Shown: piece after piece, positions 1 to 64,000 of the stretch | How the letters are laid out: every line of letters begins with the position of its first letter | Position numbering within the stretch: position 1 is the stretch's first letter | DNA from: Schmidtea nova | Lineage: Eukaryota | Assembly: GCA_044892505.1 (NCBI GenBank) | Contig: CM097883.1 | Location: 151,652,001-151,716,000, forward strand | DNA length: 64,000 nt | Direction: 5' to 3' | Made by a program: the position numbers and the translations under genes | The notes under the pieces: model-generated | Seen by the model: the letters and a program-made list of their open reading frames with translations, nothing else | What the model was told of the DNA's origin: nothing | Databases searched by the model: none

Positions 1-7
1 ATAATAT

Positions 8-1080
8 TTATTTAATCAATTGTTTTTCAGATATCCAACTTGGAGTTTCATAGCCATGCCATTTAACGTAATATTGTTTATATTTCCCATCAGTTTTGGT
101 TTTTAAAATCTTTTGAATTCTAAAAACTGTGGGAGCTGGAATAACTTGAAGTTCTTGTTCGTAGAATTTACCCTCGATTACATTGTTTTCATGATCGGAA
201 ATAGTATACATGACAGGATTTTGATTAGTATCAACATTTGAGATTTGATATACTTCATCACTCCAATTACTATCAAAATTTTTGATGAAGGGAGAAGCAC
301 TGATTTTACTCATTCTCACATAATCGCCTACTTTATATTTTGGTTTTTTATTAATTGATTTTAATCTATCTTTTATCCATCCATCAAAATTATTATTTGA
401 ATATACATCGATAGGTTTCATTCTATTTAATCCCAAATGCGGTGAACGATTGTAACTGGAAATAATTTTCGGTAAAACATTTATCCATGTTTTGTTACCT
501 TGATACACAAAATACTTTTTCAAACGATCTCTTAATGTTAAAAAAGTAATAATGATTGAATAATGATTGAATAATGATTGATTCCTTTGATCACTTCTTT
601 TACTTTGCTGTTATAAAACTCTTTTCCTAAATTAAAATTAAATAATTAAAAAATTTAATTTAATTTCTTACCCAAATCAGTTTGTAAATTACGTGGCTTC
701 CCATCTTTAAATAAAGATTCAATAGCCTCAGCCATTTCATTAGCAGATTTAGTTTTTGTTGGAATAGCTCGTGCATAACGGCTAAAAACATCAATACAAG
801 TCAAAATATATTTGTAACCCTTGTTAATTTTAGAATAAGGAATCATTTCCATTAAATCCATTTGCCATAAATCGTTACCCCCAAAAGTTTTATATTTCCG
901 TGTAGGAAATCTTTTCAACATTGGTTTATTTAAACTATATGCCAATTGATCAGATAGCCATTTCTGAGTTTCATTCTTTGAACTTTTTATTCTTTTTGCC
1001 AATTTTTTGACTGAACCAAAACCATCGGGATCTTTTGGGTTTGTCCATATCGTTTTTATATTCTTCATGATTTTCTTCAT
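8..1080 (-). pseudogene. Polinton c-integrase (rve core + C-terminal chromodomain), one 45-bp intron, disrupted in exon 2
   Basis: WQMDL, LTCIDVFSRYA, LQTDLG|KEFYN across a GT-AG intron (671-627), and chromodomain-like YYVKWHGY..SWI. The ERFNRTL region is damaged near an 11-bp triplication at ~548-581. Confidence 0.88.
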
Positions 1081-1142
1081 TAATACAACAATTTGTTAAA
1101 ATATTTAAATCTATATTATGTTTATTCGGTTCAGAAATTTTA

Positions 1143-1472
1143 TTACCCATTTCTTAAAGATGAGATTGCGCTTATTGCTGATAATACTATTGGAATTAAT
1201 GTACCGAGAAACCCACCCTTTTGTTTATATATTATTTTTCGCATAAGATTTCTATTTTTGGTATTCACTAATGACAAAAGTGAATTTTTATGTTTTTGTA
1301 GTTCAATTTTCTTTGATCTACTAATATTTACATTACCATGAACAATATTAAAAACGATTTCAAGTAAATCATCAATAACAAAGGGTGGGAAAGCTTGTAA
1401 AATTGTCATTCGCTTATTTGTTGGAGCTTTAACCAAAGCATTAAAATACGGTAAACTACGTTCAAATTTCAT
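1143..1472 (-). CDS. Polinton small conserved protein (adenovirus pX-like), 109 aa
   Basis: C-terminal QKGGFLGTLIPIVLS: an xGG cleavage-like motif followed by a hydrophobic helix, as in Polinton pX-like ORFs. Lies between the ATPase and the integrase. Confidence 0.7.
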   Translation of the reverse strand: MKFERSLPYFNALVKAPTNKRMTILQAFPPFVIDDLLEIVFNIVHGNVNISRSKKIELQKHKNSLLSLVNTKNRNLMRKIIYKQKGGFLGTLIPIVLSAISAISSLRNG

Positions 1473-1502
1473 GATTAAAAGTTTTGTGTATATTTATTTC
1501 GT

Positions 1503-1664
1503 TTATAATTTTATCCACTTCTTTACTTGTTTCTTTCTTTTACCAATCTTTTTGACAACTTTTTTAACTAATTTCGATTTTTGATCAACTTTTTAAAGTA
1601 GTTTTTGATCAGCTTTTTGAACAGCTTCTTTATTTAATTTGACAATTACTTTTTTAAATGACAT
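1503..1664 (-). pseudogene. Small Lys-rich ORF (putative DNA-binding core protein) with one in-frame stop
   Basis: Manual translation MSFKKVIVKLNKEAVQKADQKLL*KVDQKSKLVKKVVKKIGKRKKQVKKWIKL; fills the gap between the ATPase and the pX-like gene. Confidence 0.4.
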
Positions 1665-1685
1665 TATTATTTCATTTATTTGTTT

Positions 1686-2309
1686 TCAATTTTGTTTATA
1701 AACCGTGACTCCTTTTTCGTTAAATATATCCGTTCGGGTACGTAAATCATCAGGACATTGTTGAGTAAAATCAAAGAATAAATATCCATGAGGAACTTTA
1801 GTAGCATCTTGAAATGAATTAATTAAGAATTTCCTATCATTAGGGTAAGCTTGTCTTGCTAGAAAATCAATAATTGTAGCATCTCTTGGGTTTTTGAATA
1901 TAACCAAGTATTGAACATTTAAATTACGAGTTCTGTGACTACCACCTTGATGAAATAAATTTTGAGTAATGAAAATTACAGTAACTCCTAAATGTCTACT
2001 AATTTTTGTGAATAAATTATTAAAATCTTTTTCTTTATTTGCTTCTTGGTACAAATCATCGATAATTATAACATCGCCTTGACGTAATCTAGATGACCAG
2101 TTTTTATCAAACCCTTTTATAATTGTCATTTTTAATTTACAGAATTGATCTTGAGTCAGTCCATGTTCTTCATCAGCTCCTCTATGCCAGTAAATTTTAT
2201 TGAATTTAGATTTAAACATTTTTGATTGCAACAATTTACATACAAATAATGTTTTTCCACTACCACTCGGACCCACTATTTGATAAACTGCATCATTTCT
2301 TAATTCCAT
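1686..2309 (-). CDS. Polinton DNA-packaging ATPase (A32/FtsK-HerA superfamily), 207 aa
   Basis: Walker A GPSGSGKT, Walker B IIIDDL, then ISRH, IFITQNLF and KNPRD motifs; uninterrupted ORF. Confidence 0.92.
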   Translation of the reverse strand: MELRNDAVYQIVGPSGSGKTLFVCKLLQSKMFKSKFNKIYWHRGADEEHGLTQDQFCKLKMTIIKGFDKNWSSRLRQGDVIIIDDLYQEANKEKDFNNLFTKISRHLGVTVIFITQNLFHQGGSHRTRNLNVQYLVIFKNPRDATIIDFLARQAYPNDRKFLINSFQDATKVPHGYLFFDFTQQCPDDLRTRTDIFNEKGVTVYKQN

Positions 2310-2380
2310 TTTTATTTAATTAATTAATTATTTTAATATTGTTTAATTTAATATTGTTTATATTTATTCAATTTATAAAA

Positions 2381-2863
2381 ATGATAAGTAATATTAATTA
2401 TAAGGGCAAGTGTTTAGTTCCAAACATGTTATTTCCTGTTGGGAAACACCAGCAAGTTATAGATAGGAGCGGGAAGTACCCTATTTTATTTTTCAGATCG
2501 GGAAAATGTCGCGTAATGGGTTGTAAGCAACCGTTAAAACCAGATGATTTGAAATATAAAATTTCCGATTTAAAAATTCAATCGATCACTATAACACTGG
2601 ATATGGGTAAATCCATAAATTTATACGAATTGCAAAATAAAACAGAGTGCTGGTACGAACCCGAAATATTTCCAGCTTTGAGATTAATAAATTATAACCC
2701 AATTTGTATTAATATTTTTTCAAGTGGAAAAGTTGTAATATTAGGAATTAAAACATTGGATTATTTTAATCAAGTAAATGAAATTAAAAATTATATTAAT
2801 TCATTAATCAATAACGAATTAATTGATGAAAAATATCTCGATTTATTATTTAATTTTGTTTAA
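2381..2863 (+). CDS. Divergent TATA-binding protein (TBP)-fold protein, 160 aa from ATG 2381
   Basis: Two TBP-like repeats: ISNINY...LFFRSGKCRVMGCK and IQSITI...YEPEIFPALRL...IFSSGKVVILGIK (canonical TBP: YEPELFPGL, IFxSGKVVLTGAK). Confidence 0.85.
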   Translation: MISNINYKGKCLVPNMLFPVGKHQQVIDRSGKYPILFFRSGKCRVMGCKQPLKPDDLKYKISDLKIQSITITLDMGKSINLYELQNKTECWYEPEIFPALRLINYNPICINIFSSGKVVILGIKTLDYFNQVNEIKNYINSLINNELIDEKYLDLLFNFV

Positions 2864-2898
2864 ATAAATTGTTATTTTACAAATCCATATTTTTGAAA

Positions 2899-3287
2899 AT
2901 GTCTAAAAGTAAGTATTATTTTTAATTAACTATATTATTATTATTATTTTTTATTTAGCTTATTTATTTGAAGTAATCCTGAAGAAAATTCAAGAATTAT
3001 ATCCAAAAATAAAAGACTCTTTGGATTACTGTGCACCAGAGTTATTGGTTCATAAAATATACAAGCTTACTGGAATCAATATGGAACAATTGCTTGAGAT
3101 TCACTATGATATGGTTCTTGGATCAAATGCTAAATGCATTGAAAATTGCATAGTTTGCAATGATTCACTGAGAGTATCCTGTGTAAACGGATGTGCATGC
3201 TGTCACGATTTTAAAAGAGATCATTCGGTGCATATCTTAATGTCAGAAATGCGTAAAGCATATTATAACGACATTTATAATTTATAA
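2899..3287 (+). CDS. Spliced Cys-rich small protein of unknown function (exons 2899-2908, 2959-3287), 112 aa
   Basis: ATG TCT AAA A|gtaagt...tttag|CT gives an open frame joining the 3021 ORF. Cys cluster CIENCIVC...SCVNGCACCH. A homologous copy lies at ~16518-16715. Confidence 0.65.
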
Positions 3288-3305
3288 TAAAGTTTTGTGA
3301 TTTAG

Positions 3306-4170
3306 TTGTTCTTTATTTCAAAATTTTTCATAGTTTTTTCTAAGTTTGTTATTATTATTTTAAAAATTTTTCTAAGTTTTTTCAAAGTTTGTTATTATTA
3401 TTATTTTACAAAAATTTTTCTAAGTTTATTCAAAGTTTGTTATTATTTTTATTTTTCTAAGTTTATTATTATTATTATTTTAAAAATTTTTCTAAGTTTT
3501 NNNNNNNNNNNNNNNNNNNNNNNNNNNNNNNNNNNNNNNNNNNNNNNNNNNNNNNNNNNNNNNNNNNNNNNNNNNNNNNNNNNNNNNNNNNNNNNNNNNN
3601 NNNNNNNNNNNNNNNNNNNNNNNNNNNNNNNTTCAAAGTTTATTATTATTATTATAATTATTATTATTATAATTATTATTATTATTCAAACTGAACCGAA
3701 AATATAAAAGTTTATAAAAATAAATTAAAATAAATATAAATTAATTTAAATAAATTAAAAATAAATATAAATTATTAAATATAAATTAATTAAAATAAAT
3801 TAAATATAAATTAAAATTAAAATAAATATAAATTATTAAAAATAAATAAATTAAAATAAATTAAAAATAAATATAAATTAAAATAAATAAAAAAAATAAA
3901 TTAAAATAAATTAAAAATAAATTAAAATAAATAAAAATAAATTAAAAATAAATAAAATAAATAAAATAAAATAAAGACTTCATTTAAACAAAATAATAAA
4001 TTAAATTGACTTCATTTAAACAAAAAATTTAAATTTAAAAAAATCACTTCATTTAAACAAAATAAAAAATTCACTTTATTTAAACAAAATAAAAAATTAA
4101 AAAATTTCACTTTATTTAAACAAAAAAAATTTTTTAGGGGGGGTAAAAAATTTTTTAGGGGGGAGGAGGG
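3306..4170. repeat. AT-rich tandem arrays of the Polinton terminal repeat region (includes N-gap 3501-3631)
   Basis: Repeated ttttctaagttt...attattatt units, aaataaattaa tracts, several cacttcatttaaacaaaa-like units and G-runs next to the terminus. Confidence 0.65.
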
Positions 4171-4202
4171 GTCCTGTTCTTGGGCGCTCCCCCTACTCTA
4201 CT

Positions 4203-4982
4203 TACCTGATATAACAGAAACAGGCGAATCATCCGATGTACTTGTAAATAGTGACACTCACACGATTTCCTCAACTGTCATAGCGGATCCGTTATTTATA
4301 GACTTGCAAAAAAGAATATCTTCCATTATGACAGTTCCAAGCCCGAAAGACATTTCCAAGGAATCATTGCAGTTAAATAAAGATTTCAAATCATTTGAAT
4401 CTACCAAAGAACTTACGCCAAATCTAGAAAAATTATATAAAGCATTATTAACGATTAAACCCACTTCAACTGCAAGTGAAAGTGTATTTAGTGTTGCTAA
4501 TAATTTTTGCACCAAAATTAGAAATTCTATGCACCACAATACACTTGATGCGTTAGTTTTCTTAAAATATTATTTTTTAAATAATATATAAAAAATGTGT
4601 GTGATATTTTATTTTAAAAGTAATAAGTATTGTAAATTTCTCTTTTTCTTACATTTTGATATTTTTGTTCATTATGATGAATTTTGTTGTATATTTTTTA
4701 CAATGTACGTATAACTTCTCTTGTTCACCGACTTTGAAAACAAAAATAAAAGAATTATTTCCTCTTTACGTGTTTCATTACCTATTTATATTTATTGATT
4801 ATATCTATTTTTAAACAATCAAACTATTAACATATAATTTTAACAAATTTTAACATTTTTTTTAATTTTGCAAATTACTTACTTGATTTTCTGAGGATGG
4901 TTTTAACCGGTTAACCGGTTTTTGATACGTAAAATACCCGAAAACCGGTTTGTGCTTTTCCTCCGGTTATTTAGATGCCCTA
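4203..4982 (+). mobile_element. hAT DNA transposon 3' fragment (dimerization domain + right terminal repeat)
   Basis: LLTIKPTSTASESVFS...IRNSM hATC motif, subterminal AACCGGTT repeats, and terminus ...TTAGATGCCCTA (TAGGG-type TIR) at 4982. Confidence 0.8.
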
Positions 4983-6832
4983 GGTGAAGGTGTTAAAGTT
5001 GATGAAGCTAAAATCGAAGCAATAAAAGGGTTTCAAAGACCAAAATGTTTAAAACAATTAAGGAGTTTCTTAGGACTATGTAATTATTACAGAAAATTTA
5101 TAAAGAATTATTCAAAATTTTCACGAATATTAGAATCGATGTGTGGAAACAATAAAGACAAATTAGTTTGGTCACAAGAATGTGAAGAAAGTTTTGAGGA
5201 ATTGAAGAAAGCATTAGCAACTACACCTGTTCTAACATATCCTGATTATAAGAAAGAATTTATTCTGGATACAGTTGCTAGTTTCGACACCATAGGAGCT
5301 GTTCTGCCACAAATTGATGATTTAGGTAATGAACGTGTTATTGCCTATGGTTCACATACGATGAGTAAACATGAAATAGGATACTGTATCATGAGAAAGG
5401 AACTTCTAGCAATTTATTACTTTGCACAGCATTTTAAGCCTTATCTTTACGGAAAGCGATTCCAGCTAAGAACGGACCACAAAGCTATAACATTTATGAT
5501 GACAACTAAAAAGCCTATAACAGCACAATTTCAGACATGGATAAACTTCTTGAGTAGTTTAGATATGGATATTAAATATCGAAAAGGAACGGACCATTCG
5601 AACGCTGATGCGTTATCGAGAGATAAATGTGGGAGATGTACTCAGTGTATGGAAATTCATAAAGATCCAAAAACAGAAAAAGTAAAAACCAGATTGTTGG
5701 CAATGACAGCTGCTAAATAAGGATTTCAATGGCAAAAAGGTAATGAAGAGATAGAATTTATGAGAAAAACAATTAATAAAAATGAGACTACAAGATTTAA
5801 AATCGACGAAGATTTAATTTTAACAAGAGAAAATAAAATTTGGATTCCAAAAGAAAATAGAATTGAATTTGTGAAAAGCATGCACAAAATGTTGTGTCAC
5901 GCTGGGTGTAAGAAGGTAATCGATTATATTAAAGTTAATTACGATATGGAAGAATTAAATACAATCGTGACTCAATATATACAAAGTTGTGAAATATGGC
6001 AGAAAAGAAAAACTTTGACAACAAAAACAAAAGAAATAATTGTAAAAACAGAAGTTGTGGAACCTTTTGAAGTTAAAGCGATAGATTTTTGTGAACCTTT
6101 ACAGACGAACATTCATGGAAAAAAATATATTTTGGGAATTATTGACATGTGTAGTCGATACATTTCGTTAACAGTAGTTGCAAAACAAGATGAAAAAACT
6201 ACAGCGGATACTATTATGAAATTCTGGATATTAAAATATGGGGCACCTAGAATTATTCAAGTTGATTGTGGCAAAATATTTGAGTCTAACTTGATAAAAG
6301 AGTTGACAAAGAATCACAATATACAGCTACAATTTTCGAGCCTTTATCATCATAATACTAATGGTTTGATTGAAAGACAATTTCGAACAATACGAAATTT
6401 TATCAGTGCGTCATTAAAAGACAAACTTAAGAGGAATTAAGTTGAAGTATTACCTGAAATCGAATTTACTTTAAATGCAACTATTCAAAGCACAATTGGA
6501 AAGAGCCCCTCAGAAGCAGTATTTGGTTTCCGGATATCTAGAGAATGTAACAATAATAATAGAAGATACAACGATAGAAGTAAAATAGTGGACGAAATAC
6601 AATCAAAACAAAGAAATTTAAGTTATAAAAATGAGAACCAGATACACCGAAAATTTGATATAAATGAAGAAGTTTTGGTTAAAATAGATGTGAGAAAAAA
6701 TGAGGAAGACCGATATATCGGACTTTTACGGTTGTTAGAAAGATACATGAGAATAGCTATGAATTACGAGACAGAGAAGGAAAAATGATGGTGCGCAACA
6801 TTGAATGGCTAAAATCTTTTCAACAATGGGTA
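4983..6832 (+). pseudogene. Ty3/Gypsy pol 3' part (RT connection, RNase H, H2C2 zinc finger, integrase) with in-frame stops
   Basis: LRSFLGLCNYYRKFI, RKELLAI, RTDHKAI, HSNADALSR, HKMLCHAG, IIDMCSRY, QVDCG, NGLIERQFRTI. Confidence 0.92.
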
Positions 6833-7038
6833 TGTTAGGGATATTGAATTAACTAATTTATAAATAACATATATTGTATTATAAGTAATCAAATTTAGTA
6901 TATAGTCAAATTATTATAAGTATAGATGCTAGCACGCATAATTGTCGTTATTATTTAATTGATTGATTCGCCATTTTAAATTTGTTCGAATAAGACAAAT
7001 TATTACGGAAGCAGTTTTTATTTGAATATAATTTAACA
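6833..7038 (+). repeat. 3' LTR of the Gypsy element (~206 bp)
   Basis: Bounded by TGTTA...TAACA inverted termini, immediately downstream of the integrase end. Confidence 0.65.
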
Positions 7039-7949
7039 ACAACCAATCTTTAATTATTAACACATGCTATATGTGAATATTGAATCAAATTTTCAACTTT
7101 TAGTTTAAGTAATAAGCATAAAATCTTTTCTTTTACATAGACTGATATGATTGGCCTACGTTGATTCACAACCTAGACACTCTACAACGTTACGCTTGAG
7201 TGATTGCAAATATCATCTACAGATCGCTTTTAATATTGACTGATTTCTTTAGCATTCCAATCGCTTCCGATTCATCAATCCCTTCCACTTGTGTTAGATT
7301 TACCGTTGGATATATTGTTAGTCAACCATGACAGGATACATTTTTTCTGATTTTATTTGTATTTGATTTACATTAATGATTTGATTTACAGTAATTATTC
7401 TTAAATATTTGTTTCATTGATTTATATATTTTAAATTATTACATAAAGAAGTAGAATAAATTTGTTATTTTCATCATTTTCTGTTATTTCATGGGGTTCT
7501 ATTATCGCCTTTTGTGAAGCGTGAAGGTACACAGAGAAGATAAAAAATAAAAAATAGTCGATTTCATCGACCTATACTTCGTTATGATCTTTATACGAAA
7601 GATTTGTTCCCTCACTTCCTTAGGAATCATTATTAATTATTGTGGATGTGCTCAAACTTGCTCACGAGACTCTTTCAACATACTCCTCGCATTCTAAAGT
7701 CGTTAAAATTCGCAACAAAATTTTCTCTCGGATGTAATGTGTTTTGGTGAAATAATATTCATGATATTGACTTCAGCTTTCGTCATAATACATAAATTCG
7801 CGACTACACAAATATTCTTAGTTATCTTTAGTATTTATCGACATCCGTTAAAATAATTCACTGTTCTTTTTTATATGTCGTGTGTATATATAGAATTTGT
7901 TCTAATATTTAAAGGAGCTTTAATTTGAAAAAAAATAATAACTGTTGCT

Positions 7950-8340
7950 TCCATTTAAAAAGGCAGTCATCTTTCATTGTCAATAGAAAACAACTGGAAG
8001 GTTGTCCATATCTCAATTCTGCATTAAGCAGTATCGGTTAAGCGTGTATGAACCATTTCTCTGACTTTAAGTTATAAGTCTCAATTGCACTTTCAATATC
8101 ATCCTTGTAGATTCCAACAGCTGCTCTCATGAACATGTGTTGTGGTCGTCCTACGACCTTGTCAGCGATTCCTAAGAGATAAGACCTTTTCAGCGTTTCA
8201 AATCCGGAATAATCAATAGTACTGTCTAGAGTTTCGGCATTTTTCATAACGTTCTCATAGATATCATCTGCAATGATGGTATTTTATGACTGGTATTGAC
8301 ACTTGGTCCATGACATAAATCATAAATAACGTCTGATTTA
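7950..8340 (-). pseudogene. RRM1: Ribonucleotide reductase large subunit fragment
   Basis: [41 protein letters not shown]...SSCFLLTMKDD match eukaryotic R1. Contains a stop, a frameshift and a small deletion. Confidence 0.88.
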
Positions 8341-8344
8341 GATC

Positions 8345-8804
8345 CATTTCTAATTTGTGTTTGCCTTTCTTGATTATCAGAAAGAGAAGTTAGATCGGTT
8401 TTCTTGAAGATAATGACATTGACGAGCGATATTTGTCTGATGCATTCATTGATATCCTCATTACTGTCCTGCAGCTCTGCAATCTGAGATTCAACCTGAA
8501 ATCCATCTATAACAGTCTCTATTCCATCTAGATATAAATCGCAGTAAAGACGTTCATCCAACAAAAACAATGCAGCAATAGTTCCAGGATCTGCTAGTCC
8601 GGTTGTTTCAATTAATATATAATCAAATTTTCCACGCCTTTTCATTAAGTTTTCTAGAGCTTTCACGCCAACATCTTTAATTGAACAGCACAAACAACCA
8701 TTTAAAAGCTCTAGCCATTCTTCATATAGAGCTCCTGAAGCTTTTACATCATTTATTTTAATACAAGATCCATATCTTTTAATAACATATATGAATTTAA
8801 ACAT
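8345..8804 (-). pseudogene. CBWD: COBW-domain zinc-chaperone GTPase (CBWD/ZNG1) internal fragment
   Basis: LYEEWLELLNGCLCCSIKD, FDYILIETTGLADPG and KKTDL (G4-like). The N-terminal Walker A region is absent. Confidence 0.88.
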
Positions 8805-11410
8805 GTTGAATCCCTAGTAATTCAAAATTTAAAAAATTGCACTCAAATTTAATTTTTAATTGTAATTTAAAATCTTTACAAAAGAATCAAATCCAATTTC
8901 ACAATTTAAAACAAAACAAAATTTCATAAGAATTCATAATTGTTTTATATATATCCAATGTAAATAAAAAAGTTTTTATTATTATGAAGTTTTTTAATTT
9001 CTTAATTTTTCTTTTAATTTTAACTTTTTCTTTTCTTTACGATTTAGATTTATTGTTGTTCCTTAGGAAATTGACTCAAAATTTAAAGTCATTTCCTAAG
9101 TTACTAAATCACCTAAGGTCAGGTGGAACAAACTGATCAAATCCTCAACAATAACACTTTAAGAAAAGTAAATTCTTTAGCATAAAAATCTCGCGGATGA
9201 ATCTCCGGCCGTTCTATAATATCTTCGTGAGTATAAAGCTGGACTTCGATATCGTGTCGACAGCATGGGGTTGGATAGTTCAGGAGAATCCATTTCAAAC
9301 TTGCGAACCCACACTGACTACTTACATTACAACAAAATGGGATAACACAGCGAGTTAACGACTCGGAAGGTTAAGAAATTTGAACAATAAAACAAGTTTT
9401 CATTTTAGTTCTTTAAATGATATTAATATCAATCGAGATTTCATTGATCCTTTTCCAGAAAACATTTATTCTTCCACAACAATAGAATAGAAATTGACAA
9501 AAACAGCCAATGTATTCACCGGTTCCAAATAAAATAAAATAGGACGAGCAAAGTAATCAGACCGACATACCTTGTATGTATGGAAAGATACCATCTCTCC
9601 AAAAATTTGGTAAGCGATGCGCCTCAAATGTTCTGACTCTGACTGGTAGAGCTCTTCCTACTTTTGAAATAAATATTTTCAAAATTTTCAGAAAGAACCT
9701 CGATTCTTCGTGAAAACTTCTCAAATTCTCAAAAGTGTAAACTGATAAAAATGACATCTTTATTTATACTATTTTCAGAGAATTTAATTTAAATGATGCA
9801 GTAAAACAACTGCTTCTAGAATGTTCTTTTAATTTAATTTTAAAGTTAAATATTTAATTTTTACTAAAATAAATTTATATTTATACAAAAAATTTTATTG
9901 ATTACTTTATTAATTTTATTTTTTTCAAAATTTTATTTTTTACATAAATTTTTACATTTAATTTTAATTTTTAATTTTACAATTTTCTTTTATATTTTTT
10001 ACATTTATATCAATAAAATTAAAATAATTAATTATATTTTTTTGCATTTTTATATTTACCTAATTCTTTAACAGCGCCGGCTTTAGGCATAGACGACATA
10101 GGCAGCTGCTTAGAGCGGCATTATTTCAGGGGCAGCAAAATTATGAATAATATAATTATGAAAAATTAAAATTTAAAAATATTTTTTAAGTTATGAAAAT
10201 TATTTATCGTGCTTCGTGCTACTAATATCACTTTTTACGATGCCACTCGCGCCCCATAATTTCATCATTTTCGAAAAATTGAATTTGAAGAAATGTAGAA
10301 TAAAATAAGTATACAATTATGCTTGAAATCGCTCAAAATGGAGGCGGCAAATTTAATTTTTTTAAATCACGTGACACGTGGTTTAACACTCTAACTTAAC
10401 TTATTACACCAATATTTTGGTCACTTCCGATCAAAGATGTCTGCATGGGTCTGTCAGTCTGCTTTTTAATATAGGTATCACTATTTCTTTATTTTTTAAT
10501 ATTTTAATTTCATTGAAAATATCGGAAAATAAATATAGTTATTGATTAATAAAAATAAAATCGAAAATTAGTTACAGTTTCATTAACGTATTTTCTAATT
10601 TTACAGATTTTATCCATCATGGACAAAACTAACATGGGAAAGCGCACCCGTTTATCTGGAGCACAATATATAAAGAAAATGAATGCAAAAGAATCGTTCA
10701 TAGAATCACAGAAAGGATCTATTTTTATATTTTTAGGAAGAACATATCACCACCGGAATCAAATGTAAGTGATGTTGATTGCAACATGACGTGTTCTTCA
10801 GCAAAGGTTTCACAGTTTCAATTCATTCCTAAGATATTTTCAACAAAATACGAGATTTACGACATTAATGTCATTGAAATGGCAGATGCTCAGGCAGTGC
10901 AAAAAATTGAAGATCTTACTTATGAACATGAACATGAAAATTTGAATTTAACAAAATTAGATTCAGATATAATGGATGATCTTGGTAAATGGCTAGATAT
11001 AACTGATAATATTAGTTATTTTCTTATTCAGCATGATCCAAAGCAGATCAAATTAGAGTCTGATTATCCAAAAGATGAAAGTGGAAGACAATTTTCTAAT
11101 TACTACTATACACGCAAACTGGCTAACGGAGAAACTTTTAAAAGGCCATGGTTGATGTATTCCACGTCAGTGGATAAGGTATATTGTTTTTGCTACAAAA
11201 TAACATGAGTAAATCTGCTTTAGCAACACATGGCAGTTGTGACTGGAAAAATATGACAAGTATATTGCAGCCCCATAAAAAATAAACAGATCATTTAAGC
11301 AGTTAACATGATTGGAAAGAACTGAAAATGAGGATTGCAAATAATAAAACCATTCATAACCTGAATCAGCGCTTTATAAATAGTGAAGCAAAACATTGAA
11401 AAGATGTATT

Positions 11411-12437
11411 TGTTGAGGATACCTAAATAACAATTTACTAATAAATAAATAAAATTACCTGGGGGAAAATCGTCATGACGAATGAGATGGCTAATGGGAA
11501 CTCAGGAAAGAAAACGGAAATAAAAAGAAATGAGAAATAAGAAAGAGGAATAAGACAAGAAAACAAAAACAAAGGTCAGCACTAATGAATTAGTGCAAAA
11601 GAGAAAGGAATTTGAAAATGGGGAAAAACAAAATAATAACAACAATCTTATCTCGACAGATTGTCGAAGATAATGGAAAAAGAAATAAAACAGCCTGGAG
11701 CGGCAAAAAGGAAAATCCGAAATTATCTTGACAGCTGTCATAGATAAAACGGGAATTGGGAGAAAAAACGAGATGTCCAGGAGTTAGAATGAAAAAGGCG
11801 AAATTAGCTGAAGTGCCATAAAAATGAATGAAATATAAAAGGAAGAGACATATCAGAAGCAAGCAGAAGTTGGGAGAAGATTTTAGACAGAACATTGGTG
11901 GGAGAAAATCACGAGAGACAATTAACCAGAACATTTCCGACAGACGATTGAAGAAAATACAGAGGAAATTATTGAAGAAATTGAAAGATAGTGTGAAGCC
12001 AGAGGAAATTGGAAGAGAAGTTTAGAAAATAATTCGAAGAAAATCCGACAAAATATTAAATCAGAAATAAAGGACGTTACAGAAAATTGAGTGAAACCCG
12101 TTATCATCGATTAATAATAGAGTAAAGCTCAACCAGTAAATCCAAGTCCAATCCAGTAGACAACCAGCTAAATTACCAATTGTTATATCCCTCAGTGGTG
12201 AGTGATCTTTCGAGCCAAGATTATACAACGTGCTATTTTTACCATCGTGTCGTAATAAGCACCGTATAATCAGTTGTTGGTTGTTGATTTTGGTTAATTC
12301 AGTGTTAAAGAAAATATTTGTAATATTCAATAAAGTTTCCACTGATAATTGTTATTTTGGTCAACTAAAAGGCACGCTTGGAGTCAGATATTTGATTGGT
12401 AACTTTAACCATTTCACCAACACCCCAGAACCCAACA
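11411..12437 (+). repeat. 5' LTR (~1.03 kb) of a Ty3/Gypsy-like retrotransposon
   Basis: TGTTG...CAACA termini, followed by a PBS and gag; homologous to the LTR at 39971-40984. Confidence 0.85.
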
Positions 12438-12441
12438 TATT

Positions 12442-12459
12442 TGGTGAGCCCGACGTGAT
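12442..12459 (+). promoter_or_regulatory. Primer-binding site, tRNA-Trp type
   Basis: TGGTGAGCCCGACGTGAT is complementary, with one mismatch, to the tRNA-Trp 3' end as recalled (ATCACGTCGGGGTCACCA); lies 4 nt after the LTR. Confidence 0.75.
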
Positions 12460-12669
12460 CAGAAGTTGGTGAAAATATTATTGAGTAAAAACAGTTGTAC
12501 CATAATCCTACGTGATAAAAGTTAGTGGAGAATTATTGAATAAAAAGTATTGAAAAAGAAATGAAAATAATTGTGGTAAAGAGGAATTATTCAACGAAAT
12601 TGTGAAAAGGTAAATCATTGATTGCAGTAATAAATTTGAATTTAGATTTTGTGTAAATTGAGAAAATAA

Positions 12670-13690
12670 TTGAGTAAAGTGAATCGGTATAATTTACGAA
12701 GCAAATGCAAAAAGGAACCCATGATGAGCAGTGAAGATTTGCCAGTGTCAGTAGTTAAAGAAAATAATGATTTTGCAATTTGTCAAAGATTACCTGTGGA
12801 ACAATATGGAGGAGATCCAATTATTTTTGTAGATTTTATGAGCGATTACTATATGTATGCAACGGCGTACGGATGGTCTCAAGCGATTATTATTCAGAGA
12901 TTTCCATTATGTATTAAAAGAGCAGCTAGAGAGGTTTGGCAACAGATTGATAAGAAAGTAATCGGCAATGATTGGACAAAGTTGAAAGACGCGTTAGCTA
13001 CGAAACCTATCGGAGGAGATATCAAAAGATAAATGCGTCCAAGGTTCTATAGAAGAGTTCAAAATCCAAATGAAACAGTGAGCAAATTTGCTTATCGTTT
13101 GTCAACCCTCGCAAGTAAATCATTTGAGGAAGATTCGAAACAACCAGGCCTAGCCCAACAAATGCAAGAGTTAATCCAAGACCAATTTTTGTCAGGAATA
13201 AATAAAAAGATAAAAACCGTATTATGCTGTGTAGATTATGATAATTTTGATGAACTAGTTAAAAAGGCAATGAAAATCGAATTAAATTTAAAAAGCACCA
13301 AAAACAAATCTGATGTGTTCGCGATTTTTCCAGCTCAAAGAGAAAGATCAGTCACACCAACCCAAAACAATTGGGAGCCAGAAAATAGATTCCAACGATC
13401 AAAAAGCCCATCACGCAAATGGAGAACCGAGGTAAATAAAAATAGACCAAGCCGTAATTTTCAAGGCACTGAGAGATCCAGAGTGATTCAGTGTGAAAAT
13501 TGCAAGAATATTGGCCATTATGCGAACCAGTGTTGGTTCAAAAATAATTCTGATAGTGCACCCAGGAGAATAACCCAAGATTATCGTACAAACGATAGGG
13601 GAACAAACTTCCGGAGAGCAGTTCCTGATGTTAAATCCAATTTTAATGAAGTACAATGTTATCGCTGTGGTAGAAAAGGACATGTTTCAG
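12670..13690 (+). pseudogene. Retrotransposon gag with CCHC knuckles, one in-frame stop, truncated
   Basis: RRVQNPNETVSKFAYRL, CENCKNIGHYANQC and CYRCGRKGH. Sequence reverts to hAT transposase at ~13690. Confidence 0.85.
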
Positions 13691-16517
13691 AAATTATTTT
13701 TCAAGATCAAGATCATCCTCAACATATAAGAAAGAATAATATTTTTTGTCAGAGTAGATGGAGTTCAAAATTTACCCTTGAGAGGGCAGTCTCATCGGTT
13801 ATATACGCCTCATAATAGTAACATTTTGAAACCTTTTGAAGTTATTGCTGAATTTGATCCGACAATGAAAGAACATATAAGACTTATAAAAGCAAATGAA
13901 ATTCATAACCATTATTTAAGAAAAAATATTCAGAATGAGATTATTCAACTTTTGAGCAAAAAGATAAAACAGAAAGTGATAAATGATTTAACAAATGCAA
14001 AATATTACTCTATAATTCTCGATTGCACACCAGACGTCAGTCATAAAGAACAGGTGACAATGATTGTTAGATTTTGTTAAAGGAAATGAAGCAACTACTG
14101 ACAAACTTTCAGAATTTCCTATCAATGAACATTTTTGGATTCGTAGAACTTGAAAAATCTACAGGTGCAAGTATGGTGGAAATTTAACTTAAAGAACTAT
14201 CAGTACTATCAGATTAAGAAATTTATCTATATGAGATGACATGGCTATGATAGTGAAGCAAACATGCGGGGAATACATAATGGTGTCCAAGCAAGAGTTA
14301 GAGAGCTAAATTGAAGCCAATTGTCCCGTGCAATGCACATTCATTGAATTTGGTAGTTAATGATGTATTAAACTGTTGTTTGGAAGCATTAACGTTTTTT
14401 GATTTAATTCAATATACATAAACTTTTTTTCTGCATCAACACATCGCTAGAATGTATTGTTAGAACATGTCAAAAACAAAGAAGCTGTAGGTTTAACTGT
14501 TAAAAAGTTATGCACAACATGCTGGGAAAGTCAAGTTAATGTTGTGAAGGTAATTCGATACCTAACAGTTGAAATTTACGATACACTCGTTTCAATTGCT
14601 GACGTTTCACTTACTGGACAACACGGAACCCAGTCAAGTGTAGAAGCTAAGGGAATTGCACAAAAAATGTTCGATTTAAAATTTGTTTGTTCATTAGTGA
14701 TTTGGTATGATATTTTATTTGAGGTCAATATATCTAGCAAAACATTTCCAAAAGAAAGATCTTGATTTAACGAAATCAATTCAGCAATTGAATGCAACTA
14801 AAACTATGCTCCAGAATTACAGAACAGTTGAAGGATTTTTAAAGCAATTACAACAGCTAAATCATTGGCAGAAAACTTGGTATTGAGTGTACTTTCTATA
14901 TGGAAAGAGATAATTTGACTATGAAGTTTTAGATGATGCAATTCTTGAGCCAGAAAAGAATTTTAGAGTAAATATTTTTAATCAGATCATTAGTACCGCA
15001 TTTCAATCAGTTAATGATTGGTTTATGCCGTTAACATCTCACAGTGACTTATTTGGATTTTTGTATGACATTAAAAATGTGAAAAAAAGAAGTTTTCAAA
15101 GATTGCATGGACCCTCAATTAGTTTTAAAATCTGAAAACGAGAATTCAGCAGACATTAAAATAACAGAATAGTGCTGAGTTATTTGCTTTATTAAGAAGA
15201 ATTACTGAAACATCAAGCCCCAGAGTTATATTTGACTATCTATGTGGAATGGGCTTGGTTGCTCTTTCTACAAACATATATGTCGCATTGCGAATTTTGC
15301 TTACACTCCCGATAACAGTTGCGAGTGCAGAAAAAAGCTTATCGAAGCTCAAACTCATAAAAATATATCTTCGTTCTAACATGTGTCAGGATCGTTTGGT
15401 TGATTTAGCTACCATATCTATAGAGAGCCGATTGCAGAATAGTTGGATATGACCGAAATAATTCAGGAGTTTGCTTCTGCAAAAGCTAAAAAACATATTT
15501 TTTATAAAATCAACTAATAAATACTTTTAGTGTTTTATAAATATACCATTTCAAACATTTTTGTTTTTCATTACTTTTTAAAGCAAAAAAGACTTCTTAA
15601 AATCAACTTGTAGGAATATACAATAAACTAATGAATTGAATTCATAATATTTATTAAGTAACAAATTGCTTAATGATTCTGTCGACGAAATATGCAATCC
15701 AGTTGATGGTAGGACTGTCGTTGAGTTTGACGAGATTCCAGATACGAACTGTTTTGTCAATGTTTCAGAAACAGTGTTTGTGATAGTGTTTTTAAGTTGG
15801 AGTAAATTAACTTCGCAGTAGAACTAGTTGAAACGGCATTTCGAAAAGCCGATTTTGATTCACTGGTGGATATAGTTAATGATGTTTGACCATATGAGAA
15901 TCATGTTAAAGAAACTATTGTTTTTGGTTTCTTTTCGATTGAGAGAGAAATAAATGTTGAACTTGTCATTTTTTGAATATCGGGAAAAAGATGTCAAAAA
16001 AAAGTGCATATTAAAACAATGCCATTTAAACTCTCATTCAATAATTATTTAATAAGTTAATTAATTATAAAAAAATTTATAATCCAAGGCACTACACAAC
16101 TACCTATAGGCCTATTAAAAACTATTAACTTTTATAAAGTTGTTGTTGAAGACTTGTAATAAAATTATAAAAATTTCACATTTTCACATTTTGAATTTAT
16201 CCTTCAAAATAAATACAAATTAAAGATTTTTCTTAGAAAACTGAACCCAATAAAGGAGGCATTTCTATCCTTGCCTATAGGACAAAATTATCTAAGGCCG
16301 TCACTGTTCTTTAATGAGTATTTTGTTAATTTGGTTTACTTGTGTTTTTTGTACTTACTTCTTGCTAATGTTTATATTAAACTTTACTTTACTTTTACTT
16401 AATTTTTTCCTGTTTCTAATAATTTTTGTTTATTTGGTGTTTACTGACATATTTAAGTATACTTCTTGCGCGGTCTCTACATGCTATATCAGCGCTCACT
16501 TCCAGATTGATGGGATT

Positions 16518-16715
16518 AGTCTATAAAATTTATAATTTTACCGGAATCAATATCGAGGAGCTATTAGAAATACACTATGATATAGTCTTTGGATTCGGTG
16601 TCAAATGTGTAGAAAGTTGCGTTGTTTGAAAAGATACTACGAGAGTATCCTGCACCAGAGGCTGTGTTTGTTGTCACAATTAAATCGATTCAAAGACAAT
16701 AATCGGTCCATATTC
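16518..16715 (+). pseudogene. Degenerate paralog of the Polinton Cys-rich gene (2899-3287)
   Basis: KIYNFTGINIEELLEIHYDIVFG..KCVESCVV*..TRVSCTRGCVCCH aligns with KIYKLTGINMEQLLEIHYDMVLG..KCIENCIVC..LRVSCVNGCACCH. Confidence 0.8.
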
Positions 16716-17025
16716 AAATAGGGTATACTTCTTGCGCGGTCTCTACGTGCTCTGTCCGCGCTCACTTCCAAATTCACGGGGTTCAGTTTTTGTCCAACAC
16801 TATTGTGTTTATTTTTGCGATTTCTTGCGTTATATTATTTTAATTACTAATGTTTATTGATCTTCGTGTACTATGTTCTACTTGTATGATATTTTTCTTT
16901 TCGTGGATTTTGAATTCAATTATTACAGTGTGTATGTCTTTTCGACGCATTAAAACAATAAATCCACTTCTGTTAGTCTAACAATGGTGTTGGAGTTTGT
17001 TATTCTGATACACAAGAAAACGATT

Positions 17026-17027
<2 letters not shown>

Positions 17028-17097
<70 letters not shown>
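17028..17097. repeat. (TA)n microsatellite
   Basis: About 35 perfect AT dinucleotides. Confidence 0.95.
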
Positions 17098-17100
<3 letters not shown>

Positions 17101-17600
17101 TATGGAAAAAGACGAAAATTTTGAAATCGCGTTATTCAAGACTGGAATGCTCTTTAGATAGAATATTTTAACAAGTTCTTATGAAAATGAATGAAAAATT
17201 GTTTATTAACAAATGGACTATGTGAAAAATACGCATGTCGGTCATGCCTTTTACTGTGATAAGTAGGCTCCTTGAAAACTGTTGGCTAATATAAAATATC
17301 CGATAAATGGAATATGGAATAGGGTATCTTTTTCCTTATCCACAAGAGGACCGTTGAGTTTCTAAAGGTTCATTATAGAGCTAATTAAATGGAGTGAAAC
17401 TATTTTTAAAATGCAATTTTGAATCCCAAAATAATCACACACACACAATTTTGTAAATTGCTTAAAATAAATCAAATCTCAAATTTTAATCACAAAATTA
17501 CACTAATATATTTCTAGTTTTATTATCTTACTATTATTATCATTAAGATTGTATCAAGTAATAAGTTTTCTAATACAATTGAATGTTTAAAAATAATCTT

Positions 17601-20600
17601 TTATGTAAATTGAGGCCTAGCCGACGCGTGCTTTTTAAGCACATCGAAAAATTTATTTTTTTTCACGGCTGGTTTCAGTATTTGAAAGGAACACATTAGC
17701 GTCTCGTCTACCGACATCATGGCACCCGCATTATCAAACTCGCCACAATAATTTGGGGCTGAAAATATCGTTACCAGTTTTCTTTTGGCAAAAAATTCAT
17801 ATCCATCTTCGACAACTTGATGAGCTCTTAAGAAAAGATTTATATGAAAGAGAAATATATATATTTCATAGAAGGATTTTATTATTTCTTTGAGTAGAAT
17901 AAAATATATTAACACCAAATGTTTGGGACTCTGGATTAAAAAGGGTGTTTGAACCATTAAAGACGCACGACGCGAATAACATTTTATTTCCATCAAACAA
18001 TTTGTCCCTCAAAACAGCATCAATTCGCTTTACAAAGCATTCCAGACAAATAGATTCCATTGCCGAATAAGAAACCAATCGGCCTCCAAATGTTTCATTT
18101 TTTAGCAAATAAGTGAGCAACTCGAGTTTGTTATTATTAAATTGTTGTTTGTAACGAACACTACGTAAAAGAATAGAAAAAGGCTCTCTGTGATTTGTTT
18201 GGCTATTGATTTGAGACCCAGAAAATCAGCGCGCTTCAGGGATTTGGATATCGTTATTGAGCTTCAATATCAAGCTTTGCTCTGAATACAAACTCCAATA
18301 CGATAAGATGAGTTCGACAATATCCTGCTCAGCGATCGGCAAACTATCCAAAGAAAAGGTTTCAGTTCCAGATTGCTGTGGAATATAGAATTTAGATGAT
18401 ATCATTTGATATGTTGCATAAATGTCATCATATTGTATTGGAAATAGAACATATCGTTTCTCGTTTGATGTCAATAATGGCTCATTTCTGTCTAATATTT
18501 CAGCTCGCCGCTCCTTCGCAAAATATTCAGAAAAACTCCAACCGATAGCGGAACACAAAAACATCTCCCAACTTCCAAAAATTGCATCGCTAACAAAACC
18601 ATAAATCATAACTCATAAAATTCATAATAATCATAAAATCAATTCAATCTTCAATATCAGTTCATTAAACATATACAACAAGCCATGCGCACACAAGCGC
18701 CAACAACACCACAATTCATGCGCAAACATGGGCCGAAACAAAGGGGAATTAAGGTGGTGGTGGAGAAAGTTAATTTAAAATTTACTTATTAACCTGTTAA
18801 CCGAGCGTGACATATAAATACGTCAAACGTAAACAGTATCGGGTACGGGTAGGACATATGAATACGTCCTTGAAATATATGTTGTGCCCTAGAACGGGCG
18901 GGACATATATTTCCGAGCAACAAAAGTATTAGTCATGCGTACAGTCTTCATGCAAATACGCGTGCCCGTTGTGTGTTGCGCAATTGAAGTCGAGAGCGCC
19001 CGGTTAACAGGTTAAATATCATTAAAATCTTTAATCTGTTTCACTTTAGATTCTTTTTATTTGATTTTTAAAAATGTTTTTCACATTATCAAAATATTTT
19101 CTCTTAAAATAAATAATATAAATAAAATAAATAATAGATGCAAAATTTATTTCTTTGTTTTCGGATGACTGCCTGATTAAATGAAATCCAAAATGTGATA
19201 TTTCTAATGACAGACCGATGGTGATACAAATGATTCTCTCTCTCGCTCTCTCTCGCTCTCTCTTGCTCTCTCTCTCTTGCTCTCTCTCGCTCTCTCTTTT
19301 TCTCTCTCTCTCTCGCTCTCTCTTTTTCTCTCTCTCTCTCGCTCTCTTATGTCTCTCACTCTCACTCTTAATCCAAAATGTGATATTTCTAATAACAGAC
19401 CGATGGTGATACAGATGATTCTCTCTCTCCTCTCTCCTTTTACTCTTTCTCTCTCTCCTGTCTCTCACTCTCTCTCTTTCTCTCTCTCCCAATCCAAAAT
19501 GTGATATTTCTAATGACAGAACGATGGTGATACAGGTGATTCTCTCTCTTCTCTCTTCTCTCTCTCTCTTTTTCTCTTTCTCGCTCTCTCTCGCTCTCTC
19601 ATGTCTCTCACTCTCAATCCAAAATATGATATTTCTAATAACAGACCGATGGTGATACAGATGATTCTCTCTCTCCTCTCTCCTCTCTTTCTCTCTTTCT
19701 CTTTCTCTTTCTCTCTCACTCTCTCCTGTCTCTCACTCTCACTCTCAATCCAAAATGTGATATTTCTAATGGCAGACCGATGGTGACACAGGTGATTCTC
19801 TCTCTCACTCTCTCGCTCACTTTCTCTCTCACACACATTTTCAAGAATAGGCCGAAAACCTGTGATTGCACCAGTTTATTGATCAATTATCATCGGGTTA
19901 TAAAAAATTTATCTTTCCAGAAAAATATTATCCGAATTTTCATTTAAAATTGTTTAAATTTGTTAAAAAATAAGTTTGTTATAATCTTTCAAGTTAATTG
20001 GTAGTTGGATTATTTTATTAGTATGGGTATGGTTAAAACATTTGAGATTTTGGCACACGTTTTAGATGGGAAAATATTAAAAATAGAAGGTAAAATCTAA
20101 ATTTTACCTTGACAGGCTACAGAGAGCCAGTGAAATCTATTATTTATTATATTAATGATAAATACTCAAAAAAACTAAAAAAGATGAAAATTTTGAATTT
20201 AAATATAAATGAAGAGATATTTACCTACATATGAGATCAAGGTCTTGAACTTGGAGAAATTTGTCAACTACGTCTGATCCAAATGTATGACTAACCCCTC
20301 TTTCGTTTTCTGCCCAACCAACAATGTCTCTATCTGGATCAGACCACAACAAATCACATATTAAACCATCATCTGGTACTTCTCTTGGCCTACTGATTTC
20401 TTTAATTTGTTTTAAACTGCGCAATTCTGGTGATAAACCACCGTGAAAACATATTATTTTTTCATCAATTAGCGCAGCAAACGGTAACGCGTTGAAACAA
20501 TCTGTGAAAATTTTCCATAGCCGTATATTATAGCGACGCTTACACTCATCGTAGAATCCATAGATTCTGTTAATTGCAGCACTTTCGTGATTGCCTCTGA

Positions 20601-23600
20601 GAAGAAAAAAATTTTCCGGATATTTAATTTTATACGCTAATAGTAATGTTATACATTCGATAGATTGGCGTCCACGATCCACATAGTCTCCAAGAAATAG
20701 ATAATTTGAGGTTGGCGGAAATCCGCCATATTCAAACAATCTTAGTAAATCGTAATATTGTCCATGTATGTCACCTAAATCAAAACATAGAAAATTACTA
20801 TTTTAAAAATAAAAAAAAATATTACTGTCGCTTTTGAAATTAAAAAATTTATTAATATATAAAATCGAAGGATCCCAATATTTCATTGGGTAAACACAGC
20901 GCCGTACAATCGCAAGTGCAATCGTACTGGGCCCCCAATTTTTGAGGGCCACCAAATATTAAATACATTAGAAAAACTTCTCCAATACCATAAATTACTA
21001 CGAATTGAAAGAAAAAAAAACAAATTTGAAAATTAAAAATTAAAAATTCGTTTAACTTTCAAAAAAATCTTAATTTAATTTGAAACAAATATACCTAATA
21101 ATTCATTTGTTTTTTGCTTCAAATTGTTATCTTCAAATTGTTATCTTCTGTTTGTTTATTATATGATATTTTAGGTTTAACGATTCGTTTATATATTTAA
21201 TAAATTATAATTTTCACTTTTCAAATAAAATTTGTGTTAACGAACATAGTTTGAAAACATATACATATATTCAAATTTATAGAAGGAATACATCAGGTGT
21301 CAAAATTCAAATTAAAAAAAATTTTTTTTTAGTTTCTGCACAGGGCCCCCAAAAGTTACAGCACGGCGCTGGGTAAACAGAAGCTTTTAATATTTTTTGG
21401 ACCAACCCTTCTGAAGCATCTTTGTGCTAGTCAAACTCTCCGTAGTTTACCGTTGGATATATTTCATTGCAACATTGAAAGAGTTATTTAATTTAATTAA
21501 AAAATAAATTAATTACAGGCCACAGGTTGAAAATATCAGTAAATTTGTATGTCATTTTCACTTAGTGATTCTATTAGGTCAATGAATTAGTCCCGACTTC
21601 TCATTAAAGAATTCACATTTAATTAAAACTCCCTCAAAATTGATGAATTATCAATTAAAAAGTGCAGTCGATAATATACACATGCGGTATTGCATTTTAT
21701 TCATGTTCAACATGAAAAAAAAAGAAATTTGACAAGTTTATAGAATAGATATTGTCGGGTTCATAACTATCAAGGGCTGGTATTTGAAGTTAAAGAGGAG
21801 TGATGTTTGTTTAGAGAACTTTGCCAGATCAAGACACCATCAAGAAACAAAAAATGTTCAACTTCAGGTACTACTTAAAGTAAATGATACCCGATTCCAA
21901 AATTCCAAAGAATTATAATTATTCATTCAACAATTATTTCACAATAAACCATCCACATTAATCCATTTATGATCGTTTCATCATTATGGACTAACTTGAA
22001 AATATCTTTATTTCTTTACCTATGTTTAGTTTATAAATTCGGATTTGAGTTTAAAATCATTATTTGAATCAACAAATATAATACAGTTCTGGATTAAAGT
22101 TAAAAGTGAATATTCATATTACACAAGAAGGCAATCTGAATCTTATTCCACTTTTCGACAAATGACTTGTGCGAGACTGCATTCTCAGCAATGTGTGCAA
22201 TAAAAACAAATCAACGAAATCATTTGGCTGTTAGTAGTTGGAAGTGAGCCCGCCAGATATAGGTCAAGACCCCCTCTAGAAATATTTTTATGTAGGTCAC
22301 TTTAAGGTCATTTTAAGGTCAAATTTTTTCGCTTAAGGTCACTTTGAGAACACTTTAGGTCAAAAAAAGTAGGTCAAGGTCGATTTAATGACACTTTAAG
22401 GCGAATTTAAGGTCAAAACTATGGTTTAAGGACACTTTAAGGACAAAAAACAGGTCAATGTCGTTTTAAGGACACAATAAGGTAAAAAAGTATGCCGATT
22501 TAAGGTCACGATAAGGACGAAATAAGTAGGTCAAATATAATTTTCAAATTTTTTTAATATCAGAAATAAGTAGGTCAAATATTTTTAAGTTGCTATGACA
22601 ACGAATTAAGTAGGTCAAATATAAAACTTGAAAATTTTGCTATGTCAGAATTAAGTATGTCAATAATAATTTTCAAAATTATTCTAAGTTATAATAAATT
22701 AAAAATTTTTTCTATGTCAGAATTAAGTAGATAGAAGTTTTTATATTTGACCTACATAATTCAGACAGAAAATTATCTATTTGACATACTTTATTCTGAC
22801 TTAGAAAAAATATATTTCACCTACTTTGTTGACCTTAAAATATCCTTAATGTACCCTTAATTCTGACTTTGAAAAATTTCGAAATTTATTATTAACCTAC
22901 TTTATTTTGACATAGAAAAAATTTTAGAAATTATTATTGACTTACTTAATTTGTCCTTATCATGACCTTAAATCGGAATACTTAATTCCGACATAGAAAA
23001 TATTTTTAATTTATTATAACTTTTAATAATTTTATATTTGACCTACTTATTTCTGACAGACAAATTTTAAAAATTATATTTGACCTACTTAATTCTGACA
23101 TAGAAAATTTTTTTAATTTATTATAACTTTGAATAATTTTGAAAATTATTATTGACCTACTTAATTTAGACTTAGAAAAATTTTCAAATTTTTTATATTT
23201 GACTTACTTATTTCTGACATAGAAAAATTTTTTGTGACCTACTTAATTCTGACAGAAAAAACTTTTAATTTATTATAACTTAGAATAATTTTGAAAATTA
23301 TTATTGACCTACTTAATTCTGACAGAAAAATTTTCAAGTTTTATATTTGACCTACTTAATTCTGACAGAAAAATTTCAAAACTTATTATTGACCTACTTA
23401 ATTCTGACAGAAAAATTTTCAAGTTTTATATTTGACCTAATTAATTCGTTGTCATAGCAACTTAAAAATATTTGACCTACTTATTTCTGACAGAAAAAAT
23501 TTGAAAATTATATTTGACCTACTTATTTCGTCCTTATCGTGACCTTAAATCGGCATACTTTTTGACCTTGTAGTGTCCTTTAAACAACCTTGACCTACTT

Positions 23601-25102
23601 TTTTGTCCTTAAAGTGTCCTTAAACCATAACTTCACATTAAAATGTCCTTAAATCGACCTTGACCTACTTTTTTGTTCTTAAAGTGTCCTTAAACCATAA
23701 ATTTGACTTTAAATTCACCTTAAAATGTCCTTAAATCGACATTGACCTAATTTTTTGACCTGAAAGTGTCATCATAGTGACCTTAAGCGAAAAATTTGAC
23801 CTTGAATTCACCTTAAGCAAAAAATTTGACCTTAAAATGACCTTAATTTGACCTACATAAAAAAAATTTCTAGAGGGGGTCTTGACCTATATCTGGCGGG
23901 CTCACTTCCTACTACTGCTGTTGGACCTGCTTTACGTCTTGCCTTTACTACTCTGACTCCAAGGATAGAGAAATTAGTCAGTGAAAAAGAAAAAGAGCAA
24001 TCTCATTGATTTAGGTCAATGTTTTGCCAATTTAAAAAATATATATTTCTTTAATTTTGTTTTAATTATTCTGTAATTTTCTATAATCTTTCTGAATGAT
24101 TTATTTTGTGATTATATTTATATATGTAAACATATGTAGTAATAAATAAATTGTTAAATACATAAAAGATACTATTGAGTTTTGTTTAATTAATTAAAAA
24201 AATGTTTTCAAAGGTCCGCGTTGAAAAAATAGATATTTTATTGGTCCGCGGTACGTTTTCGGTTGAGAAACGCTGGAATAAACTGAATTTTTTTATAAAT
24301 ACACCATCGATAAGCAAATTAATTTAGAAAAATTCCAGGGTTATAGTGAAGAATAAGCAGGTACCAAAAAATATATAATTAAAAATAGAAATAAAAATAA
24401 TCAAAATTTCCTAATAGTCAATAGGTTCAACTCAATGATATTCGACAGCGGATATATTCAGCCTTCAGCAGTAACTGACCCTAAATAATGATAAAGTTTT
24501 ATATTGACTCTTATCAAACGTCGGAGACTATTTGGTCTATTTTGAGANNNNNNNNNNNNNNNNNNNNNNNNNNNNNNNNNNNNNNNNNNNNNNNNNNNNN
24601 NNNNNNNNNNNNNNNNNNNNNNNNNNNNNNNNNNNNNNNNNNNNNNNNNNNNNNNNNNNNNNNNNNNNNNNNNNNNNNNNNNNNNNNNNNNNNNNNNNNN
24701 NNNNNNNNNNNNNNNNNNNNNNNNNNNNNNTATTCTTTATTAAAGCCAATGCCAATTATTCATTATAATTAAAATTCTCGTACAGTGAAGTTGTAAGAAT
24801 GAACAAATTGTAACATAAATGATTCTGGGAATAAATAGGTAGAATTTCATTAAAAACAGTTTAACAATATAAATACAAGGTAATGAAATTTATTCATAAG
24901 AATAAAAATGCTTACCACAAATTTTGATAGGTGCTTCTAATTCCAAAAACGGCGGCTGCTGTAAAAATATATCCCGAGCTTTATAGCATAGAGCTTTAAT
25001 TTCTCCTTCGCTTAACAATACACTTCTACCCGGTTGTCCTCCACGAACTTCAAGCAATTTCGCTATAATTGTATCAACATTTATTGTCTCGTTTGTGTTC
25101 AT
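17601..25102 (-). CDS. PPP1C: Serine/threonine protein phosphatase 1 catalytic subunit, 320 aa; exons 25102-24916, 20774-20225, 17826-17601
   Basis: [31 protein letters not shown] and SAPNYC motifs. GT-AG junctions ICG|DIH (phase 1) and ICR|AHQ (phase 2) give a 963-nt open CDS. Confidence 0.96.
17866..18609 (-). CDS. RRM2-like (ribonucleotide reductase small subunit fold) divergent ORF nested in PP1 intron 2; single in-frame TGA at 18226-18228
   Basis: EPLL....[26 protein letters not shown] and [14 protein letters not shown] align with R2. The listed ORFs 18609-18226 and 18120-17866 are in one frame with no other stop. Confidence 0.7.
18793..19011. mobile_element. piggyBac-type MITE
   Basis: TIR CCTGTTAACCG flanked by TTAA on both sides. 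Confidence 0.8.
19185..19830. repeat. Compound minisatellite: 5 copies of a ~50-bp unit separated by CT-rich microsatellite tracts
   Basis: AATCCAAAATGTGATATTTCTAATRRCAGACCGATGGTGAYACAGRTGATT-like unit at 19185, 19370, 19491, 19616 and 19747. Confidence 0.9.
20897..21371. mobile_element. hAT-type MITE in PP1 intron 1
   Basis: TIR CAGCGCCGT; exact 8-bp TSD GGTAAACA. Confidence 0.9.
21380..24275 (+). mobile_element. Decayed hAT (Charlie-like) remnant interrupted by the 22233-23916 element
   Basis: C-terminal [18 protein letters not shown] typical of this group; right end ...GGTTGAGAAACGCTG (CAGCGTTTCTCAACC-type TIR). Left end not found. Confidence 0.55.
22233..23916. mobile_element. Non-autonomous Polinton/Maverick-type element (1.68 kb, no ORFs)
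   Basis: Termini AGTAGT...ACTACT; TIR AGTAGTWGGAAGTGAGCCCGCCAGATATAGGTCAAGACCCCCTCTAGAAA extending as long imperfect arms; exact 6-bp TSD GCTGTT; internal tandem arrays of a TGACCTACTTAATTCTGAC unit. Confidence 0.8.
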
Positions 25103-25511
25103 CTTTTCTAGTTAATTTTCTTATAACATCGCCCAAAAGAATACTTAAAAATTAAACTATAATCAATTATTTATTAATTTTTAATTCGTATGAATTGGGT
25201 TACCGTCTTTTTACATTCATTTACCTGCTTATATCTGTAGAAATGAGATTAATTAACAGGAGCTATGGCAGATGCATGACCGGAAATTGTTTTTTAATTA
25301 TTTACCAAGACTTTGAAATTGGGAATTTTTTTAATTTGGTAGTCTGATTGATGATGAATATCCAATAAAAGCATCAATATAACGGCTTAGGATACCACAA
25401 AGGAAAAAGAGATCAATTACAGAAATAGAACAGTTAATGTTTCAGAAAGAATACTACCAACTGTTTCTATAAAGATTATAGCAAATGTAGGGGGAAATCA
25501 GCGGTCTAGCA

Positions 25512-25930
25512 TAAAGTGACCAGATATTTTTTATTGGAATGCGGGACATGTTAAATAAAAAAAGCACATTAGCGGACAGGATTTTCTTAGATTTTCTTCG
25601 TGCGTTAATATAATACATTAATTAATATAAATAAAATAAAATTTACTTCTAGTAAATTAATTAAACAAAATTTTCATTCTTGTATCCATCACATAAACTT
25701 AAGTTCTTATTAAAATAATAAATTTCCTTATTAAGCAGCTTTGCAGGAAAGCGCTATCTAATATGAAGTAGAGGAACCAGAAAATTTGTAAAAATGTTAA
25801 AAGATTTAATTGAAAATGTTAAAAGCGATACATGTCTAATGCGGAACATTTTCAGGGACAGTTTTCAGTGAGGGACAAATAACTCAAATCAGGGACAGTC
25901 CCGCATAATCCGGGACGCCTGGTCAGTTTA
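25512..25930. mobile_element. hAT-type MITE
   Basis: TAAAGTGACCAG / rc TAAACTGACCAG termini, subterminal GGGACA motifs, and near-identical 8-bp flanks GTCTAGCA / GTTTAGCA. Confidence 0.7.
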
Positions 25931-26649
25931 GTTTAGCACAAACTATTTATTCCTAAACTGTATATATTACGTAAAATATATACTATACCCCTAAACTGTT
26001 TAAATAGTATTTTATTATATAATACTATATTGTTACAGAATAATGAAACAGCATGACCGATTGTATAATATTTTTGTTATGTAATCGATGATGAAACATT
26101 TTTATCTAACCAGTGACGTTATGAATCTTGTATTAATTTTTTGTATAAATGATAAAGTAATCGATGATGTAACTCATTATGTAGTTTATTTTATTATGGT
26201 GGGTTGTTGATCGCCAATATGACTTTGATGTTGATAGGAATCACATCAAAAACTCAACACATAAAACATTAGCTAACCACCTTGTTGCCCGTTACAAAGT
26301 AATGTTGGTAATGCAACACATAGGTGGACATCCAAAAACAGTGAGCGTCGAAAAATTCGAAACTGTGATTGACCGAATGTCACAATGTGTTCAAGAGCGA
26401 CTGATAGGAGATTCTTTGCCCATTTCATCCCCTACTCTCATTCTTACATCTTTGACTTATAATGTGTTAGGAAGAAAGACTAATCTCGATATTCCCTTGG
26501 AAATCTGAAAAGCCTATCACCCTCGGTCTAAACATAATATTACTATAGTTACAGATAATTACTATTATAATAGATAATAGTAAAGAAAATTAATTTATGC
26601 ATCAGAATTATAATTTATATAACAAATTTACCTTCACATCAAATAAAGT

Positions 26650-27300
26650 TAAATTACTAATACAGTGAATAGAAAACACATGTTACACGACGACACCTTA
26701 TCTAGAAGGGTAGACAATGTCATTTGAGAACGTGTTCAGGAGATTGTGAGATCAATTTTTTCCATTGACATTTTCCCAATCTGCCCCAGCACACCAGCTA
26801 TTGTCGTCTTTTGCGGCGAACTCGGACTCCCTTGCTCAGTTTCCAGTGTTTTGGTTTATCTCAAACTGCGGCAGGTGGATTGTTCTCTCCTACTCTCATT
26901 GGGAATAGTTCCAGTGACGTTAGGGTCATGTTCGGTAAAACGGCCGATATGATTCTCGTAGCGACTCGCATTCATGCAATTTCGGCGTCACTTTCTTTAA
27001 TCACCATCTTCAGTGCTCACTGTTGAACTTCGTCTTCGCTGCTTGCTTTAAGAACATTTGGATTTGACGTTTTAGCTTTTTCGTATTTTCTATGTTCGTC
27101 CACATGGCTTCCATTGACCAATATTGAGTTCAAAATTTATCCATTCGGATGGTCATATTTCTCAGCTCAGACCACATGAGCTTTCGCTCCTCCTTCATGT
27201 CTGAGAATTTGATTTTGATACGCCGGTTGCCTTGCACCGTCTCCTTGAAGTGTTTTAAAATGTCTTTCAACTTTGCCTCTGTCATCTGAAATTAATTACA
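26650..27300 (-). pseudogene. Highly degenerate transposase remnant, possibly Mutator-like
   Basis: Coding-like, GC-elevated stretch with multiple stops (ALKMVIKE...VLPN...GENNPPAA); only weak resemblance to MULE N-terminal regions. Confidence 0.3.
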
Positions 27301-27382
27301 CAAAACTCCATCATTCCAAACCAACAATTTTGAAGCTTTCATAAGATCCAAACATCATTCGATAAGTTCATCAAAACCGCAA

Positions 27383-27970
27383 ATGAATCTCACACATTCC
27401 TTTTACGTGTGTGTACAATTTCAACCATTCAGTTGTAACTCAACTCGGGCGCTTACTTATTTCAAAGACGATTTAATAATAAATAATCTTACTGAATTAT
27501 CTGATCAAATTGAAACTTTTTATCCACATCCATTTAAAGTGATTGATATTAAAGAAGGAAAATTAATTAAATTAATTCTTGAAGATGATATAACTAGTGT
27601 AAAATTTAGTAGGAATTTAGCAAATTCGTTAGGATTAGTTGAACAAGAATTCTTTGACAAAATTAATGATGGTGTATATTATCCACAAGTTTTAAAACTT
27701 CATCAACAAATGTTCATCTATACGAATATTATTCAACCAATTCTTGTTGGTGACATGTCAGTTCCCCTATTGAAATGTGTTTGGGTTGAAAAACATAAAA
27801 AGGGTGATTTGGTTAAAATTGTTGAGAAATATCCAATGTATTTACCAGTCAGTTCCACATATATAAACAATATAGAAATCAATATTCGTGACGACAGTGG
27901 AAAAATAGTTAAATTTGCAAAAGAAGACAAGACTTACTTGACATTACATTTCCGTAAAATAAATGAATAA
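27383..27970 (+). CDS. Polinton minor capsid (penton-like) protein, 5'-truncated
   Basis: MFIYTNIIQPILVGDMSVPLLK...YLPV....INNIEINIRDDSG.....LTLHFRK, the typical C-terminus of this family. Confidence 0.8.
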   Translation: MNLTHSFYVCVQFQPFSCNSTRALTYFKDDLIINNLTELSDQIETFYPHPFKVIDIKEGKLIKLILEDDITSVKFSRNLANSLGLVEQEFFDKINDGVYYPQVLKLHQQMFIYTNIIQPILVGDMSVPLLKCVWVEKHKKGDLVKIVEKYPMYLPVSSTYINNIEINIRDDSGKIVKFAKEDKTYLTLHFRKINE

Positions 27971-28340
27971 TCCAGATATTATCAGTTTCTATAGCAACAG
28001 TCAATCAGGTTTAGAATTACCGTATTTTGTAGGTAAACAATATGGAACTGGTTGGTTGAAAACGATAGGTAGATTTGCATTACGAATCCTTAGACGTATT
28101 GGAAATTTTGGTATGAAAACTGCCAATGACGTGTTAAATAATAATTCAAAGATTTTACCTGCACTAAAATCCAATGCCATTTCTGAAATTAAAGATTCAT
28201 TACCTGATGTGATTCATCAATTGCCAAAAGTAATTAATAAAGTGACTGATGTGTTTAACGAAAATAAAACTGAAAGTAAACAAAATGGCGGAATTCTTAA
28301 ACGTAAAAGAAATATGAAGAAACATATAACCAAAGAATGA
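27963..28340 (+). CDS. Polinton conserved core-like protein, 125 aa
   Basis: QYGTGW and QNGG motifs and a basic C-terminus; start overlaps the penton stop; lies between the penton and major capsid genes. Confidence 0.7.
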   Translation: MNNPDIISFYSNSQSGLELPYFVGKQYGTGWLKTIGRFALRILRRIGNFGMKTANDVLNNNSKILPALKSNAISEIKDSLPDVIHQLPKVINKVTDVFNENKTESKQNGGILKRKRNMKKHITKE

Positions 28341-28365
28341 AAGAATATGGAAAAATATTTGAAAA

Positions 28366-29402
28366 ATGATTAGTGCAAAATCTGAATTATGTCTTTTTGA
28401 CAGACCATCTCCACAAGCAGTGATTGAACATGGTGCATTTGAAGATATTTACCCAACAAATTCAATTACAGATACTGGAGCATCATCTATTCAATTTTAC
28501 ATCAATGGATCTCAAACTGAATATTTAGATTTGAACGATACTTTACTATCTCTTCAGGTCAAGGTTGTAAACAAATCGGGTGAAAATTTAGGATTGGATG
28601 CTGATCGTACTCCCAACAATTTCTTTTTCCAAACTCTTTTTAAAGAAGCCGAATTAATTTTCAATTCTACTAAAGTTGAAGGGGAAATGATACATTTACA
28701 CACAAAGCCATGATTGAAACTATTCTCAACTACAATAATGATAAAAAACGCACACCTTTAACTCCAATGGGATACAATGAACATGATCTTACTAGAAAAA
28801 CATGGATTGCAAAATCAAAGCCATTCTCAATTTGTTTTCCATTACATTTCGATTTCATGGAACAACCCAAGTACTTATTACCAGGTGTTAGTGTTCAAAT
28901 AAAATTAACGAGATCAAACCCAGCCAATAGTTTAACATGCACAAAATTGAACCTAAAATTGAATTATTAGAGGCAAAATTAATGGTTAGAAGAGTTCGAG
29001 TTGAACCATAAGTTTTGGCTGGGCATCAAATTGGACTTAATACAAGAAATGCAATTTATCCAAAAAAATAAGGAAGTTGTAGAATTTTCATTGCCAATTT
29101 GTTCTTCATCATTTTATAAAGAACAAATCTTTGGTGATAGACGATTAACAAACTTTATTCTTGTAGCATTTCAAGGAAATAAAAGACACGGTGGTCCTTT
29201 TACTGAAACTTATTCTATTTACGATCATTTTAATGTCAAATCATTAACTTTATCGAAAGAAAGTGATTATTGTGAAAAATATTCTCAAGATTTTGAAAAT
29301 GATAATTGCAGTACTAGTTATATGCAATCTATTATCCGTAACTTTGGTTACCCGAATAAGAGTATGAATTGTGGTGTTGAGGTTCCGAGAATCTCAACTT
29401 GA
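28366..29402 (+). pseudogene. Polinton major capsid (double jelly-roll, hexon-like) protein, frameshifted and truncated
   Basis: KSELCLFDRPSPQ..IE, YLDLNDTLL, FMEQPKYLLPGVSVQIKLTRS and YDHFNVKSLTL, split over three ORFs. Confidence 0.85.
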
Positions 29403-30044
29403 TGTTTCTTATATAAATAAAAAACAAGACTGGTTCTTTGAAATTTTAATTAAATTACAACAATTACAAATTTGATAAAAATAACAATTACCTCAAAGAT
29501 GATAAATTTTAGTTATTTTGTATGTACGTGTATGTGTATGTAAGTGCTTGCAGTTTCCTGAGCTCGGATGTACAAATTTTGTATGCTCTATTTTAATTTA
29601 CAAATCGTTTACCGAATTTGTAATTCTTCTTAACTGTGTAAGATTTTATTGGTGGTTTGACTGAAAAATCAGTCGGATTATATAGTAAACCCCTGTTGAC
29701 ACTCCACTTACAAATTTATCGAGCTTTTTTTTCTTTTTTATAATAATAATTATAATAAAATATATCAATAATAATACAATAATAATTTTAATAATACTAA
29801 GAATAAAACAATAAAATAATGATAATAATGATAATAATGATAAGACTTAAACACCATTAGTTCCCCGGGAACCAAATCAAAATTAAGGAATCAAATCAAA
29901 ATCAAATTAACTGTTCAGGGGAGATTTCCTATATAAGGAGATCTCAACTCAGAAATGCGGCTGCGATGGTCAAAAACAAAATTGAACGAAATAATAGTCA
30001 ATCAAAGCCAAGTGAATTTTGAGTGAAAGAGTAACAAGTTTAAT

Positions 30045-30105
30045 AAATCAAACAGACTCCTGCTAGGATTTGAATTTCAAATCCTAGCAGGAGTCTGTTT
30101 GATTT
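30045..30105. repeat. Perfect 61-bp palindrome (30-bp arms, 1-nt centre)
   Basis: AAATCAAACAGACTCCTGCTAGGATTTGAA T TTCAAATCCTAGCAGGAGTCTGTTTGATTT. Confidence 0.95.
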
Positions 30106-30500
30106 TGAAAGTTCGTTTGTGAAAAGAAATCTTGTAGCACTTGAGGTGGTTTCCCCAATTGTTATGAAAATTTTAGTGTCAATAAAGATTATTTCTGCTT
30201 AAGTTAGTTCATTGATTATTTAAAGAGCACGTGGAGAAAGAAAAAAGATTCCTACCAAAATTTGATAAAATAAACTTAACAGTCCGGCACGCTATGATGG
30301 TTACTTAGTCGATAGTAGAGTCGCTATGCGCATGCCCAGAATCAAAATCAGAAAGTAGGAAAGATAGTTATATAAAAAAATAATGGATAAAAATAATCAT
30401 GAAGTTTTGTGTGAGTATGACTTCATTTTAAGTCAATTGTAAATTTTAGTTGAAATGATGAATAATATTGTGAATCATAAAAATTTTTAATGATCATTAT

Positions 30501-31100
30501 CCCATTAATGCCCGTAATACAAAAAGTTGAAATTTTTTTCTGAAACTGAGATATTATATTCATTTGAGTATTTTAAAGATAAATCAGTGGTTAATTAAAA
30601 AAATTCAGGGTTTTCTATGTTTTCTTCGTGTATAATATTTCATACGCTGGGCACTAGTGTTTACAAAATATGGATTAAAAACACTTCTTTTTTTAAGGTT
30701 TAATAATGACAGAAATGAGTTATTATGAAACTGAAACTTCATATTAATTTTTATTATATTTGGCATCTTAAAATATATTAAAAATAATATATAGGTTTTA
30801 TTGGAGTCTCTACAAGTGAAAAAAAATAATGAATAGCAAAACCTGCCTTTTGAACGTATGTAACCATACAAAATGAATTATATACTTAATTTTGTTATTG
30901 TATTGGTATTATAAAGAGCAGAAATTTCTTTACTGGCGATGATACTGTACAAAACATGTATCAGGATGAAGTCCAACATTGAATTTGAGGCACACAAATT
31001 TGGCACATTTTCCACATGCAGCACATCGTCATTAAGTATCATTTATTTCTACAAGATGATCTTTGTCATCAATTGGTTAAATATATAAATAACGATAAAG
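30501..31100 (-). mobile_element. piggyBac transposon 3' remnant
   Basis: Minus-strand RCAACGKCAKFVCLKFNVGLHPDTCFVQYHRQ* resembles the piggyBac C-terminal Cys-rich domain; CCCATTAATGCCC terminus-like sequence at 30501. Confidence 0.6.
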
Positions 31101-32039
31101 AAAATATGGGTAATAAATTTTATAATTCATAAATTGAATTACGTAAAATAAACATAAAATTAAAAAAAATTCTTGGAGGGTCCGAATGAGAGCATGGACC
31201 AATGCACCTCGCCATAAAAAAAGTATTGTTACATCAGGTATCTAATTATAAATTTCGATTAAAAGTCTTCTGTGGTTCCTGAAATTGATTAGGACTTCCT
31301 TTGTTTCTTCAAAAAGAATATTGAATGATTCAGAAATTTCTAAAATAACTGTTTCAAATGTCTCAAATGAGTATTTCAATGTGAGTTTTAGAAAAAGTCT
31401 GAGTTGTTTTTTAAAAATAAGTGTTTTTCTAAAAAAAGTCTTTTTTTCAAAAAATAGATAATTTTTGTCCAATTTGATGGCGGTTTATAAAACAATTTTT
31501 TTCTATACTTCCTCAATGATGCACTAAATCAAATTTTGCATGGTCAAATTTTCTAATCTTTCGAAATAAATTCTTTTCATTTTTTCAAAAATTAAATTAA
31601 TATTTTTTCATAAAATGTTATTAAAGTTTTAAATAAATTTATTTTAATTTAAACATTTTAATATTAATCAAGATTCTTTACTAATTTAACAAAATTTTTT
31701 TTAAATTTTATCAACTAATTTTGTTTTACATTTTGTTTTTTATTTTAATATAAATCGAAAAATTTTTCCATAAAACTATTTGAATTTTTCCTAATTTGTG
31801 GTTAATTTTCTGTGATTATTGTTTTTGTGTTATTTTTGTGTTTTCTCGTGTATACTTGATGCAATGTGTTCATTTCAATTTTTAAACGTGTTTTAATTAA
31901 ATTGGAATGTGTTTCTGTGGTTACTTTTGTTTACTTGGTGTTATCTGTTAATATTTTAAGTTTAATTCTTGTGCCCTCTCTACTTGTTGTGTTATAACTT
32001 CAATCAAACAAGACTCGTTTGGGTTTAGTTTTTGCGCGA

Positions 32040-34480
32040 CATAATGATTAAATGCTAAGAAGGGTCCAGAAGGAGTGGGCCAAAATAACTACCACTTAGT
32101 TCTCATACTCGACAGTTTCATCAGCTAAATCAACATATTCTTCGTTTAGAGAAGGCGAAACGCGAAAGAAGAGGATAAGACCCCAGTAAAGATTATGTTA
32201 CACAAATTTAAGTGTGAGGAGGCAGGAGAATTTAACAGTCTAGACCTAGCAAATAGGATTCACTCAGTATAATCTATCCTGAGCCTAGGGGGGCCAATGG
32301 GTTTATATTGTCGAAATCAGTCCTGTCAACGATCACCGATATGATAAGCCAGAGATGACGCCGCTCCAACAAAAAGCTTAAACTCAGTAAGAAAAATAAA
32401 CAGGATGTAGAGAACCTAGATTTCATAGACTAGGACTCAGTTGATTCTGTGTGTTATAAATGTTTGCTTAGTTTTATGTGTGGTTTGGTTGACAGCTGTA
32501 AATGAGTCATTATTTTTTAAATCTCTTGAGTTGTGGATTAATGGTAATCCAAGCGAACTCCATTTACACCTAATATTTTAGAGTATATGGTTATTATACA
32601 CAAGAAAGAACCGTAATATTCCCGATAGGCAAAGCGTGTCTTCTATCGTCACAGGTCTCAAATATGTATTTTACTGACGCGAAGTGCGATAGGCACACTC
32701 ATCGTTGACGTAATCTATTAACCACATGTATACAATACCAACATAAGTGTGTCCAGATACACACTTGTGGGTATATAACGAGGAAAATATCTGGGGGAAC
32801 CATGAGAATGTAATGTACGATAGTATAGAAACAAAGGTCGAACACACATTATTTTATAAATTTATGTGAAGTATTAATATCAATAATTCCCATAATGGTA
32901 AGACTATAGATCAAAATTTCTTTAAATAAGTAAACAATATTTCGGCACAGCCTTTATCAAGTGTTTATTATGATTTAAGTAGTTATAATTGAGATAAATA
33001 TATAATTGGATATTACGCCATAAAAGGTTCTTTCATCAAATTATTTACTACATAGATAGGAACGTACCATATATTATTGATGGTAACACGATGTATTATT
33101 GGACTTCGATGATATGAAAGATAAAGAAAGAGACCTATGTAACTTGAAATAATGGTGGGACGTAGAAAACGGGTAATTTACTTTAAATCGGTCGCACTTG
33201 GACCAAAATGCGATATCCGGTCAATTACACTCCTGGGAATAATGCTCACTTTTTGCGGATGTCCACCCAATTGTTACAGTACCAATGTTGCAAGGCAACG
33301 GATAACATATGGTATACAAGTTTTATATGATGATTGCTAAGGATGAATAGGAATTATGTTTACGAGCAACACACTAATTCATAAAAATTATGATAATAAA
33401 AATATTAAATTATTAAACTTCTTTTTTTGCTACAAACTCATTTTCAATATTTTAAAGAATTTGTCTTATACAACAACATCAAACTTTAACCCAAAAATTT
33501 ACAACCCCAAACATTAACACCTTTATTCTCCTAAAATCTATAATTATGAAATTAAAACAAAACTTAACTAACACTCAATAACACCTTTATTATAGAAGTG
33601 CTGGATTAACGAATGGAGAATTATCGCATTCAATAGCGTCCACTGTGATAACTGGTTCAAAGTCAGATTAACAATTAAGAATATTTCAAAATGCATAAAA
33701 CCCCCAAATATCCCATAACATCATTCAGGAGCACTAAGATCGACCAACCATAAATGAATTAATTTCGATAATCAAACTTTTTCCGACAGTCGGAGTAAAA
33801 CTATTTCACTTATAGCCAAAGGAATTATATATGAACCAACGGAAAAGACTAAAGTTTAAAAAGATGAAACGAAATTGATTCCTAAAATATCCATAAAATA
33901 CGTAATAAAGTGAAATGCCATAACATTTTCCCTTCAAAATCTATCTGATAATTAGAACTAAAAGGCCATATAACCTAAATTATATACAACATTTCCATTT
34001 TCTAATTTGATGAGTAAGCATTAGTGTATTTATGTTGTATGATGGAGATGAAAGACGAATTTAAAAAGATGAATATGAGACTTCAGACTAGAATTAAGCT
34101 GGGAAAAGATGCAAGTCGAGATTCAACAAGACAAATTTATCCAGAAATGTCCGTGGATGGAGGTTACATGGTTCCCTTCTTACCGCATGAATAAGATAAT
34201 TTAGTAGTGCAATCCCTCCAGTAGCAATTGAGAGAACAGGAAGTGACCACCCGCGAAGAGGCGGTGATCGATAAAAAGAGGATTGACCTTTCAATCAATT
34301 ATACTTATTAATCAGTCAACGGTCACCTTTTGCAAGAACCCATCCTTTGTGCTACAGTACATACATTGCTTAACGATCGGTATCGAGTGCTAATATGATT
34401 TTGACATAGTTATAACCACCAGTAACCCAAAACTTGTATGAAGCTCATGACAGTAGTTGATAATCCACCATTCTCAATAT
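32040..34480 (+). pseudogene. Very old non-LTR retrotransposon remnant (possible APE endonuclease / RT)
   Basis: GC-elevated, stop-riddled segment with traces such as LVG.YNEENIWG resembling the APE GDFNAH..WG motif; no intact motif. Confidence 0.3.
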
Positions 34481-35286
34481 TTTGAGGACTCAGAAATTAA
34501 TATAATATTATAGACCCGATAATAAAAGTAATTATAGTTATTGTTAATAGAGAAAATATCAAAAATCTTGTTCAAAATAAAGAATGGAAATAAAAAATAT
34601 TATTAACCCTAAAATGGAAAATAAAATATATTTTAAAATGTATTTTCTGAACTGTTTTGTTAGATATGTTTGAACCGAAATAATTGTTACGGTGACAAAC
34701 AGTAACTGCATATGTTGTATATAAAGGAACATTATTTTCTATCTTAAATTGGGTACTTTTTGAAGGCCTCACGTGTAAGTTTTTAAAATTCTTCATTCCT
34801 ACAGGGCATCTGAAATATTTGTTACTTTTTATAGACATGTCATTTGATACACTTGCAGTCACAAACCAATGGATAATGGAGTGAAAGATGTTATAAAAAT
34901 TATTAATATTTATTGATATTGATCTTATAATTGATTTATTGATATTGAATTTTTTATTGATTGATTAATTATTGATATTATTGATTTAGAAAATACAAAG
35001 GAATAGTATTTTAAAAAGCTTTTTGGTGTTCGTAAAGAATTGGAAAATCAGGAAGAACTGTCTTGTTTAAAACGAAATGTTTTTATATCGAAAAATTAGT
35101 TGAGAAGAGTTACAACCAAAAAACACAAACCAGCCCTAAATATTGACCAAAATGACATAATTTATCAATTTATTAATCCGATTAAATACTAAAAATGAAT
35201 ACAAAAAATAATCACAGAAAAACCATTCAAAACGCAATCATAAATAAAATACATTCAATATCGAACAATAAAGATGATGAAAGTCA

Positions 35287-35625
35287 TCAATTTGAATAGG
35301 AGGGATCTCTAAGAAGTTTCAGAGCAGCAGCCTCTCTGGAACTCAGTTTGGTATCGCCTTCTTCAGAAACTATTTGTAATCCTTGACAATCGAAACTACA
35401 AATCCATGTTTTCGATTTAGTATCGGCATAATGCAACTCTAATTTCATATCTGCGTCTAAAAACGCGTTATTTATAATAGTCCAGGCTGGACTCGAATGA
35501 TTATTTTGTCTTATACTGTTAGCTTTGCAGACGATTGACTTGATTTTCTCTTCTCTTTCATGACAAATGTATTTAATATTCCTTGGCATGGAAAATCCAA
35601 AGTTAACTTTCGGTGGAGTTTTCAA
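35287..35625 (-). CDS. Possible dsRNA-binding-domain-like exon or fragment, 112 aa
   Basis: WICSFDCQGLQIVSEEGDTKLSSREAAALKLL resembles the dsRBM C-terminal G.xK..A...AA..AL pattern. Confidence 0.35.
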   Translation of the reverse strand: MKTPPKVNFGFSMPRNIKYICHEREEKIKSIVCKANSIRQNNHSSPAWTIINNAFLDADMKLELHYADTKSKTWICSFDCQGLQIVSEEGDTKLSSREAAALKLLRDPSYSN

Positions 35626-36169
35626 TTTCGAAGACTAGATTAAAAAGATATTGAAGATTTTGTTACGATAATAGTTAGTTAAATTTTCTTGAAGAGGACA
35701 TTTATATTGTATTGTAGTTTTTACAAATCTTTATTGGCAGAAAAATGAGAATTGTAAAGAGGAATAAATATGGAAAAATTAATAATGGAAGCGAATTAAA
35801 GCTTTGTGGGATTGTATTTATTTATGAGCTGGTGGAATTTAATTTTGAAAAGCTTGATTTACTGAACATCCTTATGAAAACAGGCATTAAGGTTTAAGGG
35901 TAAAATTATAAATTCTGAATAATATTTTATAAAATTTTATTAATGTTTGTTGAAAAAAAATAAGAAAGGAGTATTTCAAAAGGAAATATTGACAGAAATT
36001 TGTAAATGCATCTTATTGAGTTCAACATGAAAGACAATGAAAAGTTAAGTTATTATAAGAAATAACACATCTGAAATGGAACTGAAATTATTTCAAAGAA
36101 ATTTGAATATGATTAAAATATTAGAACTCAATATGATAATAAAAATGAAAAAGTTAATTCATTCTACAA

Positions 36170-36354
36170 CAGCGGTTCCCAACCTTGGGGTCGCGTGACA
36201 GTTTGCCAGTGGTCGGTAAAACATAATTATCATAATATTTGGCTGCAAAAATGCTGTAACTGAAGTGCAACCCTATTGATTTTTTTGTTTGGGTTGCCAC
36301 AAATTGGAAAATGTTATCTTGGGGTCACAGCACCAGAAAGGTTGGGAACCGCTG
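36170..36354. mobile_element. hAT-type MITE (185 bp)
   Basis: TIR CAGCGGTTCCCAACCTT; exact 8-bp TSD TTCTACAA. Confidence 0.92.
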
Positions 36355-36635
36355 TTCTACAATGATGATAATTCCGAGAAAGTTGTTATGTTGACTTTAT
36401 ATTATTATTATATATATCATAGGTTCACATCCTTTTTGGCAAATCACCCCTTTTTTGAAAAACAAATTACTCACTATCCCCCTACCTGACACCCGTTCTT
36501 GAAATCAATAATATAACCCATAGTTTTCCAACTTTGTTTAGTCAGCTGACTTTTTAAAATAGTTATTTGATGGCGCCCCTCTTAGGTGAAGTATACTGTA
36601 TTAGATATTGAAAAACCAAGACAAAATTTAAAAAG

Positions 36636-37116
36636 GCTTACTATTTAATGATCAGTAAAAAAGTTTAAATGTTCAGTATATAGAAATCAGTAAAGTTCAG
36701 TTAGCAACGCACGTTTAGCCTTTGCTGGTCTACCCCGGTTTAATTTTTTCACTAATTGGAACAATTTTGATTGCAGTTTGAACTTTGCCTAAAGCTATTT
36801 GTTTTGCACGATATCTTCTCCGACAATTTTTCTGCATCTTTTGCATTGTGAAATGTTGCTACTTTTATCCAGGTCTTCTGACAACCTCCATTTTTTAAAT
36901 GGAGCTAGCTGCTGTTGTTAAGCTTTCATCTTCATCGCTAGCATATTCCTCTAATCGAGACATCGCCATTTTTCGTAATGTTTTTTTTAAAATTAAATAA
37001 TTTTTTAAGTGAAGTTGAATGGAAGAATTTACTTATAATTAAATTAAATTACTTATTTTTAATAGTTTAGATTACTGATCATTTAAACTTTTTTACTGAT
37101 CACTTAAATTCACGCC
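36636..37116 (-). mobile_element. Mutator-like non-autonomous element with a transposase C-terminal remnant
   Basis: GGC...GCC termini with ~45-bp TIRs, identical 9-bp flanks TTTTAAAAA, and internal KIVPISEKLNRGRPAKAKRALL. Confidence 0.7.
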
Positions 37117-37530
37117 TTTTAAAAAATAATATTAAAAATATAAACAATATTTGTTAAACAATATAGTTTGATTATAAAAAATAATTAATATAATATTATT
37201 AGTGAAGTGCTGAGCTTGGTGTATTGACACTAATGTTTTGATATTTGTTGCAATATTTGTCAACGGCAATACTAACCCTTTAGATGTGAGATGCGGACAA
37301 ATTCGAATCACCTTGCACAGCTCTCAAGTGTGATATGGTGATTCATCCCACGGTCTACAAAAAACGCGGTTCTCGAGTGCAAGGTGCGATTCTATTGTAT
37401 AGAATAGCTATAAAAAATCACAATAATATCTTAAATTTTTTTTGACAGATAATTCAAACATTTCCTGACTTTTTATGAAATTAAATTCCGCACTTAAAGG
37501 GTTAAACTATTGACAATCTGTTTCTTTACT

Positions 37531-37962
37531 TTTAATATTTTAAATTTTATATATATATATATATATTCTAATAATTCATATTTTTATTAATTAATGCAAA
37601 AGACATTTCTTAGTGCATGAAAATTGATTTAAATGGAGATGATGTTTTAAATAAAAGTCAATATATGTAATATTTTGGGCGGTCTTACAGGTGGGACGAA
37701 AATAATAAAATTTGACTTGATTATTTAAATATCGATAACATTGCCCCATTATTTCATGACAATGGTTGTAAACATGAAATAATGGGCAATATTACCAATA
37801 TTTAAATAACCAAGTTAACTTTTATTATTTTCGTCCCACCTGTAAGACCACCCAAAGTATATTATATATTGACTTTTATTTCTAACATCTTCTCCATTTA
37901 AATCAATTCTCATGCACTAAGAAAAGTCTTTTGCAATAATTAATAAAAATATGAATTATTAG

Positions 37963-38003
<41 letters not shown>

Positions 38004-38015
38004 TAAAATATTAAA
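37531..38015. mobile_element. Foldback element / MITE (~230-bp inverted arms, 14-nt loop)
   Basis: Arms 37531-37758 and 37773-38015 are diverged reverse complements, each with a subterminal (TA)n tract. Confidence 0.85.
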
Positions 38016-39970
38016 GAAATTTGTTTAAATTATTTCTTTATGCAGACTAAAATTTATTTAAATTATTACAAATGATTTACAAAAATTTAGTTATTATTAA
38101 ATAGATTATTAAAATTTAATCAAATTAATTAAAATTATTCAATACTTACATTGATCATGCATCAACACATCAGGTATAACTCCATCATTCATAAAATTTT
38201 CATTATAAAGAGGCTTAGTTTGAACGTAAGTTTGCTCATTTATATTTGCATCATCTAAATTAATATCTAAATAAATCAATAACTTAAAATAGTTTACCAA
38301 TTGTATTCTCAGTTACATCTATATAATTCAAAGAGATAAAAATATTCTTACTTATATTTACTAAATTAATATATAATAAAGAAAATAAAAAAACACCATT
38401 TTCTTCGTCATTTGGTTCTTCATTCATAAAACTAAGTTTCATGGAGCTCATTTTGATAGTTTGGCACTGTTAAAAGTGAATAATGAACCTTTCTAGTAGG
38501 ACCTTTAGTAGCAGAACCTCCTTTGTGATGGTTTTTATCTCCCAAAGCTTCCTCCTGTATTTTCACTCATAAACTATTATTGTTACATTTTCATAAATTT
38601 TATCCAATAGCAGAACATTTAATCGCATAACCTCTTTTGTGATGTTTTTTTGGCTTAAAGCTTATTATTCATACATATTTATTACTGTTACAATCATTTT
38701 TCATTAGCATAACTCATTATGAACTTCGATTAATTGTTTTATTACAATGTTTCAATTTTAACAAATACAAATTGTGATAGGTTTGAAAGTTTCTTATTTG
38801 AACATAAATTTAACAATATTTACATACACTTTCATAATATTTCAATGATAATTTTTGACGAGTGTGATGATTTTCTATATTTTTGATATTTTGTGTGTAT
38901 TTTTGATGATTTTTGATGTATTTTCTATGTTACCGCACTAATGTATGATGACATTTTCTGATGAGATTTCATATGTGATGATATTTTTATATATTTTTAA
39001 TATTTTATGTCGGTTTTATGCATTATAGTATGATGAGATTTCGTATGTAATGAATTTTTATGCGTGTTTTACAATATAGCGTGATGATATTTTCTGTGTA
39101 TCATAAATTTCTATGTTTTAAATGTATGTTTGTACTATAGTATAAGAATATTTTGTGTGTGTATGTTTGTACTATATTGTAAAAAATATTTTGTGTGTAA
39201 TGATTTCTAGTTTAGTTTTCATGTATTTTTACCCGCCCAGTCTAATGTGATGATAATCAATGATTTTGGTCATGTATTTATCAGTTACAGAACCTTGGCA
39301 GCAGCACTTTTGGTAACAGAACTTTAATAACATAACCTTGGTAGCAGAACATTAGGTAACAGAACCCTTTTTGTGATGGTTTTGAACTTAAAGGCTTTCC
39401 ATTCGAACATAGTTTTAATAACAAATATACTGTTTTTTAGCAAAAATTGACAATGTTGTAATAGAAAATGATATTATAAACCTTTGGTAACAGAACCTTG
39501 ATAAAAGAAAATTTGGTAACAGAACCCCTTTAATGATGGTTTTTGAGCTTAAAAGCTTATTTTCAAACTTATGTATGATTGCATGAATTTCACTATATTT
39601 GATAATGACCATGATAATAATGCTACTCTGCTAGAAATTGTTAAGTAACCCAGAAAACAATCATTTTAGCACTTATCAAAAAAGACTCTGATTTACGTCA
39701 ACAAATGTAATTCGTTTAAATGACTATCAAAGTTAATGAGTACCAGAACCCTAATAGCAAAACCTTTAGAAACAGACGGTTTTTTGGCTTAAATACATTC
39801 ATTCGATATTTTATCAAATTATATCTAGTAATTAAATATTTATAAATAATGAGTATATATACCGTTTGTTTTTCATTTAATTTTAGAATGTCAAATTTAA
39901 CACCAAATGGTATATTTTGATTATTTTGATTTTAAAATTTTATTATCCAAGATGAGTGAGCTATATGAAT

Positions 39971-40984
39971 TGTTGGGTTCTGGAATGTTGATTAAATGGT
40001 AAAATTTACCAATCAAATATCTGACTCTAAAGCGTGCCTTTTAATTGACCACAATAACAATTAACACTGGAAACTTTATTGAATATCACAAATATTTGCT
40101 TTACACTGAATTGACCAAAATCAACAGACCAACAACTGATTATACGGTGCTTATTATGACACGATGGTGAAGAATAGCACCTTTGTATAATCTTGGTTCG
40201 AACAATTACTCACCACTGAGGGATACAACAATTGGGAATTTTACTGGTTGCTTTTTTGTTTGACTTGGGTTTATGCTGAACTTCACTCGATTATTAACTG
40301 GATCAGCTCCTGTTGCTTATCTCTTTGTTTCTCTGTCTCTGTCTCTTCTCAACTCTTCTTTAAGTTTCTTTTAAATTTTGCTTTGGTTTTCTTTACAATT
40401 CTATTCGCTTCTAATTCAACTAATTCTTCTTTTTTCTATCTCCCACAACTTCTGTTTAATTCTGCTCTCTAAAATTCTGCTAAAATATTCTCTATAAAAT
40501 CCTGCTCTCCAAAGTTCTACTGCTTCTGCTGTGCCTCTCCTTTTATATTTCGTCAAATTTTATGGCACTTGAGATAATTGCTTTTTTCTATTTTGATTCC
40601 CGGACATCTTGTAATTTTCTCCCAATTGCCATTTTATCTATGACAGCTGTCTAGATAATTTCAGATTTTCTTTTTTCTTTTTAGACCGACTTCTATCCAC
40701 ACTTTTGTTATCTGACAAGCTGTCAGATTTTTTCCTTCTTACTTGTTTTTGTTTTCGTTTTGCAAATTCCTTTCACGTTTCTGTTCTTATTAATAAGGAA
40801 TGACCTTTGTTTTTGTTTTCTTGTTTGATCTCTTTTGTCTGTTTCCAAACTTCTCATTTTCCACGTTTTGATTGTGTCTTTTTCTTCTCCGGACTCCAAA
40901 AGATCCCATTATTTATCTAATAAATTTTTCCCCTGGGTAATTTCATTGACTATATTTTATTTTGTATTTTAGGTATCCTCGCCT
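39971..40984 (-). repeat. 3' LTR of a Gypsy-like element related to the 11411-12437 LTR
   Basis: Shares GAGGATACCTAAA near its start and AAAAGGCACGCTT...AGTCAGATATTTGATTGGTAA...CCAGAACCCAACA at its end. Purine-rich tract upstream; no PBS downstream. Confidence 0.8.
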
Positions 40985-43300
40985 TTCTCGTCGTCTCTTT
41001 GCTCCTAAGCGATTTCGACGCTTGGTTCGTTTTGAGCCCTCCGGTTGCGACACAATTTCTGGTGTACTCGTCGTGTAACTTGATTCCATGTCGGTTTGTA
41101 TACTCATTGACGTTTTGGTAGTTTTTACCCAGCGATTGAAGGTGCTGGCTCTGATGAGGGGTCGCAATTGTTGCGTGATAAAATCTTTAGTGGAGACCCT
41201 CATATAATTGTTCAGCTCTAGCTTTACCATGGCAGTCTCTCGCGTTTGTTCGTCAGCGATCTGTTGGCTCTGTATCTCGCTTGTTAGATCAATTTCACGC
41301 GCTCTGGATGAAACCATGTAGTTTTTACCCTTTGGTATTCATCATTCAGTTGGTGAAGCCTACTTTCTAGAACTTTGATTCGGGACTTGTGTTCTTTAGC
41401 TTCCCTTTTATAATTACGATTGATATTGTCGTTCATCTAAAAATGAAGGTATACAAATTAATCGGAACTATGGTTCATTTATGGGCCTATATTTCCCTCT
41501 GTCCCTTGGATGTTACGGTATTGACGTTCATACTATCAGTATCGCCCTTTTCCCTTATCATGCTGACATTTATTTATAAACTCACACCATACCCGCATCA
41601 TTCATGTCTAGACTCGAACAAACAAAATCTTTTAACCCAAAGTTTTATTCATTTCAAATACAGGATGAGGAAGGTTTCAGTTAGCTGATGCCTCCTCAGA
41701 AATACTCTCGCAGGGCTTGGTCGAATCTGCTGTCCAATCTCCCTTTCCCGTCCGAATGATAAATTTCCGGGCACGGGTCCCAACATAGTCGATCCTTGTA
41801 TGTAAAGACTTCCCACAGTCTTGCATCTCCTGGTTCCGCTTTCTGCTCCAAGGTAACGCTTCCGGGCGCATGGAAATAGGGTTGGATTTCCCCAGTGTAG
41901 CTACACCGAGGCCGATCCATGAGAATGTAGCTGAGTTTGTGGAAATCCAAGCCCGTCATTGCGTCGTTGCTGAGTATCCATCGAGGTTAGTTTTTGGAGT
42001 CGATTAATTGGATGAACCACTGGATGGGGTTCTTGAGTGGACGGTTAAGTACTACCGGCCAGTTTGGGTCTACTTCCCATCTAAGTTGTGCATTGAAGGA
42101 ACAAGACGGCGATCTCGATGCCGCATCGGTATATCTGCACACCCATACTCGAAGGTGTCTTCGCGCTTGGTTCCTGATGGAAATGGGGGCCTCCTCTGCA
42201 TTTCGCATTTCCAGTTTTGGGGTTCTTGGGTATCGCATTCGAGTCGTTCTCCTGTCGTTCATCTACAATTTGAGTAGTTATTAATTCGCTATATGGTAAG
42301 GAAAAGCTTTCGCCAGTTTACCCTCCATCCATTCCGCACTTGTCAATCATTGTACCGTACACTGGGTATTGCTCTCGATTCTTGGTTATTCTCTGTCATT
42401 GTGATTTACTATTGCCGGTGACGACTAATTTGCTTAAATTATGTTTGCTTGCCATGAGCCTACCTTGGCTTACTATCCAACAGTGTAGGTTCATCGTTCT
42501 CCTGTCGTTCATCTACAATTTGAGTAGTTATTAATTCGCTACATGGTAAGGAAAAGCTTTCGCCAGTTTACCCTCCATCCATTCCGCACTTGTCTATCAT
42601 TGTACCGTACACTGGGTATTGCTCTCGATTCTTGGTTATTCTCTGTCATTGTGATTTACTATTGCCGGTGACGACTAATTTGCTTAAATTATGTTTGCTT
42701 GCCATGAGCCTACCTTGGCTTACTATCCAACAGTGTAGGTTCATCTATCATTGTCATATATTACATTTGTTACTGATCTTCTACTTTTATGTGTGCTATG
42801 CACCGTCGACTACACCAATATACTGATCAGCTCACTTAACCGTGTATGATTCGTTTTATGTCATTTAAAATTTTTTTATCTATTTATTTTTGTACTACCA
42901 ATTCAAACATCATTCATCCACTTTGCCAGCACAACACGCATTATGATGACCCTGTATTGACATGCATTAATACACTACGTCCATTCATCCGGGTGATCAC
43001 TGTCATTCTGCACATCACTCACTTTCGACAAACAATGATCACAACAACTCTTGGCGATTATGTTCGGGAATTCATTTGACATCGGGTTCTCCATGTGTAT
43101 AATCATGCGGTTTCGTCAACCTTATTCTATTTGCAAAGCTCTTTAGTCTCCGCACCTCCGATATCGACCGTATGTCATCAATCAAATCTACACTCTCTGT
43201 TATGTATATTAATTTACGGTTTCGATACCCCATGTGCACCCATCTTCCTTTCAAAACCAATTTAGTAAACCTAGGGTCTCGCCGCATCAGCACCTCACAT
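40985..43300 (-). pseudogene. Degenerate coding region upstream of the 3' LTR (extra ORF or pol tail), unidentified
   Basis: GC-elevated series of minus-strand ORF fragments (43072-43359, 41987-42262, 41696-41959, 40943-41317) leading into the LTR; no RT or integrase motifs recognised. Confidence 0.4.
42244..42745. repeat. Tandem duplication, 250-bp unit x2
   Basis: 42244-42495 is nearly identical to 42494-42745; identical ORF starts at 42340 and 42590. Confidence 0.92.
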
Positions 43301-44047
43301 GAAAATGTGTTGTGCCGAGAGGCCGAGAATCCCGTCAGATCATTAGATCTTCGGGACAAACCTTATAGATTTTATCATTATGAGGGTTTATAATAATAAC
43401 ACAAGAATATAATCGTACCTTTTATTTCGATTCCAATTCGTGATTACAAGGTTTCACAAAATTACACTTGTCGCAAGTATGTTATCAGTTCGCAACTGAA
43501 AATGACACTTGGAAAAAAAGACTGACTTTGGCTGCTGCTTATATACTAATTTGTGTTGCCGGCCAGCCAATCAGAATCCAGCGTTCATGCAGATATTGTG
43601 TGCATTTTATTTTTAATGTTTTTCTTGGTGTACCTAATTCGATAAGTTGTTGTTTAATCATAATCGCCGCATCAGCACCTCACATGAAAATGTGTTGTGC
43701 CGAGAGGCCGAGAATCCCGTCAGATCATTAGATCTTCGGGACAAACCTTATAGATTTTATCATTATGAGGGTTTATAATAATAACACAAGAATATAATCG
43801 TACCTTTTATTTCGATTCCAATTCGTGATTACAAGGTTTCACAAAATTACACTTGTCGCAAGTATGTTATCAGTTCGCAACTGAAAATGACACTTGGAAA
43901 AAAAGACTGACTTTGGCTGCTGCTTATATACTAATTTGTGTTGCCGGCCAGCCAATCAGAATCCAGCGTTCATGCAGATATTGTGTGCATTTTATTTTTA
44001 ATGTTTTTCTTGGTGTACCTAATTCGATAAGTTGTTGTTTAATCATA
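43279..44047. repeat. Tandem duplication, 385-bp unit x2
   Basis: 43279-43663 repeated at 43664-44047; identical ORF starts at 43468 and 43853. Confidence 0.92.
43515..43571 (-). promoter_or_regulatory. Candidate Pol II core promoter (CCAAT element, TATATAAG, TCAGT initiator); duplicated at +385
   Basis: Minus strand GATTGG...TATATAAG...TCAGT; TATA-to-Inr spacing (~22 nt) is slightly short. Confidence 0.35.
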
Positions 44048-44281
44048 CGTGAATCTTTTGTTAATATTTGTTTTATTGTAGATTCTCGGTGATATCTGCC
44101 CACGCCTTGTCAAATTTTCAAGTTATTGGTATTCCGCATGGGTGAGTTTCTATTGTTATTGTCTATTTTTATTCATGCTTCATTACTTTCAGATTCTGTT
44201 GCACATTGCTGAATACTTAGTGATTAGTAATTTATTTTGTTGTCGTTTTTATGTTATTTATTATATTGATTTATTTTTCTT

Positions 44282-44932
44282 TTAGGTTATTGCTGATTTG
44301 CCTGGCCCAACAAATAATTCGCCTGTCATACTGTCGAAAGTATCATTGATAATCTTGAAATCATCCAAAGAAGCATGGGATCGACCAAATGTGTAGGCAT
44401 TTCCTTTGACATTAGTAAGAGTATCGAAATGATCAATTTCAGCAAAAAAGTCTTGATGAACCAATGGTTGACAAGCAGGATATTCAAATCGTCGACGCGA
44501 ATAAAATATCTGGTATTCGTGAAACCCTAAAAATTTGCCGAATTCCAAAATCGATTTCAAAGCATTTAATAGAAATGTTGTGCCGCAAATTTTTGGGATT
44601 ATTCTCCTTTGCGATACGAACAAACTGCTTTCACTCAACACATAAGAATCCATATGATCATCGGACATTTGTGAAATGATCTGGCAATCGACTTTGTCAA
44701 GTATTTCAACGACGGAGCTTTTAGGAATGGATCGCAAATCGCACTCATTGTCGTCAGAATTAAACCATATTTCTAATAACTTTTCACTGCCTTCAAAGAA
44801 ATATTCCTGTGGAATATGATTGGTTTGATTTTCAAAATCTTTCATAGTTTGGAAATGAATACAACTTAAAAAACCAAATTCAAAACAATGTTTTCCAGAT
44901 AAATCCATTCGAAACTCCCACAAAGAATTCAA
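44282..44932 (-). pseudogene. AMD1: S-adenosylmethionine decarboxylase proenzyme, N-terminal ~half; 3' end replaced by unrelated sequence
   Basis: FFEGSEKLLEIWF, YVLSESSLFVS (pyruvoyl self-cleavage site), KICGTT, FYSRRRF.YP..QP..H. Homology ends at NAYTFGR. Confidence 0.85.
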
Positions 44933-45260
44933 ATAAAGCCAAATTTAAATAGTTCCCCAAAAATTCCGAAAACAATAGCTCGAATAAACAACTCAAAATA
45001 ATAAATAAATTCCAGAATTAAATTCAATGAAATCCAATTATTATACTGCACACACGGACGCGAAAGACGACTCTCAGCAGTGCGCGCACATACGCGTAAT
45101 AACACGAGTAATCTAAACCTTGTGTTATCTCAAAAATCACCCGTGCACACAGACGCGATACAAAAACTTCAACATGAAATGCGAACGCAGACGCATACAA
45201 AAAACACAAATCCAAAACGCGCATACAGACGCGAATAAATAGCCAAAGTTTGCTACAAGC

Positions 45261-48193
45261 TAGTGTTGGGAATACTGGGATCCCGGTATTTGGAACAATA
45301 TATAGTTGCCGAAATACCGGTATTGAAAAAGTCGAATACCGGTATTTCGGTATTCGAAATAAGTTCACCATTCGAAATAATTTCACCAATATAATGTTTT
45401 TTATGGTTTTTTACTACAAAAAAATATTTGCATTATTATTTCTTAATGCGAAAAAACAGCAATCTAGTATTATATGAAAAGTTTAAAAGTTCAATTGTTT
45501 AAAAATATTCGTATTATTGTTTCTTAATGCGAAGAAACAGCAATCTAGTATTATATGAAAAGTTTAAAAGTTCAATTGTTTAAAAATATTCGTATTATTG
45601 TTTCTTAATGCAAAGAAACAGCAATCTAGTATTATATGAAAAATTTAAAAGTTTAGTTGTTCTTATAAATCGAAACAAAATCTATATTATAGATTATTTT
45701 TACGTACTACTATAATAGTTAAATTAAAATATTATTATATAAAATTCGAAACGGTAAGTAAAATATTTTCTTTTTAATCAGAATATGAATTATACATTTT
45801 ATTATCGTGTTTCGAACTTTTAGAAAATTTGTACTTTACACCGATATGAATATTCAAGATTTTGAGGAGCATTCCAAAGCAAATGATAAAAATTCACCAT
45901 GGTTTCATTTTCTAAGAGAAAAAGCAGGACAGTGTGCTAAATGCAAATGGTGTAAGAGAATAATAAAAACACATGGAGGTTCTACAAGCGGTCTTCATAC
46001 CCATTTAAAAACAATTCATGAAATCAATTTATTGAAAAGAGATGTAGGTAGCACCACTGTTTTAGATTCTTCAGAATTTGTACAGAAATCAAAACCTTCT
46101 GTAACTATAAACAACTTTTTTAAAAGTGATAAAATGGATGACTCATTGCCAGCTATTTTAGCTAGGATGACTGCGTGTGATGGTTTATCGTTCAACATTA
46201 TCTGCACTTCATATGATATCAGAAAAGGCTTAACAGCCAGAGGCTTTTCTAACATACCAAAAGATCACAAAACAATTCAAAAAATGGTTTTGAATTACAG
46301 TCGAAATATACGAGATCAAGTAATTAAAGAATTATCGTGCAGAATTGCTAATGGAAACAGATTTTCTCTTACTTTCGATGAATGGACATCGGTAAGAAAT
46401 AGACGTTACATAAATATTAATGTCCACTCTGACAAAGAATTTTGGAATCTAGGATTGATTCGTGCTTTTGGAACAATTCCAGCAGAAAAATGTGTTGAGC
46501 TTGTGAATGATAGGTTAGGTGATTTCGAGCTTTCGATGAACAATATTGTAGGTATTACCACTGATGGCGCTGCAGTTATGACAAAGGTTGGCAGGTTAAT
46601 TGAAGCACATCAGCAGCTATGTTTAGCGCATGGAATTCAGTTGGCTGTTATCAGCGTACTCTACAAAAAACCTATTAATGAGGCTAGTCTGCATAATGAA
46701 GAAGATGCCAACGTTACATCTGTTCCCACACCCAGATTTGAAAGACAGCAGAATTCCACAGATGACGACGAATTAATTGATGAAGATTAGGGAAATGAAA
46801 ATGGTTTACTTATTATATCCACTGAAAATGATGATGATAATTCTTCTTTTCTGGTACATCAGCAAATGTTACCATTAATTAAAAAAGTTCGTAAAGTGGT
46901 AAAAATATTTCGAACTTCGCCTACAAAAAATGACAAAATCCTACAAAAATATATAAAAGAAGAGTTCGGGAAAGAATTGTCTCTGGTTTTAGACTCAAGA
47001 ACACGATGGAATAGTTTAGTGTCTATGATAGAACGTTTCATCAAATTAAAAAATTGCATCAAAAAGAGTCTAATAGATTAAAAATCACCTATTTTGTTTT
47101 CAGATGGCGAGTTTGAAATGTCACATATCCTTTCAGTTTTACTTCCCATTAAGCTTACAGTTGAAGCAATCTGCCGACAGGATGCAACTTGGTTATCTGC
47201 AGATGCTGCTATTCAATTTATGATGAAATCAATAACTGACCATCCATGTTCATTAGGTTATGAATTGAAAGCAGCTTTAAAAGTACGTATTCTTCAAAGA
47301 CGAACAGAAATTTCAAGTGTTTTGCAATATTTACATGATGCAAACTGCAATGAAAATCCAAGCGATGATGAATCCGATAAAGATTATGAATTATTTCCGA
47401 TCATTACCAAAGCTGCAATCGCAAAAGTTATTGTTCTACAGATACAACGTTTGGGTATGCCCAACTTGCATTATGAAGCTGCACCTGTAGCTACAACATC
47501 TACTTCATCCAACGTTTCAAATTCAGATACAAATATATTATTCAATGTCGATGATGATGAAGATGATCAAAGAAATGAAATATCTCTGACTTTACAAGAA
47601 AAGTTGGAGAGGGCAATATCAAAAAAAATTTGCACCAGATTACCTGAAAGTGGAATCGACCAAAACAAAAATGATCTCACACGCTCAATAAAAAAAGAAA
47701 TGTCATTTTTTGAGACAAATGGCATAAGAGGCAAATACTTAACTTTATTATATAATTATTTGCTAAGTATTCAACCGACCAGTGTAGAATCGGAGAGAGC
47801 TTTTTCGGCAGCTGGCTTAATCTGCACCAGAATTCGGTCAAGGTTGAGAGATAATTCGCTCAACAATCTATGTTTTCTCAGGTCTTATATCAACAACCAA
47901 CTACAGAAAAAGTAGAATCTTAAAATTTTATGTCTTCATCCTTTTCTTATAAATAATATATATAACTAACATTTTACTGAATTTTGTTTTTACATTTATC
48001 TAATTTTTATTCTTTAAATAAATAAATTTAGTTTTTTTTAATTGGCAAACAATTTTTTAATTAAATTTATTTATTCATTCGTATTATTATAGGAAAAATA
48101 ATAATACCGGTATTAATACCGGGATCCCGGGATTACAAAAATCCAATACCGAAATACCGGTATTGGATTTTTGGTCCGGTATTCCCAACTCTA
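45261..48193 (+). mobile_element. Full-length hAT transposon (BED finger + DDE + hATC), copy 1
   Basis: TIRs TAGTGTTGGGAATAC / rc TAGAGTTGGGAATAC, exact 8-bp TSD CTACAAGC, subterminal ATACCG motifs, and three 81-bp tandem repeats at ~45430-45670. Confidence 0.95.
45807..47915 (+). pseudogene. hAT transposase with two in-frame stops (46788 TAG, 47079 TAA)
   Basis: BED finger CAKCKWC...L.THL..IH; FSLTFDEWTS; ITTDGAA; CLAH; DSRTRWNS; IQPTSVESERAFSAAG. All three ORFs are in one frame. Confidence 0.92.
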
Positions 48194-49429
48194 CTACAAG
48201 CTAACTTTGGCTGAAACAATAATAATAATAAAATAATAATAATATTAATAATAATTTATGATTTTAATTTTATTATTATGGTAATAAATTTATGATTACT
48301 ACAAGAATAAATTTATTTCACGGGGAAATTCATGGAAAATTTAAAGATTATCCAATAAACAATTCTGCAAAAGTTAAATATTAAAAAATTAAATGAATCA
48401 TTTTCATGGAAAATATTCACATGCAGAATATTGCAACTGTGCCTTGCGATTTTCATATTATTTTTTTTATTTCTCGCTCTTAGGTGAATCGAGATTTATT
48501 GATTTTTTAACGTTAAACAAATCCCAGTTGCCGAGATATCCCGTTGACATTTGCAGGCTCATAGACACGCACAGATGCTCACACAGATACACTCACAAAC
48601 ACATTACACTAGGTCATGAATTCAAGGGTATCATCAGTGATTATCGCATTCACCGACTGCAATATAAAGAATTTCATCCATTCCTAATTGACATCTTGCC
48701 TTGAAAATCAGGTCAACTAGTAATCATCATACAACAACAAACCGACAGGGACGAGAAAAATATCGCGTTACTCGTCTCGATCTAATGATATTCTGTATAT
48801 TTATTGCAAAATCTGTCGATATGTCTACCAGTTATTATCTGCCAATGTCTACCGGTGCGTGTGCATCGATCGAGCCAGCACACAACTCGATTTTTAAAAA
48901 TTCAATTTCTGTTCAGGAAAAACAAACACTCTAGCGCCTATCTATTCTCAGTTTCCAAATCTCAGCAGCCATGGTTTGATTATTTTTTGTTGTTGTAGAT
49001 ATTTTGTTATAATTTCCCTTTTCCCAACCTACTCGACAGGCACCCAAAACCAAAGAAAACACCACTCTCAAAGCTAAAGTCAAAAGCAAATCCCCTGTTT
49101 CAATTGACAATTCTGTGTTCACCTAAAATCCTCAGAAAACGCCCAATCATTTCGATGCCGATGAAGATTTCGGTTCGAGCGATGAATAAGTAAAGGCAAG
49201 TTAAAAGATTCGATTATAATGGTAGTTTATGCTTTTGTTTTTGTATTCCGTTCATTTAATTGTAATTTTTTTCAGAGGTACCAGCAGAGGAGATTAAGAT
49301 TGATAATAAAATTGAACATTTCTCACTATTATTTATATTTCTTACAGCAAAAGCCCTATGGCATTTGACTTTGGAGCAATTCGATGCTGCTATCATTTTC
49401 TTCGTAAGTTTTAGTCAAAATAATAGTAA

Positions 49430-49433
49430 TATC

Positions 49434-49481
<48 letters not shown>

Positions 49482-49520
49482 CATAATAATAACAATAATG
49501 ATAATGATGATGATAATAAT
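49430..49520. repeat. (AAT)n microsatellite
   Basis: Long AAT run grading into GAT; one unit longer in the duplicate copy. Confidence 0.95.
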
Positions 49521-50029
49521 ATTAGATGGGTCAATACGCCCATGCGGTGATTACAGACTCCTGAACTCAGTCACGAAAGTCGACAAATATCCTCTGCCCA
49601 GAATAAGCGATATCTTAGATCAATTCGGGGGAAGCAAAGTATTTTCAACGATCGATTTAGAAAAGCCATATCACCAAATCCCAATTGAAGCAAAGGACAT
49701 CCCGAAAACCGCAATAATTACCCCTTTTGGATTATACGAATACCTCAAAATGCCCTTTGGACTGAGGAACACATCACAAACACATCACAGTTTTTTCTCT
49801 AGGAAGCTCAATAAAACTGAACAAAGATATTCAACATTTGACCGAGAACTATTAGCTGCCTATTTAGCTATCAAAAACTTCAAACATCACCTGGACGGCA
49901 GCACATTCGAATTACTAACCGATCACAAGCCATTGGTATATATAAATACTATGAAAGATCCATCTAATAGACAATGGAGATGGATCCAGTTTTTAAACGA
50001 ATTTGTGGTAAAAATAATTCACATTAAAG
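49520..50029 (+). pseudogene. Gypsy RT N-terminus fused in frame to an RNase H fragment, cut by a hAT-type end at 50030
   Basis: RPCGDYRLLN, YPLP, FSTIDL, MPFGLRN joined to FFSRKL...YSTFDRELLA...TDHKPL; YxDD segment absent; CAGTGGTTTCCAACC begins at 50030. Confidence 0.88.
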
Positions 50030-50756
50030 CAGTGGTTTCCAACCCGGGAGGCGCCAAAACTTTTGAGTAAAAAAATGATTTTCATACTATAATATCTACA
50101 AATAGATAAAACTTCATGTGGTGGGAGTTTTATTTTGTCCAACGGGCATGTCGGAGAGTGTGGGATGAAGAAATGATTGGATTGTTGCAGATTGAATAAT
50201 TATCATCTAGTCTTGTTGGAACATTCAGAGAAGCATTGGAATCTGATCGCTTTGGAAACTATAAACTCTCTTATGATCTTTATAACAGTTGATTTCCAAA
50301 GAATCAATCGATGAAAATGACGAAAATACACTAATTAAGGAAACTGTGTAGATGGGCAGAATTGACGAAGTTTTTCAATGGCATGATTGACGAAACATTG
50401 ATTTCAAAGAATCTTAAACTCAGAACTTTAATGTTTGATAAAGATATTGATGAAAGAAAAAACTATTTCAGACTTAGACGAATTGTTGGAAAAATTTTAA
50501 ATATCAATGTCTAATTATGAATTATTGAAATTAGTTTATTTTTTTCATTGTTAAAAAAAAGTACTTTTGGTAAATTACCTTTCAGTTATTTTTTTATGGA
50601 AAATTTGTAAATTATGATTTATTTTTTTAATTTGGTTTGTAAAAGGTTGTTTAAATATTCAAAAGGAAATTTTGTAAATTAGTTTTTCAAAATAATAAAG
50701 ATTTGTGAATTAACATTTAATTATTATTTATTTTAAATTAATTAATTTAAATTCAT

Positions 50757-53393
50757 TTGATGGAAAATTCGATATATTTTCGGGACGAAAACTGGCCAGG
50801 CGAATTTAACCTTTTGTCTCGCTTGGCAGAGATGGATAAATCGTTTTTGGAAATTAGCGGTAAGTTGAATTTTATTGTTAATTATTTAAATATCTCAAAT
50901 GAAAATTTAAATAGTAATTTTTTACAAAGTAATTCGGGATATTTTGATAAAAGTAAAAATAAATTTGCTAATGTAGATTCTGATAATAATATGTTTTCAT
51001 TTGATAACTATGAAGGTGATAACTATGTTGATGATTTTAAAATTCCTTATCCTAAAGTGTATAATCTTTGCAATAAGCATAATAAAAATGAAACTTTTAA
51101 TAAAACCTTCACAGAGACTAATCTATATCGAAATTTCAAAAACTCTGAATATAAGAATACTACGATTAAGAAATTAAATGAACACAATGTAGAGAAAAAT
51201 TTATTAGAAAATCAAAGCTTTGGAGGTCGATCTGATTCAGCTTTAGATCGAATTGTTTCTGTTTATGGTTCTTTGGAGTCCCCGGGCAGGGACATTCATG
51301 ATCTGAAAATAACAATTTTTAATAAAAATCAAAAAAATAAATCTAATTTACTTGATATTGAAAATTCTAATTTACTTGAAATGAAATCGAGTAAATTAAA
51401 CAATCAGAATTTTTATAATAATTCTAATGTTTCACATCAATCTGGTGAAACTGGAAATAACTTTGAAAAAGTAAAATTATTTGATAAAGAAAATTCTAAT
51501 TTGAATATAAACTTTAAAAATCAAAATAAATCAAATTCAAAATCTCGTTCTGGTTCCACTTATAGAAATAGTTACTATAATAAAGATAGTTATTCTAAAT
51601 TTAATGATAACAAACTTGAAATGAAATTTCCTAGATTATTAACCAAAAGGGAAAAAAATTCATTAACACAATTATTCCCAAAATATCTTTCTCTTTTAAA
51701 GTTAAAGGAATCAGTCAGAAAATCTGATTTAATTAATAATGATTTGTTAAATATAAAAAAAGTGGATAATCCATTGGAGATTGCAGGTTTTGAGAGTTTC
51801 TTTTATAGAAACCATAACATATGTGTGTTTTTAAATTTTGAACCTCTTAAAGTAAAGGCAGTTAATAATAAAGCACAAATACCCACCGTGAAAACATTTT
51901 TGATTGGATCGAACATCTTGATGGTTAATAAAAAGCAGACTAAATTCATTCCTGCCCCATCAATTATTAAACGATTCTTATGTTCCTTTTCGTCAAAACT
52001 TGCAAGGACAGTCTCTATTAAAAATCCAAAGGCCAAGGAAATACAAATAAATAATATTCTTTTTGAAATGAGACAACGAAAAGAACTCCCTGATTACCTT
52101 ATAAACTCAGAAATAAAATATGTTGCGGGTAACTTCATGATGTTGGATCTTCTTAGCGGTTCTGAATCGGAAGATACCAGTCCATACCAAACTGCTACTG
52201 AACTGTCCCGGTCACAATTAGTTAACCTATTTAAGTCACACCCTGAACTTGAGGAGCTATGTTTTATTGAGAACACATATGCTAATCCCCAAAATATAAA
52301 TAAATTAATTATGAAATTAAAACTAGAAAATAAATTTCCAGAGCAGATCTCATTTGTAGAGGGTAAATTTATTATTAGAAATTCAACAGCAAATGGAGTC
52401 AAAGTGCACGCAGTTGGTACATCTGATATAATGTTCAACTTAGGTTTGCTGAACTTTGTTGAGATGTCAAAAGAGGACAGTGTGTTTAGTTCTCTTCTTG
52501 ATGAACAGCCCTCATCTCAAAAGCTGGTTGATATCATTTTTTATTTAAATTATTTAAAATTAAAAGATTCCCTAAAATATAACTCAGAACCCAGCTTTGA
52601 TGTATACGTACTGAACTATCTCAGAAATTGCTTCTTAATGCATTCGATCACGACTATTGAAGAGTCTTATAATTTTGACGTTGACACTATTTACATCTGG
52701 GGTTCAGAGATGGTCAGTAAGCTTAACAGTTCTTCATACTATTTCACTAGTTGTCAAGAAAGACTTTTGAAACTAAAACAAGTGAATCTCTCTGAGGAGA
52801 TTGATAAAATTCATGACATCATCTCTCCCAAAACCATTTTAGAAATAAACAATTTCCTGGCAGTTGTCGATAATTCTCTACCTAAAAAGACAGACCAGAT
52901 GAAGGCCTTAGTAAACATAAGCAATAAAATCAATGAATTTCAATCCGAGTTGAGTAATAGTGATGTTGTTAAAGCAAAACGACTCTTGTTCTTTGTAATT
53001 AGAGACAAGAAAAACTTTCTTAAAGCCAACAGAGTTAACTTCCGACTTCCTCGACATTGTAGAAAGATTTGTACTTCGAGTATGAGTGTCTACATTACAA
53101 AGCTTCTTGAGGTTCTGCTTCCGTTCACAACAACAAGTAATTTTCAACCTGATACCCTAAATCTAGAGACTATCAACGAATCCATCGATAACATAGAAGA
53201 CGAAAATCCTTCTCCTATAGTTGATGAAGATGACATAGATAATTTAAGAAAGAATCAAGTAAAGAAGCGTAAACTAGCATGTGATATCGATGAAATTCAG
53301 TCATCTGCAATAGAGAGCAAAAGTAACGAGGAACCTGAGCTTCCTTTGAAATCTTTTAAATATGGTAAGGGAACGGGAACCGGAAATAAATGA
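50757..53393 (+). CDS. Retroelement ORF1 / N-terminal region, 878 aa, no recognised domain
   Basis: Long open frame (first ATG at 50760) with an Asn/Ser/Lys-rich N-terminus and an acidic C-terminus with KKRK. Ends at a TGA in frame with ORF2. Confidence 0.75.
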   Translation: MMENSIYFRDENWPGEFNLLSRLAEMDKSFLEISGKLNFIVNYLNISNENLNSNFLQSNSGYFDKSKNKFANVDSDNNMFSFDNYEGDNYVDDFKIPYPKVYNLCNKHNKNETFNKTFTETNLYRNFKNSEYKNTTIKKLNEHNVEKNLLENQSFGGRSDSALDRIVSVYGSLESPGRDIHDLKITIFNKNQKNKSNLLDIENSNLLEMKSSKLNNQNFYNNSNVSHQSGETGNNFEKVKLFDKENSNLNINFKNQNKSNSKSRSGSTYRNSYYNKDSYSKFNDNKLEMKFPRLLTKREKNSLTQLFPKYLSLLKLKESVRKSDLINNDLLNIKKVDNPLEIAGFESFFYRNHNICVFLNFEPLKVKAVNNKAQIPTVKTFLIGSNILMVNKKQTKFIPAPSIIKRFLCSFSSKLARTVSIKNPKAKEIQINNILFEMRQRKELPDYLINSEIKYVAGNFMMLDLLSGSESEDTSPYQTATELSRSQLVNLFKSHPELEELCFIENTYANPQNINKLIMKLKLENKFPEQISFVEGKFIIRNSTANGVKVHAVGTSDIMFNLGLLNFVEMSKEDSVFSSLLDEQPSSQKLVDIIFYLNYLKLKDSLKYNSEPSFDVYVLNYLRNCFLMHSITTIEESYNFDVDTIYIWGSEMVSKLNSSSYYFTSCQERLLKLKQVNLSEEIDKIHDIISPKTILEINNFLAVVDNSLPKKTDQMKALVNISNKINEFQSELSNSDVVKAKRLLFFVIRDKKNFLKANRVNFRLPRHCRKICTSSMSVYITKLLEVLLPFTTTSNFQPDTLNLETINESIDNIEDENPSPIVDEDDIDNLRKNQVKKRKLACDIDEIQSSAIESKSNEEPELPLKSFKYGKGTGTGNK

Positions 53394-53399
53394 AGGTGC

Positions 53400-56300
53400 G
53401 TGCCTGCATCCGTCTCAACATCTGCTCTAATCTCTAAAGAGACTGATGCAGACAGCACAAATGATGACAATTCTAAACTTTCAACAACACTGCGTGACCC
53501 TAAAATATGGTTTACTGATGATGATATAGATAATTACCTTGAACGTCACATCAGTAACCCAACATTTGCACCGATAAAATGCTTTCAAATTGAAATCCTA
53601 CTTGCAAATCTGTCTGAAGACATTTTCCCAATTCCGGAAAGAGTTTTCTCATCACAAATAATATTATGCCCCTTAAACATTAACCAGGCTCACTGGATCT
53701 TGTTTGTCTACTGTAAGGCATCACTAACGTCTTACTTTATAGATCCAATTTTTGAAAATCGTCATTCAATGGGCAATAAAGCAACAGCACTTAAAACCAA
53801 CATCGCTTTTAATCGATTATTTAACTTGAAAGCTGCGGTATTTTTCCATCCACATAAGAACTTTATCTATCAGGACAATGACTATGACTGTGGTCCTTAC
53901 ATCTGTGCATATGCTATGATGATAAGTGGAGAATGGCAGAGATTTCCTGATAACTTTATTGAAACTATCCGCATAAATGCCCACCAATTTAAACTTACCT
54001 TGCAAAACATAGGCCCAAAAACATCGGGGGGTGGTGCACTTAAAATAAAAAGCTACAAACAATATAAAAATGCAAGAAAGCAAATTACAATTACCGATAA
54101 AGAGCAGATATTTTTTCTCAAGAGAAATTCTTGTGTGTCTTCCTTAATTGCTGAATGGTTTAAAGACTGTAAAAATATCACGGTCCTGTCACCTGAACTG
54201 ACACTAAATGTCATATCACAGAACGATACATTTATTCGGGAAACTGTCTCGTTCAAACAATTTCTTGGGATTGACCATGTCATCAGCGTTATCCCAAATG
54301 AAACAAACTGGTGTTTATATCTTTATTCTACATCACATGGAACCAGCCATATTTTTAATAACCAGGAAAAGCTCATTTCTGAACGACTATTTGGTATCGG
54401 CGAAAACATGACTGACTACTTGAATAAGTTTTTTCTTTCATCCAAAGCTGTATTCAACTCTCATCACAACATAGAGCTCTTCCCTATGGTCTGCGATGAT
54501 CCACATCTCTTTGCCTCTATCTTCATTGAATTACTAGAGAAATTAATATTTGACAAACAGTCTTCATTTGCAAGCATCCGCGAGTCTCTTAATTTATATA
54601 AAATCAAACAGACAAATGAGATCTCTCGGAATATAAACGTATTAAACTCTAAAATTAATGATGAAGTCATAACAAAATATTTTAATAATTTAAATTTATC
54701 AAGTGATTTTCTATTATTAAATGCGACAATGTGCACAGCGATTCTGGATGATTGCATGCATCATTTAAATGAATATTTAAACTATGAGCATTTAATTAAG
54801 GCGCAAGTTATCTTTGCAATTGTTGCACCCCATAAATATCGGGAAATTTTATTCATCCTCGATTACCATTCAGATCAATACTACATCATCAACCCAACGA
54901 CTATGTTGGGAAATGAAAAATATGTCAAGATTTGTAAGAGTCTTAGAAACAAAATTAATGAAATGAAAGAAACACCTGGGCGTGTCTTAAATCTTTGTGA
55001 ATGTCCTCATGAAATTCGCGGTTCGGGACTTTTAAGTAAGATACTATTGTGCGCTTTCATACATAACTTCGCCAAAGATCTGCCCCTTGTAAATCTAAAT
55101 TTGCGTGAGATAGGTAACACAGTCAGCGCTCTGCTTCCCATTGTCAAAGAAAGAAATGAAATTGGAAGCTGGAGTAAAATTAAATTAAGTAAAAACAACG
55201 TAGAAAGCTTGAGTATCAAACAACGAAAGCTTAAAGCTGGTCAACTCTTAATTAAATGGGCGAATTTAAACATAAATCAAATCATTGATGCCATCAATGA
55301 ACAATTCCCTGATCGGCTAAAATCAACAAATAAACCATACTTGGGAACCAGAACGAGACCTTCTAAAATAAATAAATATAAACTTATCGATAAATTCCTT
55401 ACTGACATGAAATCAACAGTCAGCAAAGTCATCAACAATTTTGACACATCTGCTAGACCAGAATATCAAAATATTATCAAAAACTTTACTCATAAATCTC
55501 CTTTGCAAAGACACTGGCAAAGTCTTTTTACTTTTTGTAAACAATCACAAAAACCACTTTTTCTAGAATCTCTATTAAGTGATGAAGTAATGTATGAACT
55601 CAGGAGAGCTGACAACACTAGTCCTGGTATTGATGGCATACAATATCGAGACTTGTTGCGTCTGGATCCAGAGGGTAATATACTTACTTTCTTGTTTAAT
55701 AAGATTATTTTAGAAAAATCCATACCTGACAGTTGGAAGACTTACAAAACTCTTCTAACTCCTAAACCTGACAAAGAAAATAAATATGAGGATGTTTCGT
55801 CTTGGCGACCAATCGCCTTGCTTTCCGTCATTTATAAGGTTTTTGCTTCTTGTCTAGCTAGACGCCTCACACACTGGATAGACTTGAATAATCTTTTACA
55901 TGTCGGTCAAAAAGGTGGTTCTCAACATGATGGATGTGCTGAACACAATTCGATTCTGTCTGCCGCGCTTGAACACTCTAAATATAGCAGAAATTGTCCT
56001 CTTTCAATTGCTTGGCTGGACATAAAAGATGCTTTTGGTAGTGTTCCACATGATTACATGTGGTCCCTACTTCGATATATTGGAGTAGGTGAGGAATTTA
56101 CATCAATTCTGCAGATGCTTTACTCCAACACGAGTACCTTTTATAGTTGTGGTCCTATTTTGACGCCAAACATTCCAATTAGACAGGGTGTTAAACAAGG
56201 ATGTCCATTATCAATGATTCTGTTTTCTTTGGCGATTAACCCTGTTCTTGAAGCTGTATCCAGATCAGACTGTCAACCTTTTATGATTGGAGAATCGCCT

Positions 56301-57998
56301 GTTAAGATTCTTGCATACGCAGATGATATTGCTCTTGTTGCAAAATCTGTTGAAGACCTGCAGAAAATAACTGAAATAGCTGTTGCAACTGCTGCTGAAA
56401 TCGGGTTCTTATATCGTCCTGAAAAATGTGGATATCTCCAACTACCAAAAGTCCACATTGACAGCGAAATCTCTATCAATGGCGTCAAAATTAAGAAGTT
56501 GCTGTCTAATGAATTCTATCAGTACCTCGGTGTGCCTGTAGGTGAGGAAACTGATCAGAGTCCATATGACATTCTTAAAAAAGTAGTCGCCGACACTAAA
56601 AAACTTGCTGACTCTGACTTACTTGGCTGGCAAAAGCTAAAGGCTTATAAGATATTTATTCATTCTCGGTTAATCTTTCCCTTTAGAACTCGAGAGATAA
56701 AAACCAGTGCTCTTTCTATATCTCGAGGCAACAGTAACCTTTCTGTCAACATTACCAGTCAATTAAGATATCATCTTCGGAAAATACTACTTTTGCCTCA
56801 TTATTCTGAAATAAGCTACTTTTACACTTCAACTGAAAACGGAGGAGCAAACTGTGTTGATTTGTTAGACGAATATCATACACAGACAATCACACACTTT
56901 TTCCGATTATTAACTGCCAAATGTGACTTTGCGAGAAAGATTAACATCGATTCTTTATCCTTTGTCACCGGTCCACGACTTGGGATATTGGAGCCCACAC
57001 TTCAAGAAAGTCTTGACTGGCTCAATGGCACAGAGTGTAAATCCCGCCATTCCGGGAGAAAAACTCGATTTCAAAGAGTCAGAACTTCAATTGCTTACTT
57101 TGAAAAAATCCATAAAATAAATATTACCTTCACTGTCACTAATCGCGAACCCTCACTATATATAACAACAGAAGCGCGAGGTACATGCATTTTGACTTCT
57201 GATTTACGTCATACGACATCTAAAGTCTTGCATATTGCACTCTGTAACTCTTATATGTCGAAATGGGAGAAGAGCTGCGTCTCAAGCATATTTGCTTCAG
57301 CAATCAAACTTTCACCGATTGTTAACAAGGCCATCTATCGTAGTGAATTGTCTGAGTTTGCTTGGAATTTTATTCATCGAGCTCGCACTAATACTCTCTC
57401 TATTCTTGCGAAGCCTTACAATCGAGATGAAAAAAGACTTTGTCGTCGGTGTCATCTTGCAGATGAGACGATGTCACACGCTATTCAATCGTGTAAAGTC
57501 CATCTTACTCTTGGTTCTGAGCGGCACGACGACTGTCTAAAGATTATTGCTACTCAACTTCAGAGAATTCCGAATTTGATTGTTGTTATTGATCATGCCT
57601 GTTCACTTGTTCCGAACTCTAAAGAACGAGTTGACTTGATGATAACAGACTTGTCAAAAAAGAAAATCTTTCTAATTGACTTGAAATGTCCGACAGACTC
57701 TATTGCTGGTTTTGAACAAGTTGACTTACTAAACTTGGCGAAATATGATTCGTTGAAAAACGAGATACAAGCTGTCAAGCCAGACTTTAGAGTTGAACTT
57801 GATACTTGCATTATTGGTGCTTTGGGATCTTTTCCTTCGAAAACTTCCGATATTCTTTTGAAAGTAGGAATTAAAAGAAATCAAATACAGGGATTGCTAA
57901 AACAATGTGCTATAAGTAATATAACACATTCTGCCAGACGGTGGTATTTCCACAAGAATGGCGTTTTACCAAACCTGGATAGTGATCACCTCTCATAA
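53400..57998 (+). CDS. Ulp1-like protease(s) + reverse transcriptase + CCHC + RLE endonuclease polyprotein, 1532 aa
   Basis: AHW/IDP/QDNDYDCG; SPGIDG, WRPIAL, LDIKDAFGSV, GVKQGCPLS, YADD, YQYLG; CRRC...ETMSHAIQSC; RHD, RVDL...IDLKCP. Confidence 0.95.
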   Translation: MPASVSTSALISKETDADSTNDDNSKLSTTLRDPKIWFTDDDIDNYLERHISNPTFAPIKCFQIEILLANLSEDIFPIPERVFSSQIILCPLNINQAHWILFVYCKASLTSYFIDPIFENRHSMGNKATALKTNIAFNRLFNLKAAVFFHPHKNFIYQDNDYDCGPYICAYAMMISGEWQRFPDNFIETIRINAHQFKLTLQNIGPKTSGGGALKIKSYKQYKNARKQITITDKEQIFFLKRNSCVSSLIAEWFKDCKNITVLSPELTLNVISQNDTFIRETVSFKQFLGIDHVISVIPNETNWCLYLYSTSHGTSHIFNNQEKLISERLFGIGENMTDYLNKFFLSSKAVFNSHHNIELFPMVCDDPHLFASIFIELLEKLIFDKQSSFASIRESLNLYKIKQTNEISRNINVLNSKINDEVITKYFNNLNLSSDFLLLNATMCTAILDDCMHHLNEYLNYEHLIKAQVIFAIVAPHKYREILFILDYHSDQYYIINPTTMLGNEKYVKICKSLRNKINEMKETPGRVLNLCECPHEIRGSGLLSKILLCAFIHNFAKDLPLVNLNLREIGNTVSALLPIVKERNEIGSWSKIKLSKNNVESLSIKQRKLKAGQLLIKWANLNINQIIDAINEQFPDRLKSTNKPYLGTRTRPSKINKYKLIDKFLTDMKSTVSKVINNFDTSARPEYQNIIKNFTHKSPLQRHWQSLFTFCKQSQKPLFLESLLSDEVMYELRRADNTSPGIDGIQYRDLLRLDPEGNILTFLFNKIILEKSIPDSWKTYKTLLTPKPDKENKYEDVSSWRPIALLSVIYKVFASCLARRLTHWIDLNNLLHVGQKGGSQHDGCAEHNSILSAALEHSKYSRNCPLSIAWLDIKDAFGSVPHDYMWSLLRYIGVGEEFTSILQMLYSNTSTFYSCGPILTPNIPIRQGVKQGCPLSMILFSLAINPVLEAVSRSDCQPFMIGESPVKILAYADDIALVAKSVEDLQKITEIAVATAAEIGFLYRPEKCGYLQLPKVHIDSEISINGVKIKKLLSNEFYQYLGVPVGEETDQSPYDILKKVVADTKKLADSDLLGWQKLKAYKIFIHSRLIFPFRTREIKTSALSISRGNSNLSVNITSQLRYHLRKILLLPHYSEISYFYTSTENGGANCVDLLDEYHTQTITHFFRLLTAKCDFARKINIDSLSFVTGPRLGILEPTLQESLDWLNGTECKSRHSGRKTRFQRVRTSIAYFEKIHKINITFTVTNREPSLYITTEARGTCILTSDLRHTTSKVLHIALCNSYMSKWEKSCVSSIFASAIKLSPIVNKAIYRSELSEFAWNFIHRARTNTLSILAKPYNRDEKRLCRRCHLADETMSHAIQSCKVHLTLGSERHDDCLKIIATQLQRIPNLIVVIDHACSLVPNSKERVDLMITDLSKKKIFLIDLKCPTDSIAGFEQVDLLNLAKYDSLKNEIQAVKPDFRVELDTCIIGALGSFPSKTSDILLKVGIKRNQIQGLLKQCAISNITHSARRWYFHKNGVLPNLDSDHLS

Positions 57999-58711
57999 GG
58001 GATTGAATGAGGGTATGTATTGTCAGATTCTCTTTAGCTATATTTTATTCAATGTTAAGTGTTATATGTATAGAAGTAGTATTTCTATTTTTTCTAGATA
58101 GTCAATCCCAAAGTAACATTGATAATTGCTTATATTAAATATATATATATTCTTGTAATTTTTAAAGAGATCAGATAAGTGGACAAATCGCAGACAAATA
58201 GAAATGATATTTTATAGATCTGCTTTGAGGTTCAAAATTGATGTCCGAAGAGAGAATTTCTGCAGCCCTGGTCAACTGAGGTTGGAAATGACTCAAACAT
58301 GCCAACTGTCATGTTCACCAAACTAAAGATCAACTGCAAAGCCAGATGGAAAATCTGAAGACAGATTCACACACCAATGCCGAGGACGAATTAGACTGTT
58401 GCAAATGACAATTGAGTTGCAATGATCCACAAACTTATAATATTATATGTGATTCTTTCCAACTCTTTGACAGTTGTAAACAGTCTGATTGGCGTGCTCC
58501 ATGTTGAGAACAGTCCTAATGTACAAATTTCAGATTTTATTTATAATAAAAGTATTTAGTAATCTAAACCTTGTGTTATCTCAAAAATCACCCGTGCACA
58601 CAGACGCGATACAAAAACTTCAACATGAAATGCGAACGCAGACGCATACAAAAAACACAAATCCAAAACGCGCATACAGACGCGAATAAATAGCCAAAGT
58701 TTGCTACAAGC

Positions 58712-61644
58712 TAGTGTTGGGAATACTGGGATCCCGGTATTTGGAACAATATATAGTTGCCGAAATACCGGTATTGAAAAAGTCGAATACCGGTATTTCG
58801 GTATTCGAAATAAGTTCACCATTCGAAATAATTTCACCAATATAATGTTTTTTATGGTTTTTTACTACAAAAAAATATTTGCATTATTATTTCTTAATGC
58901 GAAAAAACAGCAATCTAGTATTATATGAAAAGTTTAAAAGTTCAATTGTTTAAAAATATTCGTATTATTGTTTCTTAATGCGAAGAAACAGCAATCTAGT
59001 ATTATATGAAAAGTTTAAAAGTTCAATTGTTTAAAAATATTCGTATTATTGTTTCTTAATGCAAAGAAACAGCAATCTAGTATTATATGAAAAATTTAAA
59101 AGTTTAGTTGTTCTTATAAATCGAAACAAAATCTATATTATAGATTATTTTTACGTACTACTATAATAGTTAAATTAAAATATTATTATATAAAATTCGA
59201 AACGGTAAGTAAAATATTTTCTTTTTAATCAGAATATGAATTATACATTTTATTATCGTGTTTCGAACTTTTAGAAAATTTGTACTTTACACCGATATGA
59301 ATATTCAAGATTTTGAGGAGCATTCCAAAGCAAATGATAAAAATTCACCATGGTTTCATTTTCTAAGAGAAAAAGCAGGACAGTGTGCTAAATGCAAATG
59401 GTGTAAGAGAATAATAAAAACACATGGAGGTTCTACAAGCGGTCTTCATACCCATTTAAAAACAATTCATGAAATCAATTTATTGAAAAGAGATGTAGGT
59501 AGCACCACTGTTTTAGATTCTTCAGAATTTGTACAGAAATCAAAACCTTCTGTAACTATAAACAACTTTTTTAAAAGTGATAAAATGGATGACTCATTGC
59601 CAGCTATTTTAGCTAGGATGACTGCGTGTGATGGTTTATCGTTCAACATTATCTGCACTTCATATGATATCAGAAAAGGCTTAACAGCCAGAGGCTTTTC
59701 TAACATACCAAAAGATCACAAAACAATTCAAAAAATGGTTTTGAATTACAGTCGAAATATACGAGATCAAGTAATTAAAGAATTATCGTGCAGAATTGCT
59801 AATGGAAACAGATTTTCTCTTACTTTCGATGAATGGACATCGGTAAGAAATAGACGTTACATAAATATTAATGTCCACTCTGACAAAGAATTTTGGAATC
59901 TAGGATTGATTCGTGCTTTTGGAACAATTCCAGCAGAAAAATGTGTTGAGCTTGTGAATGATAGGTTAGGTGATTTCGAGCTTTCGATGAACAATATTGT
60001 AGGTATTACCACTGATGGCGCTGCAGTTATGACAAAGGTTGGCAGGTTAATTGAAGCACATCAGCAGCTATGTTTAGCGCATGGAATTCAGTTGGCTGTT
60101 ATCAGCGTACTCTACAAAAAACCTATTAATGAGGCTAGTCTGCATAATGAAGAAGATGCCAACGTTACATCTGTTCCCACACCCAGATTTGAAAGACAGC
60201 AGAATTCCACAGATGACGACGAATTAATTGATGAAGATTAGGGAAATGAAAATGGTTTACTTATTATATCCACTGAAAATGATGATGATAATTCTTCTTT
60301 TCTGGTACATCAGCAAATGTTACCATTAATTAAAAAAGTTCGTAAAGTGGTAAAAATATTTCGAACTTCGCCTACAAAAAATGACAAAATCCTACAAAAA
60401 TATATAAAAGAAGAGTTCGGGAAAGAATTGTCTCTGGTTTTAGACTCAAGAACACGATGGAATAGTTTAGTGTCTATGATAGAACGTTTCATCAAATTAA
60501 AAAATTGCATCAAAAAGAGTCTAATAGATTAAAAATCACCTATTTTGTTTTCAGATGGCGAGTTTGAAATGTCACATATCCTTTCAGTTTTACTTCCCAT
60601 TAAGCTTACAGTTGAAGCAATCTGCCGACAGGATGCAACTTGGTTATCTGCAGATGCTGCTATTCAATTTATGATGAAATCAATAACTGACCATCCATGT
60701 TCATTAGGTTATGAATTGAAAGCAGCTTTAAAAGTACGTATTCTTCAAAGACGAACAGAAATTTCAAGTGTTTTGCAATATTTACATGATGCAAACTGCA
60801 ATGAAAATCCAAGCGATGATGAATCCGATAAAGATTATGAATTATTTCCGATCATTACCAAAGCTGCAATCGCAAAAGTTATTGTTCTACAGATACAACG
60901 TTTGGGTATGCCCAACTTGCATTATGAAGCTGCACCTGTAGCTACAACATCTACTTCATCCAACGTTTCAAATTCAGATACAAATATATTATTCAATGTC
61001 GATGATGATGAAGATGATCAAAGAAATGAAATATCTCTGACTTTACAAGAAAAGTTGGAGAGGGCAATATCAAAAAAAATTTGCACCAGATTACCTGAAA
61101 GTGGAATCGACCAAAACAAAAATGATCTCACACGCTCAATAAAAAAAGAAATGTCATTTTTTGAGACAAATGGCATAAGAGGCAAATACTTAACTTTATT
61201 ATATAATTATTTGCTAAGTATTCAACCGACCAGTGTAGAATCGGAGAGAGCTTTTTCGGCAGCTGGCTTAATCTGCACCAGAATTCGGTCAAGGTTGAGA
61301 GATAATTCGCTCAACAATCTATGTTTTCTCAGGTCTTATATCAACAACCAACTACAGAAAAAGTAGAATCTTAAAATTTTATGTCTTCATCCTTTTCTTA
61401 TAAATAATATATATAACTAACATTTTACTGAATTTTGTTTTTACATTTATCTAATTTTTATTCTTTAAATAAATAAATTTAGTTTTTTTTAATTGCCAAA
61501 CAATTTTTTAATTAAATTTATTTATTCATTCGTATTATTATAGGAAAAATAATAATACCGGTATTAATACCGGGATCCCGGGATTACAAAAATCCAATAC
61601 CGAAATACCGGTATTGGATTTTTGGTCCGGTATTCCCAACTCTA
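58712..61644 (+). mobile_element. hAT transposon, copy 2 (same TSD CTACAAGC, same two stops)
   Basis: Identical TIRs, TSD and ORFs 59258-61366. Confidence 0.95.
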
Positions 61645-62884
61645 CTACAAGCTAACTTTGGCTGAAACAATAATAATAATAAAATAATAATAATATTAAT
61701 AATAATTTATGATTTTAATTTTATTATTATGGTAATAAATTTATGATTACTACAAGAATAAATTTATTTCACGGGGAAATTCATGGAAAATTTAAAGATT
61801 ATCCAATAAACAATTCTGCAAAAGTTAAATATTAAAAAATTAAATGAATCATTTTCATGGAAAATATTCACATGCAGAATATTGCAACTGTGCCTTGCGA
61901 TTTTCATATTATTTTTTTTATTTCTCGCTCTTAGGTGAATCGAGATTTATTGATTTTTTAACGTTAAACAAATCCCAGTTGCCGAGATATCCCGTTGACA
62001 TTTGCAGGCTCATAGACACGCACAGATGCTCACACAGATACACTCACAAACACATTACACTAGGTCATGAATTCAAGGGTATCATCAGTGATTATCGCAT
62101 TCACCGACTGCAATATAAAGAATTTCATCCATTCCTAATTGACATCTTGCCTTGAAAATCAGGTCAACTAGTAATCATCATACAACAACAAACCGACAGG
62201 GACGAGAAAAATATCGCGTTACTCGTCTCGATCTAATGATATTCTGTATATTTATTGCAAAATCTGTCGATATGTCTACCAGTTATTATCTGCCAATGTC
62301 TACCGGTGCGTGTGCATCGATCGAGCCAGCACACAACTCGATTTTTAAAAATTCAATTTCTGTTCAGGAAAAACAAACACTCTAGCGCCTATCTATTCTC
62401 AGTTTCCAAATCTCAGCAGCCATGGTTTGATTATTTTTTGTTGTTGTAGATATTTTGTTATAATTTCCCTTTTCCCAACCTACTCGACAGGCACCCAAAA
62501 CCAAAGAAAACACCACTCTCAAAGCTAAAGTCAAAAGCAAATCCCCTGTTTCAATTGACAATTCTGTGTTCACCTAAAATCCTCAGAAAACGCCCAATCA
62601 TTTCGATGCCGATGAAGATTTCGGTTCGAGCGATGAATAAGTAAAGGCAAGTTAAAAGATTCGATTATAATGGTAGTTTATGCTTTTGTTTTTGTATTCC
62701 GTTCATTTAATTGTAATTTTTTTCAGAGGTACCAGCAGAGGAGATTAAGATTGATAATAAAATTGAACATTTCTCACTATTATTTATATTTCTTACAGCA
62801 AAAGCCCTATGGCATTTGACTTTGGAGCAATTCGATGCTGCTATCATTTTCTTCGTAAGTTTTAGTCAAAATAATAGTAATATC

Positions 62885-62935
<51 letters not shown>

Positions 62936-62973
62936 CATAATAATAACAATAATGATAATGATGATGATAATAA

Positions 62974-63483
62974 TATTAGATGGGTCAATACGCCCATGCG
63001 GTGATTACAGACTCCTGAACTCAGTCACGAAAGTCGACAAATATCCTCTGCCCAGAATAAGCGATATCTTAGATCAATTCGGGGGAAGCAAAGTATTTTC
63101 AACGATCGATTTAGAAAAGCCATATCACCAAATCCCAATTGAAGCAAAGGACATCCCGAAAACCGCAATAATTACCCCTTTTGGATTATACGAATACCTC
63201 AAAATGCCCTTTGGACTGAGGAACACATCACAAACACATCACAGTTTTTTCTCTAGGAAGCTCAATAAAACTGAACAAAGATATTCAACATTTGACCGAG
63301 AACTATTAGCTGCCTATTTAGCTATCAAAAACTTCAAACATCACCTGGACGGCAGCACATTCGAATTACTAACCGATCACAAGCCATTGGTATATATAAA
63401 TACTATGAAAGATCCATCTAATAGACAATGGAGATGGATCCAGTTTTTAAACGAATTTGTGGTAAAAATAATTCACATTAAAG
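62974..63483 (+). pseudogene. Gypsy RT/RNase H fusion fragment, copy 2
   Basis: Identical translation to the 49498-50070 ORF. Confidence 0.88.
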
Positions 63484-64000
63484 CAGTGGTTTCCAACCCG
63501 GGAGGCGCCAAAACTTTTGAGTAAAAAAATGATTTTCATACTATAATATCTACAAATAGATAAAACTTCATGTGGTGGGAGTTTTATTTTGTCCAACGGG
63601 CATGTCGGAGAGTGTGGGATGAAGAAATGATTGGATTGTTGCAGATTGAATAATTATCATCTAGTCTTGTTGGAACATTCAGAGAAGCATTGGAATCTGA
63701 TCGCTTTGGAAACTATAAACTCTCTTATGATCTTTATAACAGTTGATTTCCAAAGAATCAATCGATGAAAATGACGAAAATACACTAATTAAGGAAACTG
63801 TGTAGATGGGCAGAATTGACGAAGTTTTTCAATGGCATGATTGACGAAACATTGATTTCAAAGAATCTTAAACTCAGAACTTTAATGTTTGATAAAGATA
63901 TTGATGAAAGAAAAAACTATTTCAGACTTAGACGAATTGTTGGAAAAATTTTAAATATCAATGTCTAATTATGAATTATTGAAATTAGTTTATTTTTTTC

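Follow-up and report, generated by a model that had tools for sequence, protein, structure and literature searches.

The uninterrupted open reading frame at 2381-2863 encodes a reduced TBP-fold protein, hereafter mini-TBP, that is kept across a lineage of Polintons. We conclude that mini-TBP is a real, selected and element-encoded variant of TBP, and that its elements carry what, judged by sequence, is a matching candidate promoter code built on the heptamer TATAAAC. It is probable (about 0.7) that mini-TBP is the element's own promoter factor, one that would bind TATAAAC and recruit host TFIIB and Pol II to the virion genes. Positions are those of the window, the stretch of 64,000 nucleotides that was analysed.

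A multi-copy Polinton gene of the TBP fold

The Pfam profile PF00352 matches the mini-TBP frame in two stretches (E 7.4e-17; score 61.4 bits, cut-off 22.9), and all 35 of the PDB sequences matched by the protein are TBPs or TBP fusions. An AF2 model built from a 25-row alignment has a pLDDT of 92.5 and forms the two-lobed saddle, with both beta-sheet lobes present. A Foldseek search with this model returned 44 matches at E<=0.001 with TBPs on top, the TM scores being 0.63-0.70 among the matches listed. VIA-align placed residues 1-145 of the model onto residues 66-240 of yeast TBP with Z 12.6-12.8 and an rmsd of 2.6-3.1, this range, and not the single residue equivalents inside it, being computed. 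In the same comparison 38 TBP rows scored Z 10.8-13.0, and the first non-TBP row scored Z 6.8. The original prediction of a TBP fold containing both repeats is therefore borne out by strong matches in both the profile search and the structure search.

The gene lies inside a 16,052-bp insert, as had been proposed, with terminal repeats and the hexamer TACCTG enclosing the frame on both sides. The right end of the element reads ...CTACTCTACT at 4202 and is followed by TACCTG, and the left end, at G000 C2:151640151, is preceded by TACCTG. These are Polinton-type termini, comprising terminal inverted repeats (5'-AG...CT-3') and a 6-bp target-site duplication; another copy of the element measures 15,489 bp, and its inverted repeats about 850-960 bp. 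Directly past the element, a hAT dimerisation domain picks up again. The part of the insert that falls within the window is laid out as follows.

8-1080, minus strand: rve integrase with a C-terminal chromodomain, split over two frames here and 361 aa in another copy
971-1150, minus strand: 59-aa Met-Gly ORF that precedes the integrase
1143-1472, minus strand: protein of 109 aa with an adenovirus pX-like C-terminus (Adeno_PX E 1.1e-5), likely a virion core protein
start at 1664, minus strand: short Lys-rich ORF, <40 aa in the window copy and 53 aa in two other copies
1686-2309, minus strand: A32-like packaging ATPase, 207 aa (Pox_A32 E 1.2e-6)
2381-2863, plus strand: mini-TBP gene, 160 aa
2913-3287, plus strand: Cys-rich frame downstream of mini-TBP, 124 codons from stop to stop
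3300-4202, no strand: terminal inverted repeat of the right end, holding AT-rich arrays and a masked stretch; its left border is approximate
4203-4208, plus strand: target-site duplication TACCTG, 6 bp, repeated at the left end (G000 C2:151640151)

A gene of the 345-aa family runs on leftward beyond the window. Of the core set of the lineage, the rve integrase, the A32 ATPase and the pX-like protein are in the window, pPolB (DNA_pol_B_2) is found in a sister family in this genome and an adenain-like protease (Peptidase_C5) in locus L146; the capsid is of the double jelly-roll type, as judged from an alignment led by L146 that matches PBCV-1 at E 8e-16. Pfam gave no match for ORF138, ORF219, the Cys-rich frame, or the 345-aa and PW families, and the ESM Atlas no usable match for ORF138 or ORF219. 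Set against other copies, the window copy has split or shortened frames for integrase, capsid and polymerase; this makes the insert defective, but mini-TBP is intact in it.

The mini-TBP and ATPase genes are divergent, with starts 71 bp apart in the window, in agreement with the earlier description. Any special meaning of this head-to-head layout is not upheld, since only 2 of the 15 metagenome loci with an ATPase have it; elsewhere mini-TBP lies on the same strand upstream of the ATPase, or after the capsid and protease genes. ORFs related to the Cys-rich frame follow mini-TBP in the families of this genome, and none was seen in 54 metagenome loci.

An exact 35-mer of the mini-TBP gene occurs 368 times in the genome (control 0), giving at least 368 copies, and all 150 scored mini-TBP matches are at 98-100% identity. 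The ATPase adjoins mini-TBP in 30/30 loci fetched from near-identical matches, and among 23 more divergent PF00352 loci it is present in 20, with a member of the downstream ORF219 family in all 23. The host TBP genes are separate: two have introns, two more are intronless and TBP-like, and none lies beside Polinton genes. A host gene that happens to sit beside the element was accordingly rejected as an explanation, given that mini-TBP is multi-copy and Polinton-linked while the host TBP genes are elsewhere.

Between families dN/dS is 0.15-0.18 for mini-TBP (49 whole frames from 55 loci) and 0.07-0.22 for the ATPase, which supports an element-encoded TBP under purifying selection and goes against the neutral decay that the original prediction had named as refuting it. 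A value of 0.01 obtained among near-identical copies was dropped since those copies had been picked for protein identity. In the first 40 listed copies carrying the 35-mer, 29 mini-TBP frames are whole and 11 broken, and dN/dS is 0.19 for shared variants against 0.70 for private ones, a difference that marks selection during spread and drift after insertion. The near-neutral private variants and the 11 broken frames would also be expected of a captured host gene in neutral decay. This is extremely improbable, however, because such decay is the expected fate of dead inserts, and the ATPase of the 40 sampled copies behaves alike (private-variant value 0.52, 17/40 not intact), whereas the shared and between-family values show selection and the mini-TBP clade branches deeply and apart from the host TBPs. 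The window copy itself carries a private, non-Phe variant at position 23, which is Pro in 40/40 sampled copies.

Beyond this genome, a word-indexed search found 30 mini-TBP homologues at 40-72% identity, and a profile search found 56 representatives at E<1e-30 among the 150 matches listed. A core Polinton gene is next to mini-TBP in 22/54 metagenome loci; in 15/54 there is only ORF138 or an exonuclease-like gene, and the other 17, on contigs of 1-3 kb, gave no match. No neighbour gene is common to all TBP-bearing loci of the metagenomes and this genome. Alignments of mini-TBP, the ATPase and the capsid recovered no related loci in a viral contig collection or in a phage collection. In a FastTree tree of 144 rows, 132 fall into one group (SH-like 99) that is apart from the host TBPs and includes every one of the 11 short forms whose Polinton context is known. 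This tree, with its few full-length rows and no named viral TBPs, gives no origin, whether host, archaeal or giant-virus.

Conserved DNA face and lost surfaces

Mini-TBP matches the TBP family profile yet lacks three defining features of canonical TBP, namely the four intercalating Phe, the symmetric Asn pair and the basic patch of helix H2. Residue signatures were counted in 122 rows of the mini-TBP family and 13 full-length TBPs. Three Phe are almost invariant in the family (F38 119/119, F97 121/122 and F113 121/121), and these are the ones in the EIFP, IFSSG and FFRSG motifs picked out in the original prediction, which had also noted the repeat-2 change of Asn to Ser. The claim that the intercalating Phe are retained holds for three of four, as the first N-lobe Phe is lacking family-wide, being found in 7/119 family rows against 11/13 full-length TBPs. 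The N-lobe Asn is kept in 107/113 rows, and its C-lobe counterpart is Ser or Thr in 122/122.

The description of repeat 1 as shortened was correct and can be refined: in both the model and the family alignment the N-lobe helices H1 and H2 are missing. The H2 segment has 19 residues in mini-TBP (family median 22) against 32 in full-length TBPs, and a long helix is absent at this segment of the AF2 model, and with it the H2 basic patch. Section 12 of PMC7221094 describes this patch as a common site for TFIIA, TAF1, Brf1/2 and Mot1. With one Phe, one Asn and two helices gone, mini-TBP might bend DNA weakly or not at all, which would tell against a promoter factor.

Other positions on the DNA face are near invariant in the family, above all R44 (119/120), M46 (121/121) and N111 (121/121), together with S/T68 (122/122) and Thr/Ser70 (120/122); Asn6 (86/114) and Arg101 (89/122) are further positions of this face. 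The C-lobe stirrup of mini-TBP reads E93-P94-E95, with E/D93 in 116/122 family rows and E95 in 120/122. Two stirrup Glu form the TFIIB contacts of TBP according to section 11 of PMC7221094. Mini-TBP is thus a natural experiment on which surfaces of TBP are dispensable (H1, H2, one Phe and one Asn), and it also points to residues that may retune TATA recognition.

Two classes of promoter in the element lineage

The heptamer TATAAAC occurs in the window at the following sites.

76-82, minus strand: TATAAAC, 80 nt before the next gene (345-aa family)
1223-1229, minus strand: TATAAAC, 79 nt before the 59-aa Met-Gly ORF
1501-1507, minus strand: TATAAAC, 35 nt before the pX-like gene
1694-1700, minus strand: TATAAAC, in the last Tyr-Lys-Gln codons of the ATPase and 36 nt before the Lys-rich ORF
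2356-2362, minus strand: TATAAAC, 53 nt before the ATPase start and within the 71 bp between it and the mini-TBP start

The site before the ATPase is present in 31 of the 32 sampled copies that have an ATPase start, and the terminal Tyr-Lys codons of the ATPase spell TATAAAC in 26/26 rows, related rows included. The word falls in different reading frames of overlapping genes.

Upstream regions across the lineage were compared using one gene per 80%-identity cluster, the interval -60..-20 and dinucleotide shuffles as the null; gene starts were picked automatically, a few of them wrongly, and the motif had first been seen by eye, largely in the loci later counted. Counted in this way, TATAAAC precedes 12/14 ATPase, 8/10 pX-like, 7/9 capsid and 8/13 exonuclease-like genes, where the shuffles gave means of 0.05-0.32 and maxima of 1-2. 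It is the top 7-mer of the virion-side upstream regions (35/46), lies mostly at 32-49 nt and is never antisense. In the same interval it was found before none of the mini-TBP (0/39), ORF138 (0/5), integrase (0/8) or 345-aa family (0/9) genes. All eight PW genes have it at -98..-107, and exceptions among virion-side genes include the L146 ATPase with the word at -96 and the L146 protease at -78. Locus L146, which was fetched after the motif had been noticed, has mini-TBP and 11 sense words against 0 antisense, some of them further upstream. The deep-branching member L097 has the Arg, Met and Asn common to the clade and CATAAAC at -37.

Two classes of promoter can be recognised. In class 1, made up of mini-TBP and ORF138, a canonical TATA box stands 35-47 nt before the ATG with an Inr-like TCA and often CCAAT. 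Class 2 contains the ATPase, pX-like, major capsid, PW-family and protease-following exonuclease-like genes; here the word (T/C)ATAAAC(A/G) stands ahead of the ATG, mostly by 32-49 nt and always in sense orientation, and Inr and CCAAT are absent. Within 54 upstream regions we counted TATAAACA 42 times, TATAAACG four times and CATAAACA three times, all of them sense. A canonical TATA box precedes 18/39 mini-TBP genes (8.2 expected). The Inr-like TCA, a pattern chosen after viewing the rows, follows about 30 nt downstream in 17/23 canonical boxes (2.7 expected) as opposed to 5/49 (T/C)ATAAAC words (3.1 expected), and CCAAT is found in 16/44 class 1 against 3/41 class 2 upstream regions. The class 1 pattern is clear mainly in less AT-rich loci, and no clear box was found in mini-TBP's own promoter in this AT-rich genome. 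As read from these upstream sequences, the two gene classes are cleanly told apart by the C at position 7, with TATAAAC before 35/46 virion-side genes and 0/44 mini-TBP and ORF138 genes. The word also helps to annotate small virion ORFs in these elements.

As a control, the same genome contains a group of Polintons with a PLA2-integrase and a DJR capsid. No TBP-like frame was found in three 20-kb stretches of this group, and in two of the stretches TATAAAC at -60..-20 preceded 0/33 ORFs. A fourth PLA2-integrase stretch holds a nested copy of the window's family. The distant Polinton contig L148 encodes a 185-aa full-length, four-Phe TBP (Pfam E 1.3e-36) that lies outside the clade and has no close relative in the protein database. 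No TATAAAC was found at -60..-20 in L148, and at -39 of its pX-like gene, where the mini-TBP lineage has TATAAAC, it has TATAAAAGG, as does L147. With two or three lineages behind these controls, gene and motif could simply have been inherited together.

Candidate roles of mini-TBP and relation to known systems

Under the reading that mini-TBP is the element's promoter factor, host TBP/TFIID would transcribe class 1, so that mini-TBP is made first. On the DNA face, Val/Thr/Asn/Leu of TBP have given way to Asn6, Arg44, Met46, Ser/Thr68 and Asn111; these residues would then tune mini-TBP to a TATA variant in which position 7 is C, and the protein would be expected to prefer TATAAACA over TATAAAAG. 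TBP and TFIIB are a textbook pair. The kept stirrup glutamates would dock TFIIB, and since hardly any family member lacks them and the element copies gave no match to TFIIB, the partner would be that of the host. A search of the genome with PF00382 gave six TFIIB matches, none at element scale. The host TFIIB core is split by introns, and the long open frame of L190 is, by its motifs, presumably a BRF1-type paralogue. Loss of H2 would remove the patch for TFIIA, TAF1, Brf1 and the evictor Mot1 and make mini-TBP TFIID-independent; with neither TFIID nor TFIIA it could then recruit host TFIIB and Pol II and turn the virion genes on. One gene of 480 bp would in this way drive a cascade of two steps, early to late, in which 'early' and 'late' are assigned by gene content.

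The original prediction had offered redirection or decoying of host Pol II or Pol III, or binding of the terminal arrays, as possible functions. The evidence points to redirection of Pol II towards the element's own promoters. It lends no support to Pol III, as the H2 patch used by Brf1 (its role being given in section 12 of PMC7221094) is deleted, or to the AT-rich terminal arrays, as 3290-4202 contains only one TATAAAC.

It is conceivable that a host factor reads the word, be it a Forkhead protein or, with the word as a weak TATA box, host TBP or a paralogue, and that mini-TBP only assists or does another job. TATAAAC is one base off a canonical TATA box, besides its two TBP genes with introns the host has two TBP-like genes without, and co-occurrence controls are few. 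ATAAACA, contained in TATAAACA, fits the consensus of a Forkhead-type site, and GTAAACA would be allowed by Forkhead as well. In addition, a TATA variant with C(-25) is the DNA in a crystal structure of wild-type TBP, going by the title of 1qn3. However, GTAAACA occurs 0 times in sense and once in antisense in the 54 upstream regions, against the 42 occurrences of TATAAACA; the strict orientation and spacing of the word fit a core promoter and not an enhancer site; and a split of the two classes by C at position 7 is not required by host TBP alone. A host reader is therefore unlikely in our view, and a generic Forkhead enhancer was rejected on account of the missing sense GTAAACA and the strict placement of the word. 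Slightly less likely is a repressor or decoy that sits on virion promoters or titrates host TFIIB, quieting the copies or damping host transcription. The lost Phe and TFIIA surface could give a non-productive complex, and the copies spread as integrated elements, but the TFIIB stirrup and the C-lobe are almost invariant and the known viral TBP mimics described in the available text of PMC8360532 activate. Moreover, class 2 has no Inr, CCAAT or other evident activator site, and something must therefore recruit Pol II there.

Binding of mini-TBP to the AT-rich terminal repeats for replication or packaging, with the promoter word unrelated, would suit a gene that in this genome stands near the terminal repeat and beside the ATPase. 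That position is not conserved in the metagenome loci, though, the terminal region has a single TATAAAC and a TFIIB-type stirrup would be needless, so that this role is quite improbable and was rejected. An element-encoded promoter factor thus remains the preferred reading. We lean, if only slightly, towards a wider version of it, in which a lineage of 15-16-kb Polintons, itself widespread, has its own early-to-late switch run by one TBP of 150 residues, with host regulatory surfaces shed, the TFIIB dock kept and a private TATAAAC box; this would be the smallest known retargeted TBP-promoter pair and independent of the herpesvirus and giant-virus solutions, with L148 as the canonical alternative state. 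The question bears on how Polintons switch on their capsid genes, and on whether they are self-sufficient viruses or passengers of a helper virus; from a conserved element TBP and a word to match, one would expect a programme of two phases that the element runs by itself. The handles on it are a protein of 160 aa, a site of 7 bp and two classes of promoter distinguishable from sequence, and TBP and promoter are a candidate orthogonal pair.

The elements resemble known Polintons, Mavericks and adintoviruses, as presented in the available text of PMC8502044, PMC8097293 and PMC11131425, in their termini, 6-bp duplication, pPolB, integrase, ATPase, protease, DJR capsid and pX-like protein. In the same texts TBP is not one of the eight genes that make up the vertebrate Maverick core, and VLTF3 is a transcription factor reported in some polintoviruses. 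The main texts of PMC11131425, PMC8097293, 10.64898/2026.10.13.758929 and 10.64898/2026.06.19.733378 do not mention TATA or TBP. TBP had tentatively been thought undescribed as Polinton cargo; this needs qualifying, as the label 'TBP' appears in the legend to Fig. 5 of PMC8502044 for MELD viruses with an adintovirus-like PolB, and in two legends of the preprint. Section 3.4 of that paper does not discuss it. The TBP so labelled may belong to the mini-TBP clade. In the openly accessible literature covered, we found no account of a Polinton mini-TBP clade or of TATAAAC.

Compared with cellular and archaeal TBPs (1ytb, 1cdw, 2z8u), mini-TBP has the same saddle over 142-145 residues (Z 12-13, 25-30% identity) and keeps three intercalating Phe, the N-lobe Asn and the stirrup Glu-Pro-Glu. 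Unlike them it is about 30 residues shorter, belongs to a subclade without H1 and H2 and is mobile and multi-copy; it also has no first N-lobe Phe, Ser/Thr in place of the C-lobe Asn, and a DNA face with invariant Arg, Met and Asn. With the TBPs of nucleocytoviruses it shares a virus-encoded TBP fold that is free of the N-lobe regulatory signature of eukaryotes, with structural matches at E 4e-8 and weaker and 9-22% identity. In PMC7221094, viral TBPs are said mostly to lose the stirrup Glu and to pair with their own TFIIB, the first Glu being kept in ~40% (section 11), and nucleocytovirus TBP-like proteins to be without the eukaryotic N-lobe regulatory signature (section 12). In contrast to what that account gives, mini-TBP has both Glu almost without exception, and no TFIIB was found in the element.

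The late TBP mimics of beta- and gamma-herpesviruses are functional analogues in the proposed model, as they too pair a viral TBP-like protein with a private TATA variant: according to the available text of PMC8360532, HCMV UL87, KSHV ORF24 and EBV BcRF1 read TATT ~30 nt upstream of late genes and use host Pol II with TFIIB. Those mimics are large, act in a six-member viral complex and bind Pol II directly, whereas mini-TBP is a stand-alone, single-domain protein of 150-160 aa. We propose that mini-TBP would work like the herpesvirus mimics but is not one of them; BcRF1 is a weak structural match to it (E 0.014).

A full-length TBP in a distant Polinton and TBP-like genes of the host

TBP genes separate from the mini-TBP gene were present in a distant Polinton contig (L148) and in the genome assembly of the window itself (G000):

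L148:11568-12122 (-), full-length TBP, 185 aa
L105:1207-1818, G000 C1:473.81 Mb, intronless divergent host TBP-like gene
L106:1285-1737, G000 C2:358.71 Mb, intronless divergent host TBP-like gene
L104 and L107, G000 C1:277.62-277.63 Mb, second intron-bearing TBP gene and its near-copy

The L148 protein has all four DNA-intercalating Phe residues, and the boxes of its contig, which is assigned to a bacterial MAG, are the canonical TATAAAAGG. Since this TBP falls outside the mini-TBP clade, Polintons may have acquired TBP more than once or may have retained an older state.

The L105 and L106 genes have no Polinton genes as neighbours and group among host TBPs in the tree; the L105 protein lacks both N-lobe Phe residues. 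They are possible lineage-specific TRF-like paralogues. The near-copy of the intron-bearing gene lies 11 kb away, inverted and interrupted.

A TBP-less Polinton group and small ORFs of the mini-TBP Polintons

A second Polinton group in G000, with a PLA2-integrase and a DJR capsid, carries no TBP:

L137-L144, G000 C1:252.7 Mb, C1:255.1 Mb, C3:104.6 Mb and C2:266.6 Mb

Many of its genes have TATAAAA/AATAAA immediately abutting their ATG, an arrangement that may represent another kind of start signal. At some sites this group and that of the window are inserted within each other.

Two small ORFs occur in the mini-TBP Polintons:

window 971-1150 (-), 59-aa ORF with a Met-Gly-Asn N-terminus and Cys-Cys, preceding the integrase
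L037:7596-8012, ORF138, a conserved gene

The former lies ahead of the integrase and downstream of a TATAAAC word in the window, L054, L091 and others; judged by its start alone, it is possibly an N-myristoylated virion peptide. ORF138, found in 17 of the 54 metagenome loci, frequently adjoins the mini-TBP gene and has a canonical TATA+Inr promoter, is not beside the mini-TBP gene in the window's family, and had no match in Pfam or Atlas.

Insertion site and other features of the window

The Polinton interrupts a hAT transposase gene, parts of which flank it on both sides. Other features included ORFs and fragments recognised by eye:

window 4328-4591 (+) and L032:6691-7621, hAT transposase parts
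window 4980-6440 and 12721-13815, fragments resembling LTR-retrotransposon RT/RNase H/integrase and gag (by eye)
window 8244-8804, ORF, partial likeness to CobW-type GTPase (by eye)
window 17601-17993, ORF, partial likeness to PP1-type phosphatase C-terminus (by eye)
window 18226-18609, ORF, partial likeness to ribonucleotide reductase small subunit (by eye)
window 45352-49521 and 58803-62975, same tandem-repeat set

The recurrence of the tandem-repeat set 13,451 bp apart suggests a local duplication.

Follow-up and report, generated by a model that had tools for sequence, protein, structure and literature searches.

A host R2-paralog cDNA inside the LTR of a dispersed planarian retrotransposon, with a probable solo copy in a PP1 intron of Schmidtea nova

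Capture of host mRNA by retroelements has long been known, as in maize Bs1 and in the transduction of oncogenes by retroviruses. A reading frame may also lie inside an LTR, as the sag gene does in MMTV. Host mRNA capture by LTR retrotransposons, termed LTR-mediated retroposition, is known in animals (Tan et al. 2016, PMC5131818). The locus described here shares with those events a piece of host mRNA that is free of introns and embedded in LTR-retrotransposon sequence.

The window is the whole stretch of 64,000 nucleotides of Schmidtea nova DNA that was analysed, and its features are collected in Table 1. The PP1 gene lies on the minus strand, with a further exon at about position 25100. Between its exons 2 and 3, and on the same strand, there is a frame of 247 codons that is interrupted by a single internal stop, a TGA in the context IPEAR-stop-FSG. 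The frame ends ~39 nt before the acceptor of exon 3. In all of this the initial annotation was accurate, having described a 247-codon frame with TGA as its sole stop, on the PP1 strand and terminating some 40 nt before that acceptor.

The first part of the frame is related to the R2 proteins. Residues 33-127 match human p53R2 (PDB 2vux) with E = 8e-8, and RRM2 and yeast Rnr2 and Rnr4 are further matches to the same part. The Pfam family PF00268 gives a weak match with the piece of the frame alone, and 32-34 bits in a six-frame search. The R2 match ends at about profile position 200, and the C-terminal third of the fold is absent. Searches of Pfam and the PDB with the second half of the frame alone gave no match, and this half is explained only via the gene from which the sequence is derived (alignment A1, below).

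Table 1. Features of the window around the R2-like frame. All lie on the minus strand, and limits of PP1 exons are approximate.
Feature	Window positions	Strand	Remarks
PP1 exon 2	20260-20790	minus	motifs include DLLWSDP
Target-site duplication CCCTT, upstream copy	18741-18745	minus	identical flanking 5-mers
Solo LTR (795 bp), very probably of a BEL/Pao retrotransposon; sense is the window minus strand	17946-18740	minus	shared sharp boundaries, TG..CA
5′ part of the LTR, common to the LTR of the sister full-length BEL/Pao element	18613-18740	minus	LTR positions 2-129
Composite frame: LTR leader, captured R2 fragment, 3′ end of the LTR and 80 nt of flanking intron	17866-18609	minus	
Captured cDNA: final 13 nt of exon 1 of the parent, then directly exon 2	18046-18517	minus	95% identity to L019 6599-7057
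TGA nonsense codon of the window copy	18226-18228	minus	TGG in the LTR family, TGT in the parent gene
Second block of homology to parent exon 2, after a 48-nt in-frame deletion	17998-18033	minus	
Target-site duplication CCCTT, downstream copy	17941-17945	minus	identical flanking 5-mers
PP1 exon 3; host gene with the LTR in its intron	17620-17826	minus	

The frame lies for the most part within a dispersed repeat. DNA searches of the window's own genome (1.25 Gb, with three chromosomes of 612, 456 and 161 Mb) gave 812 first-look candidates for a unit of 795 bp, and at least 40 copies were scored, with 83-96% identity and identical boundaries; about 20 copies of the family were studied in detail. 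In the sense orientation the unit starts with TGTTTCGG and ends with TTCAAACA, and thus has TG..CA termini. Variant copies match LTR positions 195-653, 213-653 or 1-653 only. Perfect duplications of 5 bp flank ten copies, comprising that of the window (CCCTT) and nine others, where they include AATGT, GATAC and AATAT; many are ATTAT inside (ATT)n microsatellites.

The context of other copies places the unit at both ends of a retrotransposon. In the copies termed L013, L017, L018 and L022 it follows a purine tract GGGGGGAA(A), which is the position of a 3′ LTR. Upstream of the tract in L013 is a pol region with Peptidase_A17 (the Pao peptidase), RVT_1, Integrase_H2C2 and DUF5641 domains, and pol regions of this type form a high-copy family with ~91% identity. 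In L016 the unit takes the position of a 5′ LTR. Here it is followed by TT and a stretch GGTAGCAGAGCGTGGTT that resembles a primer-binding site (PBS) and is almost the same as that of the full-length element L024/L029 (TGGTAGCAGAGCGTGGTT there), after which related internal sequence follows. The first ~130 bp of the unit (LTR positions 2-129) are 75-86% identical to the LTRs of L024/L029, as also found on comparing L007 with L029, while the remainder differs. The unit therefore combines TG..CA ends and a target-site duplication in the range of 4-6 bp, a PBS or purine-tract context and many copies with identical boundaries, as expected for a BEL/Pao LTR, the 5′ and 3′ LTR positions being seen in separate copies. 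A DNA transposon making a 5-bp duplication (Transib-like) was considered and rejected, since a PBS, a purine tract and BEL/Pao pol adjoin the unit.

The window copy has one target-site duplication and no internal sequence, and is thus assigned as a solo LTR. Like other solo LTRs that result from LTR-LTR recombination it comprises a single LTR with TG..CA ends and one target-site duplication, and it differs from them only by its captured coding content. The feature is very probably a BEL/Pao solo LTR, inserted in sense orientation into the PP1 intron with a CCCTT duplication and with cDNA of a host R2 paralog aboard.

The source of the coding content is found elsewhere in the genome. A search of the genome with PF00268 finds the canonical R2 gene on C3 (C3:100602367-100603277) with 276 bits, a match at C2:405.096 Mb that is long though weaker, and about ten short R2-like pieces that include that of the window. 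Only C2:405096598-405097449 holds more R2 sequence than the LTRs do, namely the remainder of exon 2, an intron and one more R2 exon (exon 3). This locus, L019 (G000:C2:405096500-405097514), is a single-copy gene of four exons and is taken as the parent. Starting at its 5′ end, exon 1 (6500-6547) is followed by a GT..AG intron of 51 nt and then by exon 2 (6599-7192), after which there are two more short introns and their exons.

The LTR follows the parent from the first base of exon 2, with 95% identity over 459 bp, and the scored copies agree at 85-95% over this block. In most LTR copies an exact match to the final 13 nt of exon 1 abuts exon 2, and the 51-nt intron of the parent is absent. The junction was set by direct string comparison, MAFFT having misplaced it. 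Since the intron is missing from the LTR fragment, the capture was from spliced mRNA. Compared with the parent and with the 282-aa Schmidtea mediterranea protein P0001, the LTR then has an in-frame deletion of 48 nt, the segment being present in P0001. Homology does not extend into the final ~39 nt of exon 2, and no LTR copy has the exon of the parent that encodes the C-terminal part of R2. The LTR family carries a host cDNA made up of the end of exon 1 and most of exon 2 of a dead R2 paralog.

The parent gene has relatives in other flatworms. Its exons are colinear with P0001, with 81% identity over exon 2, and the two tblastn blocks have about 75% and 82% identity, which marks the genome as closely related to that of S. 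mediterranea. PF00268 scores 60 bits with exon 2 of the parent and 108 bits with P0001, which it matches end to end. Using exon 2 alone in the search, more distant relatives P0002 and P0003 were found with 48-52% identity and the same Q/H/F motif. Alignment A1 contains two canonical R2s, the parent exon, P0001, P0002, P0003 and the pieces of the window frame. Throughout the divergent group a deletion of three residues accompanies the loss of the Asp ligand, the Glu of the first ExxH is replaced by Gln with retention of the His, Phe stands in place of the radical Tyr, and neither residue of the last Glu/His pair remains. The tail that binds R1 is absent in the full-length P0001, and the other divergent rows end before that region.

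In the window frame itself, one His and one Glu are kept from the six di-iron ligands (D, E, H, E, E, H). Compared with an active class Ia R2 it has the homology, while the ligand set, the radical Tyr, the C-terminal helices and the tail are all missing. The lost DExxH ligands, the Glu to Gln and Tyr to Phe changes and the absent C-terminal part had been recognized by eye in the initial annotation and are confirmed by A1, but the substitutions are inherited from the parent gene. It had further proposed past selection as a pseudoenzyme, from strong divergence without frameshifts. The R2-derived dead protein is real, but the selection would have acted on the parent and its orthologs, not on the window copy. 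Conservation of the dead motif over such a distance, in four flatworm sequences, points to a maintained pseudoenzyme, and indicates that the parent is a conserved pseudoenzyme kept by selection. A paralog conserved in triclads that has neither ligands, Tyr nor tail is a candidate for such a role.

A comparison can be made with yeast Rnr4 (PDB 1jk0 chain B), the catalytically inactive R2 partner of Rnr2. Both have an R2 fold with lost metal ligands and have apparently been kept by selection. They differ in that the flatworm protein has an independent origin within that group, and lacks in addition the radical Tyr (as Phe) and the C-terminal R1-binding tail. In the PDB comparison P0001 scores better against p53R2 and RRM2 than against Rnr4. 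By analogy the parent gene may be the flatworm counterpart of Rnr4, with a putative heterodimer. We infer that the P0001 gene is Smed-rrm2b-1. In a screen in S. mediterranea, the weakly R2-like Smed-rrm2b-1 matched RNR beta with E = 6e-28 and gave stem-cell loss on RNAi (PMC4603911).

The captured fragment is read as part of a longer frame in other copies of the LTR. In many of them an ATG lies 33 codons upstream of the R2 part in the same frame, and the leader so formed is different from that of the window copy and rich in Cys. In L010, L004 and L014 no stop interrupts the LTR frame of ~220 codons up to the final base of the LTR. The R2 frame of L016 runs for 201 codons past the LTR, through the PBS region and into a ubiquitin domain; beyond this there are HSP90 and ubiquitin fragments and then Gag, with frameshifts between. 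The sister element L024 is constructed similarly, but its LTR carries an ORF derived from ANAPC2 instead of R2. This is in frame with an ORF of 992 aa, one stop apart, in which pieces of Pyr_redox_2 (glutathione-reductase-like), HSP70 and ubiquitin precede Gag DUF1759. L016 and L024 are the two elements on which the connection of the LTR frame to Gag was tested. As the LTR frame is continuous with ubiquitin-Gag, what was selected in master copies was probably the openness of the frame rather than R2 function.

Most copies are in a state of decay. In-register stops number 0-4 in the other LTR copies, which also have 1-5 indels that shift the frame. For the captured core, pairwise comparison gives a pooled pN/pS of 0.82 (median 0.85), and the copies appear to evolve close to neutrally. 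The value slightly below 1 and the open frames of L010, L004 and L014 leave room for weak selection on the frame or the peptide in master copies.

This arrangement suggests two readings that go further. In the broader one, the LTRs of this BEL/Pao lineage would be swappable cargo cassettes, with translation starting in the 5′ LTR and passing via the cargo and the PBS to Gag, and the ubiquitin being cleaved by host enzymes. We consider this improbable. Neoblasts would then make a free fragment of dead R2, and the RNR pseudoenzyme gene could be a target of that fragment or of piRNAs arising from its hundreds of copies. If that gene is Smed-rrm2b-1, the target would be one needed for stem-cell maintenance. 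The second reading gives the R2 fragment itself a function. It would be made as part of a leader-ubiquitin-Gag polyprotein and released, and either bind host R2 or R1 or feed piRNAs directed against the parent, to the benefit of the element or the host. The continuity of the frame from LTR to ubiquitin in L016 and in the sister L024, the whole open frame in three copies and the slight depression of pN/pS would all fit such a role. However, pN/pS is near 1 and most copies are broken, and the fragment is without about a third of the fold and, through the 48-nt deletion, part of a core helix. Moreover, the unrelated ANAPC2 cargo is found at the same place in the sister LTR, which argues that the identity of the cargo does not matter. 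Function of the R2 fragment is therefore judged quite improbable.

The direction of transfer might also be reversed, such that the C2 gene was domesticated from an ORF borne by the LTR. An identity of 95% over 459 bp would fit this direction, but the structure of the C2 gene makes it very unlikely. The gene has three GT..AG introns. One of these lies between R2-profile blocks 1-207 and 214-271, which is the profile position of an intron in the canonical R2 gene on C3 (blocks 2-208 and 214-281). The C2 gene also has the C-terminal R2 exon that is absent from every LTR copy. Its S. mediterranea counterpart is 81% identical, and there are relatives at 48-52% with the same Q/H/F motif. Lastly, it is the LTR that has the 48-nt deletion relative to both the C2 gene and its S. 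mediterranea counterpart.

The missing intron would equally be explained by a processed pseudogene of the dead R2 paralog, made by a LINE and located in the PP1 intron by chance, as this too has its origin in spliced mRNA. There is, however, no poly(A) tail or A-tract, and the cDNA is bounded on both sides by LTR sequence that is common to all copies. The TG..CA ends, the 5-bp duplications and the PBS or purine tract of the full elements are likewise against it, and a single retroposition event cannot yield hundreds of copies with identical chimeric boundaries. We regard a LINE-made pseudogene as highly improbable.

In one reading put forward by the initial annotation, an R2-derived pseudoenzyme or dominant-negative protein had been encoded within the PP1 intron until its recent disruption by the TGA, here taken to mean a single-copy nested gene. 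The long frame with one stop, the genuine R2 homology and the catalytic substitutions, which are real, all led in that direction. The substitutions have a source in the parent gene. Hundreds of copies of the unit exist, that in the window being one of them, and they have LTR termini and duplicated target sites; evolution among the copies is near-neutral. The hydrophobic N-terminus that had been noted is present, but it is in frame in the window copy only. It depends on a private ATG, at a site that is AGG or GGG in most other copies (ATG is found in one, L022), and on a private deletion of 1 nt that puts the first ~31 codons of the window copy into frame. At the other end, the final 80 nt of the frame (17945-17866, 27 codons) are unique intron DNA outside the repeat that is free of stops. 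The apparent length of the frame in the window copy thus appears to be partly accidental, and a nested gene is a most unlikely origin for it.

The TGA codon can be traced in the same way. At this position 17 of the 18 other LTR copies have TGG and one has CGG, while TGT is found in the parent L019. Only canonical R2 and the parent have Cys here; the earlier placing of the TGA at a conserved Cys is correct for those, but not for the repeat family. Given TGG as the codon of the family and TGA in the window copy only, the change was a private G to A. It reads as an ordinary private nonsense mutation, and the window copy appears to be dead and not a gene. Recoding of the UGA, by selenocysteine or readthrough, into a full-length product was suggested by a stop where canonical R2 and the parent have Cys, but is vanishingly improbable given a family codon of TGG and not TGY, a UGA that is not conserved among copies, a scan of 17768-19300 that matched neither SECIS nor any other Rfam family at E<=1, and a sub-threshold microsatellite match only in 16000-17727.

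The history of the locus may be reconstructed as follows. Capture would have occurred by a template switch of reverse transcriptase between the RNA of the element and a host mRNA packaged with it, in the manner of LTR-mediated retroposition. Lying inside the LTR, the insert would be copied to both ends of the element in each cycle, and so spread to hundreds of sites. In intact elements the frame of the LTR would then pass out of it through the primer-binding-site region, in frame with the ubiquitin-Gag polyprotein. The copy in the PP1 intron was probably reduced to a solo LTR by LTR-LTR recombination. A change of G to A gave it TGA in place of TGG, and the private ATG, the 1-nt deletion and the 27 stop-free intron codons lengthen its apparent frame.

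There are practical consequences. A false nested gene or false selenoprotein can be kept out of the annotation of this planarian genome. With hundreds of copies having up to ~95% identity to exon 2 of the dead R2 gene, RNA-seq counts, in situ probes and RNAi against that gene will be confounded in this species. The base-exact spliced junction documents the capture of host mRNA by a BEL/Pao element inside its LTR, followed by amplification of several hundred-fold.

With MMTV sag the LTR described here shares a protein-coding frame within an LTR. It differs in having a frame that is made of host cargo and runs out of the LTR towards Gag, and no evidence was found for a function of its product. 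Among the sister elements, several host pieces are joined in one frame, derived from glutathione-reductase-like, HSP70, HSP90, ubiquitin and ANAPC2 sequences. Most of the described animal cases of LTR-mediated retroposition are single chimeras that were dead on arrival. The present one involves the BEL/Pao class in a planarian. The kind of event is known, and what is less usual is the location of the cargo inside an LTR that, as a chimera, remained mobile and was amplified to hundreds of copies.

Most copies of the R2-bearing LTR are inserted in (ATT)n/(AAT)n microsatellites and have ATTAT-type duplications, as in the flanks at L009–L012, L015, L017, L020 and L022; the copy in the window is an exception. 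This pattern suggests that the integrase has a preferred target. At L018 two copies are separated by ~300 bp, and a third piece, a fragment of 138 bp, lies close by, so that the insertion is nested or rearranged.

Features of the window and of related loci, with coordinates relative to each locus where one is named (genomic for L001)
Feature	Locus	Coordinates	Strand or orientation	Remark
(TA)n-type microsatellite	window	17025-17095		sub-threshold Rfam mir-297 match
Region of full-length BEL/Pao element	L024 (G000:C1:513484500-513494499)	3954-7565	+	
Region of element with R2-bearing 5′ LTR	L016 (G000:C1:126494051-126500755)	3714-5358	+	
Paired R2-bearing LTR copies	L018 (G000:C3:124967863-124975616)	3001-4754	inverted relative to each other	
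Canonical R2 gene	L001	G000:C3:100602367-100603277		
Tandem duplication, 576 bp	L019 (G000:C2:405090000-405099999)	5445-6278		
ORF adjoining retroelement	L013 (G000:C3:5147368-5154152)	480-1175	-	by-eye judgement

In the L016 element the R2 frame of the LTR stays open into the first ubiquitin, and the interval from PBS to Gag contains ubiquitin and HSP90 fragments. The sister element at L024 is young, and its two LTRs are 97–98% identical. Its LTR interior carries an ORF derived from ANAPC2, in frame with a 992-aa ORF and separated from it by a single stop. In the latter, a Pyr_redox_2 fragment is followed first by an HSP70 fragment (308 bits), then by a complete ubiquitin and lastly by Gag (DUF1759).

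The initial annotation placed the TGA of the captured R2-like frame at a conserved cysteine. Most R2 proteins and the dead paralog do have EARCF at this site, but the canonical S. nova R2 has EAEAFY, so that the cysteine is not kept in the active R2 of the species itself.

The Rfam match to mir-297 in the window scores 28 bits, where the gathering score is 90, and was rejected as an artefact of (TA)n-type composition. Immediately upstream of the dead-R2 parent gene, the tandem duplication at L019 contains two identical 85-aa ORFs (5445-5702 and 6021-6278). By eye, the L013 ORF resembles part of a B-family DNA polymerase of the protein-primed, Polinton/Maverick type.

Follow-up and report, generated by a model that had tools for sequence, protein, structure and literature searches.

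Background

How the second open reading frame (ORF) of non-LTR retrotransposons is translated has long been an open question. The reviewed cases, SART1 and L1, are both explained by reinitiation (PMC5972666, PMC2881922), and SART1 also depends on a structure 3' of its ORF1 stop (PMC5972666, PMC10275272, PMC2881922). In other systems, readthrough of a stop codon is stimulated by a conserved 3' stem and by adenines at positions -1 and -2 (PMC3159437), a purine at +4 favours termination, and UGAAGA and UGAAGU occur at the gag-pro junctions of some retroviruses, without experimental verification (PMC13517186). The junction of the Candida albicans element Tca2, taken alone, gave no readthrough in yeast (PMC2194720). 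We found no case of a LINE-type element with programmed readthrough of a stop in the searchable literature.

Among elements with a restriction-like endonuclease (RLE), R5 of planaria has two ORFs and an orphan ORF1; it is not known to have been described with a protease or with a readthrough signal. R5 is assigned to the NeSL clade (PMC4640811).

A two-ORF element with a single in-frame stop

The element lies on the forward strand of a 64,000-nucleotide stretch of Schmidtea nova DNA (the window), to which all coordinates refer. From ATG 50760 to TAA 57998 the sequence reads directly as 2413 codons in one frame with a lone internal stop, TGA 53391–53393 (AAT AAA TGA AGG TGC GTG CCT), as the initial annotation had reported. 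ORF1 (50760–53393; 877 aa, the N-terminal third Asn-rich) terminates at this TGA, and ORF2 (53394–57998) comprises 1534 codons counted from the stop. The coordinates also agree with the earlier statement that the first in-frame ATG 3' of the stop, at 53769, lies past two catalytic residues of the ORF2 protease, His 53691 and Asp 53742. An AUG at 53390 that overlaps the stop was rejected as the ORF2 start, being in the -1 frame and opening just 15 codons. A variant genetic code was also discarded, since the two ORFs contain 20 TGG codons and no second TGA, so that TGA is not reassigned here; selenocysteine recoding was rejected, a SECIS match being absent from 44000–64000.

ORF1 matched no Pfam family (0) and contains no known domain, protein searches and the Atlas returned no homologue, and its single-sequence fold was unusable (pLDDT 32). 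ORF2 opens with a Ulp1/C48 cysteine protease (53496–53999; Pfam PF02902, E 2e-05; PDB Ulp1/SENP) in which the His and Asp, together with Gln ~53871 and Cys ~53889, are intact; the Cys, residue 166 of P0001, is invariant across alignment A5. The low-confidence linker 3' of the protease (model residues 204–226, pLDDT <50) holds a Gly-Gly-Gly (54030–54038), present in six of the seven full-length A5 proteins, that is a candidate self-cleavage site. Two extra Ulp1-like domains without the catalytic His follow (54102–55139), recognized by secondary structure and by hhalign (probabilities of 94% between the first and second domains, 94% between the second and third, and 50% between the first and third). 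Downstream are the reverse transcriptase (RT; 55764–56534, YADD; PF00078, E 2.5e-24), which is matched best in the PDB by R2 proteins (E 7.5e-87), and a CCHC knuckle with a restriction-like endonuclease motif (57441–57686), the second stretch of which aligns with the R2 C-terminus. The probable 3' UTR (57999–58140) has a closing hairpin and a short TA run; the exact 3' end and a target-site duplication (>9 nt) were not found near the element.

By these sequence features, a non-LTR-type RT with YADD and a C-terminal CCHC knuckle with restriction-like endonuclease, the element is an R2-group (RLE) non-LTR retrotransposon of NeSL-like anatomy. Placement in the NeSL clade would agree with the domain order, a Ulp1-like protease 5' of the RT being a feature of some of its members. 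The depth of near-identical contigs rises from ~24–40 at the 5' end to 130–200 towards the 3' end, contig depth not being equivalent to copy number. Beside this one insertion no U2, tRNA or other credible Rfam RNA was found, and 44000–64000 contains no spliced-leader or U2 Rfam match at E<=1, a search that divergent spliced leaders may escape.

Conservation of the junction within the organism

Conservation at the junction was computed directly from same-organism contigs of four public runs (one study, two samples; none on record as RNA). No change at 53391–53393 is present among the variants listed (40 of 905 rows), and a sense codon in other copies, the observation that the initial annotation had singled out as refuting its reading, is thus not seen among them. 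A near-identical contig (X3 record 18, depth 98.5) covers the stop with six differences, five of which are placed elsewhere. Contigs of diverged subfamilies resume matching at 53384, 7 nt 5' of the stop, where an A-rich context leads into the UGA (53384–53393); loose ends 5' of 53384 occur in three contigs of X2, two of X3 and three of X4, and depth is 592–786 in the junction bin versus 118–190 in the preceding bin. Among the ORF2 differences listed, 7 of 12 are synonymous versus an expected fraction of 0.21–0.28.

These data bear on the suggestion that this copy of what is otherwise a single-ORF element recently gained its stop by mutation. A random single-base change in the two ORFs creates a stop in ~4.9% of cases, and a few dozen sites distinguish the copy from the read contigs, so that one stop was plausible beforehand; the variants listed are moreover 40 of 905, and one of the spanning contig's six differences is unplaced. 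A private change is nevertheless expected at ~100% of depth, as at 53327 and 53684, and the stop is not among the variants listed; in addition, no fused protein was found, and the ORF2 boundary is common to seven relatives. A recent mutation is strongly disfavoured by these observations and is, in our estimation, very unlikely.

The same contigs speak to a small intron that would skip the stop, either from GT 53365 to AG 53439 or 53451 (in-frame lengths of 75 or 87 nt) or, combined with AUG 53390, as a 46-nt intron at 53396–53441. Donor-like and acceptor-like sites occur in the needed phases with a branch-like CTAAT, and spliceosomal introns exist in the host, but GT is absent from the 30 nt 5' of 53384 in the diverged subfamilies, no such joint is among the joints listed (15 of 38), and in five of seven relatives no codon with AG at its end can specify the amino acid found where the acceptor would lie. 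Proteins of LINEs usually copy the RNA that encodes them, so that an intron required for ORF2 would vanish from new copies. We regard splicing as very improbable.

The ORF2 boundary in distant relatives and a stem-loop 3' of the stop

In seven relatives (28–50% protein identity) the called ORF2 begins at the codon equivalent to GTG 53400, a shared boundary computed directly from the proteins; three further relatives (the P0018 cluster, P0028 and P0062) have later called starts. No ORF1–ORF2 fusion protein occurs among 14 + 54 matches. A metagenome scan returned nine loci, all distant Ulp1-like matches and none matching ORF2 beyond the protease domain, and no relatives were found in viral contigs or prokaryote genomes; three bacterial pattern matches, which lack homology, were set aside as chance. 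What is said here of the stop, the stem and the start codon (ATG or GTG) of the distant relatives is inferred from protein boundaries and amino acids.

Folding of the RNA downstream of the stop, which the initial annotation had proposed, reveals in this copy a stem beginning 10 nt past the UGA, a new observation for this element. The core stem-loop (53404–53451) has arms at 53404–53416 and 53439–53451 that form 12 pairs with one C-U mismatch around a 22-nt loop, with pair probabilities of 0.99–1.00 in all three folding contexts. The 10-nt spacer (53394–53403), which holds the in-frame GTG 53400, pairs partially with 53453–53458 in two alternative registers. Taken alone, the stem is moderately unusual (z -2.5); in a sliding-window fold scan the hairpin ranks 11th of 359 windows by z-score and 4th by energy, and since the z-score scan fails to single it out, its case rests on conservation.

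The stem arms encode PAS[V/D] and [T/S][D/G]A[D/E], the sole conserved residues at the ORF2 start, and the loop residues between them vary among relatives; both arms are seen in 7 of the 14 distinct proteins bearing the protease start motif. The amino-acid swaps of relatives on the arms look compensatory: 46 of 49 inferable core cells are able to pair (three are not) versus a permutation mean of 42.4, with a fraction of 0.004 of 5040 permutations reaching 46, in a test that ignores relatedness and for which the P0020 register was picked after the fact. The stem lies within 6–12 nt 3' of the stop and appears conserved, its covariation being read from amino acids only. The arm-encoded residues are predicted to be disordered (pLDDT 26–33) and remain at the ORF start even though the distance to the protease doubles in P0017, which points to constraint on the RNA rather than on the protein.

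Conservation alone is silent on which step the stem serves. ORF2 could be expressed by internal entry or from a shorter transcript, or the hairpin could act in another step such as protein-RNA binding, with the stop bypassed in an unrecognised way, for which Tca2 offers a precedent (PMC2194720). The conserved block is tied to the stop, starting 7 nt upstream of it, and a shorter transcript would leave ORF1 out of new insertions; we consider such routes improbable.

Proposed decoding of the stop

Retention of the stop, and the seeming retention of the hairpin in distant relatives, make readthrough probable. Our preferred reading, which we hold with some confidence but well short of certainty, is that of an intact multicopy two-ORF RLE non-LTR retrotransposon in which programmed UGA readthrough yields an ORF1-protease-RT fusion. 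The majority of ribosomes would terminate at the UGA and release the ORF1 protein; the stem 10 nt downstream would meet the mRNA entry channel, and a minority of ribosomes would decode the UGA to give an ORF1-protease-RT-endonuclease fusion, from which the Ulp1-type protease, probably cleaving the Gly-Gly-Gly linker, would free the RT-endonuclease portion. The absence of the classic UGA-C context, noted at the outset, weighs less than was then stated, a conserved 3' stem and adenines at -1 and -2 being known stimulators (PMC3159437). A purine occupies +4 and counts against readthrough.

The shared boundary at GTG 53400 also suits a different course of events, in which ribosomes terminate at the stop codon and, 6 nt further on, begin anew at GUG 53400 (in relatives, AUG or GUG), aided by downstream structure as in SART1, so that ORF2 is made as a separate protein. 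A start-type codon occupies exactly this position in all seven relatives with both arms, and reinitiation is the route of both reviewed non-LTR cases. SART1 requires downstream structure, and in caliciviruses reinitiation can proceed at non-AUG codons and in poor context (PMC5972666); L1 ORF2 initiation can be AUG-independent (PMC5009743). The GUG itself has a poor initiation context and sits at the base of the stem. A ribosome covers 15–17 nt (PMC13517186), so that one holding the GUG in its P site would enclose the whole 5' arm, and the stem would thus hinder a restart there. One of the two folds pairs the GUG with the Ser-Thr codons, and this pairing alone accounts for the conserved NTG; the initial M of the relatives is not evidence of AUG, as gene callers print M for any start, and the later called starts in the P0018 cluster, P0028 and P0062 also count against it. 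We judge reinitiation unlikely, though it is the main rival to readthrough. Of the three options that the initial annotation had left open, programmed bypass has thus gained and nonsense mutation has lost, and it is by geometry only that readthrough is preferred over reinitiation at GUG.

Significance and comparison with known systems

Readthrough, if true, would be a new route to the copying enzyme for this class of elements. The conserved stop and the 50-nt hairpin form a compact cassette that would act in readthrough or non-AUG reinitiation, either of which would be new for RLE elements. Annotation pipelines will take such elements, which are probably intact, for dead ones. More tentatively, and at somewhat less than even chances, we propose an undescribed RLE lineage that converged on the gammaretrovirus plan. 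Here a gag-like ORF1 would be followed by a UGA that is read through under the stimulus of RNA structure, and then by a protease that frees the RT-endonuclease by cleaving the fusion at a di-glycine linker; the lineage would use a captured SUMO-protease fold in three tandem copies.

The closest anatomy is that of the NeSL clade (NeSL families, Utopia-1_TSP), in which a Ulp1-like cysteine protease precedes the RT, followed by a zinc knuckle and the RLE (PMC4640811). Unlike Utopia, generally encoded as one protein, this element has two ORFs with a conserved in-frame stop between them and three tandem Ulp1-fold domains; unlike NeSL and Utopia proper, this insertion adjoins no U2, tRNA or other Rfam RNA. 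With SART1 and L1 it shares a bicistronic non-LTR RNA (PMC5972666, PMC10275272, PMC2881922), but those elements are APE-type, whereas this one is RLE, with its ORFs in frame and no usable AUG; neither the overlapping UAAUG of SART1, in another frame, nor the 63-nt spacer of L1 occurs here. Tca2 likewise carries an in-frame UGA between gag and pol, with a structure predicted 3' of it (PMC2194720), but is an LTR retrotransposon. The arrangement of a stop, a 6–12 nt spacer, a stem with a variable loop and adenines at -1 and -2 is that of the alphavirus, gammaretrovirus and SEPN1 cassettes, although here the stop context is UGA-AGG instead of UGA-CUA/CGG or UAG-G, the structure is a stem-loop in which a conserved pseudoknot was not seen, and a SECIS match is absent from 44000–64000; gammaretroviruses, as here, place the protease directly 3' of the stop (PMC3159437, PMC13517186).

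Results

The reading frame described in the initial annotation was reproduced in the window sequence, as were the sequence context and coordinates around the TGA at 53391-53393: 2413 codons run in one frame from the ATG at 50760 to the TAA ending at 57998, with this TGA as the sole break. Since a codon count across ORF1 and ORF2 finds TGG 20 times and no further TGA, the TGA is a genuine stop in the window DNA. The first in-frame ATG after it lies, as had also been claimed, at 53769, and because this is beyond the protease His (53691) and Asp (53742), a start there is incompatible with an active protease.

Behind the stop, ORF2 encodes a C48/Ulp1 protease domain (E 2e-05) and a reverse transcriptase (RT) domain (E 2.5e-24), and it also carries a CCHC knuckle and a motif of the restriction-like endonuclease type. 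When seven relatives are combined into one profile and compared with solved structures, R2 proteins come out on top (E 7.5e-87), and Ulp1/SENP proteases are matched as well. Profile comparisons, together with an AlphaFold prediction for residues 1-600 (pLDDT 80), indicate three Ulp1-like domains in tandem. The catalytic His is retained in the first alone; the two catalytically dead repeats (54102-55139) lie downstream of the active protease, and one relative, P0021, has one of them rather than both. CE-clan proteases cleave after di-glycine, which makes a Gly-Gly-Gly linker past the active domain, found in six of seven full-length proteins, a candidate self-cleavage site. Domain and homologue searches detected neither a domain nor a relative for ORF1. 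An inverted repeat that begins immediately past the ORF2 stop closes the probable 3' UTR (57999-58110).

The window is AT-rich, transposon-rich eukaryotic sequence containing genes with introns. The element is flanked on both sides by copies of a duplicated block, 5.4 kb or more in length (45107-50546 and 58558-64000; 99.93% identity, 13,451 nt apart), with remnants of a hAT transposase (zf-BED, dimerisation domain) and of an LTR-type RT/RNase H; since the second block copy extends beyond the window end, the retroelement may itself recur there. An uninterrupted S-adenosylmethionine decarboxylase-like frame (44282-44944, minus strand; PF01536, E 4.6e-47), whose match spans no more than the profile's first half, is perhaps a captured gene fragment. 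Maverick/Polinton-like remnants (8-3287 and 27296-29402), several of whose frames are broken, include an integrase with chromodomain, an A32-type ATPase, an adenovirus mu-like peptide and a TBP-like frame. A protein phosphatase 1-like gene (17600-25111, minus strand; several exons, GT-AG introns) is interrupted by repeats, and a long foldback assembled from short subrepeats, whose arms measure about 500 nt, occupies 22233-23916.

Other copies of the element were sought in four sequencing runs (one study, two samples, type not on record) that contain 83-85% of its sampled words, and their contigs were aligned onto 50550-58550. Among the 40 variants listed of 905, each of which reaches a 100% share in one or more of the runs, there are changes at 53327, 53495 and 53684 and none at 53391-53393; a change unique to the window would have a share of about 100% and would therefore appear among them. 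The stop is spanned by one contig (52379-53525, depth 98.5) with six differences, five of them placed at other listed sites. In three of the four runs, two or three contigs begin to match at 53384 below dissimilar sequence, whose last 30 letters, read by hand, contain no stop in the frame of ORF1 (IKKPKR[K/T]TKK), with three of the four differences among these stretches synonymous. The junction bin has a summed contig depth of 592-786, versus 118-190 in the preceding bin, and is surpassed only by the RT and endonuclease-region bins. Given these match starts and this depth, the alignments indicate, in their extent rather than in letters at the TGA, that diverged subfamilies retain a short junction block of at least 85% nucleotide identity, with similarity lost directly upstream. 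Removal of the stop as part of a small intron was weighed in view of the donor and acceptor sites present in frame, but the donor is lost in subfamilies and no such joint occurs among the 15 of 38 contig joints listed, making splicing highly improbable.

Within the ORFs, 12 of 26 listed differences are synonymous, a count that leaves out eight rows at 53210-53247, all of one diverged contig; for ORF2 the figure is 7 of 12 against an expected 0.21-0.28 (binomial p 0.005-0.02). This synonymous excess is consistent with purifying selection on ORF2 behind the stop.

Protein searches yielded 14 matches (843-2685 aa), or 54 without a length limit; full-length family members measure 1344-1540 aa, and none from either search is an ORF1-ORF2 fusion. 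The protease start motif occurs in 14 distinct proteins (P0018/70/71 counted as one). Seven of these (P0003, P0004, P0017, P0020, P0025, P0030, P0048), at about 28-50% identity, start exactly at the codon equivalent to GTG 53400, where M is gene-caller output for any start codon and ATG and GTG are indistinguishable; they carry a P-A-S-like motif followed downstream by a D-A-D-S-T-like motif. Three others start a few codons later with the second motif only, and four have neither. At two metagenome loci (L001, 2149-3018; L002, 5668-6579), both lacking an RT match to the retroelement family, a long ORF lies upstream in a different frame and its end is overlapped by a separate Ulp1-like frame.

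Folding the RNA downstream of the stop, a check proposed in the initial annotation, revealed a stem: in each of three contexts, 53404-53416 pairs with 53439-53451 at a probability of 0.99-1.00, and the extension towards the stop folds in two registers. By itself the hairpin's stability is moderately unusual (z -2.5; 5 of 200 shuffles equally stable). Its arms encode exactly the two conserved peptide motifs, with arm residues identical to the window in 3-5 of six relatives and loop residues in 0-2. Pairing in relatives was deduced from protein, with only those codon positions that the residue fixes taken into account. The best register is that of the window in six of seven relatives, and likewise in the seventh with a loop 12 nt shorter. 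Core cells able to pair number 46 of 49 (three broken), against 42.4 +/- 1.1 when the 3' arms are exchanged between relatives (fraction 0.004 of 5040 permutations), and over all nine pairs 55 of 63 against 48.6 (0.008), fractions that are indicative only, since relatedness is ignored and the seven relatives were chosen for visible similarity. Double changes preserve pairing (Ala to Thr with Ala to Val; Ser to Pro with Asp to Gly), as does Val to Asp with Thr to Ser provided the Ser codon is TCN. The region is predicted to be disordered, and in P0017 the motif still sits at the beginning of the ORF despite 37 extra residues before the protease, which favours a constraint acting on RNA more than on protein.

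An AUG overlapping the stop (AUGA) begins a 15-codon reading frame, shifted to -1 (53390-53437), that terminates within the hairpin loop; a ribosome near it would be held by the stem.

Discussion

The stop and hairpin junction is real and appears to be conserved, and the stop is very probably bypassed by a programmed route of one kind or another. Readthrough is the more likely route; the ribosome would decode UGA as the stem meets the entry channel. The core stem begins 10 nt past UGA. According to PMC13517186, the channel holds the 11-12 nt that follow the A site; the same source places UGAAGA and UGAAGU, without experimental verification, at gag-pro junctions of some retroviruses. Ribosomes might instead restart at GUG 53400 after termination, which we consider unlikely. 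In favour of such a restart, published accounts (PMC5972666, PMC10275272, PMC2881922, PMC5009743) describe a downstream structure required by SART1, poor codons tolerated in calicivirus reinitiation, and L1 ORF2 as possibly initiating without its own AUG. The start-type codon present in seven relatives would suit reinitiation but is also compatible with pairing with the Ser-Thr codons. Against a restart, the base at -3 of GUG 53400 is a pyrimidine and that at +4 is C, and the codon would enter the P site only once the stem was unwound.

R5 has two ORFs. RLE elements are stated in PMC5678591 to have a single ORF. Full-text searches of the open literature turned up no account of a non-LTR element that uses stop-codon readthrough, weak evidence given that most subscription papers and Repbase reports lie outside it, nor of a NeSL-like family with this ORF1-TGA-ORF2 junction, again weak evidence of absence. 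In Tca2 (PMC2194720), UGA occurs together with structure, a caution that the pair is no proof of readthrough. In its anatomy the element resembles NeSL elements (PMC4640811), and it may belong to that clade. Readthrough stimulators described in PMC3159437, and matched at this junction, include adenines at -1/-2 as well as a stem on the 3' side whose loop varies, and the SEPN1 element treated there, with its 6-nt spacer and 16-bp stem, resembles one of the junction's two folds. The type of recoding signal is already known; its setting is new.

Follow-up and report, generated by a model that had tools for sequence, protein, structure and literature searches.

Ulp1-like proteases occur in some non-LTR retrotransposons, and their purpose there has been a question since NeSL-1 was described; the papers accessible to us note no more than the domain. 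At the locus described here, three domains of this kind stand in tandem ahead of a reverse transcriptase (RT), one of them with all the residues of an active protease and two degenerate.

Domain architecture of the element

The element lies in the window (the whole 64,000-nucleotide stretch of DNA that was analysed), which is AT-rich, repeat-rich eukaryotic DNA, and all features given below are on the forward strand. ORF1 (50760..53393, 877 aa from its first ATG) ends in a TGA and shares its frame with ORF2 (53394..57998), which runs for 1534 aa without interruption. Residues of ORF2 are numbered from the first codon after the TGA, i.e., from 53394, so that the Cys164 of the original prediction is C166 here. 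ORF2 consists of a C48 protease domain, a Gly-Gly motif, two pseudo-C48 domains, the RT, a CCHC knuckle and a restriction-like endonuclease, with the protease region making up its N-terminal third. The RT core with its YADD motif (55764..56534) matched Pfam RVT_1 (E 2.5e-24). Downstream, at 57441..57686, two motifs read from the sequence, C1350, C1353, H1362, C1367 and R-V-D1414 ... D1429-x-K1431, are what we take to be a CCHC knuckle and a restriction-like endonuclease (PD-(D/E)xK-like); their residues were invariant in 7/7 aligned relatives. Since ORF2 combines these two motifs with an RT, the element is, on its sequence, an intact non-LTR retrotransposon of the RLE type (R2 group) and a relative of the NeSL group. 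The order from RT through CCHC to a PD-(D/E)xK-like endonuclease is that of the R2 group, and the Ulp1-like protease upstream of the RT is a feature of NeSL elements. The R2 group is described as single-ORF in the accessible part of Mukha et al. (PMC3636483), whereas here two same-frame ORFs are parted by a TGA; the relative P0023 has one ORF. ORF1 gave no significant match in Pfam (best PIG-X, E 0.22) and none by BLAST, at E up to 1, to the 107 relative proteins that we collected, including P0023. NeSL-clade elements insert into specific multicopy targets (spliced leader, U2, 28S, tRNA). For the one copy in the window, no rRNA or tRNA target was found flanking the element, and no Rfam family matched in the window at gathering score.

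Domain 1 (53502..53984, residues 37-197) matched Pfam Peptidase_C48 (PF02902) with an E value of 1.7e-6 and 28.5 bits, the curated cut-off being 20.7. Its motifs are W39-F-T-D-D-D-I, H100-W101, D117-P118 and Q160-x5-C166 (H100 at 53691, D117 at 53742, Q160 at 53871 and C166 at 53889), and W39, H100, W101, D117, Q160 and C166 were invariant in all eight full-length three-domain proteins. As judged by sequence, domain 1 carries the His-Asp-Cys triad, the oxyanion Gln and both Trp, the residues of an active C48 protease.

The two blocks that follow, domain 2 (54087..54605) and domain 3 (54606..55148), went unmatched by Pfam C48 up to an E value of 10; matches to DUF447_N, PatG_D, Spc25 and SPAN-X were below the cut-off and were rejected. 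Each block was folded with AlphaFold from a 13-row alignment of relatives, and the resulting models (pLDDT 86.8 and pTM 0.85 for block 2; pLDDT 90.0 and pTM 0.87 for block 3) had a common order of helices and strands. When the models were searched against 48,161 solved chains, the best match of block 2 was yeast Ulp1 (1euv; Z 13.1, rmsd 3.0, 156 aligned residues), and the best matches of block 3 were SENP5 (9gnn) and Ulp1 (1euv), with Z 15.8 and 15.6, rmsd 3.3, and 167 and 172 aligned residues, respectively. The top 23 matches of block 2 and the top 25 of block 3 were Ulp1/SENP/NEDP1, bacterial effector or viral proteases, which we take to belong without exception to the CE clan, and the first clearly unrelated structure appeared at Z about 5 and about 4, respectively. 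Foldseek gave NEDP1 for block 2 (E 7.9e-6) and Ulp1 for block 3 (E 8.0e-6). ESM-Atlas features pointed, for the two blocks, to C48-bearing clusters (0.93 and 0.94), a lead only, with the family present in only 17% of the cluster members.

Models of diverged domains made by AlphaFold may drift toward a known fold, and the structural likeness to SENPs was seen at 8-16% identity. By sequence alone, similarity between the three blocks was weak (pairwise BLOSUM z 3.9, 0.5 and 1.4); profile-profile scores between the domains were 25.9, 25.0 and 32.3, with the best decoys at 13.7-21.7, and a joint alignment of 34 domains was collinear. The models confirm that domains 2 and 3 share a predicted Ulp1-like fold over the whole domain.

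Catalytic residues are replaced throughout domain 3 of this copy, with Ser548 for Cys, Asn500 for Asp, Arg542 for Gln and Arg483 for His. Across 11 sequences of this block, the Cys position held Ser in 10 and Ser or Asn in all, and the His position kept its His in six; the Asp position was mostly Asn among the aligned rows. Domain 2 had the catalytic His in 0/13 rows. The catalytic His and Cys together, as expected of an active C48 protease, were found in neither domain. We also considered Cys367 of domain 2 as a shifted nucleophile and rejected it; although close to the former active site, it is unconserved and has no His partner. In Ulp1-type enzymes, two tryptophans clamp the Gly-Gly tail of the substrate. 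Domain 3 had Trp at neither of these positions in any of 13 rows (12 of them with a residue near the first), and domain 2, which is without the N-terminal W-x-x-D motif, kept the second Trp in 9/13 rows and did not keep the first. The Trp pair expected of a pseudo-protease that binds SUMO or ubiquitin was thus missing from both. With the clamp gone from domain 3 and partly from domain 2, canonical conjugate binding is not favoured for these domains; non-canonical binding would be compatible with their sequences.

The original prediction of one active plus two degenerate Ulp1-like domains ahead of the RT therefore holds, by Pfam for domain 1 and by models, structure matches and the missing triad for blocks 2 and 3. 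The motifs it quoted are all present in ORF2, with the triad of domain 1 complete. Of the checks it proposed, the PF02902 search placed domain 1, but neither of the two blocks, above the cut-off, and structure prediction gave the two blocks confident models closest to Ulp1/SENP. Two of its details needed adjustment. It placed the region at 53480..55090, which is real but ends short, as block 3 reaches about 55148. It also stated that blocks 2 and 3 lack the catalytic His and Cys, which is right for this copy and, as regards His, for domain 2 in all 13 rows, but not for the six block 3 sequences that retain the His.

Relatives and history of the dead domains

Relatives were collected in steps (2, 13, then 92 by the RT part), and the domain profiles matched 23 of the 107 proteins. 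A joint three-domain profile detected no significant dead domain in the other 84, the best being residues 296-411 of P0024 (iE 0.9), barely over the reversed controls. For an RT tree we picked 33 rows from the 107 proteins, 13 of interest and 20 others. Nine three-domain proteins and P0011 formed one clade of 10 (support 100/98). P0011, which has domains 1 and 3 and no domain 2, was nested inside the three-domain proteins, and the fragment P0010 likewise has domains 1 and 3 only, and we therefore read these sequences as indicating that domain 2 was lost at least once in the clade. Outside it, P0019 and P0023 each carry domain 1 and a single dead copy. The latter protein has a long branch and an unsure position, and its dead copy is marginal (iE 0.047); in P0019, the first half of the copy is like domain 2 and the catalytic helix like domain 3. 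Domains 2 and 3 are closer to each other than either is to domain 1. The simplest history for these sequences would be one duplication with loss of catalysis, after which the dead copy was itself duplicated.

At least one dead copy was present in all 12 proteins of the tree that bear both domain 1 and an RT, and the order D1-(D2)-D3 was fixed across relatives. Domains 1, 2 and 3 had mean pairwise identities of 34.6%, 25.3% and 35.8%, and the RT one of 53.8%; by this measure domain 3 appears to be constrained as much as the active domain. Invariant residues numbered 15 of 172 in domain 3 and 2 of 150 in domain 2. Those of domain 3 include S544, G545, S548, L551 and C553, which sit at the former active-site loop, with its conserved S-G-L-x-S, and at the helix there. 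The tree contained no row named NeSL, R5 or LIN, and the clade was separate from the arthropod, nematode and turtle matches that carried names. A search for shorter proteins with ORF2 residues 25-600 retained 0 of 7172 candidates, and the metagenome contigs, scanned twice with 313 and 90 pattern matches, yielded no confirmed copy of the element locus.

The Gly-Gly motif and the role of the dead domains

Behind domain 1, at a conserved spacing from C166, lies a Gly-Gly-Gly run (residues 212-214, 54027..54035), which is a probable self-cleavage site. A glycine motif occurred 43-49 residues past the catalytic Cys throughout 15 sequence clusters, as GG in 13 and as G-S-G or G-T-G in the other 2. 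In a 12-residue window, shuffles gave 0.16 expected GG clusters against the 13 seen, a count that describes conservation and carries no p-value, the clusters being related and the window having been chosen after the motif was seen. In 9 of the 13 GG clusters, this was the sole GG run of the N-terminal region. The 48-residue first linker otherwise varies in length among relatives and has a mean identity of 19.9%, and G213 is its only invariant residue. No comparable conserved glycine motif was found among the aligned relatives between domains 2 and 3 or between domain 3 and the RT. The distant fused relative P0023, with an ORF1-sized leader, C48, GG, one dead domain and RT in this order, keeps the GG, and it is the protein in which a cut would be most obviously needed.

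Glycine runs are common in flexible linkers. Gly-Gly is the preferred site of Ulp1-type enzymes, which cleave behind it, and a number of papain-type viral proteases free themselves at such a site. From this preference and the conserved GG at a fixed distance, we infer that domain 1 serves as a leader protease, which would cut its own polyprotein at GG|G. After the cut, the mature replication protein would be D2-D3-RT-endonuclease, and the protease would be set free, together with ORF1p in the case of TGA readthrough. The dead domains would have come from duplication of the protease, one copy first (as in P0019 and P0023) and the second within the clade. They would have been retained for binding or structure, without catalysis, at the N terminus of the RT protein, in the place where other elements of the group have zinc fingers, with domain 3 essential and domain 2 dispensable. 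The former active-site loop of domain 3 would take a ligand, probably not a canonical Gly-Gly tail. For the dead domains we thus prefer, by inference only, a role in binding or structure for the RT particle. A complex prediction of domain 1 with a Gly-Gly peptide, run without alignments, scored 0.04 and 0.02, the mark being 0.34, and carries no weight for or against cleavage. The original prediction had also suggested that the inactive repeats might process the long polyprotein; with GG in 13/15 clusters, processing is supported for the active domain 1 but not for the dead domains. Overall, a self-cleaving leader protease, with its dead copies kept on the RT protein, is the best explanation of the sequences and probably, though far from certainly, the right one.

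A different target for domain 1 was also weighed, in which it would be a host-directed deSUMOylase or deubiquitinase and the dead domains would trap SUMO or ubiquitin, working against SUMO-dependent silencing, in line with the binding role offered for them in the original prediction. The closest folds of the dead domains are indeed SUMO and NEDD8 proteases, and domain 3, with Cys changed to Ser in 10/11 sequences and His kept in 6/11, resembles the SENP1 C603S trap, whose complex with SUMO-1 (2g4d) was among the Foldseek matches. Ulp1 and OTU domains also recur in DNA transposons, for which the accessible part of PMC2836005 proposes a SUMO or ubiquitin role. However, SENP likeness at 8-16% identity tells nothing of the ligand, no domain 3 row retains a clamp Trp, domain 2 lacks W-x-x-D and keeps the second Trp only in the 9/13 rows mentioned, and the fixed GG behind domain 1 is left unexplained. 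We regard host targeting with conjugate traps as fairly unlikely, and it would be compatible with self-cleavage, as domain 1, once freed, could attack host conjugates too.

Regulation of an active enzyme by a dead paralogue is common, and the three domains could form one module of an uncut protein, with the Gly-Gly-Gly as a mere flexible hinge and the dead domains as allosteric partners or substrate platforms for domain 1. The G-S-G and G-T-G variants in 2/15 clusters and the fixed domain order would suit such an arrangement. Yet a hinge would not need a fixed distance from the Cys, which is kept here in a length-variable linker of low identity, and the junctions between domains 2 and 3 and between domain 3 and the RT have no conserved glycine motif, so we consider an uncut module distinctly improbable. 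That domains 2 and 3 are only decaying remnants of tandem duplication, serving as spacing, fits the loss of domain 2 in P0010 and P0011 and its mere 2 invariant residues of 150. Against this, domain 3 is conserved like the active domain, with several of its 15/172 invariant residues where the active-site loop used to be, each of the 12 RT-bearing tree proteins with domain 1 keeps one dead copy or more, and both dead domains are still predicted to fold with high confidence; simple decay is very hard to reconcile with these data, and we give it hardly any weight.

Expression of ORF2 and comparison with known systems

How the protease is expressed depends on the in-frame TGA (53391..53393) that separates the two ORFs. 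The first in-frame ATG of ORF2 is Met126, past the catalytic His100, and an intact protease can therefore be made only if the TGA is read through or translation starts at a GTG at 53400. An ATG overlapping the TGA was rejected as the ORF2 start, being in the -1 frame with an open stretch of no more than 15 codons. Immediately after the TGA, folding energy points to an RNA stem-loop (53396..53458, core stem from +11) as a candidate recoding signal. The 80 nt after the TGA had the lowest MFE (-25.0 kcal/mol) of 180 element windows, with the third best z (-3.3), and only 1/200 shuffles was equally stable.

The stop codons and hairpins of the relatives were deduced from protein starts and codon logic. 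In 6/8 clade relatives with a complete N terminus, the called start is in register with the GTG at 53400 (M-P-A); the contigs of four such relatives are 7.0-8.3 kb long, and starts at this place despite contigs of that length suggest a stop just upstream there too. The leader is variable apart from the residues encoded by the hairpin arms, which are conserved and covary, as Ser/Asp in four sequences (including this copy), Pro/Gly in two sister elements and Thr/Gly in one. The shift from Ser/Asp to Pro/Gly would fit a single compensatory change from U-A to C-G, as far as codons can be deduced from protein sequences. The Pro/Gly change counts as one evolutionary event, and Thr/Gly leaves one mismatch. 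Contigs of related copies came from four runs, which represent at most two samples of one study and may themselves be where the window comes from. In 3/4 runs the match begins at 53384, seven bases before the TGA, with differing letters upstream; one contig spans the TGA with 6 differences, 4 of them displayed and none of these at the stop.

Readthrough helped by the hairpin agrees with where the core stem lies (+11) and with the fused relative P0023, a single 2421-aa ORF whose ORF1-sized leader has no detectable similarity to ORF1. Reinitiation, or a non-AUG start at the +7 codon, agrees with the conservation of a start-like codon and with the A that follows the TGA, which is not a typical leaky context. 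We rate the two about equally, each with a little less than an even chance, and a nonsense change specific to this copy is unlikely. The cleavage model holds under readthrough and under reinitiation. A more far-reaching and more tentative possibility is that the clade is expressed in the manner of retroviruses or RNA viruses, with an ORF1-protease-RT polyprotein made by hairpin-stimulated readthrough and matured at Gly-Gly by a SUMO-type leader protease, and an RT whose N-terminal pair of dead SUMO-protease folds has taken on a new ligand, be it RNA, target DNA or a host factor, at the domain 3 loop.

Viral proteases offer the closest parallel to the proposed self-release. ASFV pS273R and the adenovirus protease cut after Gly-Gly, the HC-Pro of potyviruses and the leader proteases of closteroviruses each cut at a Gly-Gly at their own C terminus, and arteriviruses and coronaviruses have tandem papain-like domains of which one is inactive. 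Both pS273R and the adenovirus protease were among the fold matches of the dead domains (Z 6.8-9.6). By analogy, the element most likely works like these systems, in which a papain-type domain releases itself at Gly-Gly beside tandem, sometimes dead, copies; here, in contrast, the dead copies are downstream of the cut and would stay on the RT of a retrotransposon. The cellular Ulp1/SENP/NEDP1 family (PF02902, clan CE) shares its fold with all three domains and the His-Asp-Cys order and oxyanion Gln with domain 1, whereas domains 2 and 3 have no triad and domain 1 is proposed to cut the polyprotein of which it is part.

R5 was reportedly described by Burke et al. in 2003 with two ORFs. The accessible part of Kojima and Jurka (PMC4640811) places the R5/LIN elements of planarians in the NeSL clade; our element may fall in the same clade of RLE elements, and no named R5 or LIN sequence was among the search matches. 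The element may belong to the R5/LIN lineage, with a protease possibly already annotated in Repbase. For the nematode NeSL families and Utopia-1_TSP, also of the NeSL clade, the same part describes one Ulp1-like domain per element, Utopia being one protein with N-terminal zinc fingers, and mentions no dead copies, cleavage motif or readthrough; its protease alignment ends before the position of the GG motif. Compared with these elements, ours adds two dead copies, the GG motif and two same-frame ORFs. Ginger1 and Mutator DNA transposons have likewise captured a Ulp1 domain into a transposon protein, with a SUMO or ubiquitin role suggested by Bao et al. (PMC2836005), whose accessible text notes one C-terminal domain of the transposase and no tandem dead copies. 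The literature within reach, which did not extend to the original NeSL-1 and R5 papers or Repbase, yielded no report of Ulp1 domains in tandem or dead form in such elements, nor of a Gly-Gly site or readthrough in them; within that scope, the earlier remark that no tandem pseudo-protease copies were known stands.

The architecture that marks this clade is real and, as far as the searched literature shows, new, inside a known kind of element. The conserved Gly-Gly pinpoints a bond, by which the role of a retrotransposon protease becomes testable. The dead copies are invisible to Pfam, leaving about 350 residues per protein annotated as unknown, and in them a pseudo-enzyme can be seen arising, duplicating and being partly lost within one transposon lineage. 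The N termini of R2 proteins are hard to assign, according to the accessible part of PMC13580325. If ORF2 is processed as proposed, the N terminus of the working RT protein would become predictable, which would be relevant to gene-insertion tools based on RLE elements.

ORF1 and its junction with ORF2

ORF1 of the non-LTR retrotransposon (50760-53393, 877 aa, plus strand) was found to contain no Pfam domain, and searching with it returned no match among the stored proteins. In related copies, which were seen at loose contig ends, a lysine-rich tail was present at the end, in the same frame as ORF1. At the junction of ORF1 with ORF2 (53394-57998, plus strand) lies an in-frame TGA together with a hairpin (53384-53460). 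From the preceding bin to the bin 53304-53620, the summed depth of contigs rose several-fold in all four runs, which represent at most two samples of one study; this jump arises because related copies match there.

The 3' end and the surroundings of the element

A short (TA)n run was observed at 58140-58160, about 150 bases past the ORF2 stop, and may mark where the element ends on its 3' side. In its vicinity, no rRNA, tRNA, or snRNA target was found. The retrotransposon has a copy of a 5.4-kb segment on each side (45107-50546 and 58558-64000; 99.93% identity, offset 13451), the second of which reaches the window end. The segment contains 81-bp tandem repeats and, as labeled from reading of the ORFs, a putative split hAT-like transposase and a putative Gypsy-like RT fragment. 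The repeat reflects either a recent tandem duplication or an assembly artefact. Exact or near-exact tandem duplications of 252 and 384 bases were also found at 42244-42745 and 43279-44047, respectively.

Elsewhere, judging by eye, the ORF at 1686-2315 (minus strand) presumably encodes a P-loop ATPase similar to the packaging ATPases of Polintons and viruses, and the adjoining ORF at 2324-2863 (plus strand) is one we take to be TATA-binding-protein-like. By the same kind of inspection, ORFs on the minus strand appeared to resemble protein phosphatase 1 (20221-20802) and S-adenosylmethionine decarboxylase (44282-44944).

Domain order in relatives

Among the 107 relative proteins gathered for comparison, the distant relative P0023 has 2421 aa in a single long frame, ordered as a leader of about 1100 aa, the Ulp1/SENP-type protease domain (C48), the Gly-Gly motif, one dead domain (a Ulp1-fold copy without the catalytic triad), and the RT. 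P0024 is an RLE element without an active protease, in which residues 296-411, before the RT, resembled a dead C48 domain on visual inspection, with a profile score that was not significant (iE 0.9).
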